Source: Chlorokybus atmophyticus
Lineage: Eukaryota; Plantae; Mesostigma and Chlorokybus algae
DNA length: 64,000 nt
Assembly: GCA_009103225.1 (NCBI GenBank)
Contig: RHPI01001819.1
Span: 62,001-126,000, forward strand
Reading direction: 5' to 3'
The notes under the pieces are model-generated. The model saw nothing but the letters and a program-made list of their open reading frames with translations. It did not search any database and was not told the origin of the DNA. Of this stretch, positions 1-64,000 are shown one piece after another; within the stretch, counting starts at the first letter, position 1; every line of letters begins with the position of its first letter. Position numbers and translations under genes: made by a program.

Positions 1-4
1 TATT

Positions 5-3000
5 ATGCAGGCAGCGCAAGTTGGCAAAGAGCAAGTCTTGGCAAAGGAGGCAACTGCATTGGCAGACTTGCAGAAGAAAATGGATGCTATGATGAAACAA
101 TTGGCTGAACAAAAGGTACATCTAGCAGAGGTGGTGACAAAGACACAGCCTCAAGCTTATCAGCAAGGCAACGCCTATGCAGGCAAGGGAGGAGTGAGAC
201 CAGACACCAGGCAGTGCTATTATTGTCACGAGACAGGTCACATCAAGCCCGTGTGTCCCAAATGGGCAGCAGCCAAGGTCAAGGAGCAAATGGCAACACC
301 AAGCAACGTGGTGGGGTCAACCTCCAAAGTGTCTATGGTGGTGGCAATGAGTGACAGTGAGGATGAGGTTGAGCATGACAAGCCAACCATGCTTATTCCA
401 GCTGCATCTGATGTGCCCTCCTGCAGCACTGCTGCGGCAGCATGCGCATCTGCACCACACCTGCCTGAGACTGAAGAGGTGACAGCTGTGTGGACCAAGC
501 CTGTGAAGATGCACACCTCACCTCAAGTGGCAAAGGGAGAGAACTATGATGTGCTTGAGCAATTGGACTACGTCACTGCCAAGATCTCTATCAAGCAACT
601 GTTGAAAGTGAGTCCTCAACACAGACAGCAATTGACTACCTACCTCAGAAAGCTTGAGAAGAGCGACACTCAAGTGGTGCACATGACTGAGTCTACTGAG
701 CATATTGCCACCTATGCTACAGTAACCATTATGGGTCGGGAGGTGGAGGCTGTGATTGACTCAGGTGCATCATGCACTGTGATGGGAATAACGTTGGTGG
801 AAGCCTTAGGCTTGCAAAGTTCAATGCAACCCACCCGCCGAGTCATGAGAGTTGCCAATGGTAACAAGTGCGCCTTTTTGGGAGTGCTTGAGGAGCTCCC
901 CATCACCATTGGTGAAGTCACGCATGCCGTACGCGTAAACGTCAGCCCCTCAACAATGGATGACCTGCTGGTTGGCACGGACTGGCTAGCTCGAGCTGGT
1001 GCAAATCTCTCATTCTCCAGCATGCAGCTCACCTTTTACGGAGAGGAAGGCTTTGGAGTGGGTGTCACAATGTCCTTCACATCTTCCCCAGGCATAGAGG
1101 TCAAGCAATCTGAAAAGATTATGACAGTGCATCAGCTTCCCATCAACTCCGAGTTAGCACACTCAGAAAGGGAGGAGGTAGTGGAGTTGCTGAGCAAGTT
1201 TGATGATCTCTTTGCTACCAAGCAAGAGTTTGTGTTAGGAGAGAAAGTGCCTGGCACTAACATGGTGACACATGCGATTGACACTGGAGATGCTCGCCCC
1301 ATTGTGCAAAAGCCATACCGCACTTCACGTGCTGAGGATCAGCAGATTGAAGAAGAAGTTGAACACATGCTGCAGGCTGGCATTGTGAGTCCCTCATCAA
1401 GCCCAGGGTCTTCACCAATTGTGATGGTGCCCAAGCCTAACGGCCGCGGCTGGCGGCTTTGCATAGACTACCGCAAGCTGAATGAGGTCACAAAGAAAGA
1501 CAGGTTTCCTGTGCAAGGTGTGACGACATTTTGGACAGTGTGGGCAAAGCCAAGTACTTCAGCAAGTTGGACTTGCTGTCTGCTTACCATCAGGTGTGGG
1601 TGGAGCCTCGTGACCGTGAGAAGACAGCTTTTGTGACCGAGACAGGCTTGTATGAATTCAACACCATGCCCTTCGGTCTCACCAATGCACCAGCGACGTT
1701 CCAAAGGCTGATGACGCAAGTGTTGAAAAAGTACAGCAACAAGTTCGTGCTGGTGTTCTTTGACGACATCATTGTGTACTCCAACACCTTTGAGGAACAC
1801 ATTCAGCATTTGAACTTGGTGATGCAAGCCCTGCGTGACGCACAGCTTGTGGCGGCACTCGAGAAGTGCAAGTTTGGCATGTATGAGGTTGACATGTTGG
1901 GACATGACCTAATGGAAAATGGGGTGAAACCACAAGCCAGCAAGCTGAAGGCAGTACATGAGTTCCCTGTGCCAACTACACAAACACGTGTGCGCTCATT
2001 CTTGGGGTTAGCTTCATACTACGGAAGGTTTGTGGAGAACTTCAGCAAGAAAGCACAACCACTCACTGAGTTGACGTCTAGTGTGGTGCCATTTGTGTGG
2101 GGGGGAGAGCAGCAGCAAGCGTTTGATGAGCTGAAACACGCGTTGACCACTGCTCCAGTATTGAGGAGGCCAGATCTGGATATGCCTTTTGTGGTACTGA
2201 CGGATGCCTCTGACTATGCCTTGGGAGCTATATTGTCACAGCGTGTGGACAACAAGGAGTATGTTGTAGCTTATGCCAGCCGGATGCTCAACAAGGTCGA
2301 GCGAAACTACAATGTAACTGAAAAAGAGTGCCTCGCTATCGTGTGGAGTGTGGAGATGTGGAGGCACTACCTGCATGGTACTACCTTCACGGTGGTGACG
2401 GATCATCGCCCTCTAAAATGGTTGATGAATACAGCTGATCCTACGGGCAAGCTCACCAGATGGTCACTCAAGCTGCAGGAGTATGACTTTGTGGTGGAGT
2501 ATGAGCCTGGCAAGAACCACGACCATGTGGATGCGCTGAGCCGCAATCCTCCGGACTTGTACACTGCTGAAGAAGAGGTAGTGCGTGTGGGGGGGATGTC
2601 TTCTGATGAGCTTGACCTCGGCAATGAGGCACAAGAGGAGGCACTTGAGACATGCACTGAGGGGGAGGACGTTGCTGAATCAAACACTATGCCAAGCCTT
2701 GTGGCTCAGGTGAGCCACGATGTTGAAGGGGAGAACATTGTGGAGGCTCCAGTTGAAGCGCAAATTTTACCCCCGTCAAACATAGTGGAGGCTCCAGTTG
2801 AAGCGCAAATTTTAACCCCATCAAAACTTTCAGCTGGCAAGCCCATTGAAGATGTGATGGATGATCAGGTGTTGCTCACATACTTGAAGGACCCATCCAG
2901 CATCAAAGCACTGTCAAAGCAAGAAAGGAGGCGAGTACGCAAGCGAGCCAAAGGTTTTGCAATGAAAGGCAGTGAGGTCTGGACTTGGCCTGGCAACAAG

Positions 3001-4179
3001 AAGGGGAGAAGCACTTATGATGGGGATGATCAGCCACAGATGGTGACTCGCAGAGTTCCACCTAAGAGTCTGAGGCGAAGTATTATCCAGATGCATCGCG
3101 ACAACATGCATCACCCAAGTGCTGGCAAGGTGCTTGAAATGTTGCGCCCTCGATTCTTCTGGTATGGGATGACTCAGGAAGTGACAGAGTATGTGAACTC
3201 TTGCAAGAGTTGCCAAGAGCACCGGCGTACATCCCGTGAGCCTGCTCCCTTGCATCCAATCAAAGTAACTGGGGAAGCCTTTCACAGAGTGGGAATTGAT
3301 TTGATTGGACCATTGCCTGAGACAGTAAAGGGCAACAAGTACATTGTCATGGCCATTGATTACCTCACCAAATGGGTCGAGGCAAAGGCAATTCCTTCAA
3401 AGGAGGGCATTCATGTGCGCTAGTTTCTGCTTGAGGACATCATCTGCCGTCATGGTGTTCCCACTATCATTCAGAGTGACAATGGGAAAGAGTTTCTCAA
3501 CAGTGAAGTGCAAGACTTGCTGTCACGCTACAATATTGAGAACGTCAACTCAGGCGCTTACCACCCGCAAACAAATGGGTTGGTTGAGAGAATAAATGGG
3601 ACAGTGAAGTTGGCATTGTTCAAAAGCATGGTGGGAAATCGGTGGGAGCAGAATTTGCAACAAGTGCTGTTCACCTACCGTGTAACCAAGCAACGCAGCA
3701 CTCGCGTGACACCGTTCAAGATGGTGTATCACAGAGACCCCAAGCTTCAGCTTGATAATGTGGTCAGCAACTCAGAGATAGAGGAGTTGGATTATGCCAC
3801 AATGGGAGAGGCGGACTTAGCTGCATTGCTGCTGAAACGCCAAGAGTCTGTGAGCAGGCTTTATGATCGAGCTCTGGTGAATATTGAGCAAGCTCAGCAG
3901 AAGCAAATTGAGGACTTTGCAAAAAGGAAGCAACCACTTGACCCAACTCAACTAGCGTGGTTGCAGGTTGGGCAAACTGTGATGCTGAGAACCGGTCCCA
4001 GAGCAGCAGGGGCTGCTGGCAATTGGAAAGGAGGTTATGTGATCAAAGAGATATGCAACACGGCCAAAACAACTATCCTGGTTGAGCACATAACTTCTTT
4101 GAAGCAAGAAACAATGAATGTGGAGAGAATTACCCCCTTCAAAGTTAGGGGCGCAGCTGACGCTGCAAACAGGGCCTAG
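5..4179 (+). pseudogene. gag-pol polyprotein, disrupted
   Basis: Frameshift near 1500-1530 (ORF 5..1636 to ORF 1531..3423) and in-frame TAG at 3421-3423 inside the integrase core; reading continues in the same frame to 4179. Confidence 0.9.
2734..2823 (+). repeat. 45-bp in-frame tandem duplication in the RH-IN linker
   Basis: NIVEAPVEAQILPPS / NIVEAPVEAQILTPS; units start at 2734 and 2779. Confidence 0.95.
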
Positions 4180-5174
4180 AAAGGCCCAGGAAGGGCCTTT
4201 CGCGGCGCCATGATTCGCAAGCCGCGCGAACTTATGGTGACCGTCGGATAAGATCGACGGCCCTGCGACTCGCGGCTGGCAAAATGAGGAAAGGCCGAAT
4301 TTGAGGCCGGGAAAACCGGAAGGAGTGCTGATCGCGCTGTTGCCAGGACCGCTCAATGTGCAACCTCAGGCCCCTACTGCAATGTTTACTGGATTCCCTG
4401 GATTTATGTGAAAATTTCCTCAGCAAAACCCAGGTGGGTTTTTGTGTTGGTGGGGAGGGGCTTCTCACAGCTGTGGGTACCAGACGGGTGCCCGGCAGCG
4501 AGACAGTGACCAGGCCGCGTGGTCCAATCACGACACAACGATGAAGACTGTGCGCGGAGCGTGACGACCGTGCGATGAAGTAGGCGAGGAGGTGCTGCAT
4601 CAACGGCCAGTAGGTGTTGATGTAGTTAAAATAATGTTGTTTATCTAATTAACCATGTGATCGCATAATAAGGCAGTTAGCCACGGGTCTTACTGCAGGA
4701 AATGGCTGTAAATAGCTAGGGAAGATGCCCTAGTGTGGCTATGCCAGCATATAATAGTTGCATTATTAATCAAACAGTGGTTAATAAGCTTATTTGTTAT
4801 TGCATGCCTAGCTGGATAAGACCAGTGACAAGGGTATAAAGGTAGTTCGGCGGCTCACTTGTAGGTAGCCCGGGAGCCGCCTTCTCTTCAAGCATCTTTA
4901 ATACAAGAATGACTTCTGAAACTTGAGTGAATGATGCATGGCGTGCTTATGTGAATGTCACAATTTCACAATGAATTTTGCTCATTGCCTCCCCGGGTGG
5001 GCATGAGCTGTGTGTGCTAATACGTTCGGCGCACAGGCCACGTGAATGACGGTGGTGACTGCGCCACTACCGGTCACCCACCGGCTTCTCACATGGTTTT
5101 GTAAGATAAACGCCGGATAGCCGGCAATAATCTATCCTATCCGCCGGCTATCCGTCCGGTGGGGAGAGCCTCTA

Positions 5175-8100
5175 GGGTTTAGTCCCCTAATCTGGGAACG
5201 GCCCCTTATTTGGGGATTAGCCGTTTTTAGCTGATATCTACCGGCCTGTGGGGTATTTGCCGGCCATATTATAGGTTTAGGCAGGTATGATTGATACGCG
5301 TCTAACGAGCCTTTAACATTGGTAAACGGATCAGCGGGGCGGGAGTTTTGATTTGAATTTTCAAAGTTGGTAAATTTTGTGGTTCAAACGGTGTAGTAAC
5401 ACCATGAAGTTTGCAACTTAATAACTCTGGCATGTGATATGCAAATTGGATGATTGTTTTTTTGTTGGGTTTGTATAGGCTATAGGACCTTATTTCTCAA
5501 GTTTCATGCTATTCCACGCGGAAATGTACTAGTTATAAAGTTCACACTTTTGGGGTGTAACGTAACGACACAGCCCAAAAGTGAAGTTGGTGATTGTTGC
5601 CTTTGTGAGTGTTAGAACTGGTTGGGGCTCCGTGTTTGTGTTTGTATTGCAGTTTGCATGCCTCAAGCACTCACTGGTTGAGTGTTGGTGGCATTTCAGT
5701 TGTTTGCTAGCTGTAGGCTAAAGTGTGAGGGGGTGAGATAATGTGAGTGAGGTGTGCTGGTGCAGAGGAGACAAGAGCAGTCAGAGAGTTGTACACGCGT
5801 TAGCTGTGTTACAAAGGAGTTGTATACACTGCTACAAGGTCAGCTAGCCAGCCCTCAAGTCCTACCCTATGGTACAAAGCAGCACGCAAAGGGTGGGTCT
5901 GTTGCATTTGTCAGCAACTTTGTCATCACTGTGGCACAAGGCCACTCAGACCACCCTGTTGCATCATGCTGTTGATACTGCAACTCTCAGGGTAAACGTG
6001 TCAAGGCTAAGACACCTCTGGCCAAGAAGAGAAAGAGGAGCCACAACAACTATAGCGGCATCCTGGAGGACATCCAGCGTGCGGTAGCCTCCATCAACCA
6101 GGGCTGTATGCATGTTGCTGATGCTGTCAAGGACCTTAACATCCCGGACACCACCATGCGTCGCTTCGTTGCACAACCACACACCATTCCCGAGTACAAG
6201 TGAGTTGAGGCTGTAGGTGCTGCTGTGCTGATTCAGCAAGTCAAGACAAGTTAGTTAGTGACATGTGTATACAGGTTTGCTGGCGCTCCCACCATCTTTA
6301 GTGATGTTGAGGAGACTGACCTAGCAGAGTTTGTTAATGGCTCGTAATGGGTGGGGTCGTGGCATGACGTGGACAGAGATTGGTATAGAAGCAGGCAAGA
6401 GGCTAGTAGGAGATGACAGAGCCAAACTGCTAAAGGGAGGGGTACCTGGGAAGAGGTGGTTCGCTGGCTTCAAGCGGAGGAAGCGTTTGGTCACCAGGAA
6501 GGCAGAGCCCCTCGACAAGTCCAGAAGAGTCTCCCTCAACAAACCTGTCGTGTACCACTACTTCCAGCTGCTGGCTGAGACTGTGCAGCAGCTGGGGGTT
6601 GGTCCGGATATGATCATCAGCGCTGATGAAGTTGGCATCGAAGCAGATACGGCCATGCAGAACCAGCGCATCATCCGCGAAAGGTAAACAAGTTAGTCAT
6701 GCATTGGTTACACGCACACGCGCACACACACATGCGTTCAAACACAACATTACTAACTTACATGTTTTGCATAGTGGGGCAAAGTGGGCACAAGCTGCAA
6801 CTACATGCAGCAGGGAGCACATCACCCTTATGTGTGCAGTCACCGGAGCTGGTCTCGCTGCCCCTTCCCTTGTCATTGTCAAGGGCCAACGCCTCACAGT
6901 GGATGCCAAGGACTTTGATGTACCTGGAGCAAGATTTGCAGCATAGGAGAACGCATGGATGACAACGGAGATCTTCGAGTTGTGGATCAAGGAGTTGGTG
7001 AAGTGGTATCTCGGAGGAGTTAGCGCTTCCAACCCTGCACTGTTGGTGGTGGACGGACATGTGAGCAGATACAACTGCAGCATGATCCGCTACGCACAAG
7101 ACAAGGGCCTCCACATCCTCGTGCTGCCACCCCACACAACACATCGTCTTCAAGTGCTTGATGTCAGCTGCTTCCACCCCTTCAAGGAAGCCTATAGGAA
7201 GGAGTATTGCCTGCGCCAGGAGACAAGATACAACTTTGACCTCAGTAGGAAGGAGTTCCTGAAGCTGCTGGTGAAGCCTTACTACGCTGGGTTGTCCCCT
7301 GCAAACATTATCGCGGGCTTCCGGGCATGTGGACTTTGGCCCCTCAACACACATGCACTTGACAAGTACTTCACAGACAAGCAGCTGGCACCACCACCTC
7401 CTGGTCTGTCTGCTCTGCTGGAGGCGATCGACAAGGGCGATGAGGAGGATGACAACAACAACAACACAGAGGATTGCAGCCCCAACACTGAAGCGCCAGC
7501 TAAACGAAAGCGTGGCATCAAAACTGCACACCTGCTGACTAGCGACGAGATAGCAGCAGAGATTGAGAGACAGGACCAAGCCAAGGTTGACAAGGCAGCA
7601 GCAGTGCAAGCACGTAAGGAGGCTGCCAAGCAAAAAAAGGAAGAAGCTGTGCATGCAGCAGCAGCAAAGGCAGAGAGGGTGCAAACAAAGAAGAAACAGG
7701 CTGCCTCAAAGAAGATGCTGGCTGAGAGAGAGAAAGCTGCCAAGACTCAAGCCAAGCAGGACGCAGAGAAGGAGAGACAGCAGGAGCAAGCACAGCAAAG
7801 GCAATAAGCACAGCAAGCAGAGCAAGCAGAACAACAGCAGCGAGAGAGAACTGCAAAGGAGGCAACCGAGCTGTGGATGCGCTACGAGTGGGATCCCATG
7901 TTGTGCAACAACCAATTGGGAGACCCCCTGTGGGACTACGCTGAGGGCTTCGCCGAGCGCCATCTCCGCCCAGACCCTGCCCCCCATGCACAGGCCAAGA
8001 AGGCGGGCCTCCACTGGAGACAGCGGCCAAGGGAGCGACACATACACAAGAGACCACCCCGCTAGAGTCCTAGACTTAGACAACTTTGTAGACCTAGTTT

Positions 8101-8644
8101 GCCTTGACTCACACACCCTGTACATACAAATGCATGCATGCAAGACCTTTGTGCTCTGCTGTGCGCCTGATGCCACCCATACCCACACCGATGACGCCGC
8201 CGCCCGCTTGCTTGCAACCTTGCAACTGACACAAGGTTTCCCGCCAAGGCGGCGCAGCTTGGCGGGAACAAACCGCCTGCAAGCAATAGCCTGCACATCA
8301 CACCCATCACAGCCTGCCCCCCAGCCTACTAGCTGGCTGCCGCCACTTCACAATGGCTGCGGCCAGCAGGTTGATGGCAATCATGGATGGCTGACAGCGC
8401 CCATCAGCCTTTCTCGAGTCATCAAATTAGGGCACGCGCACCCTTGGGGTCAGACCCTCTGCACCCCCTACTTTGGCGCGGTGTATCTGACACGATACCG
8501 CGCGAAAAAATGTGAAAAAAATATCACTGTGTAGCCTATAATTTCAACTATCCAGCAACTATACACATGACCGCCATCAACCCTATCAGTCAAGCACAAT
8601 ATGCTTAAAACCTTAAATTATCCCCAAAATAGGGGACTTGACCC
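5175..8644 (+). mobile_element. pogo/Fot1-like DNA transposon 1 (~3.47 kb)
   Basis: Imperfect TIRs GGGTTTAGTCCCCTAATCTGGG (5175) versus reverse complement GGGTCAAGTCCCCTATTTTGGG (ends 8644), 18/22 matches; TA on both outer sides (5173-74, 8645-46); encloses a DDE_1 transposase. Confidence 0.7.
5991..8065 (+). pseudogene. Spliced pogo/Fot1-like transposase (psq HTH, CENP-B/Tc5 HTH, DDE_1, Lys/Ala/Gln-rich tail)
   Basis: AVASINQGCMHVADAVKDLNIPDTTMRR (psq-like), PGKRWFAGFKRR, IISADEVG, ENAWMT, LLVVDGHVSR, LPPHTTHRLQVLDVSCFHPFK; GT-AG introns near 6200-6274 and after 6682; frameshift near 6335; in-frame stops near 6944 and 7805. Confidence 0.9.
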
Positions 8645-8862
8645 TAAGTCGATGGTCCGTGTTGCATCGTACATGTATACTGCTAGTGCACTGTGTCACA
8701 CAGTGCACACAGTCTGTGTGTAAGGTCCTCTGGCGGTGCACGCACCAGCACTGCCGCGATACCGGACCAGTGCTGCTCAGGTTGGCAGGCCGCGGAGGTT
8801 GCGACCACCCCTGGTTCAAACACTTGAACCGCGTGCTGCACCAGTGCTTCACTGGTTCATAG

Positions 8863-8968
8863 CACACGATTTTAACGTGCAAGAACCATGCATGGTCCTT
8901 CCACGGACCTCGCGGGCCAACCATGATCCGTCCTCCGCCGACCAGGCATTCGTGGTCCGCGGAGGACG
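8863..8968. mobile_element. Terminal relic of the CACAC-type transposon family, interrupted by pogo element 2
   Basis: CACACGATTTTAACGTGCAAGAACCATGCATGGTCCTTCCACGGACCTCGCGGGCC resembles the reverse complement of the 43726-43785 terminus. Confidence 0.7.
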
Positions 8969-8970
8969 TA

Positions 8971-11900
8971 GGGTAAGAGTGGATTATTCCGGACACTTTT
9001 TGCTGCTAAGTGTGTGATGGGAGTTGATGTGTGAATTTTGATGGGTGTATAAAGGGGCAGCTGGGGGCTATATATATATAAGATGCCATTGAGACTGCAT
9101 TTTTTGGCCCAATATGCTGTCAGCAATGACGGGTCAAAGACCCATGTGTGCTGACGGGCTGCAGAAAATGGCTGGTTGTGACTCCAAACAGTTTGTTTTT
9201 GCTGTGTGTTGGTAAGACATGTGAGCCTCGTGGCGGCGGGGGTGGGCGGGAAAGTGCATGGCGGGAGTGTAGATAATGTTGCAAGCAAGGCAGGAGGGCG
9301 TGGCGGTAATTGTAGGACATGGATGATGGGTAAGTGTGGTAGGGATTGGCATGCATGGTGTGCATACACATGCATGGTCACAAGTGATGATGTATTGCAC
9401 GTCCCCTAGGGTCTGCTAGGCTCAAGTCTAGAACGGCAATTGACTGTTGAAGGTGTGCGCATTCTGCGTTAGCCACATGTAGTGCTGATGCTGCCTAACG
9501 CTAGCCTCATGCATGGCCTGTTGCCTAACTTGCTCTGCTTCCTTAGCATGTAACTCTGCCCTTGCAGCCTCCTCTGAGGCCTTGGCCGCCACCTCCTTCA
9601 CAAGGCGCTTCTCCTCCGCCAGTGCCGCCTTGACAGCTTTGGCTGCCTCGCGCTCAGTTGCTTTCTCCCGTTTGGCTGTCTCCTTCATGGACTTCTGGTA
9701 CGTCTACTCTAGCTTGCGCTCTGCTGCCAAGCGAGCGCGCTCTTTCTTTGCTGCCTCCGCTGCCTTCTTATGTTGCTCCTTGGCCTGCAGGTAGCAAATA
9801 AGCTCAGGTGAGGTGAGGATGCAAGCGCCGTCGAGCCTGTGGAACTCCTCGGGAATGATCTCCTCCTCTGCTGCCTCACCCTCTTGACCCTCCTCTAAGG
9901 CTTCCCCCCTCCCATACTCCAACTGCCAAGCTGACTGCCCTGCCTCCAGCAACGCAGCGGTGAGTGCATCACCCTCTAGCTTCGGCTCCTGAGTTGCTAG
10001 CTGCTGTGTATCGTCTCTCAGCTTGTGATCTAGCGTGCTTGTTTCCTGGTCACAGACCTGCATGTGCACATGAGTGAGTGTGGGTTGGTGGTGCATGTGC
10101 ATGTGGGTGGGTGGGTGGGTGTGCCAGATGCATGAGCTGTGCATGCATGATGCGTACCGCATGCTTTGAAGCCGTTCGTAATGTTTGTGTAAAACACGGC
10201 CAACATGAAGGGCTTCGCCGTCAGCTTGACAAACTCCTCCTTCGTCATACGTTCCGGGTTCTCCTCAAGCATGTGCTTGTGATGTTCTTCACGGTACCTC
10301 GCCTTGAAGGAGCTGAAGCAAGACACATCCAACACCTACCCATACAGAGGTAAGAGAGGGTGTGTTGTTGCATGCATGCACGCATTACTGTAATGTCAGC
10401 TTACTGACCTGCATGGCGCGTGTCAGGTGAGGTGTAAGGAGGATGATGTGTACGCCGTGCGCCCTGGCCTTTAAGATCGGGTCAAGCTGCATCCTACTGC
10501 TGTGTCCGTCAATGACCAGGATGCAAGGGTTCTCGGGGCTGCTGCCACCAGGTATGTAGTCCAGGAAGTGGTTAAATCAATCAGCAAAAATTGCATTCGT
10601 CATATAGGCGTTCTCCTGTGCACACTTTGATCAGATGCATGTGCAGTTTTGTTTATGAACCCCACTTATCTGCATGGCCACCATGCTGCCAATGGGCGCG
10701 TCCTCTAGGTAGTTCTTTGTCTTACGTTGCCCTTTCAGTATGTACAAAGGGGGGATGCTAGCCCCAGATGCTGAGATTCACCCGATGTGCTCCCTATTGC
10801 CCACCTTTCAGTGATATTGGGTTTTGTACCCCCTAGGTGCAATGACCTTCACAGTACCTTAATACACAATGCAATAGTGCATTGCCTTCCCTGCTGACAG
10901 TAACAGGTTGTGCTAACAGCTCGTGCAAAGCAGGCCTTACCTAGGTTGTCTGGCTCTAGGCCAGTTTCGTCCGCGTTAAAAATCCTATGTGGTGGGATGC
11001 CCAATGCATGTAGCAGGGGGAGATACAAGTCAAAGAACTTGTATGCATTGGTGCGAGTTGCTGCCTTGTGACGCCTCCTGTAAAGTCCTTCTGCTACACG
11101 TCTGCTAAGGTCCTAGTTGGCAAAGTAGTCTCTGCACTAGCGGAGGCCTGGCAGACACAGCTTGCCAAACCTCTGCAGTCTCTCCTTGTCCCATTGAAAA
11201 ATATGCAACATCTGCCAGCAGGGTAAGTGAGCAACACTGTGTGTGTGTGTGTGTGTGTGTGCGCGTGCAACATTGCATGCAACTCCCGACACTAACTTGC
11301 CTGTTGCTGCAGGGCAGTGACAGTGGGGGAGTGGTCCACATCACACATGGCATGAACCCACTCACAAAGCTCTCTCTATTCTATTTTGGTGAGGATTGCT
11401 TCCTTTCCAGGGCTCCTTGGCCTCTCCAGCTTGGTGGGGTCGTGCAAGTAATCGCACAGTGTGCTGCGAGACACACCAATGGTCTTCGCAGCCTTGCGCA
11501 GGGACACAACCCCTGCCTGTATCTGCCCAATGGCAGCAGCTATGTCCTGAAGCCCTTCATCATCATCTGCCTAGGATACGTGTGGGGCTGATGTGGGGGT
11601 GGGTGGAGTTCAGAGTCGTTTGCTCCTCTTTTTTGGGGGAGCGGTTGGAGTGTGTAGGCGCCTTCTCTGCTGTGGAGTTCTGTCAGCAGGTGCCTGCGCA
11701 CAAATGCCCTATGATGAGGTAACACTCTGAGGGCATATGTGTATGCACAGTAGTTGGTTGCATGCATAGCTTGAGATAACAGTTGTAATACAACTTACGC
11801 TTGAATTTGTTGTCTGCCCACTGCTCTGGCTGCCCCGCGTATGCATGTTGCCCCCCCCNCCCCCCCCCCCCCCCCCCTTTCCCGTGAGCCACAACCTCAA

Positions 11901-12427
11901 CCTAAGCCACACCACACCACACTGCAAACACACTCCCCAATGCCTCAGTAACGCTATTCACTCATTCATATCACACAAACATACGCCACAATGCAACTCC
12001 CATGCCAAACACTCACACATACACAAAGTCACAATTTATGGGTTGCGCATGCGGCACGCTGAGTATTGGTTAAAACCTCATAACCAAAGCAAATCAATGT
12101 GGAATTAATTAGGTTTGGTGCATTGAATTTTTCATCTCGAGCCCCACATGCTCACCAGAACACATCACCATTGGCCAATCTAATCACTATTCCGGAGCAC
12201 TCAAAGTCAAGTTAACCATGTTTGCACGTTTATGATAATCAAACTGTTCGAGTTTGGCGCTCTTAATCTCAACCAACGGGGCTGATTCTTGGCGGGTAGA
12301 CTTGAGAGGGCGCTAGAAAGGCCCTCACCAAGTTTCACTCCATTCGGACGCCAAACTTGGAAGTTAGTACGCCAGCAGTAGGAAGTGTCCGGATTTGCAA
12401 AATGTCCAGAGTTAGGGCACCTTACCC
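8971..12427 (-). mobile_element. pogo/Fot1-like DNA transposon 2 (~3.46 kb)
   Basis: Both ends begin GGGTAAG and carry (T)CCGGACACTT-type subterminal sites; TA flanks at 8969-70 and 12428-29. Confidence 0.75.
9420..11590 (-). pseudogene. Spliced pogo/Fot1-like transposase, disrupted
   Basis: Minus strand: AAIGQIQAGVVSLRKAAKTIGVSRSTLCDYL (psq HTH), IFNADETG (~10975), ILVIDGHSSR (~10510), LDVSCFSSFK (10335), K/A/E-rich tail (9428..9688); several introns, frameshifts and stops. Confidence 0.88.
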
Positions 12428-12542
12428 TACACTATGCTGGTTTTCGGTTGTGGTACGCGGTACACCAGGCGGCGCCTGGCGGGCGCAGCCCCGCGGGCCT
12501 GCGGCCCTGCTAACGCGCACATAGTTCGTGCAGCACCGCATA

Positions 12543-15500
12543 CAGTGTACCCTCGCTAAGAGCATACTGTTTATCCTCAGCCATCTTATGCTCTTGGCCG
12601 GGTTATTCTCGAAGCGTTTAAGAACATGATATGCCCTTGACTGCCAAGAGCATAAATTTGCTATTAGCGGGGTTTTGCGTATAAGACATGTATTGCTTTA
12701 ACACGGTGAGCAATGAAGCTCAACAATGCCCATGTTGCTACATTCTTGCTTGATACCATTGCGTTCATTGCTGTAGTCATGAATCCAAACCACATTCTTG
12801 CAGTATTCGTATGACATGCAGCCAAGCTGCTGTGATTGTAACTCATTGTTTGATGTACAAGTGCTGAACTTATCAATGGCTTGAAATATATTTGAGTGTG
12901 TTGACTTCTGTGTATGATGCAAAGCATGCACGCACACTTGCATGCATGTCTCATGCCTTGAACATAATGAAAGTCCGCATGTACATCGAACATCTCAGCC
13001 ACTAGGCATCGACTACAAGAGGGTCTTTGGCCGTTGCATTGGTGGTGGCTGCGTGTGATGTTGATGCCTCATTGCTGGAGGTATGAAAGACCTCGTGCAA
13101 GTGTGTCTAGTGCGAGAAGCCAAATAGCTGATGACGAATCACCACATTGCGGATGCCAACTGTAGATGCTCAAGCATAAAACACTCACTGCCGGCAACAA
13201 AGGCCCCAGCACTGTCCAAGTGCTGAAGACATTCGAACATCGTCACAACCGGCGGTGCGCACTCATCATCATCTTTGATTGTATTATGTGACAATCATGA
13301 GAAGGAATGCTACATACGGTGTGCATGCACACGTACACACCTTGCGCGGCGGGATCGACGGTGTCGTCCGTCGGTGGAGTTAGTGCCCCAACACTCATAA
13401 AAATGTCCTCGTCATATTAGCTAGCCTCAGTAGGAAGATGATCATTCGCCTCGACAATCTCCTCAGCGGAGAGCATGTCAGCACGCAGAATGGGCAAACG
13501 CTGCATCATCTCACCCATGTCGTGTATCACCGCGTGTATAATGCGCTCGGTGTCGGCGGGGGTGGCCTCATACCATTACGTGGGGGTGATGCCAGTCTTC
13601 CTTCAGCAGTTGGCAATGGTTGTGGCAGTCAGCTCGTCCCACGCCTCGCGATTCCACATGATGGCTTCACGCATATGCACCTTCACTTTACTCAAGTCGA
13701 GGGTGGGGTCTGCATTATATTGCTGGAGAAGATGCTGGACAAGCTTCCTTGTGTACCTGCACTTGAAGACCATCAACAACGTGATGTACACCACAACAAA
13801 CTCTGACAAACAAAAGGGATTTGGGGGGCCGGGCGGCCCCCAAACCTAAAAAATTCTGATACCTTGATAAAAATGAAGGCTCTATTTGTTCATAACACGG
13901 CATGTATTGTGACTTACCTGGCCTTGTATGCAGTGGTGATGCCAGCATCCAAAGGTTGCACTCTGGATGTGGTGTTGGCCGGAAGAAACAGACACTTTAT
14001 GTGGCTTAGTGACAGCGTTCGGAAGCCTTCCTCCATGCCCTGTTCTGCATACACGCAGGCATGCATTGAGGAGTTGTCCATCAGCAGCAAGATGTGGCGG
14101 TTCTATAGCTTCATTTTTAAATTGAAGGCACACAACCATCGGCTGAAGACCTGTTGCAAGCATTGCAAAAGTGAGTGACACAATCGATGCATATGCAACT
14201 GCAGATGAAGTTGCATGTGCACATGTACTCACCCCGGAGTTCATCCAAGCCTTCTTCTTGTAGTCATAGTTAACGCCCATGCGAATTGGCGTCCAAGTGC
14301 TGCCAAAGGACTTCGGACGCTTGTAGGTGCCAATGATGAGGACTGGTCGCTTTTTTGAACCGTCAGCGTTGACACACAAAACTGCCGTGATTCTGTCCTT
14401 TTCTCGCTTGCCCCCTCTGGCTTCCTCCGATGCAACTACTAATGTACGACGCGGACGTGCTCCACAGAACACTCCGCTCGCATCCATGTTCCATACATCA
14501 ATGATGCAATATTTTGCTATATGTAAAGGCAATTTACTACAAGCTGCATCCACACCCTACGCATCTGCATTAGCTGCTTCGCCATGCAGAGTTTTCGCAT
14601 GACGCTTCTTGAAACGGTGCACCCAACCTTGCCAAGCGTTGAACCCTTTTATGCCTAACCGGTTGGCAAAATCTAATGCTTTTTCCATCATCGGTGCATA
14701 AATAATTAATGCATTGCGTGCTGTGGCCTGTGCAAACCACTCGTACAATCCATCTTTTAGCTTAAGATGAGCCCCAACCAGCGTCCTTTTGTTTTTGGCC
14801 GCATGCTTGCCACCCACAGTCAACATATCGGGTATTTACTGGCGCTGTTTGTTAAGAAGTTTGAGAGCGAACTCTGCTTGATAGTGAACTTCAACGTAAT
14901 TCTAATAAGAGCAATTAGCTCCGCTTGCTTAAGACCTTCATTGGCGTCACACAGCTTAAAGATGCGCTGCTTGTCTTTTGGAGGAAGGTTATCACGCTTT
15001 GTTTGTGCCATGCTGACCTACAACAACAATCACACTACATTACTGTCTGTGCATACACTGCATGTACGTGCATGCACTGCATGTGCGTTGAAAACCCTTA
15101 CTTGTTGGGCGCCAGCATCGGCGCTGCAACAGCCGTAACCGGCTAGCCGCCCTACAAGTTGAGCGGCATGCCCATCAACTATACCCCGCCCGCCGCCACT
15201 GCACCAGCCTGCGTCTCCTCACCGCCGTCACTGCCGTCCGAAGTGGCCGCGATGATGCTTTGCAACGCTGAGTTACATTAAAATACAGTGAATTACATGC
15301 ATCACGCCTGCACCCCCGATACTTATGCTCATCGCGCTATGCGCCCTATGCATCACACCTGCACCCACGATACAAGCATACCCTCACTCAAACTTACGAC
15401 TTTTTCATGCAAAACAAACATGCGCTTCGCGGTTAATCATATTCTCTTAAGACGCATAATTTGCCTGTGAAACATTTGGTAATCTCATTTTTTATGATAC

Positions 15501-15545
15501 TAACGGGGTTATTCTCTTCAAACGAATTCTCTTAGCGGGGGTAGA
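12543..15545 (-). mobile_element. Tigger/pogo-like DNA transposon 3
   Basis: TA + CAGTGTACCCTCGCTAAGAG at 12541; right TIR CTCTTAGCGGGGGTAGA ends near 15545 and is fused to the next TIR. Confidence 0.85.
13400..15011 (-). pseudogene. Tigger-like transposase (CENP-B N-terminal HTH, Tc5 HTH, DDE_1)
   Basis: LKDGLYEWF...GFNAWQGWVHRFKKRH, VWNMDASGVF, KDRITAVLCVNADGSKK, KAWMNS, EAWDELTATTIANC; frameshifted, and the catalytic D-E motif is altered (MDAS). Confidence 0.9.
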
Positions 15546-15996
15546 CAGTCTACCCCCGCTAAGAGCATATTGTTTGTCCTCAGCATTCGTATGCTCTTGG
15601 CGTTTAAGAGAATAACATGCTCTTAGATGTCAAGAGCATATACAAGTTATTAACGCCGTTTCATAACGCCCATCACGCCCATTGCACACGCATTTTACGT
15701 CACGCCCATCGCGCCATCACGCCCGTCATGTCAATTGTGCATCACACTTTGCCTATTATGCCATATTTATCACGCACGTCACGCGTTATGCCACACCCGT
15801 CACACGCTACACCCCCGACATTGAATCTCGCTAACTAAAACTTGCAAAAATAATATCAAATACAAACAAGCTCTTCGCGATTAAGCATCTTCTCTTAGCC
15901 ACTAGTATTTGCCCCTAATATATTTGGTCACCTCAATTCCCATGCTATAAGCGGGGTTATGCTCTTGGAGCGAAGTCTCTTAACGGGGGTAGATTG
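15546..15996. mobile_element. MITE sharing the element-3 TIR (451 bp)
   Basis: CAGTCTACCCCCGCTAAGAG at 15546 and CTCTTAACGGGGGTAGATTG ending 15996 followed by TA; left subterminal region resembles 12543-12630; no coding capacity seen. Confidence 0.85.
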
Positions 15997-16569
15997 TACT
16001 GTACACAGCACTGCTTCGGCACCATGCATGGTACGGTGACCGGCTGCTGCCCAGCGGATTGGTTCAAGCGTACATCAGCAGACCGCGCAAGCAGCCTGCA
16101 GCTTGTAGTTATCCGCGCTTGCTGGAGTGTCGATGCTCTACTGAGCTGTCGTTGCTGCTGCGGTCGAAGCTGGTGGCGGCGGCGGCGGCGGCGGCAGTGG
16201 GGGGGTGCGGGCAGTGGTGATGAGCGGTAGGTATATTGAGAGTTGCCTGCTGCTGAAAAACATAGTATTTGTATACAAGTACAAGATTGCCATTGCTGTT
16301 GCATTGCACAAGCATGCGTAATATCAGTGTTGGCTACCGCATGCATGCGTTTCATCTCGTGAGACCACATGAAGCCGACAGTAAGATCAAGTTGGCAGTG
16401 AGTGGGTGCTAGCTTTGTCACTGATGAAAGTTGATGCGTGTTGATTTCCATGCAGAAGCTGCTTGCCTTCCCGTAGCTGTACATTAGCCAGCTGTCACCT
16501 TGATTAGTAAAAAGCTTTGCGTTGTTGCTATGTGCGAGCTGATCTACTGAAGCTAAGTCATGCAGGCAG

Positions 16570-17830
16570 ATTACGAAGCAAAAACTATCTTCACCGGTAG
16601 AAATGGGTTTCGGCAAGTCAGGCTGAATCCGCAACTTTGTAATAAACGGAGCTGGACGTAAATTACGGAATATGTAAACTTCATGGCAGATCCATATATT
16701 TGTTATGACTATAGCCGAAATATTGTTACAACCTGTCACAAACGGCACTCCGCCGGTGACAATCCTAAGCACCGAATCCTCAACAACGTTTAACGTTGTG
16801 ATTGATTTGATCAATAGTACACGAATTTATACTACAAGGTGTGTGTTACGGTCATTACTTTGCACCGGTACCAACTCTAATGATTTCATGACCTCATTAT
16901 TGCCAAGATCAACCCCGCGGCCTATCTGCTACTTGCATGTGATATAATTAGTACTAGCACATGAGTTAAAGACTTCCCCAACTCACCGCAAATAACCGTG
17001 CAAAAACAGGTGATGCAGGGAACTTAATGCAAACATCTGCCAGTAATCAAGCGCGACAATTGCACGAGACGGCAGGTCTAACACATTCTTCATCTTCAAG
17101 TCACTCACATTTTCGCAATTTCCTTCACGATCATGTATCAGGAATAAAAGCACAGGTACCAGTAGCCGTATATACATAAATGCTACCGGCTTATAGATGT
17201 ATATACATGTATACATATATTGTATATACATACGTATATGTACATATATATACACATATATATTTGCATAACTCCTACGTCCATGCATGCAATCCATTCA
17301 ACAATTCTTGCGGCACGTGAGACAATTGAGGTAGCTTTAAGAAGTAATGGTAATTACACTCGCCAGACCATGCGTCATGTGTCATATTTAGGCGGTCAGG
17401 GTTCAGGTCGTAGGTCATTGCTTGCAAACCCAATAGGCGCATCTGCACAGGTTAAAAACCCGGCGACGCGGTAAATCTCGCTGCTCTGCGACTTTTTGGG
17501 TTTTTGCCGCAAACTGCGGTCATAACTTTGGGGTTAGATCACGCATTAAGTTTGATTCCCTTGATATATGATCTAACCAAAAAATAGTACATGATGTGGA
17601 CGTGATTATAAGTTCAAGAAAAGACGGACACTAAACTTAATGCACACCAACAACTTGACCTTAATGGCAGTCAGATACCAAACAAAGTTGTGGCTGCAGC
17701 AGGTAAAAATGCAAAATCCGATACGTTGCTTGCATGCGGATCCCTAATTGAGTTATAGCTAGTTTTCCTTTAAGTTGAGGGCAAGGCCGAATTGTTGGGG
17801 GGGCATTTCTACCAGTGTTTGTTGAAGAGT
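16570..17830. repeat. AT-rich dispersed repeat family, copy 1 (probable decayed coding sequence)
   Basis: Aligns by eye with 55410-56990 (e.g. AATGATTTCAYGACCTCAT, CTTAATGCACACCAAC) and with 63545-63740 (CACCGGTRGAAATGGGTTTYGGYAAGTCAGGCT). Confidence 0.8.
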
Positions 17831-18207
17831 CCGCTTGCAGAGCATGCTTGGCAGAGGTGGCGTAAATGGTGCAATCGAGCGGCTGAACTGCTGTAGATGT
17901 TGGTTTGATCATGGGTTTAAGTTAAGTAACGCGTCGCTGCGTTTATGTTTGGGTTGCTCCAAAAACTTGCATGTAAGAAGTCACAAGTAGACCCATTGTT
18001 GTCAACACCGCTGTGCATATGCATGCCAAGCTTGGCTTCTTGCTGCTAGTAAGCACCGTTGCACTTGTGGCTCACGGGGAGGGGGGGATCATTGAACAAC
18101 TGCAGCGGCTGCTGCTTATGTCTACATGTAATGTGATGGGATCATGTGTGGTTTTAGAAGCAATCCCTCTGCCCCATGCGAGCTCTCTATTGCGCGCAGG
18201 CTGCAGG

Positions 18208-18805
18208 TGTCATGCCTATTGCCCGCGCATACCAGCGTTCTTCGAGCATGCCTACATCACAACCATTGCCCGGCCTACCAGCGTACCAACGCGCGTGCGT
18301 CACTAACCAGTAGCTAGGTCATGACTCTGAAGTAGCTCACGACCATAGCCGACATAGGCACCGCGCGTAGCTGTTCAGTTGTGAGTTCAGTTCAGATAAA
18401 TTGTGTTCTATACGAGTGGTGATTGCTGTGGAATAAGCCTTGATATGACCGTTAGCTTATGTTCTGACCAGTTATGATTTGACTTGTATAAATAGCCACG
18501 GTGTTCACTGGGTCAGCTGGTGACATTGTGAGTGAGAGACAGCTAAGAGCTTGTGAAGCGACTTGAACTGCGAACACGCCATCTCAGTTACTAAGATACC
18601 CCTCACTGTGTGAGAGCCTGTGCATGCTCATGTGCATCGTGCTTGTCATTGCTGGTGAGCTTGGTGTGCCTGGTTGCCGTGTGCTTGCTGGCATTAGTTA
18701 GGGCATAGTATCCACGCATTGCTTGCTCATTCACCTCACTTAACGGTGTAACACATTTTCCACTTATGCAAAAAACTGTGTAAACAGCACTACCTATAGT
18801 AGTGG
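18208..18805 (+). repeat. Candidate 5' LTR (repeat X) of the DNMT-Gypsy
   Basis: Starts TGTCATGCCTATTGCC; strongly similar to 49717-50307 (TGTCGTGCCTATTGCC...TATAGTAGTGG). True 3' boundary uncertain, possibly near 18968. Confidence 0.65.
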
Positions 18806-19026
18806 GAACTTACAGTGTCACCCTCTTTGCTTAAGTGAGTGCGTTGCATTCTGCATCACATAGTGCAGTCTGAATCTGGGGACACATCCCTGTGCATTCC
18901 TTATCACTCTCATTACATAGTGCACACACACAAGCACTAGTGTGGTGAGTGGTAGCGGTATCGAGACAGGCAGTAGAGCACAAACACTCTACCCCGCATA
19001 CACTTTCACCTGTTTAGACTAGCGAT

Positions 19027-21965
19027 ATGAGCAGGCCCATTTTGTTCTCTCCAATAGACGAGGGTGACCTCAGCAGCTTGAGCCCAACCTCCAATCTCAC
19101 CTACGAGCGTACTTGGACGGGAGCAACGATCGTAGCAGCAGAAGCTCGCGTTTTGTCTCCGGCTTCACTCCGTTCTTGTCTGCTCCTCAGCATCGAGCTT
19201 TTCCACTCCCGCCCGATAGTGACAACTATGAGATGGAGTCTCCAAGCTCAACCACGTACCTGCGCTTTTCCGAACGTGCTGGCACTACCTCGTTGGACGA
19301 ATTCATCATCAAGTTCCATTCCAAGATGCGACAGCATATTCTGTAGAACAGCGACTGGTTAGATGAGACTTCTTTTCACATTGCTGCCCGGTATCTAGAC
19401 CATGAAGCACAGAATGTCGGGAAGTCTATTGCTGAACAGCATCAAGTTGATGGCTATGGCGAGCTCGCCGGCACTATAGCATCTGCATCATTGCACAGTC
19501 CAGCAGCTATCTTTCCACCTCCCACTCCCGCTGCGGTCACCGGTTTGTCCATAGCAGCAGCCATTGACATGGCAGAGGAGGAACCTGAGTTGGTGATCGT
19601 CAACCTAACCCTTGCAAAGATTGAGATCAAAACGGCCGCGCGACGGGCTTGGATTCTGGACCGTCCCGCTGCTATCCTTGAAGAACAACAAACTGCAGCC
19701 ATTGAGGTGGGCACACCCCTACCGTTGACAACACCTGGTTCTCGTGCGGGAGGCAGTGCTTTCACCCTCGGGTCAGTCGCACTGTGCGCATCAGCCATCA
19801 CTGTTGGTGCTGCCGTCTTTGACTCTCTCCTCAAGGACCTATACGCTGCACTTCGTCGCACCTTCCCACCGCAGACCACTAGCAAAGTGGAGGAGTTGAG
19901 GCGTTTCTGACGCAAGCCAAATGAGAACCCTATACGCCTGTACTCCAGACTAGAAGGGCCGTTGAAGGACACTGACTACAAGATCGTCAGTAACGAGGCT
20001 GTTGCAGTGGTATATGTCAATGAGTTGGATGCCGCCCTGAGCGAGTCGACGTGCCTGACCCTTAACTACAGCAGGCTCCTTGGCTACACGCTTAAGGAAG
20101 CTTTCGAGACTGCACAAGCCATCCATACACGCTTGGTGTATGAGAGAGAAGGCAGTGCTGGACACCAGTCGTAGTGTCTCACGGCCTGTAGCTAGCACAA
20201 CTACCGAGCCTCCCCGCCGCAAGCGTGGCTAGGACGCTCCATTAGCACGCGAGAACGGAAACGGTCAGCGCATACTGCTCTGACGGCCCCTGTGCTGTGT
20301 TATCACTGTGGAGGGCATGGGCACTACAAAAAGGAGTGCACCCAAGAGTACTCAACCCTAGGCTGCGACAACTGTCACAAGATATGGCACTTGGAGTCAG
20401 TTTGCTGGCTCAAGTTCCTTGAGTTGAGACCGGCCAACAGCTGCAACGGCAACAACTCTGGTGGCTACAACATCAACAACACTGGAGGCCACAATGGCAA
20501 CAACTTGTGTGGCTACAACAGCAACCATACTGGAGGCCATAACCACCACAACAACAACGCCAACGCTCGCAGGGAAGAGCAAGGCTACAGGGGGAAGAAT
20601 CGTCCTCCTCAGCGTAAGAGACTGGAAGAACATCCGCGCGCTGCTGCTGTTGCCGTCAAGGCTTTAGTCAACCCACCAGCTGGTGACCATATTGCTGCCC
20701 TCATGGCGCGTATGGAGGAAGACAAGGAGCAGGACTACCGCGCCTGATATTCTACCCGGTGGGCACTGATGGCTCCAAAGCGCACGAGAGACACCAGCAC
20801 TCCGTCACGCGTTCAACCATCCCGACGAGTTTAAGGGGACGCCCCAACATCGTCAGCAACTACCTCCTCTGAGGTCACCAGTGGTGCTGCACCAGCCGCA
20901 ACAGCTACACCGGCTATGATGTCAACTCCGTTAACATCAGCAGCAACTACTCCAGTTGCACCAGAAGTTGATACATCAGTGAGCACCGTGATGCCAACAC
21001 TGTTGAGCGCTAGCGACAGCCACTGCTGTCACCGACCCTGCGGCAGTACGTGCACCGGTCGCGCTCCAACTGCAGCACGACCTGTGTCAGCGAGCGTTGA
21101 GACCACTCTCGCACCACTGAGCGGCACTCTTGCAACCACCGACAGCGCCATCATCGAGCCCGCTGCCACTGCAGCGACGCGCGCAGCTACATTGCCCGTC
21201 CTCGACGTCACTCAGGCTGTCCCACGAGGTCAGCAAGCTGAGCGCGTATGGGAGACCATCATGCGTGGAGCAGCCCCCACTACTATTGCTTTTGGGCGCG
21301 GAGGAGCGCACACAACGCGCGTTGAATGCAGTGATTGCGTCTTCCCACTGCCTGAATATCATACCCTGCCAGACTATACTCAACGGCAACTAGAGGATGA
21401 AATCCTCGTCGGCACGGCGCATCCCATGCGAGACCACGTTTTTGTGGTCTGAACACCTGTTGTACTAGAGCTGGCACTACAGCTGCTCTGGACTCTGCAT
21501 AACAACATGCAAACTGCGCCACGCCAGCCCGCACAAGTCCGTTATGAACCTGTCGAGCCAAGCCCGCTGGACACGTATTGGGAACGGCAACCCAATGTAC
21601 AGCAGCACATCGCTGATAAAACCGACATGCCTTTGGGTGACAACGAAGCACTGAGACCCCTCAGTACCGTTCGGCTTCATGAGCGCTACACCGCTCTGGA
21701 ACAGGCGTTCACCTGGCGGCAGGATCAAACGGCAGCAGTCAATGCAAGAGCGCAAGCCCTTGCCGCTGCTCGCGCTTTTGTTCTTCAACCAACAATCGCT
21801 GGCCCATCATCCAGCACGACACCCCTTGTCGGTGAGCCCAACATTGACCAGGCGAGAGCGCTGGCCCAACAAACCAGGGGGTTGATCGCCCCGCTGCTAC
21901 CCGCCTTGTTGGAAGACTTGCCTGACGATCAACGAGATTCAGGGAAAGGCTACCTCACACCATAA
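19027..21965 (+). pseudogene. gag region of the DNMT-Gypsy, fragmented
   Basis: Capsid-like segment (LRRTFPPQTTSKVEELRRF...ENPIRLYSRL) and two CCHC-type knuckles CYHCGGHGHYKKEC and CDNCHKIWHLESVC in ORF 20292..20747; stops and frameshifts. Confidence 0.75.
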
Positions 21966-21966
21966 G

Positions 21967-22610
21967 TGTGACGGTGCTCGTGCCTTGTCATCTGTGAGTT
22001 GGTCCAATCCACAACCCTCTCACCAAGACACGGTATTCACATCAAAACCTTGCCCCCTCTGCCAAGCACGCACGCGCATGCGCTCGAAGCTACACACCGA
22101 CTTGTGTAGCGCCTTGGATCATCACACAAGCAAGCACACACTAGTGGAAACACGCTAGCAACCCCTGCTAACCACCACCAAACTTGCACACAAGAAACTA
22201 GGGAGCTAAAGGTTGTATTGCAAATTGTAGAATGTCACTTTTATACCTACCAGTCTGCACATGCTACTGTCTAGACGACTCTAGCGCTAGACGGAATTAG
22301 AAGCTAAGATGTTCTTGCAGAATCCTGTAGTACACTTCTAGACCTTTCCGACGCACCAGAGATCTCCTTATTTGCTGCTCATATGGTCAAGTTATACTAC
22401 TTGGCGCCAGGCCCTTCCAAAAATCTGGTCGAGCCCTTCTCGACTGGCCCTCCGTTCTCTGGCGTCTTCCAGACTGGCCCTGGGCCTATCGATATCTGCG
22501 GCAGACTCGCAACTCGCCGATATCCGCCACAAGTCATGAAAAACGTGATACCTCACAAATAAGGCCTAAACTGGCCATGAAAATCACGAAACTTGGCCTT
22601 GACTGTTACA
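21967..22610 (-). repeat. 3' LTR of chromovirus (644 bp)
   Basis: TGTGAC...GTTACA termini; duplicated at 27279-27946. Confidence 0.95.
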
Positions 22611-22649
22611 TTCCTCCCCCCCCTAGGTGAGCTCCGTCCTCGAAGCTCG

Positions 22650-25600
22650 CGGGGTTGTCGTCGAGCAAGATAGTCATGCACAACGTCTCAAGCATTATTA
22701 GCCAAGTGTGCCTCTGGCTCCCAGGATGCTTCATGCAATGGATAGCCCTTCCATTTCACTAAGAACTTGCGCACGCCATGCACAAACTTCTTACCAAGGA
22801 TGTCTTCTACCTCCCACTCTGGTTCACCATTCGTGCCAACTTCAGGGGGTGGCCTTTCCGGCGGTCGTCCTCGATATGCTTTTGGAAGGGAGACGTGAAA
22901 AAACGGGGAGGCACACGCATGGTGTTGGCTAGCTCCAGCTTGTACGCCACCTCCGATATAACCTTGTTGACCGTAAATGGTCCCAACCTGTGTTCATTCA
23001 GCTTGCGAACCCCCGTACGCACCTGTACATGCTTCGCGGCAAGTAACACAATGTCGCCTTCTTGAAAGGCGAGGTGTCGGCGATGCGTGTCCGCGTACTG
23101 CTTCTGCCTGTTTTGTGCCACCAATAGCGCCTCCCTAGCTGCCTTATTAATGTCCGCGCACTTTGTGAGGAAGTCATTAGCTGCCTCCACACGCACGTCA
23201 TGTCGTCGCGGTGTCCATGCCGTCAACGGTGTCAATGGATGTTGCCCGTAGTTCATAAGGAAGGGAGTGACACCTGTGCTTGCATTGTGCTGGTTGTTGA
23301 TCGCAAACTCCACCAACTCAAACAGCTCCGCCCAATTGTCTTGTTGCGCGTTAATGTAGCAACGTTGCATGTCCTCGATTGCACGGTGGGTCCGCTCTGT
23401 TTGCCCATCAGTTTGCGGGTGGAATGCCGTGCTAAACTTCAGTGTGGTACCCAGTGCACTATGCAGCGCCTCCCAAAACTTACTTGTAAAGCGCGGGTCG
23501 CGATCACCAACAATGCTTCGTGGTAATTCATAAGAACGAAACACATGCTTTACGAACAAGCGTGCTGCCTCCGGTGCCGTGCAAGACTCACCACACGGTG
23601 CCAAGCGTACCGTTTTGCTGGTTTTGTCGACAACACAAGTACAGCATCGTACCCTTCTTTTGTCTTTGGTAGCCCCGTGATAACGTCCATGGTAACTTGC
23701 TCCCACTTGGACAATGGCACAGGGAGAGGTTGCAGCAACTCACCTGGCTTTTGGTTGCTTGCCTTCACCCTTTGGCATGCGTCGCACAACGCCAGGTAGT
23801 CGCGCACCTCGCGATGCATCTCTCGCCAGTAAAAACGCTGCTTCAAGCTTGCCAAAGTCCTCTCCAACCCTTGGTGACCAGCAAAGGGCACATCATGAGC
23901 TTCCTTCAGCAACTTCACACGGATATGCGCAACGTTGGGGATGTACAAGCGCCCGTGGTGCCATAGCAGCCCGTCGTGCATTCACCAATGTCCACTTGTG
24001 TCCGTGGCTGCACTTTCCAGCTCTTGTAACACTTGCATACCCTCATTGTCTTTACAAAGCACTTGCCAAATCTGGTCGGTCCACTCGGGCTGCACTTGAG
24101 CGAGTGCCTCGATTGCATTTAGCCGGCTCAGCGCGTCAGCAACACCATTTGACGTACCGGGCTTACCGATATCGAAATCAAAAAGTTGAAAAAACTCCAG
24201 CCATCGTGCTTGTCTGCGACTTAGATGAGGTTGTGTTTTGTAAGTACCTCAGTGGAGAGTGATCCGTCAACTACGAACTTTTTGCCTTCCCAAAACAACG
24301 CCACTGTCGCAGCGCCATTACTTGCGCCAAAAGTTCCTTCTCGTGCACGGGGTGATTTAGCTCCGCACCACTCATCTTCTTGCTGAAGAATGCTACTGGT
24401 TGAAGGCCGTGGCCATGGTCTTGCTGTAAAACAGCTCTTACGGCTGTATTGGACGCGTCACAAGCCAAAATAAATGTCTTCTCCATGTCGGGGTGAGCCA
24501 GGACTGGTGCCTCCGTCAGCGCCTTCATCAACGCAGCAAATCCATGTTCCTTTGTTGCTGACCAGCTCCAGGGCTTGCCCTTTTTGAGTAGGGCAGTCAA
24601 GGGGAGCAGCTATGCACGAAAACCCCATGAAAAACTTGCGATAATACCCCGCAAGGCCTAAAAAGAACATCACCTCCGTTACGTTGGTCGGGGAAGCCCA
24701 CTCGCGCACCACCTGCACTTTGTTGGGGTCCGGCTTGATGCCTTCATGCGACATGATGTGGCCTAGGTACTCCACCTCTCGAAGCAAGAATTTGCACTTT
24801 TGTAGCTGGGCATACAACTTGTGTTCGCGCAAACACTGCAACACGCACCGTAGAAGTGCCACGTGCTCCTCCTTTGTCTTCGCGTACACCAAAATGTCGT
24901 CGAGGTACAGGAAGACTCCCTTACCAATCAAGTCAGCAAAAACGCTGTTCATTGGCGTTTAAAATGTTGCCGGCGTGTTCGTAAGTCCGAAAGACATAAC
25001 CAACCACTCGTAGTGCCCATAACGTGTGTTAAAAGCTGTTTTCTCCACATCCTCGGGCGCGATGCAGATTTGGTGATAACCTCCAGCAAGATCAAGTTGT
25101 GAAGTACTGCGCACCTTGCAATTGCTCCAGCAACTCGTCGATACGTGGGAGTTGAAAGTAATTCCTCTTTGTGATGTTGTTGAGAGCTCGATAGTCGACG
25201 CACATGCGCAAGCTCCCGTTCTTCTTTCGTTCAAACAAATAGGTCCACCATAAGGGGACTTACTAGGCCTGATGTAACCTCTTTTCAGCAAGTCCGCCAC
25301 CTGCCTCTCGGCATCTTCCAGTTTCAAAGGTGGTAACTTGTATACGGGTCGATACGGTGGCTTGTGCACGCCCTCAATCAGCTCCACACGGTCTATGCTC
25401 CGTGGAGGTGGTAAACCAGATGGAAGTCCGTCCACCATGATATCTTGGTATTTTTTAACAAGTTTACACACTTCGGGGTCCATCGTAGCCGTCGTAACAT
25501 CGTCACTCAGCACCGGTGCTGACTTTGCAGTATTTTCGTGCACCACGCACAACCATGCAGCCTTTGCCTTCCGTGGAGACAATAACTTCCTTAATTGCAC

Positions 25601-27210
25601 ATAAGAGATCAGATCAATTGTCGTACCACCTTGAATAGACTCTCCACCGTTTTGTTCGATGGTGAGCGCGCGCTTCCTCCAATTGGATGGATGAGTTATA
25701 TTGCTATAGCCACGGTAGTCCCAAATTCCGTCAAACCCGTTCCGTAGGGTGATGCAGCAAAATTGCATGTTCTCCTTCATCTTCCCAATGCGAACGCACA
25801 ACTCTTTGGTCATAAACGCAGCGCCATTACCTCCAGAGGGTGGCTCTCCATCAGCGAGCTTCACTTCACCTCCTCGTAATGACGAATTCTAACCGTAACG
25901 CCGCACAATATCGATACTCATAAAGTTGCTGTTGGCACCGCTATCAATCATGAGCTTACACTCTCTCCATCGTCCTTGGTCATCGCAAATGTGTGCTCGA
26001 AGCCCAAAGTACTTTGTTGTCTCCTCTTTGCATAACTCACCACCGTTGACGCATTCACAGCCATCTCCTCTGACTTCCTTGATGGAAATGTCACAGCATT
26101 CGTCCGTGCACGAGGCTCCTTCCTATCCCCAGCAGTAGCCTCCTCACCTACTTAGGGAAGTCGATTCTCTGCTCCACGCCATTTTGCTCCATGGTGTTGA
26201 CACGACGATCATGGCGAGGGTTGCCATACGGTGTTGGCCTTTGCATGCTTCGTTTGGGGCATTCATACGCCAAATGCTCAATCGACCCACAAGCATGACA
26301 CTTGCGCACCCCTTTACCTCTTTCACCACGTCCGCCGTGCCTCGCCTCGCTTTCATGCCTGTGTATGGCACCCACCTCCATTGGTGCAGGCCCAGAGTCA
26401 GCTCCACCTCCATTGGCAAGCGCTAAACTCGGTTCTCCTCGTCTCCATGCATGTTGAAGCCTCCCCGGGGTTGATCACCATGCCTTTGCCTCCAGTCAGT
26501 GTTTCTTGTGGTAAACTTGAAGTACAACGCGTCGAGACGCTCCGCGATGCGTATAGCCTCCGCGAGTGTCTTCGGGTCCCGTAGCTCCACTTCTTTACGC
26601 CTTAGAGGTTTTAAACCACGTGTATACCTGTCCAGCTGCTCCTCATCGGTCATATTGGGTATGGACATCACCGACCCCATTTGCACAAGGGCTGCAAGTT
26701 TGTCGCGTGCGGCCTTCACGCTCTCAACAGGAACAAATTGATATATACATATTGATTTATATATGTATATATATCAATATATACCTGACCTCCAGTGCCA
26801 ACTCTTCCATGGTGATCAATGGTAGCGCCAACCCACTTGCAACACGCGTACAACGTCTGTCTCCACCATACAAGTGCTGCACCTTCGCAGCAATGTCGCT
26901 GCAACCTCCGCGCGCAGATGCGTGGGCACCTCCGTGAGCTTCAACCAAGACGATACTTGGAAAATGCATTCATCTACTGCATCTCCATCACGTTGACCCT
27001 TGAATGGCTTGGGCTTTGGCACCTTCACATGCACGCGCGAGCTTGATGCCATGGGAACTTGCACACGCGCCATCGCATGCTCATACGCCTCGCGTTGTGC
27101 TTGTGCCGCCGCTTGAGTGTGATGAAGCTCTTCCCTTGATGCTAAGATGGCAGCTTGAAGCTCTTCCATGCGAGCATCCTCCATCTCCACTAACACATCA
27201 CACTCCATTT
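22650..27210 (-). pseudogene. Chromovirus gag-pol (gag, CCHC, PR, RT, RH, IN, chromodomain), many frameshifts
   Basis: KPKPFKGQRDGDAV, PMEVEL, CHACGSIEHLAYEC, LMIDSGANSNF, YLDDILVY, CDASNTAV, HDVPFAGH...CDAC, FHPQTDGQTER; chromodomain EVEDILGKKFVHGVRKFLVKWKGYPLHEASWEPEAHL near 22690-22815. Confidence 0.93.
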
Positions 27211-27278
27211 CCGAATAACAAGTGTAAACGCCTACACACCTCCTCTTGCACCTTCGTAAACCGTGCTCCGATATCAGT

Positions 27279-27946
27279 CGTGACGGTGCTCGTGCCTTGT
27301 CACCTGTAAGTTGGTCCAATCCACAACCCTCTCACCAAGACACGGTATTCACACCGGAACCTTGCCCCCTCTGCCAAGCACACGCGCGCAACCCCGCCAC
27401 TCGAGTACGCACGCGCATGCGCTCGAAGCTACACACCGACTTGTGTAGCGCCTTGGATCATCACACAAGCAAGCACACACTAGTGGAAACACGCTAGCAA
27501 CCCCTGCTAACCACCACCAAACTTGCACACAAGAAACTAGGGAGCTAAAGGTTGTATTGCAAATTGCAGAATGTCACTTTTATACCTACCAGTCTGCACA
27601 TGCAACTGTCTAGACAACTCTAGCGCTAGACGGAATTAGAAGCTAAGATATTCTTGCAGAATCTTGTAGTACACTTCTAGACCTTTCCGACGCACCAGAG
27701 ATCTCCTTATTTGCTGCTCATATCAAGTTATACTACTTGGCGCCAGGCCCTTCCAGAAATCTGGTCGAGCCCTTCTCGACTGGCCCTCCGTTTTCTGGCG
27801 TCTTTCAGACTGGCCCGGGGCCTGTCGATATCTGCGGCAGACTCGCAGCTCGCCGATATCCGCCACAAGTCATGATAAACATGATACCTCACAAATAAGG
27901 CCTAAACTGGCCATGAAAGTCACGCAATTTGGCCTTGACTGTTACA
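27279..27946 (-). repeat. 5' LTR of chromovirus (668 bp)
   Basis: CGTGAC...GTTACA (one terminal substitution); adjacent PBS and TSD. Confidence 0.95.
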
Positions 27947-28339
27947 ATAAGGGTGTACACAACGGGATGGAGCAGGCTCAATTACAGAACAGCAACTTCG
28001 CACTGCCCTGTTGTGACAAGCAACCATGCTACATCGACAAGAAGGCATCGGCCTGAGACGGATGTTGGGGATGCAAGAAGGTGGCAATGCAGCTCGAGCA
28101 AGACTAGTGACTTGGCTAGTCACCAATCACCCTGCAGTGCCTCTGTTCGCATTCGGCACCAGATTGTTATGGTTGGACGCCTTCCTTCGCTCCCTACGGC
28201 AAGCCTACGACGAGGTTGCCTCGGCAGCCACTAACACCTTAAAGGAGCTCAAGAGGCCATACTAAGGTTGCCAAGGGTGGAAGCAGCGCAGCAACGCAGA
28301 TGCATCGCAGCTGCTTCTGAGCAGCATGTCAACAAACAA

Positions 28340-28930
28340 CACACGGATTGACGCTCAAGGACCATGAATGGTCCGTGACGCAGGACCGGGGTTTTCCCCT
28401 GCTAAGTGAAATTGACGGACCATGTATGGTCCGGCTTTCATGGACAGTCGGACCATGCATGGTCCGAATTTCACGTGAATGGTACCATTGTCCCTTGGGA
28501 CGCACCAGGCATGGTGGCCAGTATGCATGAGATTTATGGACCATGCATGGTGCGATGCCCCCTGGAACAGTGGACCATCCATGGTTTGTTGCTTGCTTCA
28601 TGTCCGGTGACTAACAGTCGCACCATACATGGTCCATGGATACGGACCGCAAGTCATGTTTGTTACTGAGATTGCCTGGACCAATCATGGTGCGCTGCCC
28701 TCCTTGCACAGTGGACCACATATGGTGCCAGTCTGGTCGACAGTCGCACCATGAATGGTCCATGGCTACCGACAAGGTGTTGCGCATACGTGGTCCACAA
28801 GCGGCACCACGTATGGTCCTGCCAGGCACCGCACCATACATGGTGCGGTCTACCTTGATTTGGTGCACCAATCATGGTCTGTCATGATGTCACATGCATG
28901 GAAGCCATGCATGGTGTGCGTGCTGTTTCA
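28340..28930. repeat. Left subterminal array of GGACCATG(C/T/A)ATGGTCC-like palindromes
   Basis: Roughly 15-20 degenerate copies with irregular spacing, e.g. 28359, 28417, 28450. Confidence 0.9.
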
Positions 28931-29049
28931 TGCACCATGCCTGGTGCATACAATCCGCCACGCATACAATTCACAAAAATGCTGGAATGGACTGTCAAAG
29001 GACAGTCTGATCATGATCATCAATATTAAGCTAGCGTCATGTACTATAC

Positions 29050-29956
29050 CTACAGTCTCCTACACTGCACGCTGCTGTTGACAGTCGCAGCTGACAACAG
29101 CTTTGTTGTGTTGCACCTTCGCCTGGGCAGCTGGACCCCATGTGAAGCCACTCCCATCTTTCCACATTGTGTGCTGACTCCCAGCCTCAGGAGCCAACGA
29201 CAGCCTCAGGAGCCAGGGACACCCTTGTTTGACAGCCTCTGTGGACAGCCCCTGCAGCAAACTCGTGCATCAAATGTCTGCAAAACAACTGTAAGTCTAC
29301 CTGTGCTTACACAAGACATACTGTGTTGACACACACATGCAACTGTAGCACAGTAAACCACCCTACTAGGATGACAAGGGCTGTCGCATCCACTGCTTCT
29401 TGGGTTGCCATGGCTTTTTCTTCCTTCCCTTGCTCAACAGCCCTGCAATGTGTAGTCGCCTCGACAACTACCCAAGGACTGTCAATGACTTGCAGTTCAA
29501 TATGCATACCTGGTAGTTTGCGAGATTCATATCGCCACTCGCACCCTCCTTCAACCTCATCGTTGGCCACCAACCACTTTTTCTTTGCTGCAAAGCTGAC
29601 AACTGCTCGCAAGATCCTCTCGTCTGGATAAGACTCCATTCGCTCACGATCCTTGAATGGCAGCTGGTGACGACTGGTGCATACCGCGTGCTCAATGTGC
29701 TGGTAGTACTCGTACACGTCCATCGCCTGCTCTCTAGTGGGGGCGTTTGGTTTGGTGTCGCAAACAATTGCAGCTGCAAAATCCAAGTCCATTGCAACTG
29801 TTTGATCTTCACAGTCGGAGATGGCTCCAGCAGCCTGCACATGTCATACATCCGTCAATAGAGTGCATTGGCGACTGTCCATATGGGACAGCCTGCGACT
29901 GTCAAGTGACTGTGAGGACCACGAGCGCGCGGCATAACGTAACGCCATACAAGCAT

Positions 29957-29994
<38 letters not shown>

Positions 29995-31680
29995 AGGCAG
30001 TGAGCAACAGATAGTTGGACACTGTGCGTGATGTTGCAAGAGATGGTATGTGTGCTACTGTGAGTGTGCGAGCAAACGCGTGCCAATGAGTCATGCCATG
30101 CGCTGACAACAGCCCTTACTGACCTCTGTGTCTGTGCTGTGCCGAGCTGCGGTCGTAGGCAGTATGTCCTTGATGCAACCCGGCACCACAATGCGATCGT
30201 CGTTGCCGCATGCCTCACATGGACAGATGCCTCCGCCGGCCAAGAACATCATGGGCCACTCCATCTCCCTGCCCTGCATGTTGTTTAACACAAAATGTTC
30301 TTGCACTCATGCACCATACAGTCACAGCAGGAGCATATCCACAGCAAGCAATGTACCTCCAGAGTACGCCCACCATGGCAGCTGCTTGCCAGCTGGCCAT
30401 AGAGAAAATGCCTCTCTTTCACAGGTAGGCGAATGCCAAGGTTGCCATCCTCGCTTCTCACTGGCATCCAGTGGGTAACACAGACACTGTACGTCCGCAT
30501 TGGTTGTTCTGGCTCGCATACGGACTTGATGGTGGCGACGCCAACAACTACTGCGTTGTTGGCAATGTCAAACACCTGATCTTCAGCGAACCCGTCCGCA
30601 CCCCTGTTAGGAAATTCTGAGTTAGCAGGCAGCATGTGTGAATCCAGTACGCAGCCATGGAGGCACAGCTAAGCAAACCAGTGAGGACTGTAGAACTTGA
30701 TCGACAGCCGACAGCACAATAGTTACCTCTCTTTCAGCCAAGTGGCCCGGTACTGAGCATCTGCTAGAGGCTCAGCAGTCAAAGGCGCAAGCATGACCAC
30801 CTGCTGGTTGGCCCTCGAGTCCCTGCCAATCGAAAAAGTCATGCCCCAGCCAGCAGCAGCTTCAGTAGCGCGGCTGCCTTGGGTAGCTTCCCTGTCGCTG
30901 GATCGCCTTTGCTTCTTGGTAGCATTGCGTTCTTCCATGCTTTGCCCGTAATCACTACCGCGCTTCGCGCCAACAGAGTACTGTAGCTGGAGAACATGAC
31001 TCTTGATTTGTGCTGCAGAAACACAAGCAGATGAGACATGGCAGCGACAGTCCTTTGGTAGCCATCAGCAAGGAGGTCACATCTTGGAACATAGCATAAC
31101 GCAACTGGTTACTGAGCAACCGACAACTGAAAGCATGAATGATATGCAGGGCAAGGACTGTCAATGGCAAGACAGAGAAGGAGACACAATAAAACCGAGG
31201 AGAAGGTGCCATGCTGCTTGGAAGGCTTGCTTCAATACAGCTCAACTCTACTAGCAGCTTGCCTTTGGTCCATTTCAGGGTGTGGTTTGTGTCAAAAACC
31301 AGTGGCTCTGACGCCTGCAATACAGTCTCGCAGACATCGTCCAGCTCCTGCCGGTGCTGGGCGTTCTGCTTGAAGTCTGTGCCTTTCATGCCTTGAGGTG
31401 GTGGCCACTTGCTCAGCATCTCTTTTTTCAGCTTCGCCAGGTTGTTGATATGCGTTGTGCGCATATGCTTGAACTCTGGTTTCATCAGGAACTGCGAGCC
31501 CGTCACTTGGCCCAGCAAGTGGTTCCCCTTTGCTCTGAAGCAATCAGCTGCAGCGGGCATTTGTCTTGCCTCCCCAGTGGTCATGGTGTCAGTTGGACTG
31601 CCTAAACAAACAACTGAACTTGGAGCAAACAGTTTAACTTCACACTTGGGGCAACCCAAGCTGTCGACTGTCAACAGAGA
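29050..31680 (-). CDS. Multi-exon hypothetical protein inside the CACAC element, possibly TnpA-like accessory protein
   Basis: Protein-like segments in ORFs 30955..31674, 30285..30635, 30091..30306, 29307..29840 and 29060..29260 separated by intron-like DNA; VVVGVATIKSVCEP...YSVCVTHW...RLP loosely recalls Tnp1/En/Spm accessory domains. Exon structure not verified. Confidence 0.5.
29958..29992. repeat. (GT)n microsatellite
   Basis: Direct observation. Confidence 0.95.
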
Positions 31681-31981
31681 CTGTCATGCAAGCAAGCAAG
31701 CTTCCAAGCTTGCAAGCAACCTGCTCACCTTTCAACAGCTAAAATCAACTGGCAAACAGCACAGAAGAAGTGCAAGTGTCCTGGCACCACAGCAAGTGAG
31801 CAACCCAAGCTGTCGACTGTAAACAGAGACTGTCATGCAAGCAAGCAAGCATTCAAGCTTGCAAGCAACCTGCTCACCTTTCAACAGCTGAAATCAACTG
31901 GCAAACAGCACAGCAGAAGTGCAAGTGTCCTGGCACCACAGCAAGTGAGCAACCCAAGCTCGACTGTCAACAGGGACTGTC
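31651..31981. repeat. 149-bp tandem repeat, ~2.2 copies
   Basis: GCAACCCAAGCT... starts at 31651, 31800 and 31949. Confidence 0.95.
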
Positions 31982-32301
31982 GGACCAGTGCCTCACATAA
32001 ACAACCGCACAAGCCGCACAAGCGTTGTGAGTTCGCACAAGCCACACAAGCCGCACAAGTAGCGCAACAATGCAACTCGCCAAGAGAGCGACGCGGCTGT
32101 CGGTAAATTAGGGTTGAACTCGCCTAGGAATTGACGGCTGTCTGTGGGTTAGGGTTGGCGGCGTACACAAGCGTCGCAAGACCTTTGGCATGGTTGTTGT
32201 TGTTGTTGAGCAAAGATTGGGGGTGAAGGGTTTGGTTCAGGGTGCTGTTGGGTAGGCGTCGACAGTCTCTTGGCACAGTGGACAGTCCAAGGCAGTACAC
32301 C

Positions 32302-35300
32302 ATGGCTCGAAGGAGGTCGTCCACAGCGCCGCAGTTTATATGGGGCTGCCTTTACTGTATGAACAGCGTGCACGCTGGTCACCGTAATGCAGACGGCCAA
32401 CCTGGCATGGGAGAGACCAAGCCCACGAAAATTGCACAGCACTGGAACGGTGCTCTGTGCCGAATGATGCGCGTGCTCAGCAATAAGGGAGGGAGGAAGG
32501 ACAAGGCTACACTCGAAAAGTTGGCAGAGAAAATCCAGCAATCCATCAGGGTACGAACCCTCAGGCATTCTTGATCCAAGTTCTTGCAACATCCTGCCTG
32601 GACTGTCAATGATGTGCCTTGCGCGTGCGTACAGCGCATTGGCTCATGGTGCAGATACTTGACAGCCGTTGCTTGAATCCTGCGCATATCGGTTGTACTT
32701 GACAGCCGTTGCTTGAATCCTGCGCATATCGGTTGTAATATGAGTGCAACCGTCGTGTTCTTGGACTACGTGAAGTTTCGTGACATTTTTGAACGCACAA
32801 TGCAACTCACCAGCAGCGGCGTGCTGCAGGATGAGCAACTGCCCCCTTACCCCAATCCCGCAGTCTCAAACTTGAAGCACTGCAAGATGGCAGACATCAA
32901 GGCTATTCCAGGATATGTGAGTTGCTGAATTCGCACAGCAGCAATGAAACCATACTGCAACATGCGTACTAACCCTGCCATGTTTCAGACCAACGAACTG
33001 TACGAAGAGATGCAACAGCTGGCGGCTATGCATACCTGGACACGCAGAGCAACACGATCTCGAGGAGCAGGAAGATCAAGAGGAGCAGGAGTAGCAGGAG
33101 AACCACAGGATGAGGACGAGGACGAGGATGAGGACGAGGAGGGTGCGACACCCAGTCCACCGAAGCGAAAACCCTCAAGGCGTCGCCAAGCCGCAGCAGT
33201 GGATTATGCAGCGGAATTCGCCAGTGCTCTTGAAGAGATGAACAAATTCCAGGTGAAACGCTACCCCTCAACAGGTTCCAAAGCGCCACCCAAACTTTCT
33301 GCTGACTACTTGAGGGTGAGAACATATCATGACAGCCTATGCCAATGTAATGGTCTGTGTTTATCTTTGCGCTAGAGTCTGATGGTTACTTATCACTGCA
33401 TTAAACAGACTGACCGGGAGATACCAAACCTCAAGCTCATCCATCGTAGCGCTGGAGACAAGCACCAGCTGTGGAGACTGGATAATGTGGAGGATGCAAG
33501 AGCATCCACACGCATCCCAGTCAACGAGCAGTTCAAGTATCTTACGCACAACTGGTTGATCAAGGACTCAACCATCACTGGTGCTGGACTGGGACTGTTT
33601 GCCTGCGAAGACATTCCAAACGGTACGTGCACGTGTGTGCGTGTGTATCTTTGTGTGCATGTCTCTCTGTGTACTCGCGGATCACTCATGACTTGTGCGC
33701 ATCTGTGCAGAGGCTTACCTGTTGCCATATGACGGCAAATGGTTCAAGCAACAGGAGATGGAGGAGGTCTTGCATCGTTACCAGCAAATCCGCGAAATCC
33801 GACACCACCGGCGATATCATGTCAACCTGTTTCCACCAGATACACCAAGCCATTATCAGGTTGTCATCGACGGGCACCCCCGCACTGGCTGTGTAGCGGC
33901 TTACATCAATTCCGCACATGGGCACACTCAGCCCAACGTCATGTTCTACTCGGACTTCGATGACGTCGGCCACCCAGCTGTCACTGTGTATGCAACTAGG
34001 GACATCAAGGCAAGGGAGGAGCTACTCTTAGACTACACCCCTTTCCCTGCGCCACCAGACGGGCAGACATACCAAGTAAGTGTGATTGCATTGCTGCATG
34101 CCCAGTTTGCATGCCTTGTTGGTGCGACTGTCAATGCGAGACTGTCAATGACTCCACAACTGTGACACTGGAAGCTAACTTGCCTTCTTTGCTGGCAGAC
34201 CCAACTGTGGCAAACGGAGGATGCGGCGCAGAGGCTTGCGAGAAGTTGGAAGTTGACCACGGAGGACGCTATGTGGTTGCTTACCAGCAAGCCACCAAGG
34301 CAGCTGGGCGAGAGTGACTTCGCATATTCCATGCGTTTGGTCCAGCGTGTCTTCAGCATGCCCAATGCGGACGCAAAGACAAGAATGGTGAGTTGTACTG
34401 ACAGTCTTCCAACAATGACAGTCTCTTCGACAGTCTTATCGACAGTCTGTTGTTTTGCATTCCTGTCGCAGTGCACTTGCATGCACTGTGACATGTATGC
34501 TAACAACCAAGATCACGTGCATGTGTCAACAGATAGATTCTGAAGCCCATATTCAGCGTCAAATATCTGTTCATTTCTGTAAAGCGGTTTATGATGCTGC
34601 CTACGAAATGAAAGAGGCTGCAAACAGACAAGTCGACGCCCTAAAACAAGTCATTAGGGAGTTAGACCTACGGATAGAACAAGAGAACGTGATCAGGGTA
34701 CGTCAGCATGTGGTGCACCTTTCACTTCACACATTTGCTTAAACTGTTACCTGTTTTTGCAGGAAAAGGTCGCTGGTATCCAGAGAAAGACTGCCGAGAT
34801 GCACAGAACTCAGACAGCAGCTATTACTACCAGAGAGGGGGCTCTCACCAGGCAGGCGACAGCATTGGCACTGAATGGAGAGGACTGGGAAAAGGATTGG
34901 GAGAGAAAGATCCGGGGTATGCTGCAGAAGGGCTTCAAGGAGTCCAGAAAGGAATGGCTTGACGAACTCAAGCGGGACATTGTGCGTACACTTGTAAAAG
35001 AGCAGAGCGAAGCTGACACACGGGCGGAGGCACAAGCTGCAGCATCTTTATTGGTGGCGATCAACAACCCTGATACTCCCCATTCACACGACGATCATCT
35101 CCATCAGTTGAGAGTGCCCTTGCACCCCGCACCTCCACCACTGAAGACCTGGCTGGAGAGACAAGCTGAGCGTGAAAATCCTCCACCTGACACTCCACCT
35201 CCCCACAGTCCCAAGGACAGTTCACCTTATGACAGTCGCGCGGACAGTCCACCAGCCGACAGTCCACCTCACCACAGTCCACCTCACGACAGTTTCCATG

Positions 35301-37483
35301 ACAGTCCCCGTCCATCTGCCAAGAGAAAGAGAGAGAGAACAAGTGCCCCCATGTCTACACCCCCAGCTGAGAAGAAACGTCCCCTTCAGCCAGACACTCC
35401 TGCACGGCCAACTCTACCAGCTGTGCGGCCACAAGCTGGAGAGGAGGCTCTAGCAGCAGCGCGTGATACAATTGAAGGTTTCAAGAAGGCCCACGAGGAG
35501 CACCGCAAGGCCGTCAATGACGCATCGAAATTGAGCGAGGAAGTGGCAAACGCTGTGGAGATTTCTGCAGAACAGCTGTCATTCGCCCTCGGGCTTACAA
35601 GACAAGCATTGGTGAGAATAATTGCATCGCGTACAGTCTTTGTGGAAGAAGGGGGGGGGGGGCTTTGATAATCTGTTGTGGCCTCTGTACTTGATGTCTA
35701 TGTGCGACAGCAAGGACAAGAGCGCGTTCTTGCAACTCGTGACAACCTGCAGACCAGCCTAGTCAGTGTGAACGAGGCGCGCAAGCAGTATTACCAGCGT
35801 ACTCTTGACCTTGAAGTAGCGGAGTCGCAGCAACAGGTTGCAATCCTTCGCAAGGAGTTACAGGAGACGCAACAGAGGGCTGCAGATGCCAACGCTGAGG
35901 TCGCCCGGGTGCGCAAGGAGTTGGAGGAGACGATAAAGACAGCATCAAGAACAAATGATGAGTTCAACCTACTCTTAGCCGAGCTGCGCAAGAGGTTCCA
36001 GGTGTCGGAGCAGAGGGCTGGGGCATCAGATGCTGTTATTGCCAAGCTGCGCAATGATTTGGAGGAGACGGAGCAGAGGGCTGCATTAACCGATGCTGAG
36101 GTCAACAATGTGCGCAAGGATTTGGAGCATGCGGAGCAGAGGGCTGCAGCTTCCAACTCTGAGGTCGCCAAGCTACAAAAGGAATTGGCGGAGTTGCAGC
36201 AGAGGGCTGCCGCTTCCAACTCTCAGGTGGACAACCTGCGCAAGGAGAGGGAGGAGTTGCAGCAGAGGGCTGCAACCACCGATGCTGAGGTCGCCAAACT
36301 GCAAGAGGAGTTGGCTACAGCACTCGAAGCCGCCAAGGAGCGTGCGGCATCAATTGACGCCCAGATTCGCGGCCTCGAATTGCGAAACTTTGATTTGCAA
36401 TCGCGCATGCTGGCAATGGCCTCCAGCTCCTCTGCGGGCGCCAAGATTGGGGAAAAGATGGAGAGTTCTCGGCAGCGCATTCGCCAGCAGGAGCAGGAGG
36501 TAGCACAGCAAGCGGCGAGGCAGTCAGCATCAGAGGCCGTTGGAGGGGCTGTCGATGCAGCGGCTGTCGATGCCGCGACAAGAAGAGCCAATGAAGCAGA
36601 GCGGCAGCTGGCAGAGGCGCAAACCCGCTATCAAGAGTTGGAGCAGAGGCTGGCTGCAGTGCCTTCAACATCAGAGGCTGTCGGAGGGGCTGTCGACCCA
36701 TGCGTTGACGAAAAGCTGAATGAAGCGCTAGCAGGTGCAGAAGCTTTAGACAAGCAGGTGAGAGACCTCAAAGAACAGCTGGACAAGCAGGTGGCAGATC
36801 ACAGAGCACACCTCCAGCAGGTAGCACAGAATCGTGTGCAGTACCTCATCGGCAGAATCAGGGAGTGGGCGCGTGAGGTCTCCAACCAATTTTTTGCACT
36901 GCGAAACTACGAACGTACAATAGTGTTGGGCCGTTTGCCAAACACTCAGCTCTTTAACGATTGGCCACAAAGATTTCGGGAGGACCCAGTCGAATGGCCG
37001 GGTATCTTCATACGGCGTGCAGCTCAAATCAGGCAGGCGTGGCAGCAATCACAACGGAGTGCCATTCCATTCACTGGCTTTCAACAAGGTGCCAGTGGGT
37101 TCTGGGACTTCTACAGGAACGCCGAGTCGCACTACACTGGCATCTTGCAGGAACCCGAAATCACAAGGCGCGCTACCCTAATTTCCATGTTTGACGTAAT
37201 GGTTGTCATGCTATCAACGTCTGTGCACCACCTCCGTGACCTTGACGAAGGGATGGCTTCACTTCGAGGACCAGCGGCAGCGCCATTGTATCAGCTACAG
37301 CGTCCAATGGACTATGCCGCTGCATGGGCGTGGTTGCAAACCCCCGCAGGTGTATCAGCCCTCAGCAGCTACCGCGCTCAGTGCTCCATACCAAGACCTC
37401 CTCGTCCTCCTCCTCCTCCTCCTGCTGCTGGTGCTGCTGCTGGTCCTCCTCGTCCTCCACCTCCTCCTCCTGATGCTGGTTGA
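32302..37483 (+). CDS. Spliced SET-domain protein (putative lysine methyltransferase) with Cys/His-rich N-terminus, long coiled coil and Pro-rich C-terminus; probably frameshifted in exon 2 in this copy
   Basis: SET motifs IKDSTITGAGLGLFACEDIPNG (~33555-33622), AAYINSAHGHTQPNV and VYATRDIKAREELLLDY (~33895-34040); GT-AG introns join ORFs 32242.., 32713.., 32944.., 33382.., 33695.., 34253.., 34757.. and 35678.. (e.g. intron ~35612-35710 gives in-frame LTRQAL|QGQERV); 40-bp duplication at 32656-32735. Confidence 0.82.
35870..36320 (+). repeat. 63-bp (21-aa, three-heptad) repeats in the coiled coil
   Basis: EQRAAASNSEVAKLQKELAEL / QQRAAASNSQVDNLRKEREEL / QQRAATTDAEVAKLQEELATA and at least three further degenerate units. 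Confidence 0.9.
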
Positions 37484-37739
37484 TGTTTCCCTGGTTTATA
37501 GCTTTAGTGTAAGTTGCCTAGCAGTTGGCCTTTGCGCGCTGCAAGTAGATCTGCTGGTACGCTTGACCCTTCCTTGTGTACATAATCTGTGAAATGTACA
37601 AGTGTGTTACTCACAGTAACCAATGCGTGCTTAGTAATGCCTTGTGTAATGCCTTGTGCCAAAAACACACACTGATAGTGTTGTTACCCGACAGTCCTAG
37701 GGACAGCCGACTGTCCATGGGACTGTCAAGGAACAACAC

Positions 37740-40700
37740 TGATGAGACAAGTGATGCGTACCTGCCTCAGCCTCGCCTGCTTTGTAGTACATGATGTGCC
37801 TGTCGTAAAACATACGCGCAACCTCAGTTGTCGGCTGCTCTTGCCATCTGCCTTGATCAACTTGCTGCCAGTTGAGCTTCCTCTTGACCGCAATAGGTGA
37901 CACCTGTTGGTTGCGACAGTCCTTATTGACCACCCACCGTGGTAGGCCTTGGCGAGCACTCGCTGATCTAGGAGCAGGCTTCAGGTAGTCAACCAACATG
38001 TTGCCTTCATCGTCAACTTGAGGCTGTCGAACAATAACAATCCATAGCGGTGGATCATCAGATACAGGTGCTGGTGGGTCAGTTGGCACGCGAAAGTCAA
38101 AGACCGACTTCTTCTCATCCTCATGTCTCACAAGCAGCACATCCCCGGTTTCAGGCCATACTGGCAGAGGTATATCAGCTGCTCGCAATCGCAGCTCTGG
38201 GTTGCTGAAATCGTAAGCCAGCATGTAGGGGAGCAGCCTTGGTCTCTCCGTCAGCATCCACACTTTGCGCAGCAGCTGGTGGCCTCGGACAAGAATGTTG
38301 GTGTTTTCCAAACGCCCCACATGCAAGGCACCGGAGTCTGCGTCCATGCATTGATTTCCAACAGCATCTTTTTGCAGACTGTAACGGTTGACAGCAATGT
38401 ACACATGGCACTCGGTGTGAAAGAACATGAAGATTTTGTTGACGATGGCTGGCCTGTTTCCATCCAGCATCACAGCATCCTTGCAGTCGCGCCTGTGTGT
38501 GTGAGAGAGAGAGAATATTGGTCAGTCGTTGTTTGACAGTCTCAGCATTGACAGTCTGCGCGGCTGTCAATGCTGGGACTGTAGATATCAGAGATAGAGA
38601 CCCTATAACGGACAGTCGCACCAATGACAGTCGTTTGTGTGACAGTCGTTGGTGGGACTGTCGATGACAACTGTGCTGCATTCATAATCAAGATATAAAG
38701 CACACCTGTATACCAGGCCGTCCCTCATATAGGCTTTGTAGTCGCGCACTGTCCGTCGTGTCGGGGTGCCAATGGCAATGTTCTCTTGTGCACAGATGCT
38801 CTCGAACAAGATGTCGCTCGCGACATAATGAGTGTTGCCTCGCCCAATCACTATGCCTTGTGATTTGATGCGCCTGGAGTGTGCCAGGGTGGGGTATGCT
38901 TCCACAAGCGCCCAAATATCCTCTGCGTGCTTGATTGTGGCGACCTCATACCAGGTGGACCCGTTGAATTCTGTTTTGCAGATTGTAGACAGTATGTTGC
39001 CAACTCTATGGCAGAGCAGCAGGCCTGAACGCTGATCGTCACGCATGACGCCAAATAGTCGCACAAACCATCTCCTGACAGAACGTTTCATAAAGCTGAT
39101 CTCGTAATCCTTGCAGTTGGACGGGGTGTTGACATACAGCTTCACAGCGCTCAGCGGCGTAGCACCAGAACACGTCATGGCTGCCGTGTCTACGGATGTT
39201 GTCAAGCAGGTGGCAAGTTCCCGCAATGTGCTCCAAAATCTTTTTATTGGTGCCAAAGCAGATCTCGCTGTTGACCTTCCAGTACGTGAGCAATGCATCC
39301 GCGAGCTCCAGGCGGTCTGAGTCCCAACCAAAGCGCCGTGAGATGTCAATGAATAAGCGGAAGATCATGTGGAGACACATGACGAGATCTCTCCTTTCTT
39401 CGCTGAGCAGCTTGTGAAAAACATAGGGCACACCAAATTGCACGAAGAACTGGTGCTCCTGCGCCTTCCACCATCCAAGGCGACTGCTGAGGCCGTGTGG
39501 CCAGCGATTACCATTCTTCACCTCTCTTGGTCTTGCATTCCTCATCACGGACAGCCGACTGTCGATGTCAGCCTTGCTGACCTGCTCGTCCCCACCATCC
39601 ATCAGAGTGCAGGCTGTCAAGCTCTTGGCCAGTCCTTCGGCTAGCGTGTGCATGGTATCAAAGACCATGTCCTGACATGGGTCAAACTTGTACATCCGCC
39701 AAAGCCTCCACAAAGGCGACAGCCCGTTGACGCCATACTTCTTGGCCTTTTCTTTCTTGCGATTGGGATCTTCAGTGCTTTCAACTTCATCGGCCAGCTG
39801 GTATGTGGCCTCTGCAGTTCTTTTAGCAAATGGATGGCGACTGTGGTAGCGGCTGCTAGCATAGTGGAAGTCGGTCCTGTTGCTCCGAGTTTCTTCAACA
39901 ACATTGTTGCCAGTGCTGGGATCTTGAGTGACTTTTTTGGTGACAGTAGAGTGCTGGATATGAGTTGCCAGCAGGCAACAAGCCCTGCAACCGCATAAGC
40001 CGCCATTCTTGAATTGCCCCATCTCGCTTTGGGCTGGATTGTCACCGGCAATGTTCATGACCATGGCTCTCAGGAAAATCTTATCACCTGCAAACCATTG
40101 GAGGCATCAGGACTCATTGCTTCGTGCGCAGCAGCGCGCGTACGCGACTATGCACGGGACACAGCCGCGACTGTCGATTTGGACTGTCGGACATGGGACC
40201 TGGAATGGACAGTCGCATGGACAGCCTTGCTCAAGCGAACTCATACAAGCATGGCAGTGGAGTGCATAAGATTGACAGTCGCCGTTGACAGCGCAAAGAC
40301 AGTCCTGAGCTTAAACAAGCATAGCAATGCATTCCATACATATGACAGTCGCAAGAACAGCTGCGTGCGCGTGGCACTGCTAAACAGATGCATGCGAGCG
40401 TACCAGCCAATCGATGAGGGAGCTTGATGTCCACCTGGCTGGAGTCCAAACCGTAGTGCGTGGGGAAGCCCATGGCGTACAAATCCTCCAACTCATCCAC
40501 CATGGGCTTCATGAACGGGTTCAGACAGTCCTTGTCCGCGTCGAGTAGCTCGTCAACTGGGACAAATACTACTGGCATGATGGAAGACGCCTGTGAGCTG
40601 ACGCGCTTGCCTCCATTGAGCACAACGACGTTGATGACAAGGGTGCTCCGCTTTGTAGTGGATGCGCAGCTGAAACCATCACTGTGCAGCATGAGCCCAA

Positions 40701-42634
40701 TGTTGCGTGGGTCTCCAGTACACTGCTGCGCAGCCTCTTCATTCTCATAGGACTCGCAATGCCATTTCTGATAACCATCCCTGTGCTGCGACATGTCAAT
40801 GTCATAATTGTAGCGTCCACAGTCGCATTTGTTTGGCAGAGGGATGGTCTTCGTGCAGTCCCAAAAAGCAGTCAGTTCTCTCCATTTGCTGCCATGCCAA
40901 GCTTCCCATTGAGGAGCTGGGGGATGGTTTGCTGGCACGTTGAACCAGGTGTCTTTGTCTCGCCAAGCAGCAAGGTTGTCATATGCGATCGAAGGAACTT
41001 GCAGCCACGGACCGAGTCTTGGACCAATGGGCGTGTACAGAAAATCTATACACTCCTTGCGCGTGCGCCCGCATTCGCCTCCGCACGGCTGTTCCCACAA
41101 GCGTTTCAGAATCTTGTGGCGACTGTCGTCTTGGCAGCTGTCCTCGCAGTCACCGTAGCCTGATGGATAGGCATCTGGAAAGAGATAATTGCATCGTGTG
41201 CATGCTGTATATCTCTGTGACTCTGGCATTCCGATGGAAGTCAGCAATGCATCGACGGCCGTGATGTCAGCCGGCTCGGAGGGGTTGCGCTGGCCGAGCA
41301 AGGCATGGAGATCGTTACGGAGCTGACTGTGGTTGTAGGCGGGATCCTTGGCCAGCTGTACAATGGAGTCTTCGGCACCAAAAACAGTCTTCAGCACGTT
41401 GTTGATCAGTGATTGCTGTGCATGAGAGTCCTCCAAGTCTGTCAGCAACGACATGAACTTGTCCAGCATTTTTTGCGTGGGTGTTTCCGAGGACTGTTGT
41501 TGACGAGAAATGCCGGGTTGAGGTGCATCACATTGCGCTGAAGGCATTGGCGGTGGGTGCATACTTTCTTGCGCTGCCTCGTCCAGTCGCATGTGAGCCA
41601 ATGAAGTCTCCAACTCAACCCACTGCCCAATCGCAACATACGACTGTCAATGTAGGTAGCATGGATGGCAATGCTGAAAGTGCGCGCATGGTGGGCTACG
41701 GACGCGCATGGTGGCGCTACGGACAGTCGCAGGCATGCAGCATTCCCAGACATGGGCAGCTACAGTACGACAACTATGCGCGCAACAAGTTGATTGCTCA
41801 CCTTGCCAAGGCACCTTGGGCAAGAGCAAATTGTGTAGGACACTTCTTGCTGTTCTGGATCATCATCATCGCTACCAAGAGGCTCAAACATGTCTTCAAT
41901 TGGCATGTCAACAGTCGGCTGTCGATCCGACTGATGCTGAAGTGGAGCAGTTGCGGCGCTGCTGGAGCTGGGCATGTTGACAGTCGGCTGTGGATCAGCC
42001 TGATGTTGAAGTGGAGCTGTCGCGGCACTGCTGGTGCTGGCAACATCGAAAGTCGGCTGTCCACCTGACTGTTCCCTTTCGTGAAGTGTAGCTGCCGCTT
42101 CATTGCTGGTGCCGGCCAAATTAACAGTCGGCTGTCCAAGCACGGGATGCCTGAAGCAATCTTGCAGTCAGTGACACACCACATGCAATGGCACCATCGG
42201 CTGACAGTGGAGATCACAGCAAGGCAGCAAGTGCACTAAGTTGATCGACAGTCTCTTAGCATGGTGAAGGCTGTTTATGTACAGCATTCCTATTGTTAGT
42301 GGCATGCATACTGTCATGTATACTCAATGAAGAGCAGTACGCCAGGTACAACAGCGTGGTCAACTTACTGCTCATGCTGCTGGCTGATGTCGCTATGCTG
42401 CCCGAGCATGGCCGGATCTTCATGGGCGGGCTGAGGGTTGACAGCCTCAATGGGCTGGTCATCAACCACATGGTGCTGGACGACATCAGCCTGCTCCGGT
42501 AAGGGTAGGGAACTCTGTTGGCTGCGAAGGCGGTTGTTCCTACGAAAGGTGTTCCTCTTACTGGCTGGTTGCAAGTTGATTCCCAGCTTAGTACTAATGT
42601 CCTTGGCGAAGCGGACAGCCTTTTTACTGGCCAT
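37740..42634 (-). pseudogene. CACTA Tnp2/TnpD-like DDE transposase, spliced, one frameshift
   Basis: Start MASKKAVRF (42634); CSCPRC; DPRNIGLMLHSDGF; LNPFMKPMVDELEDL; IAGDNPAQ...CGCRAC; DMVFDTMHTLAEG; HLLDNIRRHGSHDVFWCYAAER; an apparent 2-bp deletion near 39145 switches frame (ER-AVKLYV). Confidence 0.88.
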
Positions 42635-42749
42635 TGGTACAGCTAGATTCTGCCAGCAAAGACACCGCCAACGAGGCCGCCGCCACCAACCAGAGCGCCG
42701 CCGCTCCCTCTCTGAGCGCAACCCTATTACGCAGACCATGTAGGTAGGA

Positions 42750-43785
42750 ACCCTATTGTTGGCCCATGCACGTGACTCGACAGTCGCACCATGCACGGTG
42801 CGACTGTCAAGTCTTCACTCCATGTAATTTGAAGATGCCGACCGTTCGATACGCTTGAATCGACGGTCAGATGAGGCTGGGCTGCGTTGTATCCCAGCGT
42901 CCGTGCAATCTCAGCTATGACGTGTATCATATACGAGAACATACCCGGTAAGCTATCTTATGGCAATGGGAGGGATGTGCTGGTTGGCCCTGTCAATGCA
43001 TTCACTTGTCCGAATGAATGCACTAACGGGGTCAATGAGCACATCCTCCGCTGCCATAATTTGCAGATCATTCTTTTTTCATCCGTCGCGCCGGTAGTGG
43101 CCAGTAGTGGCCCATGCATGGTGCGACTGCCCAGTCTTCACTCCATGTAATTACATAATATGCCGAACCGGAATCATTTACGTGAGGACCAACCTCGAAC
43201 CATGCATGGTTCAGCAACCATGGGGTACCGACCATGCATGGTCCCTACCCGCGGATAATCGGATTAGGAAGAGCCTGGTTGGGTTAAAGACCATGAATGG
43301 TCCGCAATCTTACGAAAATGTGGACCTGTATGAGCTTTCATGAGCCGCAGACCATGCACGGTGTGTGCTGCTTGTCAAAAGTGACCGATAAGCTCAGCGT
43401 GCACCAGCAATGGTCCGCCCAATGATTCCGGTTCGGACCAGCCACTTTGATGTTATCTACCGGAACATATATGGTCAAGCATTGATGTAGTCCGGACCAT
43501 GCATGGTCCGTAGACCCATTGACAGTCGGACCGGGAAAATGCCTGGTCCGGCTGCGAACCATTCATGGTCCGGACTTTCACGGCATATCGGACCGGTATA
43601 TCACCTGGTCCGGCCGCGGACCATGTATGGTGCGCGACTGCGCGCCAGGTATCGGGGCCCCGAAAGGACCATGGACGGTCCGTCCCCTGGGGACCAGGCA
43701 CTCGTGGTCCTCGGGGCACGGACCATGTATGGCCCGCGGGGTCCGTGGAAGGACCATACATGGTCCCCGAACGTCAATCCGTGTG
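42750..43785. repeat. Right subterminal array of the same palindrome
   Basis: Copies near 43110, 43200, 43230, 43290, 43495, 43620, 43720, 43750. Confidence 0.9.
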
Positions 43786-44402
43786 CAACCAGAGATTTAC
43801 CTCACTGTGCGGGCACGAGCAACAACGATGCTAGAACTGGGGGTGGTCAATGGCAGATGGGATGCCTACATGGCAGGGATCCTAGGGGTTCCCACCATTA
43901 CCCACGACATAAGAGCGCGGCTCCTGCGCGCAGTGTATTTCCAGCCCATGCTTCAGAATCACCGCTGGTGTGACGTGGTCAATAATCCAACACATGGGAA
44001 GGTACATTGCTTAGGGAGGCAGCTCATGCTGTACGCTGGACTTATGTGGAAGAACATGCTGCACGGGAGGCGGGCCCACAAACACCCGCTCCTCGGGGTT
44101 TCCCCAACAGCCACTGGCTACGCCGCCAGGTATGACCCCGGCCACACAGAGGCGCAATCTCCTGCGCCACAACCAGGGCAACCACAGGCAGCACCGCCAG
44201 CACCCAGGCCACAGCGTGTATACCAACAGCCAAGACAAGGACGGTTTGGGCCAGGCTGCGGTCAAGGAGGTTCTCAAGACCCAGTTGGTCTAGGGGCGCT
44301 TGCCGCACTGCACTCGACACCACCGGAGGAGACTGCAGCAGCAATCACTCCACGCACACGCTACCGACGATTCAAGCGGCTGCGCATGACGCCAATGCAG
44401 CC

Positions 44403-44760
44403 ATGATCGCCAAGAAAAGCAAGCATATTATTATTAATAAACGAGCACCCAAGCGCGTGATGCTAGACTCTGGAGCCAAGCGTGTCATCATCGGACGTTA
44501 CCTCGCACGCTACCTTGGAATCACCAGCGCTCAGCTGATGTTTTGCCCATACGTGCTCGACACAGCAACCGGCAACCGTGACAAGGTGATTGGCATTACC
44601 AACAAGGCCCTCTGCATTCGCTTGACAGGGGTGGACCCTTCCCACAGCATCGAGGTCAAACAGAAGTGTGTGGTCACCGACGCAGGATCCTTCGACCTGT
44701 TGCTGGGACAGGACTTCAACGCCCCTGTTGGCATGGGGCTGGACTCTGGACAGAGAAGGC
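44403..44760 (+). pseudogene. Aspartic protease domain of the DNMT-Gypsy
   Basis: RVMLDSGAKRVIIG and FDLLLGQDF. Confidence 0.85.
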
Positions 44761-45159
44761 ATGGTTTCGTTCCCATTGAGATGAGGAGGATGGAGAGGTT
44801 CAAGGATATTTTTGCCTCTCGAGCTGGTGGCTCGCACTCGCTCTCACCAAAGGTCAGCTGCAACAGCCACCTACAGGTCGATTTTGACAACCGCTGACAG
44901 ATCAACTGCGGTGGTCACCCACAACCCTAACCAAGACTCTCATATCCCATATGACGAGTCTCAGGAAGATGCCACTGAAAAAATGGCCCACCAGAAACCA
45001 GCGGAACGCCGCTGGCGCACACAGGAGGTCGCACATCTACTACTGACCAGACCACGGCTCACTTCACGGTTCCCTCTCTACAAGGACCAAGCCGCAGTCC
45101 AGGAGCAACACCAGGTGGGCACTTCAGTAGTGGAGTTTCACGTATTCCGTCAACAACAA

Positions 45160-46140
45160 GGCATCACTATGTTGGAACTATTTGAAGGTATAGGTAGTGG
45201 CGTCGCCGCTGTCCTCAACATCGGCGCAACGGTCACCAAGTACTTCTACTGTGACCTTGATCCACACGCACGAATTGCCCTGAGCCATCACCTGCGCCAC
45301 CTACACAAATGCTACCCGTAGCGGCTGCCTTGTAGTGCGCTATCGGCACTACAAGGCAGTTTGAAGGCAGGCGGCTGCCACAGGACGTTTGTTAAATCAC
45401 TGCGGATCACCTCCTGTCCGGCGGGCAACATCGAGCTGCTGATAGCAGGATAAGAGTGTCAAGGACACTCCAGAGCAGGCAGAGGCCAAGGACTCGCTTA
45501 TCCTTGCTCGCGATTGTTTTGGGAACTGATGCGTGTCATCAAAATCCTGCAGAGCAACCAGCTATCTTAGCCTCCGGGATACATCATCAAAAATGTGCAC
45601 TTCAATAGGATAATGAGCGCAATTACATGGCCAACAGCTTTCGACAGGTGTGTTCTTTACTAGGACATTCTCTCAAAATCAATGCAGCGCGTCATGGCTC
45701 CCGTGCTCATTGCATCCACGCCAGATGGACCGCCTCTGGCTACAGTCGAGGATCTCTTTGCTGCTGAATATCTGCACAGCAGTTGTCCACGTGATCTCAC
45801 TGTTGACGCTATCCTGAACTCTGAGCGCATAGCACAACCGGTCACGCAACACGATCACCAGCACTTCTGACCATGCAACCAGCCTAGTCAAGCACGTCGT
45901 GCGCTCCCCACCCTGGTGTCTTACCCAGGATCATGTGCCTTCCGCATTCAAGGCGAAGGCATGGTGTTGGATTCTAAAACTGGGCGACTGGAGGAACCCA
46001 ACGCACATGAGCGCGAACGCGCCATGGGATTCTTTCCAGGAAGTACCGCAGGTTCCACGCTGACCGACAGTCAGCAATGTCAGGGGATGGGACGCGCAGT
46101 AGACCAGAGCTGCATGGTGTGGTTATTAGAGATATGCTTA
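45160..46140 (+). pseudogene. C5 DNA cytosine methyltransferase domain within retrotransposon pol
   Basis: Motif I LELFEGIG; motif IV IELLIAG*ECQGHSRAGRGQG...SRLFWELMRV; motif VI YIIKNV (ENV-like); motif VIII-like AARHGSRAHCIHARWT; IX/X-like EPNAHERERAMGFFPGST...MGRAVD. Several stops and frameshifts. Confidence 0.88.
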
Positions 46141-46433
46141 GCTCTCCACGACTGCCATGTGTCCTTCCGGGTGCTCGAACACCTGGCGGGGGGGTGGGCC
46201 GATCGCGTGCGAGAGACCAAAGCGGCACACATCGCCCTCGAAATCAGCCATATAAAGGAGCAGGCAGCAGTCACTGTGGAGCACATTTTAGTGGTTGCCA
46301 ATGCTACCTCTTGGTCCCATGCCATTAGACCACTGGCTACACGCCAAACGCGAGAACAACTCGAGACTCTCCTTAACAAGTGGAGGAGTCAGATCAGCTT
46401 CAGCATGAAGAAATTGGGCGTCTGCTCAGTTTA

Positions 46434-49020
46434 CTAGATGGACATCGAGTTGGTGGACACCGAACCGGTGTTCCGACGACAGTACCGACTCTCCAAGTTG
46501 GAAGACTTGGTGGAGCAGAGGTGCAAAGCTCTGCTAGAAGCAGGCATGATTGAGGAGTTCACATAGGACTTTGCGGCCGCGACCGTCATGCCCCTGAAGA
46601 AGGATTCAGCAGGCAACTGGACGGACCAGCGTATGTGCGCCGACTATTGCCCCCTCAACAACAAGATCACGCAAGACAAGTATCCAATGCCTACTGCAGA
46701 AGGTATCTTTGATGATGTAGGAGACTGTACCGTCTTGAGCATCCTGGACATGCGCTAAGGGTACAACCAGGTCGTCATCAAGGAGGAGGAGCACAAGACC
46801 TCTTTCTGGGGCAACCAGCAACTGTACCGGTGGAAGGTCGTGCCCTTCGGACTGAAGAATGCTCCTACCAAGTTCCAGCCCGTCATGGACAAAGCCTTGA
46901 AGGGGCTGGACTTTGCGCGATGCTACATTGGCGACATTCTCATCTTCAGCCGCAGCAACGAAGAGCACCTACAGCACATAGAGAAGGTGCTGGAGAGACG
47001 CAACGGGATGGCAATGATAGTGCACTCCGACAAGTGCACCTTCTTCACTCACAAGGTACCCTACTTAGGGCACATGATTGTGCCCCACGGTGTGTACGTA
47101 CAGCAGGCAAAGGTGGAAGCCCTGGCAGCTATCCCTGCTCCAACGGACCTTACGCGCTTGCGCGCCTTTTTGGGCCTTGCCAATTACTATCGCTGATTTG
47201 TGAAGGACTTCACGGAGATCGCGCGGCCCCTCAACGAGCTCCTGAGGGAAGTGGAGTTTGCGTGGAAAGAGCCACAGCAGCAGGCGTTTAAGGAGCTAAA
47301 GGGCAGGCTCACCACCGCTCCCATCCTGCAACGCCCTGACTACACCAAGCCCTTCATCCTCCACACCGATTGGAGCAAACTCGAGATGGGGGCTGTGCTG
47401 TTGCAGCACGATGAGAACAAGAAGGTGCGGGTGGTGTCATACGCCAGCCGAAGCAACGACAGCGCCGAGGCCAACTACAGTAGCTACGAGGGGGAGAGCC
47501 TCGCTGCTGTATGGGCTATCTTCTTCTTCAGACCTTTCCTCTTCGGTCGACAATTTTAGCTGATCACCGATTGACAGCCAGTCAAGTGGTCGATGACCAA
47601 CTTACATCTGACAGGGAAACTTGCTCGCTGCACCCTGTTGTTGCAGGAGTATGACTTTGAGATCGACCACCGCACCGACCTTACCAACGAAGACGCCGAT
47701 GGCCTCAGTTGCAACCCTCATCTCAGCAGTAATGATGCAGCCGGAGCTCGGCATGAGCTCGGCCCTGCAGCAGCAGCTCCCACCGTGGCGGCCATGTTTG
47801 CTGTTGCCGCGTTACGCTCAGGGCACCAAATCAACACCACTGCCACCTCAACGGCAGAGGAGATTCCTGCCCTTAAGTCTACCGGCCCCACAATGACCGC
47901 ACCCCTAGGGGACGCCCGCGAGGTCGACATTAAAGTCGATGACACCGAGTTTGCCCCCACCGATACCAGGCAGGACATATGGCTGGACAAGCCATCACTC
48001 TCCTTCCTTTAAAGTGGCCAGCTTCCCTCTGGCATGAGTGCACGAGAGAAAAATCGTGTCAATCAATGCACCTGCCACTATTGATGGGCGGATGACAAGT
48101 TGTATCGCCGCGTCCTTTATGAAGACAAGAAGGTGCCGACGCCAGCCACACGCGAGGGCATCATCACTGCCCTCCACACTGAGCTTGTACACTTCGGTGT
48201 CAAGCGTATAGTCAGCCTGGTAAGGACGCAAGATCGGTGGTATGGGCTATCTAAACAGGTGCAGGGGTTCGTCAGTCATTGCCAACAGTGTGACATGGTA
48301 CGCGCCAGCCTCAACACACGCAGCGCCACCTTGCACCCTTTCCCCATCTCCGTTCTTTTCTATTGCTGGGGACTCGACATCTTGGGAGACTTGGCACCCT
48401 CGGCATGTGGCAACTGCTGACATCCTGGTCATGATCGAGCACTTCTTCAAATGGGTGGAGCTAGTGCCATTACCCGATAAAAGCAGCAGGGGGTGTCTCA
48501 AGCCTTTCTCTCCCACGAACTCAGCCGGTTCGGCAGCTGCGTTGAGGTCATCACCGACCAAGGCACTGAGTTCAGAGGGGAGTTCGACACCCTGTTGGAC
48601 AGATGCTACATCAATCATTGCCGCACTTCGCGTGATCACCCCCAAGCCGACGGTCTAGCCGAGCGTACAATGCAGACCATCAAGAAGGCACTCCGTAAGT
48701 ATGTGCTGGAGTATAAGAAGAACACCTGGGACGACCACCTTCCGTGGTTGGCCCTTGGATACCGATTATCAAAGCAGGAGACTCTGCACAAGTATAGCCC
48801 ATACTACCTACTTGTTTGAGCGTCCGCCATTGCTTCCCTTCACAGCAGGAAGTACATCGTGTGGTGAACAACCTCGACAACCCCGACTGGATGCACCACG
48901 ACATTATCACACGCGCCGCGCTGTTCGAGCACGCCGCCCCGATGGCCTTTAACAACCTACGCATCGTACAGCACTGCGACATCCTGCGCTACGATCGCGT
49001 GCGGAGCGGCTTCTACAAGG
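46434..49020 (+). pseudogene. RT-RNase H-integrase of the DNMT-Gypsy, decayed
   Basis: RMCADYCPLN, MPFGLKNAPTKFQ, CYIGDILIFS, LHTDWSKLEMGAVL, SSYEGESLAAVWA, HTELVHFG...CQQC, ITDQGTEF, HPQADGLAER. Confidence 0.92.
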
Positions 49021-49269
49021 AGCGCTAATGGCGGTTTTTCAAGCAGGGGATTTTGCCTACTGCATGGCAGCCACCAAGGACACGCTCGACACCTCCGTGG
49101 GCCGCACCGTCTACAAGGTACTTAAGGTGTACCCCATAGGAGTGCTGGACCTCCTCAGTCAAAACGGCGAGAGGTTGAAAGACAACATGGTGAACTGCGC
49201 GCCATGTCACCTTCCTTACATAGCTGGCTTTGCGCGCATCCAGCACCTCGCCCCGCCCGCAGCACACAC

Positions 49270-49407
49270 TGTGAACGCTGTGGAAGCGCCGGCGGCGACG
49301 CACTCATGATGCTCTGCAATGGCTGTAACAAGGGCCTGCATTGCTACTGCTTGGAGCCCCCATTGGACGCAATACCCATGGAGGAGTACTGGTGCGACGA
49401 TTGCCGC
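49270..49407 (+). other. PHD finger at the integrase C-terminus
   Basis: CERCGSAGGDALMMLCNGCNKGLHCYCLEPPLDAIPMEEYWCDDC matches the C4HC3 PHD pattern. Confidence 0.92.
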
Positions 49408-49484
49408 ACCAACGGCCCTCCTCACCTGCGTTAGCAACTGAGCTCGGGAGCTGGAACCTCCCCAGAAGCTCAGGGGGGGTGGCT

Positions 49485-49714
49485 TGCTGACTGTGTGTCC
49501 TATAGCACAGCATGTACACTAAAGAGGACACCGCCTCCACATATCCGTGGTATTCAGTGACAGCGGAGCAGCTCCACCAAGCACTCCTTGCCATACGAGC
49601 TAGGTTATCTTTGACTTTTGCTACATGTTACAACATGTTGCAGCAACAGGGCTAGCAACCATGTCTCTGCAGCGGCCCGAGATAGCGTGACCCTCGACTC
49701 TCCTCGATCCGACA
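49485..49714 (+). repeat. Internally deleted copy of LTR family A
   Basis: Matches both ends of 50310-50952 with the middle removed at a GGAGCA-like junction; ends CCGACA. Confidence 0.8.
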
Positions 49715-49716
49715 GC

Positions 49717-50307
49717 TGTCGTGCCTATTGCCTGCGCATACCAGCCTTCCTCGAGCATGCCTACATCGAAACAATCGCCCGGCCAACCAGGATACCAACA
49801 AGCGCACGTCACTAACCAGTAGCTAGGTCATGACTCTAAAGTAGCTCACGACAATAGCCTACATAGGCACCGCGCGTAGCTGTTCGGTTGTGAGTTCAGA
49901 TATAAATTGTGTTCCATGTCGAGTGGTGATTGCTGTGGAAATAGCCTCGTTATGACCGTTGACTTATGTTCTGAACAGGCATGATTTGACTTGTATGTGT
50001 AGTCACGGTGTTCACCGGATCAGCTGGTGACACTGTGAGTGAGAAAGCTAAGAGCTTGTGAAGCGACTTGAACTGCGAACACGCCATCCCGGTTACCAAG
50101 AAATCCCTCACTGTGTGAGAGCCTGTGCATGCTCGTGCATCGTGCTTGCCATTGCTGTGAGCCTGGTGTGTCTGGTTGCAGTGTGCTTGCTGGCATCAGT
50201 TAGGGCATAGTATCCACGTGTTGCTTGCTCATTCACCTCACTTAACAGAGTAACACATTTTCCACTCATGCAAAGAACTGTGTAAACAGCACTACCTATA
50301 GTAGTGG
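49717..50307 (+). repeat. Candidate 3' LTR (repeat X) of the DNMT-Gypsy, truncated
   Basis: Direct repeat of 18208-18805. Confidence 0.65.
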
Positions 50308-50309
50308 CT

Positions 50310-50952
50310 TGTCGACTGTGTGTCCTACAGCACAGCATGTACACAAAGGAGGACACCGCCTCCACATATCCGTGGTATTTAGCGACAACGGAGTGTTGAC
50401 ATACACACGTGCAAGTGACACGCCAACAACATCAACACAAGAGCATAACTGCTATTGCCATTGATGCCATACAAGTCCAGGGGTTTTATACCCCGCCAGT
50501 TTCTACACACGTCTACATTTGCAAGCACCGCGTGCACAATACTCAGCCTTGTAACGCGCTCTAAGTTGCGCTATTTAGCTCACGACCAGAGCTTCCAACA
50601 AGCTAAGCCACGCCTGCTAAGCTTACGTATCCACAAAGCTACGCGGTTTCTCCCAACGCTCCACTCAGCATCTGGTCCGGAGTCCGTCCTGGCTCGACCG
50701 TCTTGCTAAGTCCGGTCCACGTGCTCAGCCCATACCTTTAACTCTCGACTCCTGTGTGGAGGGCAAGCTGACCGGATACAAGCATCACCCATGTGATACC
50801 TTCAACACGGAGCACCTCCACCAAGCACTCCTCGCCATACGAGCTGGGTTATCTTTTACTTTTGCTACATGTTACAACATGTTGCAGCAACAGGGCTAGC
50901 AAGCATGTCTTTCCCTGCAGCGGCTCGAGACAGCGTGACCCTCGACCCGACA
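50310..50952 (+). mobile_element. Solo LTR-like sequence, family A (643 bp)
   Basis: TGTCG...CGACA inverted termini; no matching TSD found. Confidence 0.7.
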
Positions 50953-51419
50953 CGGGCGAGGGGAGTGTGGTGTGGTACAATGACGGAGTCCATCATCTCT
51001 GCTTGAAAAGCACTGGCATTTGCCTCATGGCAACGACCATCGCTGCGGGCTCCAGCAATGATGATGCGCGGGTGGTGCGAGACGAGAGGGGGCGGGGAAG
51101 GCGGCAGCTGGCGGCAATGCTGAGGAAGCAGTGGCTGCTGAAGACGCACAGTTGGCGACAGATGCTGCTGGATTTGCCCCCCACCGGCCTCCTCATCTAC
51201 GCCAACTGAAAGTCGCACTACACCCACCATCCCGCCCAATCGATGCATGTATGATATCATCAACTTCTCACATAACGCCCACACGGCCTTTCAGGTGCTG
51301 AACACAACAGACACACATATGCCTGCATGACCACACACACATACATGCACACGTACGCGCACAAGTGTGCACACGTTCACAAGTACACGCGCGCACATAC
51401 GTGCGTGAGCTCACAATAC

Positions 51420-54400
51420 CACACTGCTTGACGTCAAAGTACCAAGAATGGTCCGTACCTTCGGACGCGCATGATTCCAACCAAGTGAATTCTGTGGACC
51501 AACAATGGTCCGACCGTCATTAATAGTCGGACCATGTATGGTTTCAACCTCATGTGAACGCAACTAAGATATTCACGAGTCGCACGATGTATGGCCCGCT
51601 GAATTTCGCTGGCGTCAGGACAAGGTAGCATCCGGGCAGCGGAGTAGGGGCCAAATTATAAAAGTTTGATAAATTCAAAAAATCGCGGGTCCGGCCAGGC
51701 GGACAACAAACCGAAACATTTATAACTATTACATTCAAGAGGATATCTTTTTTAAAAGTGGCTTGATCTCATGCTGACGGCACCGGTCACGCTGCGTGAC
51801 TAACGCACATACTGCGCATGAGGCCGCGGCGTTTTTAAATGATTAGGCAAGAACACAAGCATTGACAAGGATTTTAACATGCGATTTCTAGCAGTATATG
51901 TACGTATATGTACATATATATGTATATATACATATATATATACATGTACACACATATATATATTGATATTAATATTTATATATATATATATATGTGTATA
52001 TGTGTTTTCGCCAAGCCCACTCGAGGGGGAAGTGTATTAAAGAGATGGACAGGTTGGGCAAGCAACTAGCTAGGCCCAATAGAACTCACAAGGGCTACAA
52101 GGCTAGCAATGTTAGCAGTGTTATAAAAGTTAGATACACATTCATGATGCATATAAAGGTAGTAAGCAGGAACTAGCTAGGGCAAGGGAGGAGAAGACGG
52201 TGGAGGAAGAGGGTAAGGGTAATAAGAGAGAAACATGGGAAGAAGATTAGATAAGGAGCACGAGCACAATGTGGAGTTCGCTCCCCAAGAGGAGGCGAAG
52301 GTGAGGAAGGCCTAATGGCGTTTGTCATAAAGCAGAGGAGTGGAGCACACCCTGCGCCACTCCTCCCGAAGGGTTCTGTGGATGTTCGAAGATTGGCGTC
52401 TCAGTGCGTCATAGGAAATCGGCGTCTCCTACCCGTAGCGGATGGCACACCTGACAGCCCATAGCTGCCGTAGAGTCAGAGGCCTACAGAGGGACCACAT
52501 GACAAAAAGGGAGCTGGGGCGAACTGGGGCACCAACACCAAAAAGGAGTAAGACAGGTGAGAGGTCAATGCGAGAGCAGCCCATGAGCGAGAGCAAGCCC
52601 GAGAGCCAAGCCCAAATAGCTAAGGCAAAGTTGCAGGAAATAAAGAGATGGAGGTGACCTTCCTCCTCCACTGTGTCACGGGAAAGGCAAGTTGAAGGCA
52701 AGCCCATGTGCTTAAGACGATCCCCCGTCAAGAGGGCCTTGAGAGCGAGGAGCCACAGTAAGGAGCGGTGTTTATCGTTGACAGGAAGGGTGTGCAGCGA
52801 TTTCCACACCCTCCGCCAGAGGATGGAGGGTGAAGGAGGAGCTCAGCGTGTGCAGGCTCGGCCTGGTGAGCGCAGAGAGGAGGCGCGTTGAAGCCAGTAG
52901 CCGTGCCTGGGGGCATAATCTCAGAGTGAGAACCGAGAGAGCCTGCCTGGCGCTGCACAAGGCTAGCCTGGGAGGAGCGGGTCGATTGCTGAAGATTGGT
53001 AAGGGGACAACCTCCAGCCAGGACCTAACCTGTGTATGGAACGCCCTGCTCCTGGTCCAGCCAGGCCGGGCTGCCTATTACCTGCTTGCCATGCCACCGA
53101 GCTAGTGGAGGCCGTACTTGGACGCGTTGCAGCTGGGAGGAGAGGAGCGACACGCCCGTGGTGGGAGAAGACAACTTCGTGCCTTCAGCTCCAGCTTAGC
53201 TGAAGGACACCCCCGTACACATGGGGAAGGAGCAGTCTGTGACCAGCAGCACCGTGCGAAAGGTGCCATCGCTGCCCGAGGGGGGCCCACCACTTGGGAG
53301 GCTGGGGAAGAAGAGAACTTGCAGCGAGCAACTCCTTCCTCAACGGAGGGATGGCCTGTTAAAGGGAGGCTAACGTTGTGAAGGTGTTGGTCGGGGCATA
53401 ATGAGCAAGAAGCGCGGGAGGGTAGGGAAGGCGATGAAGGCCGTCCCACAAGTCACACACCCGCTGAAAGGCGGAGGCTGCCCACTCACAATAGCGTGTT
53501 TGGCTGCTCCCAGTACCTAGGGGTTTGGCATCAGGAAGCATAGTAGCAGGGTTGAAGCACCAAGGCTGGCGCAGCACCTCCTTATAAGAAAGGGGGGGGG
53601 GGGGGGGGGGGGGGCTCTGTTCACATGCATAGTGTACTCGCAAAACTTTCTCATAGGCCGCAGTGAACATTGCAGCCNAGTGTAGAAGGCCACCTAATGG
53701 CTCCACTGCTAAAACAAACAGAAAAAGAGCTAACGGGGTACAAAAAAATATATATATACTCTTTATGTACATGTGTGCGTACGATGTCATTTGACATGCA
53801 CAATGCATGCAAATATTAAACATGCATATATATATATATAAAACATATAACATTAGCAGTAGCATCGCAGCGTCAGCCTTTTATCGGCTCGTAATGAAGC
53901 AACTGCGTAGTTGAGGGATGTTAACAAGTTTGTCGTGCCACAAAGGGCTGTCATAGTACTCAAAAGCTGCCTGTGTCATTACTACAAGATATATAGTATA
54001 GCGCGTGTGAATATACAATATTACGTAACACATAAACATACTAGGTTTTTAATTTTTGTATGTTCAAAAATGGCATATACACGGCGGTTCACAAAATGAT
54101 GCGCACGGCGAAAGTTATGCATACAGTTTATATTACATTGTGCAATGACACTTGTATATGACGTATATGTACAGACATACATCAATGCATGTCACATACA
54201 TTAATGCATGTCACAAGAACATGTCGATATATTCGCAACTTCGTGCACATGCAATCGTGATAATTATGATAATTGCACCTATAGCCCCGCTTAGTAATTG
54301 ATAACTGACAGCCCGGCTGTCAGTTAGCCGCCGATCATTTGCGGCTGTTTACCTGTCGGTGAGCATTCTCCGACAGTCGGGGCGGCCTGTTAATAAGTTC

Positions 54401-54712
54401 ACAGACCTGTACAGAGCAGCAAAGTCACTGGTCCGTGCCGCACCAGATGTGGTACCGAACGGACCGAGTACGGTGCGCGACAGGAGGACCGCAAGGCCGC
54501 GGGACCTTACCTTGTTTAGATCCAAACCAGCGAGGCATGAATGGTGCGGCACGGCCCATTTCTGGTACGCGCCAGGCATTGGGGTCCTGAACGGACCAGA
54601 AACGGTCCATCCCCCGCGGACCACGCAGTCCTGGCTCGCGAGGGCCGGACCATGCGTGGTCCGCGGGGTCCGTGAAAGAACCATACCTGGTCCCGGAACA
54701 TCAAGCCGTGTG
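51420..54712. mobile_element. Non-autonomous or composite derivative of the CACAC element
   Basis: Left end CACACTGCTTGACGTCAAAGTACCAAGAATGGTCC resembles 28340; right end GAACCATACCTGGTCCCGGAACATCAAGCCGTGTG resembles 43750-43785; flanks TAC and TTG do not form a TSD. Confidence 0.65.
52050..53745 (-). mobile_element. L1-like LINE 3' fragment with internal deletion
   Basis: RT remnant PLALFLFVLAVEPL (~53700-53745), post-RT EVLRQPWCFNP...DLW, and zf-RVT-like MWKSLHTLPV...LLTGDRL...HLFISCNFALAIW (52429..52809). Confidence 0.8.
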
Positions 54713-57700
54713 TTGCGGCTCTTTCCGTCATGCAGCATCCTTCAGAGGGCGCTACAACGCTATTCAACTGCTGCACTGCAGGTGAGCAGAAGGGGAAGGG
54801 GAAGGAAGGGCGAGGGGGAGGATATGTGCGCATACGCATGCGCATGTGCAAGTGCACGCACACAAGCAGACGCGTGCAAGCATGCATGTGCACCTCATCA
54901 CGAACGCATGCACGTACACAAACGTATGTGCTTTGCTAACATACAATTAGCCTACAGCACCTAGCTCATAGGCCGCACTGAACAGTGAGGCCTATGAGTC
55001 AGTGTACACTACGTATGTCACCAGGTGTCCCCCCCCCTCCCCCATCCCCTACCCTCTCTAGAGGAATGCGCGCACCCACACGCGCATACAAGCATGCACG
55101 CACGCGCATGTGAACGCGAGCATGTGCATTCTCACGCGCAGGTACGGACTGCCCCCAACCTGGCTGATCTATCAGCTCAAGCAACTGCCTCATAGGCTGC
55201 ACTGGACAATGTAGCCTATGAGGTAGTTGCTATAGGCGGCTCACAGACAGCACTGACTAGTGCAGGTAATGAAAAAGTTCGGCGTGAACGCTATGCATGT
55301 GAACAAATTTCCCCCCCCGTCCTTAACAAGCCACGCACACGCACACGAACACGCACAGGGATGCGCGCAGGTATGTGCATGCTCACATCCACACGCGTGC
55401 GCANCATAATGGACGGAGCCGGACATAAACTGCGGATTCCGTAAATTTTACAGCAAATATGTATATTCATAAGATTGTAGCTAAAATATAATTACAACCT
55501 GTCATAAATGGTGACAATCGTAAGCACATAATCCTCAACAACGTTTTGAGGATTTGGCGTTAACGTAGTTAAAGGTTTGAGTTGTGAGAAAGGCGTACGT
55601 ATATCGTGATTACAGCTGTAACCAAATCATCTACAATGCGACCATACTCTCCAATGCAATTGAGAACGCGGCGAAAATACGAAATGCATTGACGCTGCAT
55701 GCTAAAGCTATACGCGTAATAATTTACGTTGTGGTTGGGTCCGTCAATTGTACGAGAATGTATATTTTACAAGGTATGTGGTAAAATCAATACTTTGGAC
55801 TGTTACAAACTCCAATGATTTCACGACCTCATCATTGCCAAGTTCAACCCCGCGGCCTGCTAGTAGCAGGCCGCGGGGCAAGCAAATACATGTAGAAGGC
55901 TGCTGCTTGCATGTGTTATGATTATATAGTACTAGCACATCAGTTAAAATCTTTCCCAACTCACTGCAAACAACCTTGGGGTGGAAACAGGTGACGCAGG
56001 GAACATAATGCAAACATCTGCCGGTAAGCCCTGCAATTGGACGGGACGGCAGGTCTAACACATTCTTCATCCTCAAGTCACCCACCATACTATAATTCTC
56101 CTCATGATTATGTTATAACAACAAAAATATCGGTACCGATAGCCGTATATATAAATATATATATATATATTTACACTTGAATGCATATATATAAACACAA
56201 ATATACATATATACATGTGTACATACATATATATATGTATATATATGTATATATACATACATATATGTATAGATGTATATACACATACATATATATAAAT
56301 ATATGTATGTATAGTTGTGTGCGTACTGTATGCAACTGCAATAACATATCAGTATCGGTAGCCGTGTATATATAAATACACGTGTATATATATATGTATG
56401 TATATAACTTTACACATATACACATGTTTAGTGTATGCAATTGTTGGTGCATGCGTTGCGTAATCCATGCAATTCAACACTTCTGGCGGCACTTGAGACA
56501 ATTGAGGCAGCTGCTGTGTAGGATATAATATGTACAACCGCGTTGCAGAGTGTTTTGTCGTCGTAGCCTAGTTGGTCATAGTCCAGGTTATAGGTTGTTG
56601 CGTGCTGATCTGACAGGCATGTTCGCGCAGGCTCCAAACTCGGCAATGAAGTTGCAAGGCCCCCTGCGTTGCGACTTTTGGGGTATTTGCCGCAGCTGCG
56701 GTCATAATATTTTTAGTTAGATCACGCATTGAAATTGATCCCCTTAATACATGATTTAACCAAACAATAATACAGGATGTGGCCATTACTAAGTTCAAGA
56801 AAAAACGGATATCAAACTTAATGCACACCAACTACTTGACCTTAATGGCAGTTTGATATTGAACTAAGTTTTGGCTGCAGCAGGAAAAAATGCAAAACTC
56901 GTTACGCTGCTCACATATAGATCCCTAATTAAGTTGTAGCTAGATCTTCATTAAGAGGGCAAAGCCGAACTGTTGGGGCGCCATTTTCTACCGATGCATG
57001 CGCGCGGGTATGTGCATGCTCACACCCACGCACGCGTGCGCAGATACGCGGACTGCCCGCCAAGCTGGCATTGAGGTTGTAGCGCACGGTTGCCAAGTAG
57101 GCAGTGCGTATGCAAGCACTATCTCGCCGTCGGTGCCCTCCAACATATTGAAGGTGTGATGAGTATCACAAGCGGTGTTTGTGCACATCTGTATGCGTGT
57201 TGTGCTTAGGCGTGTGTACACGCTACTTTTTAAGCGCGTATACACACATGCAATTCAAGACACATGTGCCTAAAACCGTCACTGCACAGGTGGCGCGGCG
57301 CGTCAATGTGGTGGGGCGAGCCCAATGCTGCAGCTCTGCTTAGGCGGGACTAGGACTGGGGCCCCCCGGTGCGCTGCAAAGTGAGCGGAGGAGTAGGGGG
57401 GGGGGGGGGGGGGGGNTGCATTTGCGCTTGCTGCGAATGTAGACGCGCATAAGCATATCCAAGCAATAGCACACGCACATGCGCATGTGCTGGCGCATGG
57501 ATATGCAAGTACCCACGTTTTCTTCATGAGACACGCACATTTAGACATGTAGTGAATGAGCTTCATTCAACACGTGTATAGTGCAGCCTATGAAGATGTT
57601 GCCATAGACTGCCTGCTTATAGGCTGCACTAGACAGAGCAGCTTATAGGCAGTTGATGTAGTAGGGCGTGAAGACGGCACTGACTTGTGCTGCATATGCG

Positions 57701-58800
57701 CGTGGTTTGGCCATTTTGGTGTCTGTTTATTTGTTTGTGTCTAGCAAACAACGACATGCAGCAATGCAACAAGACCGAAGCATGCATATAATATATAAAT
57801 GCCGCATGTGACACATACTTACTCATGTGTGAGCATTCTTTATACAACCGTGCAGCTGTTGGAGCAAGTGCCTTTCTTACACTATTGCAGCGCATGCACG
57901 GGCAGTACCCGCAAGGAGTGTTTATTTTCAATATATTTAGAGAGACCCATGCATATGATGCGCGTGCATGCATGCATATGCGTGTTCGTGCTTGCGTGTG
58001 CGGCTCTTAACCGCTTCACATGTACATGCGTACATGTGCTCACTCACCTGTCCCCTACAGAAACATTGCCAGCCGGCCGCAGGATGCTTGCCCAGGATGT
58101 TGCGCAGGCTAGTAGCGCGCTGGTGATTTAATGCTGCTTGGTGTCCCCTCCCACCGTTGGTCCTTTCCAGTTCGCGCGCGCGGCGGGGGGAGGNNNNNNN
58201 NGACGCTGTTGCTCTTTGGAGGGCGCAAGACTGCCTGTGGGGCCTGCTGCAACAACGTGCACAGTTAAACAATAGGTGAGCAAAGGGGGAAGGGGAGGGA
58301 AGGGCGGGTATGTGCGCGCATACATGCACACGCACGCGTATGGGCAGGTGCGCCGACCCAAGCTGGAGATCAACACCCCGTTGCTGAGAAGAGAGAGGTT
58401 TGGTCACGGCTCAATGCAAGCACTACCTCACCCATGCTTCAAGATGCACCGAGTATGCGTGTGCGTCGCGTAAGACATTGCTTATTTGTAATTGTGCACG
58501 CACACTTGCAAATGGGCTCATGAACCACATTATTCGCGCAGGCATACGCATGCATGCACGCAAGTGTTCGTTGTCACACATGCATGCACGTGCACACACA
58601 CTTGTTGGCTACTAGCTATCATAGGCTACACTATGCGGTGCAGCCTATGAGGCAGGCTGATTGGTTATCGTTGGCTCATGAGCGCACCGCACTGAGCGGG
58701 GCCACGCAGTACATCCAATTAACAACATTAAAAAAATATAGGCGGCTGTCTGGAAGCGCCAGCTGCATAGACGGGCTTACATACATGTATGTGCCCGCAA
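54713..58800. repeat. Low-complexity repeat zone with ATAGGCTGCAC hairpins, TGCA/CA-rich tracts and G-runs
   Basis: Hairpins at 54965-54998, 55181-55230, 57580-57635 and 58619-58650; 54713-55000 resembles 57995-58400. Confidence 0.65.
55410..56990. repeat. AT-rich dispersed repeat family, copy 2
   Basis: Colinear with 16645-17830; contains a (TA)-rich expansion at 56130-56430 matching the shorter one at 17190-17265. Confidence 0.85.
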
Positions 58801-59329
58801 GCACCTACTTCTTTGCACGCACACAGACATCAACAATTGCTAACACTAGCACCCATGCACTAATAGTTACACGCACGTGCAGACCTCGTAGCTAAGGTGT
58901 GGCAGCATGAACATATGGTGAGGAGCGGCCAATACACCATGCAACAGATACCAACATGTGATGCAATACTTGTGCATGACTGTCTTGTTTGCATGTGTAT
59001 GTGCAGTATTTGTTTAATGTTAAGCAGGTAACAGTTCCGTTGGTTGGCAGTAGTAGTAGTAGTAAGGGGGGCTTTTATTATGGTTGTTGTTGCTTAATGC
59101 AAAGCAAGGATTATGAAACATCTGTGCATATTTGCTGCGATGTGAGTTGTAGGTAATAAATGTTGCTGGGTGCAAATGCCATTGGATGCATCATAAGATA
59201 ACCAAGTGGTTGATTGTTACAAGGCATCATCAAGAGCCCATCATGTATTTATGGCCTACTCTATTACTGGTCTACTTTCTCTACTATAATCTGCAACTCG
59301 ACGATACTACTTCAAACTCAGGATCACCA

Positions 59330-59754
59330 CGCCGCTGGCCTGGTCAAGCTGGCTTGGCCAATACCAGGCCAGTTTGGCCAGGCTAGCGGCGTGGCCTGGT
59401 GCTCTTGGTATAGAGCACCAGGCCGCCCGCCAGGCCACCAGCAGCGGCCAACTGCGGTCAGCTGCGGCTTAATTTGCCGCAGCTGACCGCAGTTAGCCGC
59501 CAAAGCACAGTTGATAAGTGGCTTACTGACGATGTCGGACCGATGATGGTCCGTAAGCGCCCCTTATCAAGGACCATATATGGTCCGACTGAAGCCGGTT
59601 TTTGACCGGGACCAGCCCTGGTTCGATTTTCGGGGGTCAGTGGGACAACTACGTACTGTTTAAATCAGCCCTGGTCCCCGCGTGCAGACCAAGGCGGGGG
59701 ACCCTGGTCCGTACGTGCGGACCAGGGCCTGGTCCGTGGAAATGATTTCGTGTG
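59330..59754. mobile_element. Short CACAC-type terminal relic with hairpin cluster
   Basis: GGACC...GGTCC repeats ending GATTTCGTGTG at 59754; three stem-loops at 59330-59500. Confidence 0.55.
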
Positions 59755-60499
59755 ACATGGTTGTCATTGTGTCCCACACTTACACAAACAACGTCGATAT
59801 AGGCTACCAATACGTGACTGCAAATGTCAACTTGTCTCACGCGCACTGCTGCCCAAGTTTACACATTGTTGTCTTTGGATCATGAAACAGATAGAAATCA
59901 TGTAAGACATACAAACGACTTCAGTTTATGATGCCATCTTATAGTCAGCATGCAGCATGCACATACAAACTGCATGCTTGCTTGAACGCATATACATTGT
60001 TTCGAAGATTGGTTGCCAAGCCAGTCTTAAACGACTTCTATCCAAGCAAGTGTAAGCCACATAGAGATGAGTTGCAGGTGTGCTCTGGTGCGTGCGTCCT
60101 TTATTGCATGTGCCTTAAAATTGGACAACAATGGTGTTGTAGATGGACATCCAAAGATGCTAGCGTGAGCCTTTTGGGACTGAATATCAGCACATCGCAT
60201 CCACTTGAGACGTCTTGCAGCAAGACTCTTGCTGCAGCAAGCAACTTTGTAGTGGTGGGCGGCAATGTCAATAAGCTCAGTAGTGCTACACGCCGCCGAC
60301 AATGCTGAGCTGCACAGCTTGTGGGCGTGGTGACGTAACAGCCCTCCTGCTCCCGTTGTAACAAGGTTTTCCATTGGCTAGTAATTGCGGGGCGACACAA
60401 CTGGACGCATTATGCACTGTGCACAAGGCAGAAGAATGAATATACTATACGGTTGCCAATTGGCGGTTGTGGTGTGTAGTGTTTAATGCTACCCTACTC

Positions 60500-61140
60500 A
60501 AACACAATTATACAGTGGGCTGAAAACGAGCAACGTCCTCAAGCGCTACATGCTGTCTATGAGTACACGCAAAGAGGGGGCTGCATGCACTGCAGCTGCA
60601 GCTACACTCATAATGGCTATGGCATGTACGCTATGGGACATAACAGATATGCGCTGGCGAAAGGCAGCTATCAAGCGTGATAGATACCGCGTCTCCAACT
60701 CGTAAGCATCCAACGCTCGGGGCGCACAAGTGGCCAACAAGTTTATGAATGGGCGACCCATTCAACCGTGTGACGCGATTGCCAACGGGATCAGCATCCG
60801 TTAAGAAACGGTCCGAGTACTTGGAGTGCTTCCCGCGCTCCGCACTCTGTGCAGCCAATCCCGCTTGGTAGTGGCTGTCGGTGATGGTGATGTCGAGCAG
60901 CATGCGCGAGTCTTGACTCCACTCCAAAGCAACGATGTTCATACAACGTCCCTGTCGCTCACCCTCTCGCACAAACAGTACCCCTGTCTGCTCGCAGCGG
61001 ATGGTGTAGCTCGCCTCTTGCATGCCACCAGCAACAGCGTCGCGCACAGCATCGTGTGTCACAAATGCTAAAAAGGGTGGCTTGCGCGCTTGCGTATAAG
61101 CCCAGCCCGCCTCTTCGTGTGAGCAGCATGAAACCCTAAG
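60500..61140 (-). mobile_element. Non-LTR retrotransposon 3' fragment with restriction-like (PD-D/ExK) endonuclease domain
   Basis: HDAVRDAV...YTIRCEQ...RCMNIV...LLDITIT...AERGKHSKY, then GRPFINLLA...FRQRISVMSHSVHAIAI, the typical RLE C-terminal pattern; frameshifted. Confidence 0.75.
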
Positions 61141-62208
61141 TAACGGTGTGCAAACATGCACAGGGGGGGGGGGGGGGGGGGGNCATAATGCCGCTCACAA
61201 ATCTCGAGAACTTTCACTAAAATCAGCATCATGCCGCTCTGTCAGCAAGATGCTTCCATGTGTATTACGTCAGAGCCTCACATCGCAGTACAAGTTGTGA
61301 AGGGCAAATTGCAACTAAAAGTGATCCCTAACTCAACACGGGCTTGAACGCCCTTTTCGACCACAGCATCAAGTGCAAGGGTATGCCATAGCTTAAACTT
61401 GTCGCATCAACTGTTGACAATTCGCTGACAATTGCCTCCGCACACTCTTTACCTTATATTATTCGTCCCATAGGCCCTCTTCGAGAACAACAGCAGCTAC
61501 TTGGGCAAGACCAAGAATATGTCCTTGCGGTGTCATTGTCTGCGCAGCGGGCTTATTGCATTTGTACAACACCATCAGCATCAACACCTTTGATTGTGAC
61601 GGTCTTGAAACACTCACTCGGGATGATGTGACCTGCGCCCAGCTCATGCGTGTGGGTGTACAGCAAAGCTAACAGCTATTAGCTTAAAGCTTAGCAGCAG
61701 TATACTTAAAGGTCTCTTCTCAACAGAGGCTGCGGCACGGCGGATGGGTGACGCTAAGCTGCTTAACGCTCGTGACATCAGTCACTCGAGACGCCCTGAC
61801 GCTGCTGCTGACAGGTTGCGCGCTTATGCTCAGCTTTCCCCAAGAATGCAAAACAGTGCAGATATAACTCAAGTCGGCAGCGCTCCGTATGCCGCATCAC
61901 CACCGTCTGCCTCCTCCTAGTCATCGCAGCGCTGGCAACCATGCATTGTCGTGGCGGCACTGGCTGTAACATTGGCATGGGCATGCTGCTGCTGCTGGTG
62001 GGGTTGCTGCTGGTGTCGTCCGTTGCTGCGCAGGTATCTACTAGCGAGAACTACTTTTTCGGCGGCACCATCAGCTGGAGGCGGGACGCGCGCCAAGGCG
62101 CAAGACTATACGACGCCATTGTCACAGCCACGGTCGCCTACGAGCGTCTGTAAGCGTGTTTTTATGGCATAAAAACATACAGGCTTACATCATGTGTGCT
62201 GTTCGTGT

Positions 62209-62209
<1 letters not shown>

Positions 62210-62246
<37 letters not shown>

Positions 62247-62247
62247 G
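62210..62247. repeat. (GTT)n microsatellite in an intron
   Basis: Direct observation. Confidence 0.95.
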
Positions 62248-63023
62248 ACACTTTGGTGCCACACCACAGCGCGTCCTGGTACCCCAACTATGCCTCCACC
62301 CCCCCGACCCGGGGGGACGCCCTCACCATCTCCCCACTTTCGTCCGGCGACGTCGTGTTGAAGCCTCACCTTCTCGCACCCTGTGAGCGGTGTCTACGTC
62401 ACCAACTTCACCTCCCCTTTGACTTTCACCGTTATCGCCTACGACCTCCAAGCGTACGCCTTCCCTATACAATACGCGCAGGTGCGTGATGTGTGGGCCT
62501 GCTGACGATGTGCGTGATGCGGGAGCACACCCAAGAGAGAGAGAAACCTTAACTTGTGCTGTGTGTTGAGCAGTCAACTGTGAAGTACAGCTTCCCAAGC
62601 GTAGGCCCGTACCTGGCGGATAACGTAAGCTGATGCTAATAATGATGCGGGTCAAACCAGTCAGTCACAATGCCAGTCACTGACCCACAGGGCCTTGCGC
62701 TTGTTGTTGTAATATCACAGTGCTGTTGTGTCGCACGCTGCGTCCACTCTATGTCCCACATGGATGCATGATGACGCTGCATCCCTCCACTTGACATGAA
62801 TGCGCACACGCAGTTTGTGGATTGCTGACGGGGGAGTTTCGTGGCCAACCGTCAGGCATCGGGCAAGGTGCTGCTGCTTTCCATCCTTAACTTCCAATTC
62901 AGCAATAATAGCTCCGTCAACCTCGACGCATACTTTTTTAACCAGCTACAGGAGCCCACTACCACGGGGGGCAAAGCGGTGGGTGCTTGCACGCAATGTC
63001 CTTGCACATGCACAGCACTCCCT

Positions 63024-63231
<208 letters not shown>

Positions 63232-64000
63232 CNCCACCAACACCACCATCTCCTCCGCCTCCACCCAAGCCAGCATCACCGCCACCACCACCGCCAGCTC
63301 TCAACTTGGTGTCCACAAACATCGCCGCAATGATGCCGGCGGGCACAACTATGTACACCGCCAGCAACAGCGTGTGGCAAATAGCCAACTATGCCTACGG
63401 TATGTGTGTTAGATGAACGCAGTTGAATGTGGGTGGTGGGTATGCTGCGGTGCGGAAGCCATGCTGCGCAGCATGGCTGACATGTTGTAACGTGTGACCG
63501 CAGACATTGGGGGGAAACAACAAGACTCCTTTTAATACGTGTTACACCGGTGGAAATGGGTTTTGGTAAGTCAGGCTAGATCCTTAACTTTATCAGAGAT
63601 TTAGTGCAAAATTTGTTAGGGATTCGCAAGATCCCCAATTAATACATAGCTAGATCCCTATATAAGTTAACCTGTCACAAGCGGCCATCGACCGGTCACT
63701 TAATTTGTACCAGATCTCCAACAATGTTGAGAACCGCGCTTTACAATTGTTAACAACCACGATTGTGACCAAAACCTGTACGAATGTTTATCAAAATATT
63801 GACCACTTCCCTAACGCCATTGGGGACACGGTGGTACATTACAACGCATTTAGGTGAAGACAATGGCCGATACGAATCATTGTTGCGACCATGATTAGTT
63901 TCATCATTGATGCATGGATCAAGCAGTTATAAAGTTGTAACGTCGGTCGCTACACCGCACTATTGCCCCCCCCCCCCCCCTGCATTACTTGCNACCAGAT

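Follow-up and report, generated by a model that had tools for sequence, protein, structure and literature searches.

The 64,000-nt stretch of DNA analysed here (hereafter the window) harbours a complete CACTA/EnSpm-type transposon, whose body carries many copies of the 7-bp word GACWGTC. Our interpretation, held with moderate confidence, is that these copies form binding-site arrays for a DNA-binding protein encoded by the element itself, which would mark the element's own copies for activation or anti-silencing. Fifty-eight GACWGTC sites were found in the window, 54 of them within positions 28443-43527 and four in the remaining 48.5 kb, corresponding to 3.5 sites per kb in the element and 0.08 per kb in the flanks of the window. 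No 7-mer is commoner in the element than GACWGTC, and its density there is 38 times that of the flanks. The earlier note had estimated about 50 sites against approximately 1.9 expected and proposed a k-mer comparison with a Markov background. This comparison, carried out with flank-trained models of order 1-5, predicts 1.0-2.0 sites for the element and bears out the estimate. The few sites noticed outside the element were also precisely those detected in the count (15544, 46066, 54372, and 58978). In shuffles of the whole window 8.8 +/- 2.9 sites were present (maximum 16), and none of 100 shuffles attained 58. Models of order 4-5 trained on the element predict 21-44 sites, values that were set aside as circular, because GACWGTC dominates its own sub-words.

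Judged by its termini, target site duplication (TSD), and subterminal repeats, the element is an autonomous CACTA/EnSpm-type (CMC clade) transposon (Table 1). The 5'-CAC...GTG-3' termini are present, and the terminal inverted repeats (TIRs) open with CACACGG, with CACAC in place of the canonical CACTA. The inner box of the left TIR, ATTGACGCTC, shares 8 of 10 positions with the motif consensus, ATTGACAGTC. The element possesses two separate motif classes, the body-wide GACWGTC word and terminal palindromes of the form ACCAT-NN-ATGGT. Fifteen of these palindromes were found in the element, all within approximately 700 bp of an end, and four elsewhere in the window, two of which (8885 and 51531) correspond to other termini of the same family. 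The two classes also occur fused. In the left subterminal region GACAGTC (or AACAGTC) is joined directly to the palindrome at 28443, 28614, and 28739, and further fusions of word and palindrome are present at 42779/42802 and 43521. The 40-nt composite palindrome at 42774-42813 reads GACAGTC-GCACCATG / CACGGTGC-GACTGTC. Contigs of two sequencing runs, both of DNA, contain many copies of the element with 80-100% identity over 37601-43600. No spliced joints were detected when these DNA contigs were aligned to the same interval. One copy in sequencing run X2 skips 40095-40396, which spans the array at 40169-40350.

Table 1. Coordinates of the transposon, its genes, the main groups of GACWGTC sites and a related element in the window (strand ".", unassigned).
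Feature	Position	Strand	Remarks
Complete CACAC-ended CACTA/EnSpm-type transposon	28340-43785		15.4 kb; 35-nt TIRs; 3-bp TSD CAA
TSD CAA	28337-28339 and 43786-43788		3 bp; both sides of the element
Left TIR, starts CACACGGATTGACG	28340-28374	+	35 nt; 89% complementary to right TIR
Right TIR, inner box ATTGACGTTC	43751-43785	-	
Left subterminal array, GGACC/GCACC-ATGCATGG-TCC/TGC palindromes	28350-28975	.	
Right subterminal palindrome array	42774-43769	.	composite site also at 43521
Gene 3	29310-31683	-	ORF blocks 31683-30958, 30668-30288, 29843-29310
SET-domain gene with long C-terminal coiled coil	32302-37483	+	PF00856, 31.2 bits (cut-off 22.4)
Transposase gene, CACTA/EnSpm-type	37697-42814	-	ORF blocks ~41646-40400, 40106-39100, 39364-38700, 38473-37700
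3 sites just internal to left subterminal region	28990-29086	.	28990, 29001, 29080
3 sites, 3' part of gene 3	29477-29903	.	29477, 29873, 29897
7 exact sites, in or beside the gap between diverging gene 3 and SET gene	31666-32287	.	gap density 8.1/kb
6 sites, putative intron after SET-domain exon	34126-34447	.	12.9/kb
4 sites, proline/serine-rich linker of SET gene	35231-35306	+	phase 0 of the open frame; read as D-S-P/R repeats
3 sites, converging 3' ends of SET and transposase genes	37690-37727	.	
6 sites, putative transposase intron	38535-38662	.	26.5/kb; 15-bp period, unrelated spacers
6 sites, putative transposase intron	40169-40350	.	20.5/kb
4 sites	41642-42253	.	41642, 41722, 41979, 42247; plus degenerate copies in 69-bp tandem repeats
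CACAC-ended element, probably non-autonomous	51420-54712	+	3.3 kb; same subterminal palindromes

Three genes were predicted in the element, with approximate exon borders taken from ORF blocks. The transposase matches PF02992 (Transposase_21) with 22.6 bits (E 6.8e-5), below the cut-off of 28.6 bits, and its translation contains stretches similar to LHSDGF, VFDTMH, and WCYAAER. Exhaustive HMMER searches revealed 127 homologues (best E 3e-24, 36% identity), one of which lies in a CACTA-like plant locus of 13 kb and carries a weak Transposase_21 annotation. These relatives are distant transposases only, with at most 36% identity. The one homologue locus examined for internal word arrays, L121, is an AT-rich land-plant CACTA that lacks them and is uninformative in this respect. 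In the SET-domain gene, the PF00856 match lies above the Pfam gathering score and covers the C-terminal half of the domain, and NSAH stands in the translation at the expected place of the NHSC motif. Comparison with solved structures gave SUV39H2, SET1-type proteins, and KMT5A as best matches, all of them too weak (E 0.4-0.9) to place the protein in an activating or a repressive subfamily.

Most sites are located in non-coding DNA. The earlier note had placed the clusters in introns and intergenic gaps, which holds for 41 of the 54 sites; the other 13 fall inside ORF blocks, four of them in the low-complexity D-S-P linker, although these figures depend on approximate gene models. With the same approximate models, the density is 6.2 per kb in non-coding DNA and 1.5 per kb in ORF blocks (p ~1e-6). 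Two introns reach 20-26 sites per kb, whereas the SET exons (32929-34095) and the 2.2 kb at 35321-37483 with the coiled-coil exon contain no GACWGTC site. Introns contain clusters, as do the upstream regions of the three genes. Inside ORFs neither the phase nor the strand of the word is constant, and both D-S-P and P-T-V peptides result, therefore what recurs is a word in DNA rather than a peptide.

Relative to transcription, the A-strand of the word lies on the transcript in 23 cases and on the opposite strand in 20, therefore the feature acts at the DNA level. Because many sites are intronic, an RNA signal in the element transcripts could otherwise be envisaged, for instance one that enhances splicing, directs export, or is targeted by small RNAs. 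However, the lack of strand bias, together with the sites in untranscribed gaps and subterminal regions, makes such a signal extremely improbable.

A description of the sites as far from the termini applies to the majority, since 49 of the 54 are internal and up to 7 kb from an end, but not to those at 28443, 28739, 42779, 42802, and 43521, which are subterminal and fused to the palindromes. These composite units at both ends, and the resemblance of the word to the TIR box, would fit a role restricted to the mechanics of transposition. The word would then serve as a half-site within the subterminal repeat unit, contacted by the transposase or a TnpA-like partner when the ends are recognised and paired in synapsis. 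Internal copies would be spill-over that plays no part in regulation or chromatin. Nevertheless, the internal position of most sites argues against it, and the peak densities are found in introns and not in subterminal regions, the right subterminal kb holding a single site. Internal sites for a catalytic complex would also be expected to favour aberrant internal cuts. Furthermore, the related 3.3 kb element retains the palindromes almost without exact copies of the word. It contains one GACWGTC but five GACAG[T/C]C sites, mostly T-GACAGCC, at 1.5 per kb against a background of 0.2 per kb, a 7-fold enrichment (Poisson p = 6e-4) that is based on five sites only. We therefore consider an exclusively mechanical role quite unlikely.

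The word is better described as directional than as palindromic. With the central A as orientation guide, position -2 is T in 32 of the 54 sites, position -1 is T in 27, and position +1 is never A. This asymmetry of the flanks indicates a directional word of approximately 10 bp, with the consensus (A)TT-GACAG[T/C]C-[not A], where the final base is G, C, or T. The palindrome proposed in the earlier note is thus not a true one, and a reading as a dimer site was likewise ruled out by the asymmetric flanks. The extended form given there, TTGACAGTCGC, stands as a consensus but not as an exact form, with just five exact copies; the exact copies of TTGACAGTC and GACAGTCGC number 18 and 15, respectively.

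Half of the sites read TGACAG, which we take to be the core of TALE-homeodomain (KNOX/BELL/MEIS) sites, and the intronic clusters, like those in front of each of the three genes, occupy the usual places of enhancers. The element could accordingly have gathered sites for a host transcription factor, for instance a stage-specific one, as enhancers with no reader of its own. Nonetheless, the element shows no enrichment of TGACAG[G/C]T, the canonical TALE site (two copies, against seven in the flanks), and TGACAG without a following T is only ~1.7-fold enriched; on these counts the TALE-homeodomain reading was ruled out. The T precedes the core in just 27 of the 54 sites, and the unit retained is GACAG[T/C]C. 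The word also occurs at chance level across the surrounding 48.5 kb, and the machinery of the element itself is suggested by its fusion to the family-specific palindromes and by its similarity to the TIR box. A host factor is, for these reasons, an unlikely reader of the sites.

Similar to the flanks, the core shows sharp preferences. Among one-mismatch variants, only those at position 1 (any base) and the T6C change (GACAGCC) are enriched. At the other five positions 27 variants were found in total, against ~25 expected from the flanks, therefore no decayed copies are present. The cores in the arrays are identical, while spacers of equal length average 30% identity and adjacent spacers 25-60%. 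The exactness of the cores is in part a matter of ascertainment, because the sites were chosen as exact matches. None of the 40 best-supported differences between sister copies (from ~420 variant places in two sequencing runs) changes a core. This agrees with retention of the core but is not significant, as only ~1 hit was expected.

The sites are spread over 33 separate loci, therefore one or two tandem expansions cannot account for them. This bears on the possibility of a neutral by-product, in which a minisatellite core prone to slippage or conversion has spread within one copy with no function. Some sites do lie in clear tandem repeats, including a 149-bp repeat (31651-31948) that takes in part of the cluster at 31666-32287, 69-bp repeats (41902-42138) that correspond to Q-P-T-V peptide repeats on the minus strand, and arrays with periods of 12-15 bp, such as the 12-bp array at 34417-34447 within the 34126-34447 cluster; non-coding DNA is also where neutral repeats persist. 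However, the separate loci have unrelated flanks and spacers, no excess of decayed copies was found at five of the seven positions, and both orientations are present with consistent flank preferences. A purely neutral origin thus appears very unlikely.

The cis half of the earlier proposal, an address code of the element, is consistent with all of these results: the word is element-specific, mostly non-coding, arrayed, and strand-blind, with a sharp position-specific tolerance and no decayed copies. We read (A)TT-GACAG[T/C]C-[G/C/T] as a cis-element of the transposon and a candidate protein site.

Searches with Pfam, ESM Atlas, AlphaFold2, and Foldseek could not detect a DNA-binding domain in gene 3, the N-terminus of the SET gene, or the N-terminus of the transposase. 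The Pfam scan of 20 ORF blocks, with E up to 1, revealed the SET domain, the weak Transposase_21, and weak sub-threshold matches that are due to coiled-coil or low-complexity composition. The two largest ORF blocks of gene 3 gave only scores at noise level in ESM Atlas (0.65-0.72), and the AlphaFold2 model of gene 3 has a pLDDT of 43. For transposase exon A, AlphaFold2 (17 sequences) predicted a helical stretch at residues 45-126 with a mean pLDDT of only 57, and Foldseek found no match with E < 0.6 for this model in the PDB. Word-indexed protein searches with the transposase ORFs of 460 and 341 aa and a 156-aa piece retrieved no sister copies, and two exact-protein contig look-ups gave no match to the element proteins; the family is therefore evidently absent from those collections. 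A set of 120 metagenome loci with three consecutive GACAGTC was also considered as possible relatives. These loci possess neither the palindromes nor protein or DNA similarity to the element, and were therefore rejected as unrelated tandem repeats.

In the mechanism that we favour, an element-encoded protein would bind the word, and the candidates for this binder are the N-terminal DNA-binding region of the transposase, an isoform with DNA binding only, and the gene 3 product. Its sites may have accumulated partly by formation of short tandem repeats, in DNA able to tolerate them: the introns, the upstream region of each gene, the gap where 3' ends converge, and codons for a disordered linker. 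When densely occupied, the sites would label cognate copies along their entire body, so that the genes on them stay transcribed, as self-activation or anti-silencing comparable to the action of VANC on VANDAL21 and of TnpA on Spm termini. Protein binding, the encoding of the binder by the element, and activation as the outcome are all steps that we infer. A more elaborate possibility is that an element-encoded reader of GACAG[T/C]C recruits the element's own SET/coiled-coil protein, so that a histone mark would be written exclusively on copies of the element, as a VANC-independent, writer-based form of anti-silencing in an early-branching streptophyte alga. We regard this as quite improbable. 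The SET protein and the motif are connected by their presence on the same element and nothing more, and a role for this protein in the motif system is speculation. Writer-based anti-silencing is no more likely than a simpler binder, which could be the transposase through its DNA-binding region or else an accessory product.

The layout of the word matches that of the VANC/VANDAL21 system. VANC proteins are anti-silencing proteins of Arabidopsis VANDAL21 and VANDAL6, which belong to the Mutator superfamily, and are associated with YAGTATTAY-type motifs (PMC5735166, PMC10398659). Both systems present a motif of 7-10 bp, strongly enriched in a single transposon family and scarce outside it, distributed throughout the element in mostly intronic, intergenic, and terminal non-coding DNA, with dense local arrays that often have one orientation and are tied to dynamic tandem repeats. 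Variant motifs in related subfamilies and tandem peptide repeats in the element's own proteins are further similarities. The VANDAL elements are, however, MULEs, whereas here the element is of the CACTA/EnSpm type and the host is a streptophyte alga. Pfam scans of the 20 ORF blocks recognised no VANC-like protein. Binding and loss of methylation are features of the VANC system. The element described here also adds a second motif class at its ends and a SET-domain gene.

Within the same superfamily, TnpA of maize En/Spm and Arabidopsis Spm1/Spm3 is an element-encoded regulator that binds clustered motifs of 10-12 bp (10.64898/2026.08.24.746577). It activates or demethylates cognate copies, requires high motif density, and recognises family-specific motifs; the Spm motifs, binding, and hypomethylation are all limited to the termini, and TnpA-like proteins are reported as restricted to flowering plants (10.64898/2026.08.24.746577). 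The subterminal ACCATGCATGGT palindromes correspond to this terminal layout. In contrast, GACWGTC is body-wide, and terminal confinement is found here in the separate palindrome class. TnpA-like proteins possess two tri-helical HTH motifs, and no such protein was recognised in the Pfam scans or in the low-confidence models of transposase exon A and gene 3.

Transposons that carry an epigenetic enzyme have also been described. Fungal EnSpm, Plavaka, and KDZ elements carry TET/JBP dioxygenases, and share with the present element the CMC clade, CA..TG-type termini, TSDs of 2-5 bp, and an epigenetic enzyme thought to aid escape from silencing (PMC12730594). The enzyme there is a dioxygenase and here a SET-domain protein, and targeting motif arrays are not described in the accessible part of the source (PMC12730594). 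Other comparisons are provided by host genes with a fused DNA-binding domain. In SETMAR/Metnase and PRDM9, a sequence-specific DNA-binding module (a mariner transposase domain and a zinc-finger array, respectively) accompanies the SET domain, and methylation is aimed at a short DNA word. Unlike these, the SET gene described here belongs to a mobile element and has no recognisable DNA-binding domain.

To our knowledge, sequence-specific self-recognition by transposons has been demonstrated experimentally in flowering plants only, for the VANC proteins of Arabidopsis VANDALs and for TnpA of Spm in maize and Arabidopsis. The same cis-architecture was found here in a CACTA-type element of a very early-branching streptophyte alga, alongside a gene resembling those of histone methyltransferases. 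Confirmation of a binder would mean that 'address codes' in the non-coding DNA of transposons are either old or repeatedly arising. The element would then offer a compact system, with one word and clear tolerated and forbidden variants, for studying how a transposon targets a chromatin change to itself and leaves the host undisturbed.

An exact count found 58 GACWGTC sites in the window, and 54 of them lie within 28443-43527, inside an autonomous transposon with CACAC ends. The remainder are four lone sites at 15544, 46066, 54372 and 58978, exactly those listed in the earlier note. Shuffles of the whole window gave 8.8 ± 2.9 sites (maximum 16) against the 58 observed, and Markov models of order 1-5, trained on the 48.5 kb of flanks, predicted 1.0-2.0 sites per element length against 54. 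GACWGTC is the top 7-mer of the element by frequency, and its extended forms TGACAGTC (27 copies), TTGACAGTC (18) and GACAGTCGC (15) have zero copies in the flanks. The excess claimed in the earlier note, and the k-mer comparison with a Markov background suggested there, were both borne out. The enrichment of the word is specific to the element, and the array is a genuine cis-feature, both strong and well defined.

The element possesses terminal inverted repeats (TIRs) of 35 nt, which start with CACACGGATTGACG, and is flanked on both sides by the 3-bp target-site duplication CAA. Dense arrays of a different motif lie within ~700 bp of each end, their units being palindromes of the form GGACC/GCACC-ATGCATGG-TCC/TGC. 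Exhaustive HMMER searches detected 127 homologues of the predicted transposase (best E 3e-24, 36% identity), one of them annotated as Transposase_21 within a land-plant CACTA-like locus. The inverted repeats, the 3-bp duplication, the subterminal arrays and the predicted transposase together place the carrier, by its sequence, among the CACTA/EnSpm-type (CMC clade) transposons, although CACAC is not the canonical terminus. The SET gene encodes a SET domain followed by a coiled coil of 600 residues. A 63-bp (21-residue) repeat is present in six copies at 35838-36316, within the coiled-coil exon, so the coiled coil has probably expanded via in-frame tandem duplication.

Features of the transposon and of related sequences in the window, with the density of GACWGTC (gene borders are approximate and ORF-based)
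Feature	Position	Strand	GACWGTC	Remarks
Complete DNA transposon	28340-43785			carries the word array
Transposase gene, large, split	42814-37697	minus		Transposase_21 match (Pfam, weak)
SET gene	~32300-37483	plus		PF00856, 31.2 bits vs cut-off 22.4
Gene 3	~31683-29310	minus		no assigned function
Putative transposase introns (two)			26.5/kb and 20.5/kb	
Intron after SET exon			12.9/kb	
Converging 3' gap			12.1/kb	
Gap between diverging gene 3 and SET gene			8.1/kb	
SET exons			0	
2.2 kb with coiled-coil exon	35321-37483		0	
Second CACAC-ended element, 3.3 kb	51420-54712			subterminal GGACC-N6-GGTCC palindromes shared with main element
Solo left-type end, same family	~8863-8990			starts CACACGATTTTAACG at ~8863
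Right-type end, same family	~59500-59754			terminates ...TTTCGTGTG at ~59754

The word had been described as a palindrome, which its surroundings contradict. With sites oriented on the central A (GACAGTC), 26 of the 54 have A at -3, 32 have T at -2 and 27 have T at -1; A occupies -1 in just two sites, and +1, which may be G, C or T, is never A (0/54). Of all 54 sites, 25 terminate in TCG. Given these asymmetric flanks, the word is better regarded as a directional unit of ~10 bp than as a symmetric palindrome. One-mismatch neighbours of the core were compared between the element and the three-fold longer flanks, and only two kinds were enriched, namely those altered at position 1, whatever the base (22 element copies vs 13 flank copies) and those with C at position 6, GACAGCC (27 vs 10). 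Mismatches at the other five positions number 27, against ~25 predicted from the flanks, so essentially no decayed copies accompany the 54 exact ones there. Exact copies in such number, with near-zero decay at five of seven positions, form the profile of a putative recognition site, unlike that of neutral repeats, and spread of the word as a neutral minisatellite is accordingly very unlikely. The sites are distributed over 33 separate places; the period within arrays is mostly 12-15 bp from centre to centre, and spacers of equal length share a mean identity of 30%, which is near random. Orientation is mixed inside every gene, with the A-strand on the transcript at 23 sites and on the opposite strand at 20. 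Such a mixture points to recognition of the word as DNA and speaks against a signal in RNA, a reading that we consider extremely improbable.

With exons approximated by ORF blocks, on which all coding and non-coding counts rest, 41 of the 54 fall in non-coding DNA (6.2/kb vs 1.5/kb in ORF blocks; binomial p ~1e-6). The placement in introns and intergenic gaps proposed earlier thus stands under these approximate gene models. Contigs of the two element-bearing sequencing runs, X1 and X2, are DNA contigs and contain no spliced joints, and no RNA run was found. Copies of the word within open frames lie in repetitive, probably disordered segments, being translated as D-S-P in the linker of the SET gene and as P-T-V in 69-bp repeats at the 5' end of the transposase. 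Since the two sets of copies differ in both strand and phase, the recurring unit is the DNA word. A 40-bp sequence is perfectly duplicated in tandem at 32656-32735, before the first clear SET-gene exon, and each unit includes TGACAGCC, the tolerated variant of the word. The element also harbours (TG)n/(GA)n microsatellites at 29973-30003 and 38494-38514, and contigs of run X1 seem to be cut at the latter.

The word directly abuts the subterminal palindrome at 28443, 28739, 42779/42802 and 43521, and the earlier description of the clusters as far from the termini does not apply to these sites. An AACAGTC form at 28614 is likewise joined to the palindrome, and at 42774-42813 the two motifs build a 40-nt composite palindrome with arms 90% complementary. 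Both TIRs contain an inner box, ATTGACG[C/T]TC, which shares 8 of 10 positions with the consensus ATTGACAGTC; a rough estimate gives ~0.04 as the chance that agreement this close arises anywhere in the TIR. From this fusion and likeness, the word looks like one module among the element's own recognition sequences. A role purely in the mechanics of transposition seems quite unlikely.

The 3.3 kb element has an interior of AT-microsatellite and poly-C/G in which no long ORF was noted, and the three bases on either side of it, TAC and TTG, differ from each other and so form no matching target-site duplication. For the termini at ~8863 and ~59754, no partner ends were identified in the window. The subterminal palindromes recur in all three and are therefore the terminal signal that members of the family have in common. 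Exact GACWGTC is present only once in the 3.3 kb element; GACAG[T/C]C is present five times, four of them as T-GACAGCC, at a density of 1.5/kb, compared with 0.2/kb for the remaining flanks (Poisson p 6e-4). As judged from these relatives, the word spread along the body is a property of the autonomous element, and there is a hint that the variant T-GACAGCC tracks a subfamily.

Contigs of X1 and X2, aligned to 37601-43600, contain many copies of the element with 80-100% identity. Among them are copies skipping 40095-40396, 42705-42761 and 42810-43185, which indicates that the family is polymorphic in its non-coding parts. The first stretch, skipped in one copy, contains an entire six-site array, and the last falls between 41-nt direct repeats at 42789-42829 and 43112-43152. 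Word depth is greater over ORF blocks than over array regions, suggesting that arrays diverge faster than exons. Of about 420 variant places, none of the 40 best-supported falls in a core, where ~1 was expected by chance; this is no more than consistent with conservation.

The pattern, here from sequence alone, is that reported for the sequences targeted by VANC in Arabidopsis VANDAL21. The short motif there shows strong enrichment in a single family, is found in introns, between genes and in terminal non-coding DNA, and makes up high-density arrays that frequently keep one orientation (PMC5735166). It evolves through the formation of tandem repeats, related subfamilies have variants of it, and the proteins of the element contain tandem peptide repeats (PMC5735166). 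Spm belongs to the superfamily of the element studied here, and its TnpA binds family-specific motifs that occur in clusters, activating and demethylating cognate copies (10.64898/2026.08.24.746577). Motifs and effect are limited to the termini in Spm (10.64898/2026.08.24.746577), whereas the word here is body-wide. Considering this layout and precedent, the best reading, towards which we lean on balance, is that a protein encoded by the element itself binds the word. By densely occupying the body of cognate copies, this protein would mark them for activation or anti-silencing. The candidate binder may be the DNA-binding region of the transposase, an isoform of that region, or the product of gene 3; transposases have been argued to be sequence-specific regulators, with a DNA-binding region often split off by splicing (10.64898/2026.08.24.746577). 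Capture of sites for a host factor, which would place the binder outside the element, is unlikely.

The earlier note had proposed that the SET domain takes part in this system; the only tie found between the SET protein and the word is co-location on one element. Pfam scans of the ORF blocks recognised no DNA-binding domain in the SET gene. Against solved structures, SUV39H2, SET1-type and KMT5A all match the SET domain at E 0.4-0.9, and being alike they assign it to no activating or repressive class; the translation has NSAH at the expected place of the NHSC motif. Same-clade fungal transposons with TET/JBP genes are a precedent for epigenetic-enzyme cargo (PMC12730594). That an element-encoded reader of the word recruits the element's own SET writer is, in our judgement, quite doubtful. 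The word array itself most likely represents a self-recognition code of the transposon; its layout is VANC-like, and its carrier is a CACTA-type element from an early-branching alga.

Follow-up and report, generated by a model that had tools for sequence, protein, structure and literature searches.

The locus examined here, from the genome assembly of Chlorokybus atmophyticus (GCA_009103225.1), raises the question of whether a DNA transposon carries, as a working part of itself, a gene for a protein methyltransferase, and of what such a gene would do for it. The SET gene in question (32302-37483, plus strand) lies, together with a transposase gene, inside an element at 28340-43785 of RHPI01001819.1:62001-126000, a window of 64,000 nucleotides which is the whole stretch of DNA that was analysed. 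A preliminary description of the locus had proposed an autonomous DNA transposon with its own histone or protein methyltransferase.

The transposon and its genes

The longest pair of inverted repeats in the region delimits a complete CACTA-type DNA transposon of 15,446 bp, flanked on both sides by CAA. The terminal inverted repeats (TIRs), 35 nt in length and 89% complementary, are found at 28340-28374 (plus strand, opening with CACACGGATTGACG) and at 43751-43785 (minus strand), and both termini of the element read CACACGG..., with bases 4 and 5 unlike those of classical CACTA elements. The CAA triplets, at 28337-28339 and 43786-43788, abut the two ends and represent a 3-bp target site duplication (TSD), while many GGACCATGCATGGTCC-like palindromes form subterminal repeats within about 600 bp of each end.

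The transposase gene (37697-42814, minus strand) is placed tail to tail with the SET gene and consists of six long open segments, which can be joined in frame via GT-AG introns into a chain of about 1,500 codons. Its match to the Transposase_21/Tnp2 family (PF02992), at about 40423-40731, is weak (E 6.8e-5, 22.6 bits, cut-off 28.6), and a word-based protein search with a 460-codon ORF of the gene retrieved no homologues. A third gene, with ORFs of 177 and 239 codons (29307-31674, minus strand), is divergent from the SET gene and gave no match in a Pfam search; between the two lies a 149-bp tandem repeat in 2.2 copies (31651-31981), containing GACTGTC motifs, which is possibly a promoter common to both. 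With both TIRs, the flanking TSD of 3 bp, its subterminal repeats and a multi-exon transposase free of interruptions, the element is structurally complete and looks autonomous, as had been proposed.

Maize En/Spm, the source of TnpA and TnpD, has TIRs beginning with CAC, a 3-bp TSD and subterminal arrays, and encodes a Tnp2-type transposase together with one or more other proteins; the Chlorokybus element resembles it in these respects, the likeness of the transposase being that of a weak family match. It differs from En/Spm in having separate genes instead of one alternatively spliced unit, and in that the second protein has a SET domain; the plant TnpA-type families were not matched by the proteins of the element.

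The SET gene and its divergent SET domain

In a model built from the sequence, the SET gene has about 1,400 codons in nine exons, all on the plus strand, with a reading frame of about 4.3 kb that is unbroken across eight good pairs of splice sites. The introns, all of the GT-AG type, measure 60-145 nt, and several contain CTAAC-type branch sites. The one public run with the locus (X1) gave colinear contigs with no joints; it behaves as DNA and is therefore silent on splicing.

The 5' end is the least regular part of the gene. Exon 1 (32302-32550) supplies 83 codons from an ATG, displays the pattern C-x2-C-x4-H-x2-H...H-x4-C and ends at a phase-0 donor (AGG/GTACGA); it is open and in phase with exon 3, with which its donor can be joined in frame, the other in-frame partner being a weak acceptor at 32776. 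Downstream of it, a perfect 40-bp tandem duplication (32656-32737, plus strand, 2.0 copies, units 100% identical) encodes the peptide 'CLNPAHIGC' and is probably intron or leader. In an enumeration of splice sites, the strong exon-1 donor at 32551 had no in-frame acceptor that takes in this peptide, and the sole donor able to include it is a weak GTTGGC at 32520. Exon 2 (32740-32916), with an in-frame ATG at 32740, a phase-0 GTGAGT donor and a GC3 of 0.64, similar to that of the other exons, may serve as an alternative first exon, or else as a cassette exon. The zinc-binding N-terminus suggested in the preliminary description found no support, since the peptide sits in a duplication outside canonical in-frame splicing and the zinc-finger models gave no match; exon 1 as a zinc finger was not recognised by Pfam families or by Atlas clusters (Atlas recognition 1483, mark 2300).

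Exon 3 (32989-33315) contains successive basic, acidic and basic patches, which had been correctly noticed before, and an NLS-like PPKRKPSRRR. The SET domain begins at about 33553 in exon 4 (33376-33622), which encodes its N-terminal flank and motif I (TGAGLGLFA), and ends at about 34036 in exon 5 (33711-34075), which encodes motifs II (PYDG), III (YINSAHGHTQPNV) and IV (EELLLDY). After exon 6 (34199-34387), the helical region starts in exon 7 (34533-34697) and continues in exon 8 (34763-35611), where helical segments are followed by a Pro/Ser-rich DSPP repeat, whose DNA has four GACAGTC copies (35231-35306), and by an NLS-like KRKRER. Exon 9 (35711-37483) encodes long helices, 21-aa repeats, a helical C-terminal region and a Pro-rich tail. 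The 601-aa stop-free terminal exon of the preliminary description exists as a 601-codon ORF (35678-37483), of which the exon itself probably begins only at 35711.

Judging from its sequence, the SET domain is genuine and very divergent, and is devoid of pre- and post-SET modules. A HMMER comparison with the SET family (PF00856), proposed earlier as a check, gave on exon 5 alone a match of 32.0 bits (E 1.7e-7), above the gathering score of 22.4, and 89 of the 100 nearest Atlas clusters are SET clusters (SET cluster score 0.96). The three SET motifs quoted in the preliminary description are indeed present on exons 4 and 5. The N/E junction of these exons restores the usual spacing, about 20 residues, from GxG (TGAGLGLFA) to YxG (PYDG); the GxG, YxG and ELxxDY motifs are canonical and both conserved Tyr positions are intact. 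Motif IV aligns with EELTFDY of SUV39H2, EELTYDY of SET1 and EEILIDY of P0003, a metagenomic protein with a strong SET match to which motif I aligns as well, and motifs III-IV can be aligned to SUV39H2 and SET1. The best PDB matches, over SUV39H2, SET1 and KMT5A, have E values of 0.35-1. The 204-residue SET region holds three scattered Cys and no pre- or post-SET Cys clusters, as previously described, and an AlphaFold2 model of exon 5 alone, a partial domain folded with no alignment, has a pLDDT of 36.9.

Motif III, whose usual form is NH(S/C)xxPN, has the Asn and the PN, with a 3-residue insertion, and its N-S was aligned by HMMER to the N-H of SUV39H2; the His is thus absent from its canonical place, and other His residues occur 2 and 4 positions later. 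Catalytic competence is uncertain because of this N-S and of the insertion. A likeness of motif III to the PR/SET (PRDM) type was discarded, with no PRDM chain among the 26 best PDB matches.

The helical half and the origin of the gene

Downstream of the SET domain, about 900 residues comprise long helices and a 21-residue tandem repeat, and then a proline-rich tail. In the AlphaFold2 model of exon 9, helices are placed at residues 2-101 and 107-237 (pLDDT 70-83), and there is no confident globular domain; the 63-nt (21-aa) tandem repeats are located at 36006-36302, and the C-terminal region of the exon (about 36833-37330) is helical, with low model confidence. The Pfam matches of exons 8-9 are sub-threshold and mostly to coiled-coil-type families. 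Word-based searches returned nothing, either with exon 9 whole, where they were swamped by coiled-coil words, or with its residues 375-560, and an Atlas search of the C-terminal region led to dynein-tail-like helical clusters (recognition 1476), too weak to serve as a lead. The C-terminal half of the protein is predicted to be mostly helical and to include a long coiled-coil-like stretch enlarged by the 21-residue repeats.

An architecture of this kind is also what would be expected if the SET domain were catalytically dead and the protein a structural accessory factor in the role of TnpA of En/Spm, namely a coiled-coil dimer that binds repeated sites in the element, pairing its ends or regulating transcription with no methylation involved. 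In the structural model, exon 9, which accounts for about 590 of the roughly 1,400 residues, is almost wholly helix, the sub-threshold matches of exons 8-9 are mostly of the corresponding type, and a palindromic heptamer resembling the binding site of a dimer abounds in the element; to these can be added the change from His to Ser in the NH motif, the 3-residue insertion and the absence of a post-SET module. Moreover, CACTA elements classically require a second, DNA-binding protein. However, the third gene of the element is equally eligible as that DNA-binding partner, no DNA-binding or zinc-finger domain was recognised in the SET protein by Pfam or Atlas, and motifs I, II and IV are intact, both conserved Tyr included, so that a purely structural role appears unlikely.

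The palindromic heptamer, GACWGTC, has 58 occurrences in the window, for 8.8 expected, and 54 of these are within the element, the remaining 48.5 kb of the window having four. The SET-gene introns bear the motif, as the preliminary description had observed, in seven copies over 841 bp, and the exons in four over 4341 bp; the density in the introns is about 100 times that of the background. The window also contains a related non-autonomous element, with a single copy of the motif. The presence of the motif in the introns fits long residence of the gene in the element. The arrays are locally tandem, with periods of 12-15 nt, and are therefore able to arise quickly. Of the earlier view that the gene is integral to and co-evolved with the element, long residence agrees with the intron motif, and co-evolution may at most be read from the distribution of that motif.

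Searches for relatives were carried out with the SET exon. Against 1.84 billion representative proteins, phmmer returned three weak hits, the best of which (E 8.5e-6) is a repeat protein with no SET match, similar along one short stretch. Since the exon has no close relative among these representatives, no parental host gene was found, a negative limited by the apparent absence of the host proteome from the protein libraries searched; the near-identical host gene that the preliminary description had named as evidence against its reading did not turn up among them. No locus was confirmed when metagenomes were scanned with the SET exon, and an exact look-up of two ORFs of the window in the assembly collection found nothing on record, one query being GTG-started, so that its first residue may mismatch.

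The comparison between copies, suggested earlier as a dN/dS test, involves one copy, that of run X1, which is about 99% identical. Of the changes that set it apart over the SET gene, 25 are non-synonymous and 7 synonymous (a pN/pS of about 1.06), and over 1,260 non-coding bases there are 8; the SET exon of a minor X1 contig lacks one base, at 33745. These differences look neutral, a result which is uninformative because the X1 and window copies are so young.

A ratio of about 1, the deletion at 33745 and an irregular 5' end, with its 40-bp duplication and uncertain exon 1-exon 2 junction, could all be read as traces of a host SET gene captured recently in a Pack-type event, useless to the element and decaying neutrally. 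Such a capture seems highly improbable for a gene that is complete, with nine exons, and not a fragment, whose long frame and eight splice-site pairs are preserved, whose introns are enriched in the motif of the element, and for which neither a near-identical parental gene nor any similar protein appeared among the 1.84 billion representatives, where the host proteome may be missing.

Proposed role and related systems

The SET/coiled-coil gene rides as accessory (passenger) cargo in a CACTA/EnSpm-type transposon that looks intact, and the reading that we prefer, with a probability of roughly 0.6, is that the product of this cargo gene, as a nuclear dimer or oligomer, methylates a chromatin lysine near element copies. 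The protein is nuclear-looking, its N-terminal region having basic and acidic patches and its sequence two NLS-like motifs; in the nucleus, it would dimerize or oligomerize via the coiled coil, and the SET domain would methylate a lysine of a chromatin protein at or near element copies. The methylation would in turn influence the epigenetic state or the transposition of the element itself, either by counteracting silencing or by marking the element in some other way. Comparable ideas have been put forward for the SET genes that HarbingerS, oomycete MuDR and red-algal Plavaka elements carry.

The substrate could instead be a non-histone protein, such as the transposase or some silencing factor of the host. 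As an orphan, the SET lineage bears no signature of a histone-KMT subfamily (its PDB matches, E 0.35-1, are spread over SUV39H2, SET1 and KMT5A), and no chromatin reader domains (chromo, PHD, Tudor) were found in the protein by Pfam. From the NLS-like motifs and the published precedents we infer chromatin, and a non-histone target is given little credence. A more elaborate form of the chromatin reading, which is decidedly speculative, is that the SET/coiled-coil protein, acting by itself or jointly with what the third gene encodes, recognises GACWGTC arrays in the introns and intergenic DNA of the element and writes a lysine-methyl mark on its nucleosomes. If this were true, the protein would be a self-addressed chromatin writer, by which an autonomous element sets its own epigenetic state, and the motif-poor non-autonomous relative in the window, with its one GACWGTC, would be left unmarked.

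Published instances of SET cargo concern HarbingerS, MuDR and Helitrons as well as the Plavaka/CACTA elements of red algae (PMC12730594; bioRxiv 10.1101/2025.02.11.637652). Since transposon-borne SET genes are already known, the element is a variant and not a novel kind of system. A close parallel is Plavaka, of the EnSpm/CACTA superfamily, a 17-19 kb element with three extra (accessory) genes, among which PAG2 combines an N6-adenine DNA methylase (PF01555) with a Pfam SET domain (bioRxiv 10.1101/2025.02.11.637652). Both are giant elements of the CACTA superfamily, that of Chlorokybus having 15.4 kb and two extra genes beside the transposase, one with SET, and both have internal repeat arrays to which a protein encoded by the element is suspected to bind. 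In contrast to PAG2 as described there, the SET domain here is followed by a long coiled coil and the DNA methylase is absent, neither PF01555 nor another methylase being matched by Pfam in any exon of the SET gene at E up to 1; the host also differs, as do the 'CACAC' termini with their 3-bp TSD. An acquisition of SET independent of that in Plavaka is likely, because no similarity to any library protein is detectable.

HarbingerS and Phytophthora MuDR families are likewise cut-and-paste elements, and a gene of the SET histone-methyltransferase type is regularly among their accessory genes (Kojima and Jurka 2014, Repbase Reports, cited in PMC12730594); they belong to other superfamilies (PIF/Harbinger and Mutator), and the descriptions cited mention no coiled-coil fusion. 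VANC of the Arabidopsis VANDAL (MuDR) elements (cited in PMC12730594 and in the Bostrychia preprint) has no SET and induces loss of DNA methylation. The likeness to VANC is one of functional analogy only, in that an accessory protein is thought to act on the epigenetic state of the element through short dispersed motifs.

Chromatin enzymes encoded by transposons illustrate ways in which mobile elements may manipulate the silencing imposed by their hosts. The cargo published to date includes DNMTs in retrotransposons, TET/JBP in fungal elements and SET in HarbingerS, MuDR and Plavaka; in the neighbouring Gypsy element, a DNMT was not confirmed in the four ORFs scanned, which cover parts of that stretch. 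The picture of what transposons can carry is unchanged by the Chlorokybus element. What is new is a SET lineage with no detectable relatives and an architecture in which SET is joined to a long coiled coil, in the setting of a young, apparently autonomous, multi-copy CACTA family with a dense, element-specific palindromic motif. Provided that the organism can be grown in culture, the family would be a tractable system in which to ask whether a SET enzyme encoded by a transposon really acts on the chromatin of that transposon.

The host element and its surroundings

Judged from its sequence, the SET/coiled-coil accessory gene at 32302-37483 (plus strand; hereafter the SET gene) is a real and intact-looking gene carried by a CACTA transposon that spans 28340-43785 and appears to be autonomous. 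The preliminary description had already placed it within a DNA transposon, and this placement is borne out by the termini of the element and by its putative transposase segments. The longest inverted repeat of the region pairs 28340-28374 with 43751-43785 (35 nt, 89% complementary, starting CACACGGATTGACG), CAA stands immediately outside both ends, which matches the 3-bp duplication expected of CACTA/EnSpm elements, and both subterminal regions are full of GGACCATGCATGGTCC-like palindromes. The putative transposase gene (37700-42814, minus strand) and the SET gene stand tail to tail; the former consists of six long open segments that GT-AG introns can connect in frame, and one segment of 460 codons resembles Transposase_21/Tnp2 at a below-threshold E of 6.8e-5. 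A third gene is marked by open reading frames at ~29.3-31.7 kb (minus strand); between it and the divergently oriented SET gene, a GACTGTC-rich tandem repeat of 149 bp (31651-31981; 2.2 copies, 95% identical) may serve both as a common regulatory region. Another tandem repeat, of 69 nt (41902-42061, 2.3 copies), falls within the 5' part of the transposase gene and, together with a 63-nt repeat in the SET gene (see below), indicates that coding regions of the element expand by internal duplication.

The DNA around the element consists of other transposons. A 3.3-kb non-autonomous relative (51420-54712), in which no long genes were found, has a left end (CACACTGCTTGACG...) 69% and a right end 80% identical to those of the CACTA element; its flanking triplets, TAC and TTG, do not match, and it is therefore probably older. 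An isolated fragment at 8872-8968 (minus strand) resembles the right end of the element (43681-43777), with 77% identity. Also present are a Gypsy-type pol (5-4179, plus strand) with aspartyl protease, RT, RNase H and integrase zinc-binding and core domains in consecutive ORFs, an ORF with a DDE_1 (pogo/Tc1-like) transposase domain (13882-14553, minus strand; E 7e-11), a second retroelement fragment (22807-25864, minus strand) with RT and an integrase core with Tf2-type SH3 domain, and, directly right of the element, a retroviral-type aspartyl protease ORF (44403-44897, plus strand), followed by ORFs within 44812-47291 that gave no Pfam match.

Gene model and SET domain

In the predicted gene model, open segments of the plus strand join into a single reading frame via canonical introns, with exons 1 to 9 at 32302-32550, 32740-32916 (starting at an in-frame ATG of its own), 32989-33315, 33376-33622, 33711-34075, 34199-34387, 34533-34697, 34763-35611 and 35711-37483. 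All seven introns downstream of exon 2 start with GTGAG, GTACG or GTAAG, end with AG and measure 60-145 nt, several with a CTAAC-type branch site closely upstream of the acceptor. In exons 1, 2, 4, 5, 6 and 9 GC content is higher at third (0.57-0.70) than at second codon positions (0.36-0.49), and the introns have a GC content of 0.42-0.52.

The SET domain recognized in the preliminary description is, by sequence criteria, genuine, though highly divergent. By itself, exon 5 matches Pfam PF00856 with 32 bits (E 1.7e-7; gathering score 22.4), and SET families make up 89 of the 100 nearest clusters in ESM-Atlas. Motifs I, II and IV are canonical: across the exon 4/5 junction (N|E), TGAGLGLFA precedes PYDG by ~20 residues, as is usual for motifs I and II, and EELLLDY (motif IV) aligns with the same motif in SUV39H2, SET1 and one metagenomic SET protein. 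Motif III is unusual, in that HMMER places Y-I-N-S opposite F-V-N-H of SUV39H2, with three residues inserted ahead of ...QPN, so that the canonical His is missing from its usual place. Only three scattered cysteines occur in the 204-residue SET region, which therefore has no pre-SET or post-SET module, as had been noted. The best solved structures, SUV39H2, SET1 and KMT5A, are each non-significant (E 0.35-1), and a phmmer search of 1.84 billion representative proteins with the SET exon gave three matches, the best (E 8.5e-6) a non-SET protein. These representatives yielded no parental SET from a host, bacterium or virus, a negative of limited weight because the libraries seem to lack the proteins of this organism.

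Terminal regions of the predicted protein

Exon 1, open over 83 codons, encodes C-x2-C-x4-H-x2-H followed by H-x4-C; neither Pfam nor Atlas recognizes a zinc finger in this pattern, on which a zinc-binding N-terminus had been proposed. The second peptide of that proposal, CLNPAHIGC, is probably not N-terminal protein sequence: the strong exon 1 donor AGG|GTACGA (32551) keeps the reading frame when spliced to the exon 3 acceptor (32988) or to a poor one at 32776, and loses it with both acceptors that would include the peptide. The peptide is located within a perfect tandem duplication of 40 bp (32656-32737) and would become coding only through use of a weak GTTGGC donor at 32520. Exon 2 could serve as an alternative first exon or as a cassette exon.

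The basic and acidic patches described earlier are present in exon 3, in the order basic, acidic, basic, and include the NLS-like PPKRKPSRRR; a second NLS-like motif, KRKRER, occurs in exon 8. A single-sequence AlphaFold2 model of exon 9 shows one long helix at residues 2-101 and another at 107-237 (both at pLDDT 70-83), with more helices up to ~residue 400, and the helical region contains ~6 tandem units of 63 nt (21 residues) at 74-75% identity. The "long coiled coil" of the preliminary description thus stands as long helices with a repeat; its Pfam matches, mostly to coiled-coil-type families, are all sub-threshold. The final ~170 structured residues, also helical, are poorly modelled and assigned to no family by Pfam or Atlas, and the protein ends in a proline-rich tail. 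Oligomerization may take place through the helical region.

Residence in the element and relation to known transposon SET genes

The heptamer GACWGTC occurs 58 times in the window (8.8 expected; reached by no shuffle), with 54 copies inside the CACTA element and several arrays formed by local tandem repeats of 12-15 nt. Seven copies fall in the 841 bp of SET-gene introns and four in its 4,341 bp of exons; these four all lie in the exon 8 DSPP repeat, where they are read as Asp-Ser. In this exon, GACAGTC is part of a 15/27-nt tandem repeat (35189-35307) read as a D-S-P-P type repeat, so the DNA motif of the element coincides with a low-complexity protein segment. The introns therefore share the signature of the element, as had been argued for an integral, co-evolved gene; this fits long residence but does not prove it, because such arrays can expand quickly. 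Transposition probably does not require the motif in cis, since a single copy is present in the 3.3-kb relative.

Copies were compared using X1, the only public sequencing run with the locus (72% of sampled words). Its contigs are colinear with the window and cross the SET-gene introns without joints, which is how a DNA run behaves; X1 also contains more diverged copies, seen as contigs at 90-95% identity. Against one copy of ~99% identity, 40 listed differences (~0.7% divergence; 14 further ones fall outside the tally) comprise 7 synonymous, 25 non-synonymous and 8 non-coding changes, giving pS 0.0070, pN 0.0075 and a non-coding rate of 0.0063. This pattern is neutral, as it should be for young transposon copies or alleles, since only the transposing lineage is under selection, and this pN/pS version of the dN/dS comparison suggested beforehand speaks neither for nor against function. 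Indels are confined to non-coding DNA, apart from a single base missing at 33745, within the SET exon, from a minor X1 contig (depth 3.3 of 14.9), which suggests a frameshifted, decaying copy of the element family in that sample.

SET genes in DNA transposons are already known: in the available text of the sources, HarbingerS and Phytophthora MuDR families with SET genes are cited in PMC12730594, and SET capture by Helitrons in a Bostrychia preprint on red-algal Plavaka elements (bioRxiv 10.1101/2025.02.11.637652), which assigns Plavaka to the EnSpm/CACTA superfamily and describes its accessory gene PAG2 as an N6-adenine methylase plus SET domain. Unlike PAG2, the SET gene has no DNA methylase domain, and it differs from published transposon SET genes, as far as that text describes them, in its coiled-coil fusion and its association with an element-wide heptamer, as well as in its orphan SET lineage. 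The predicted product is most likely a nuclear lysine methyltransferase, which would work as an oligomer and would methylate lysine on the chromatin of the element.
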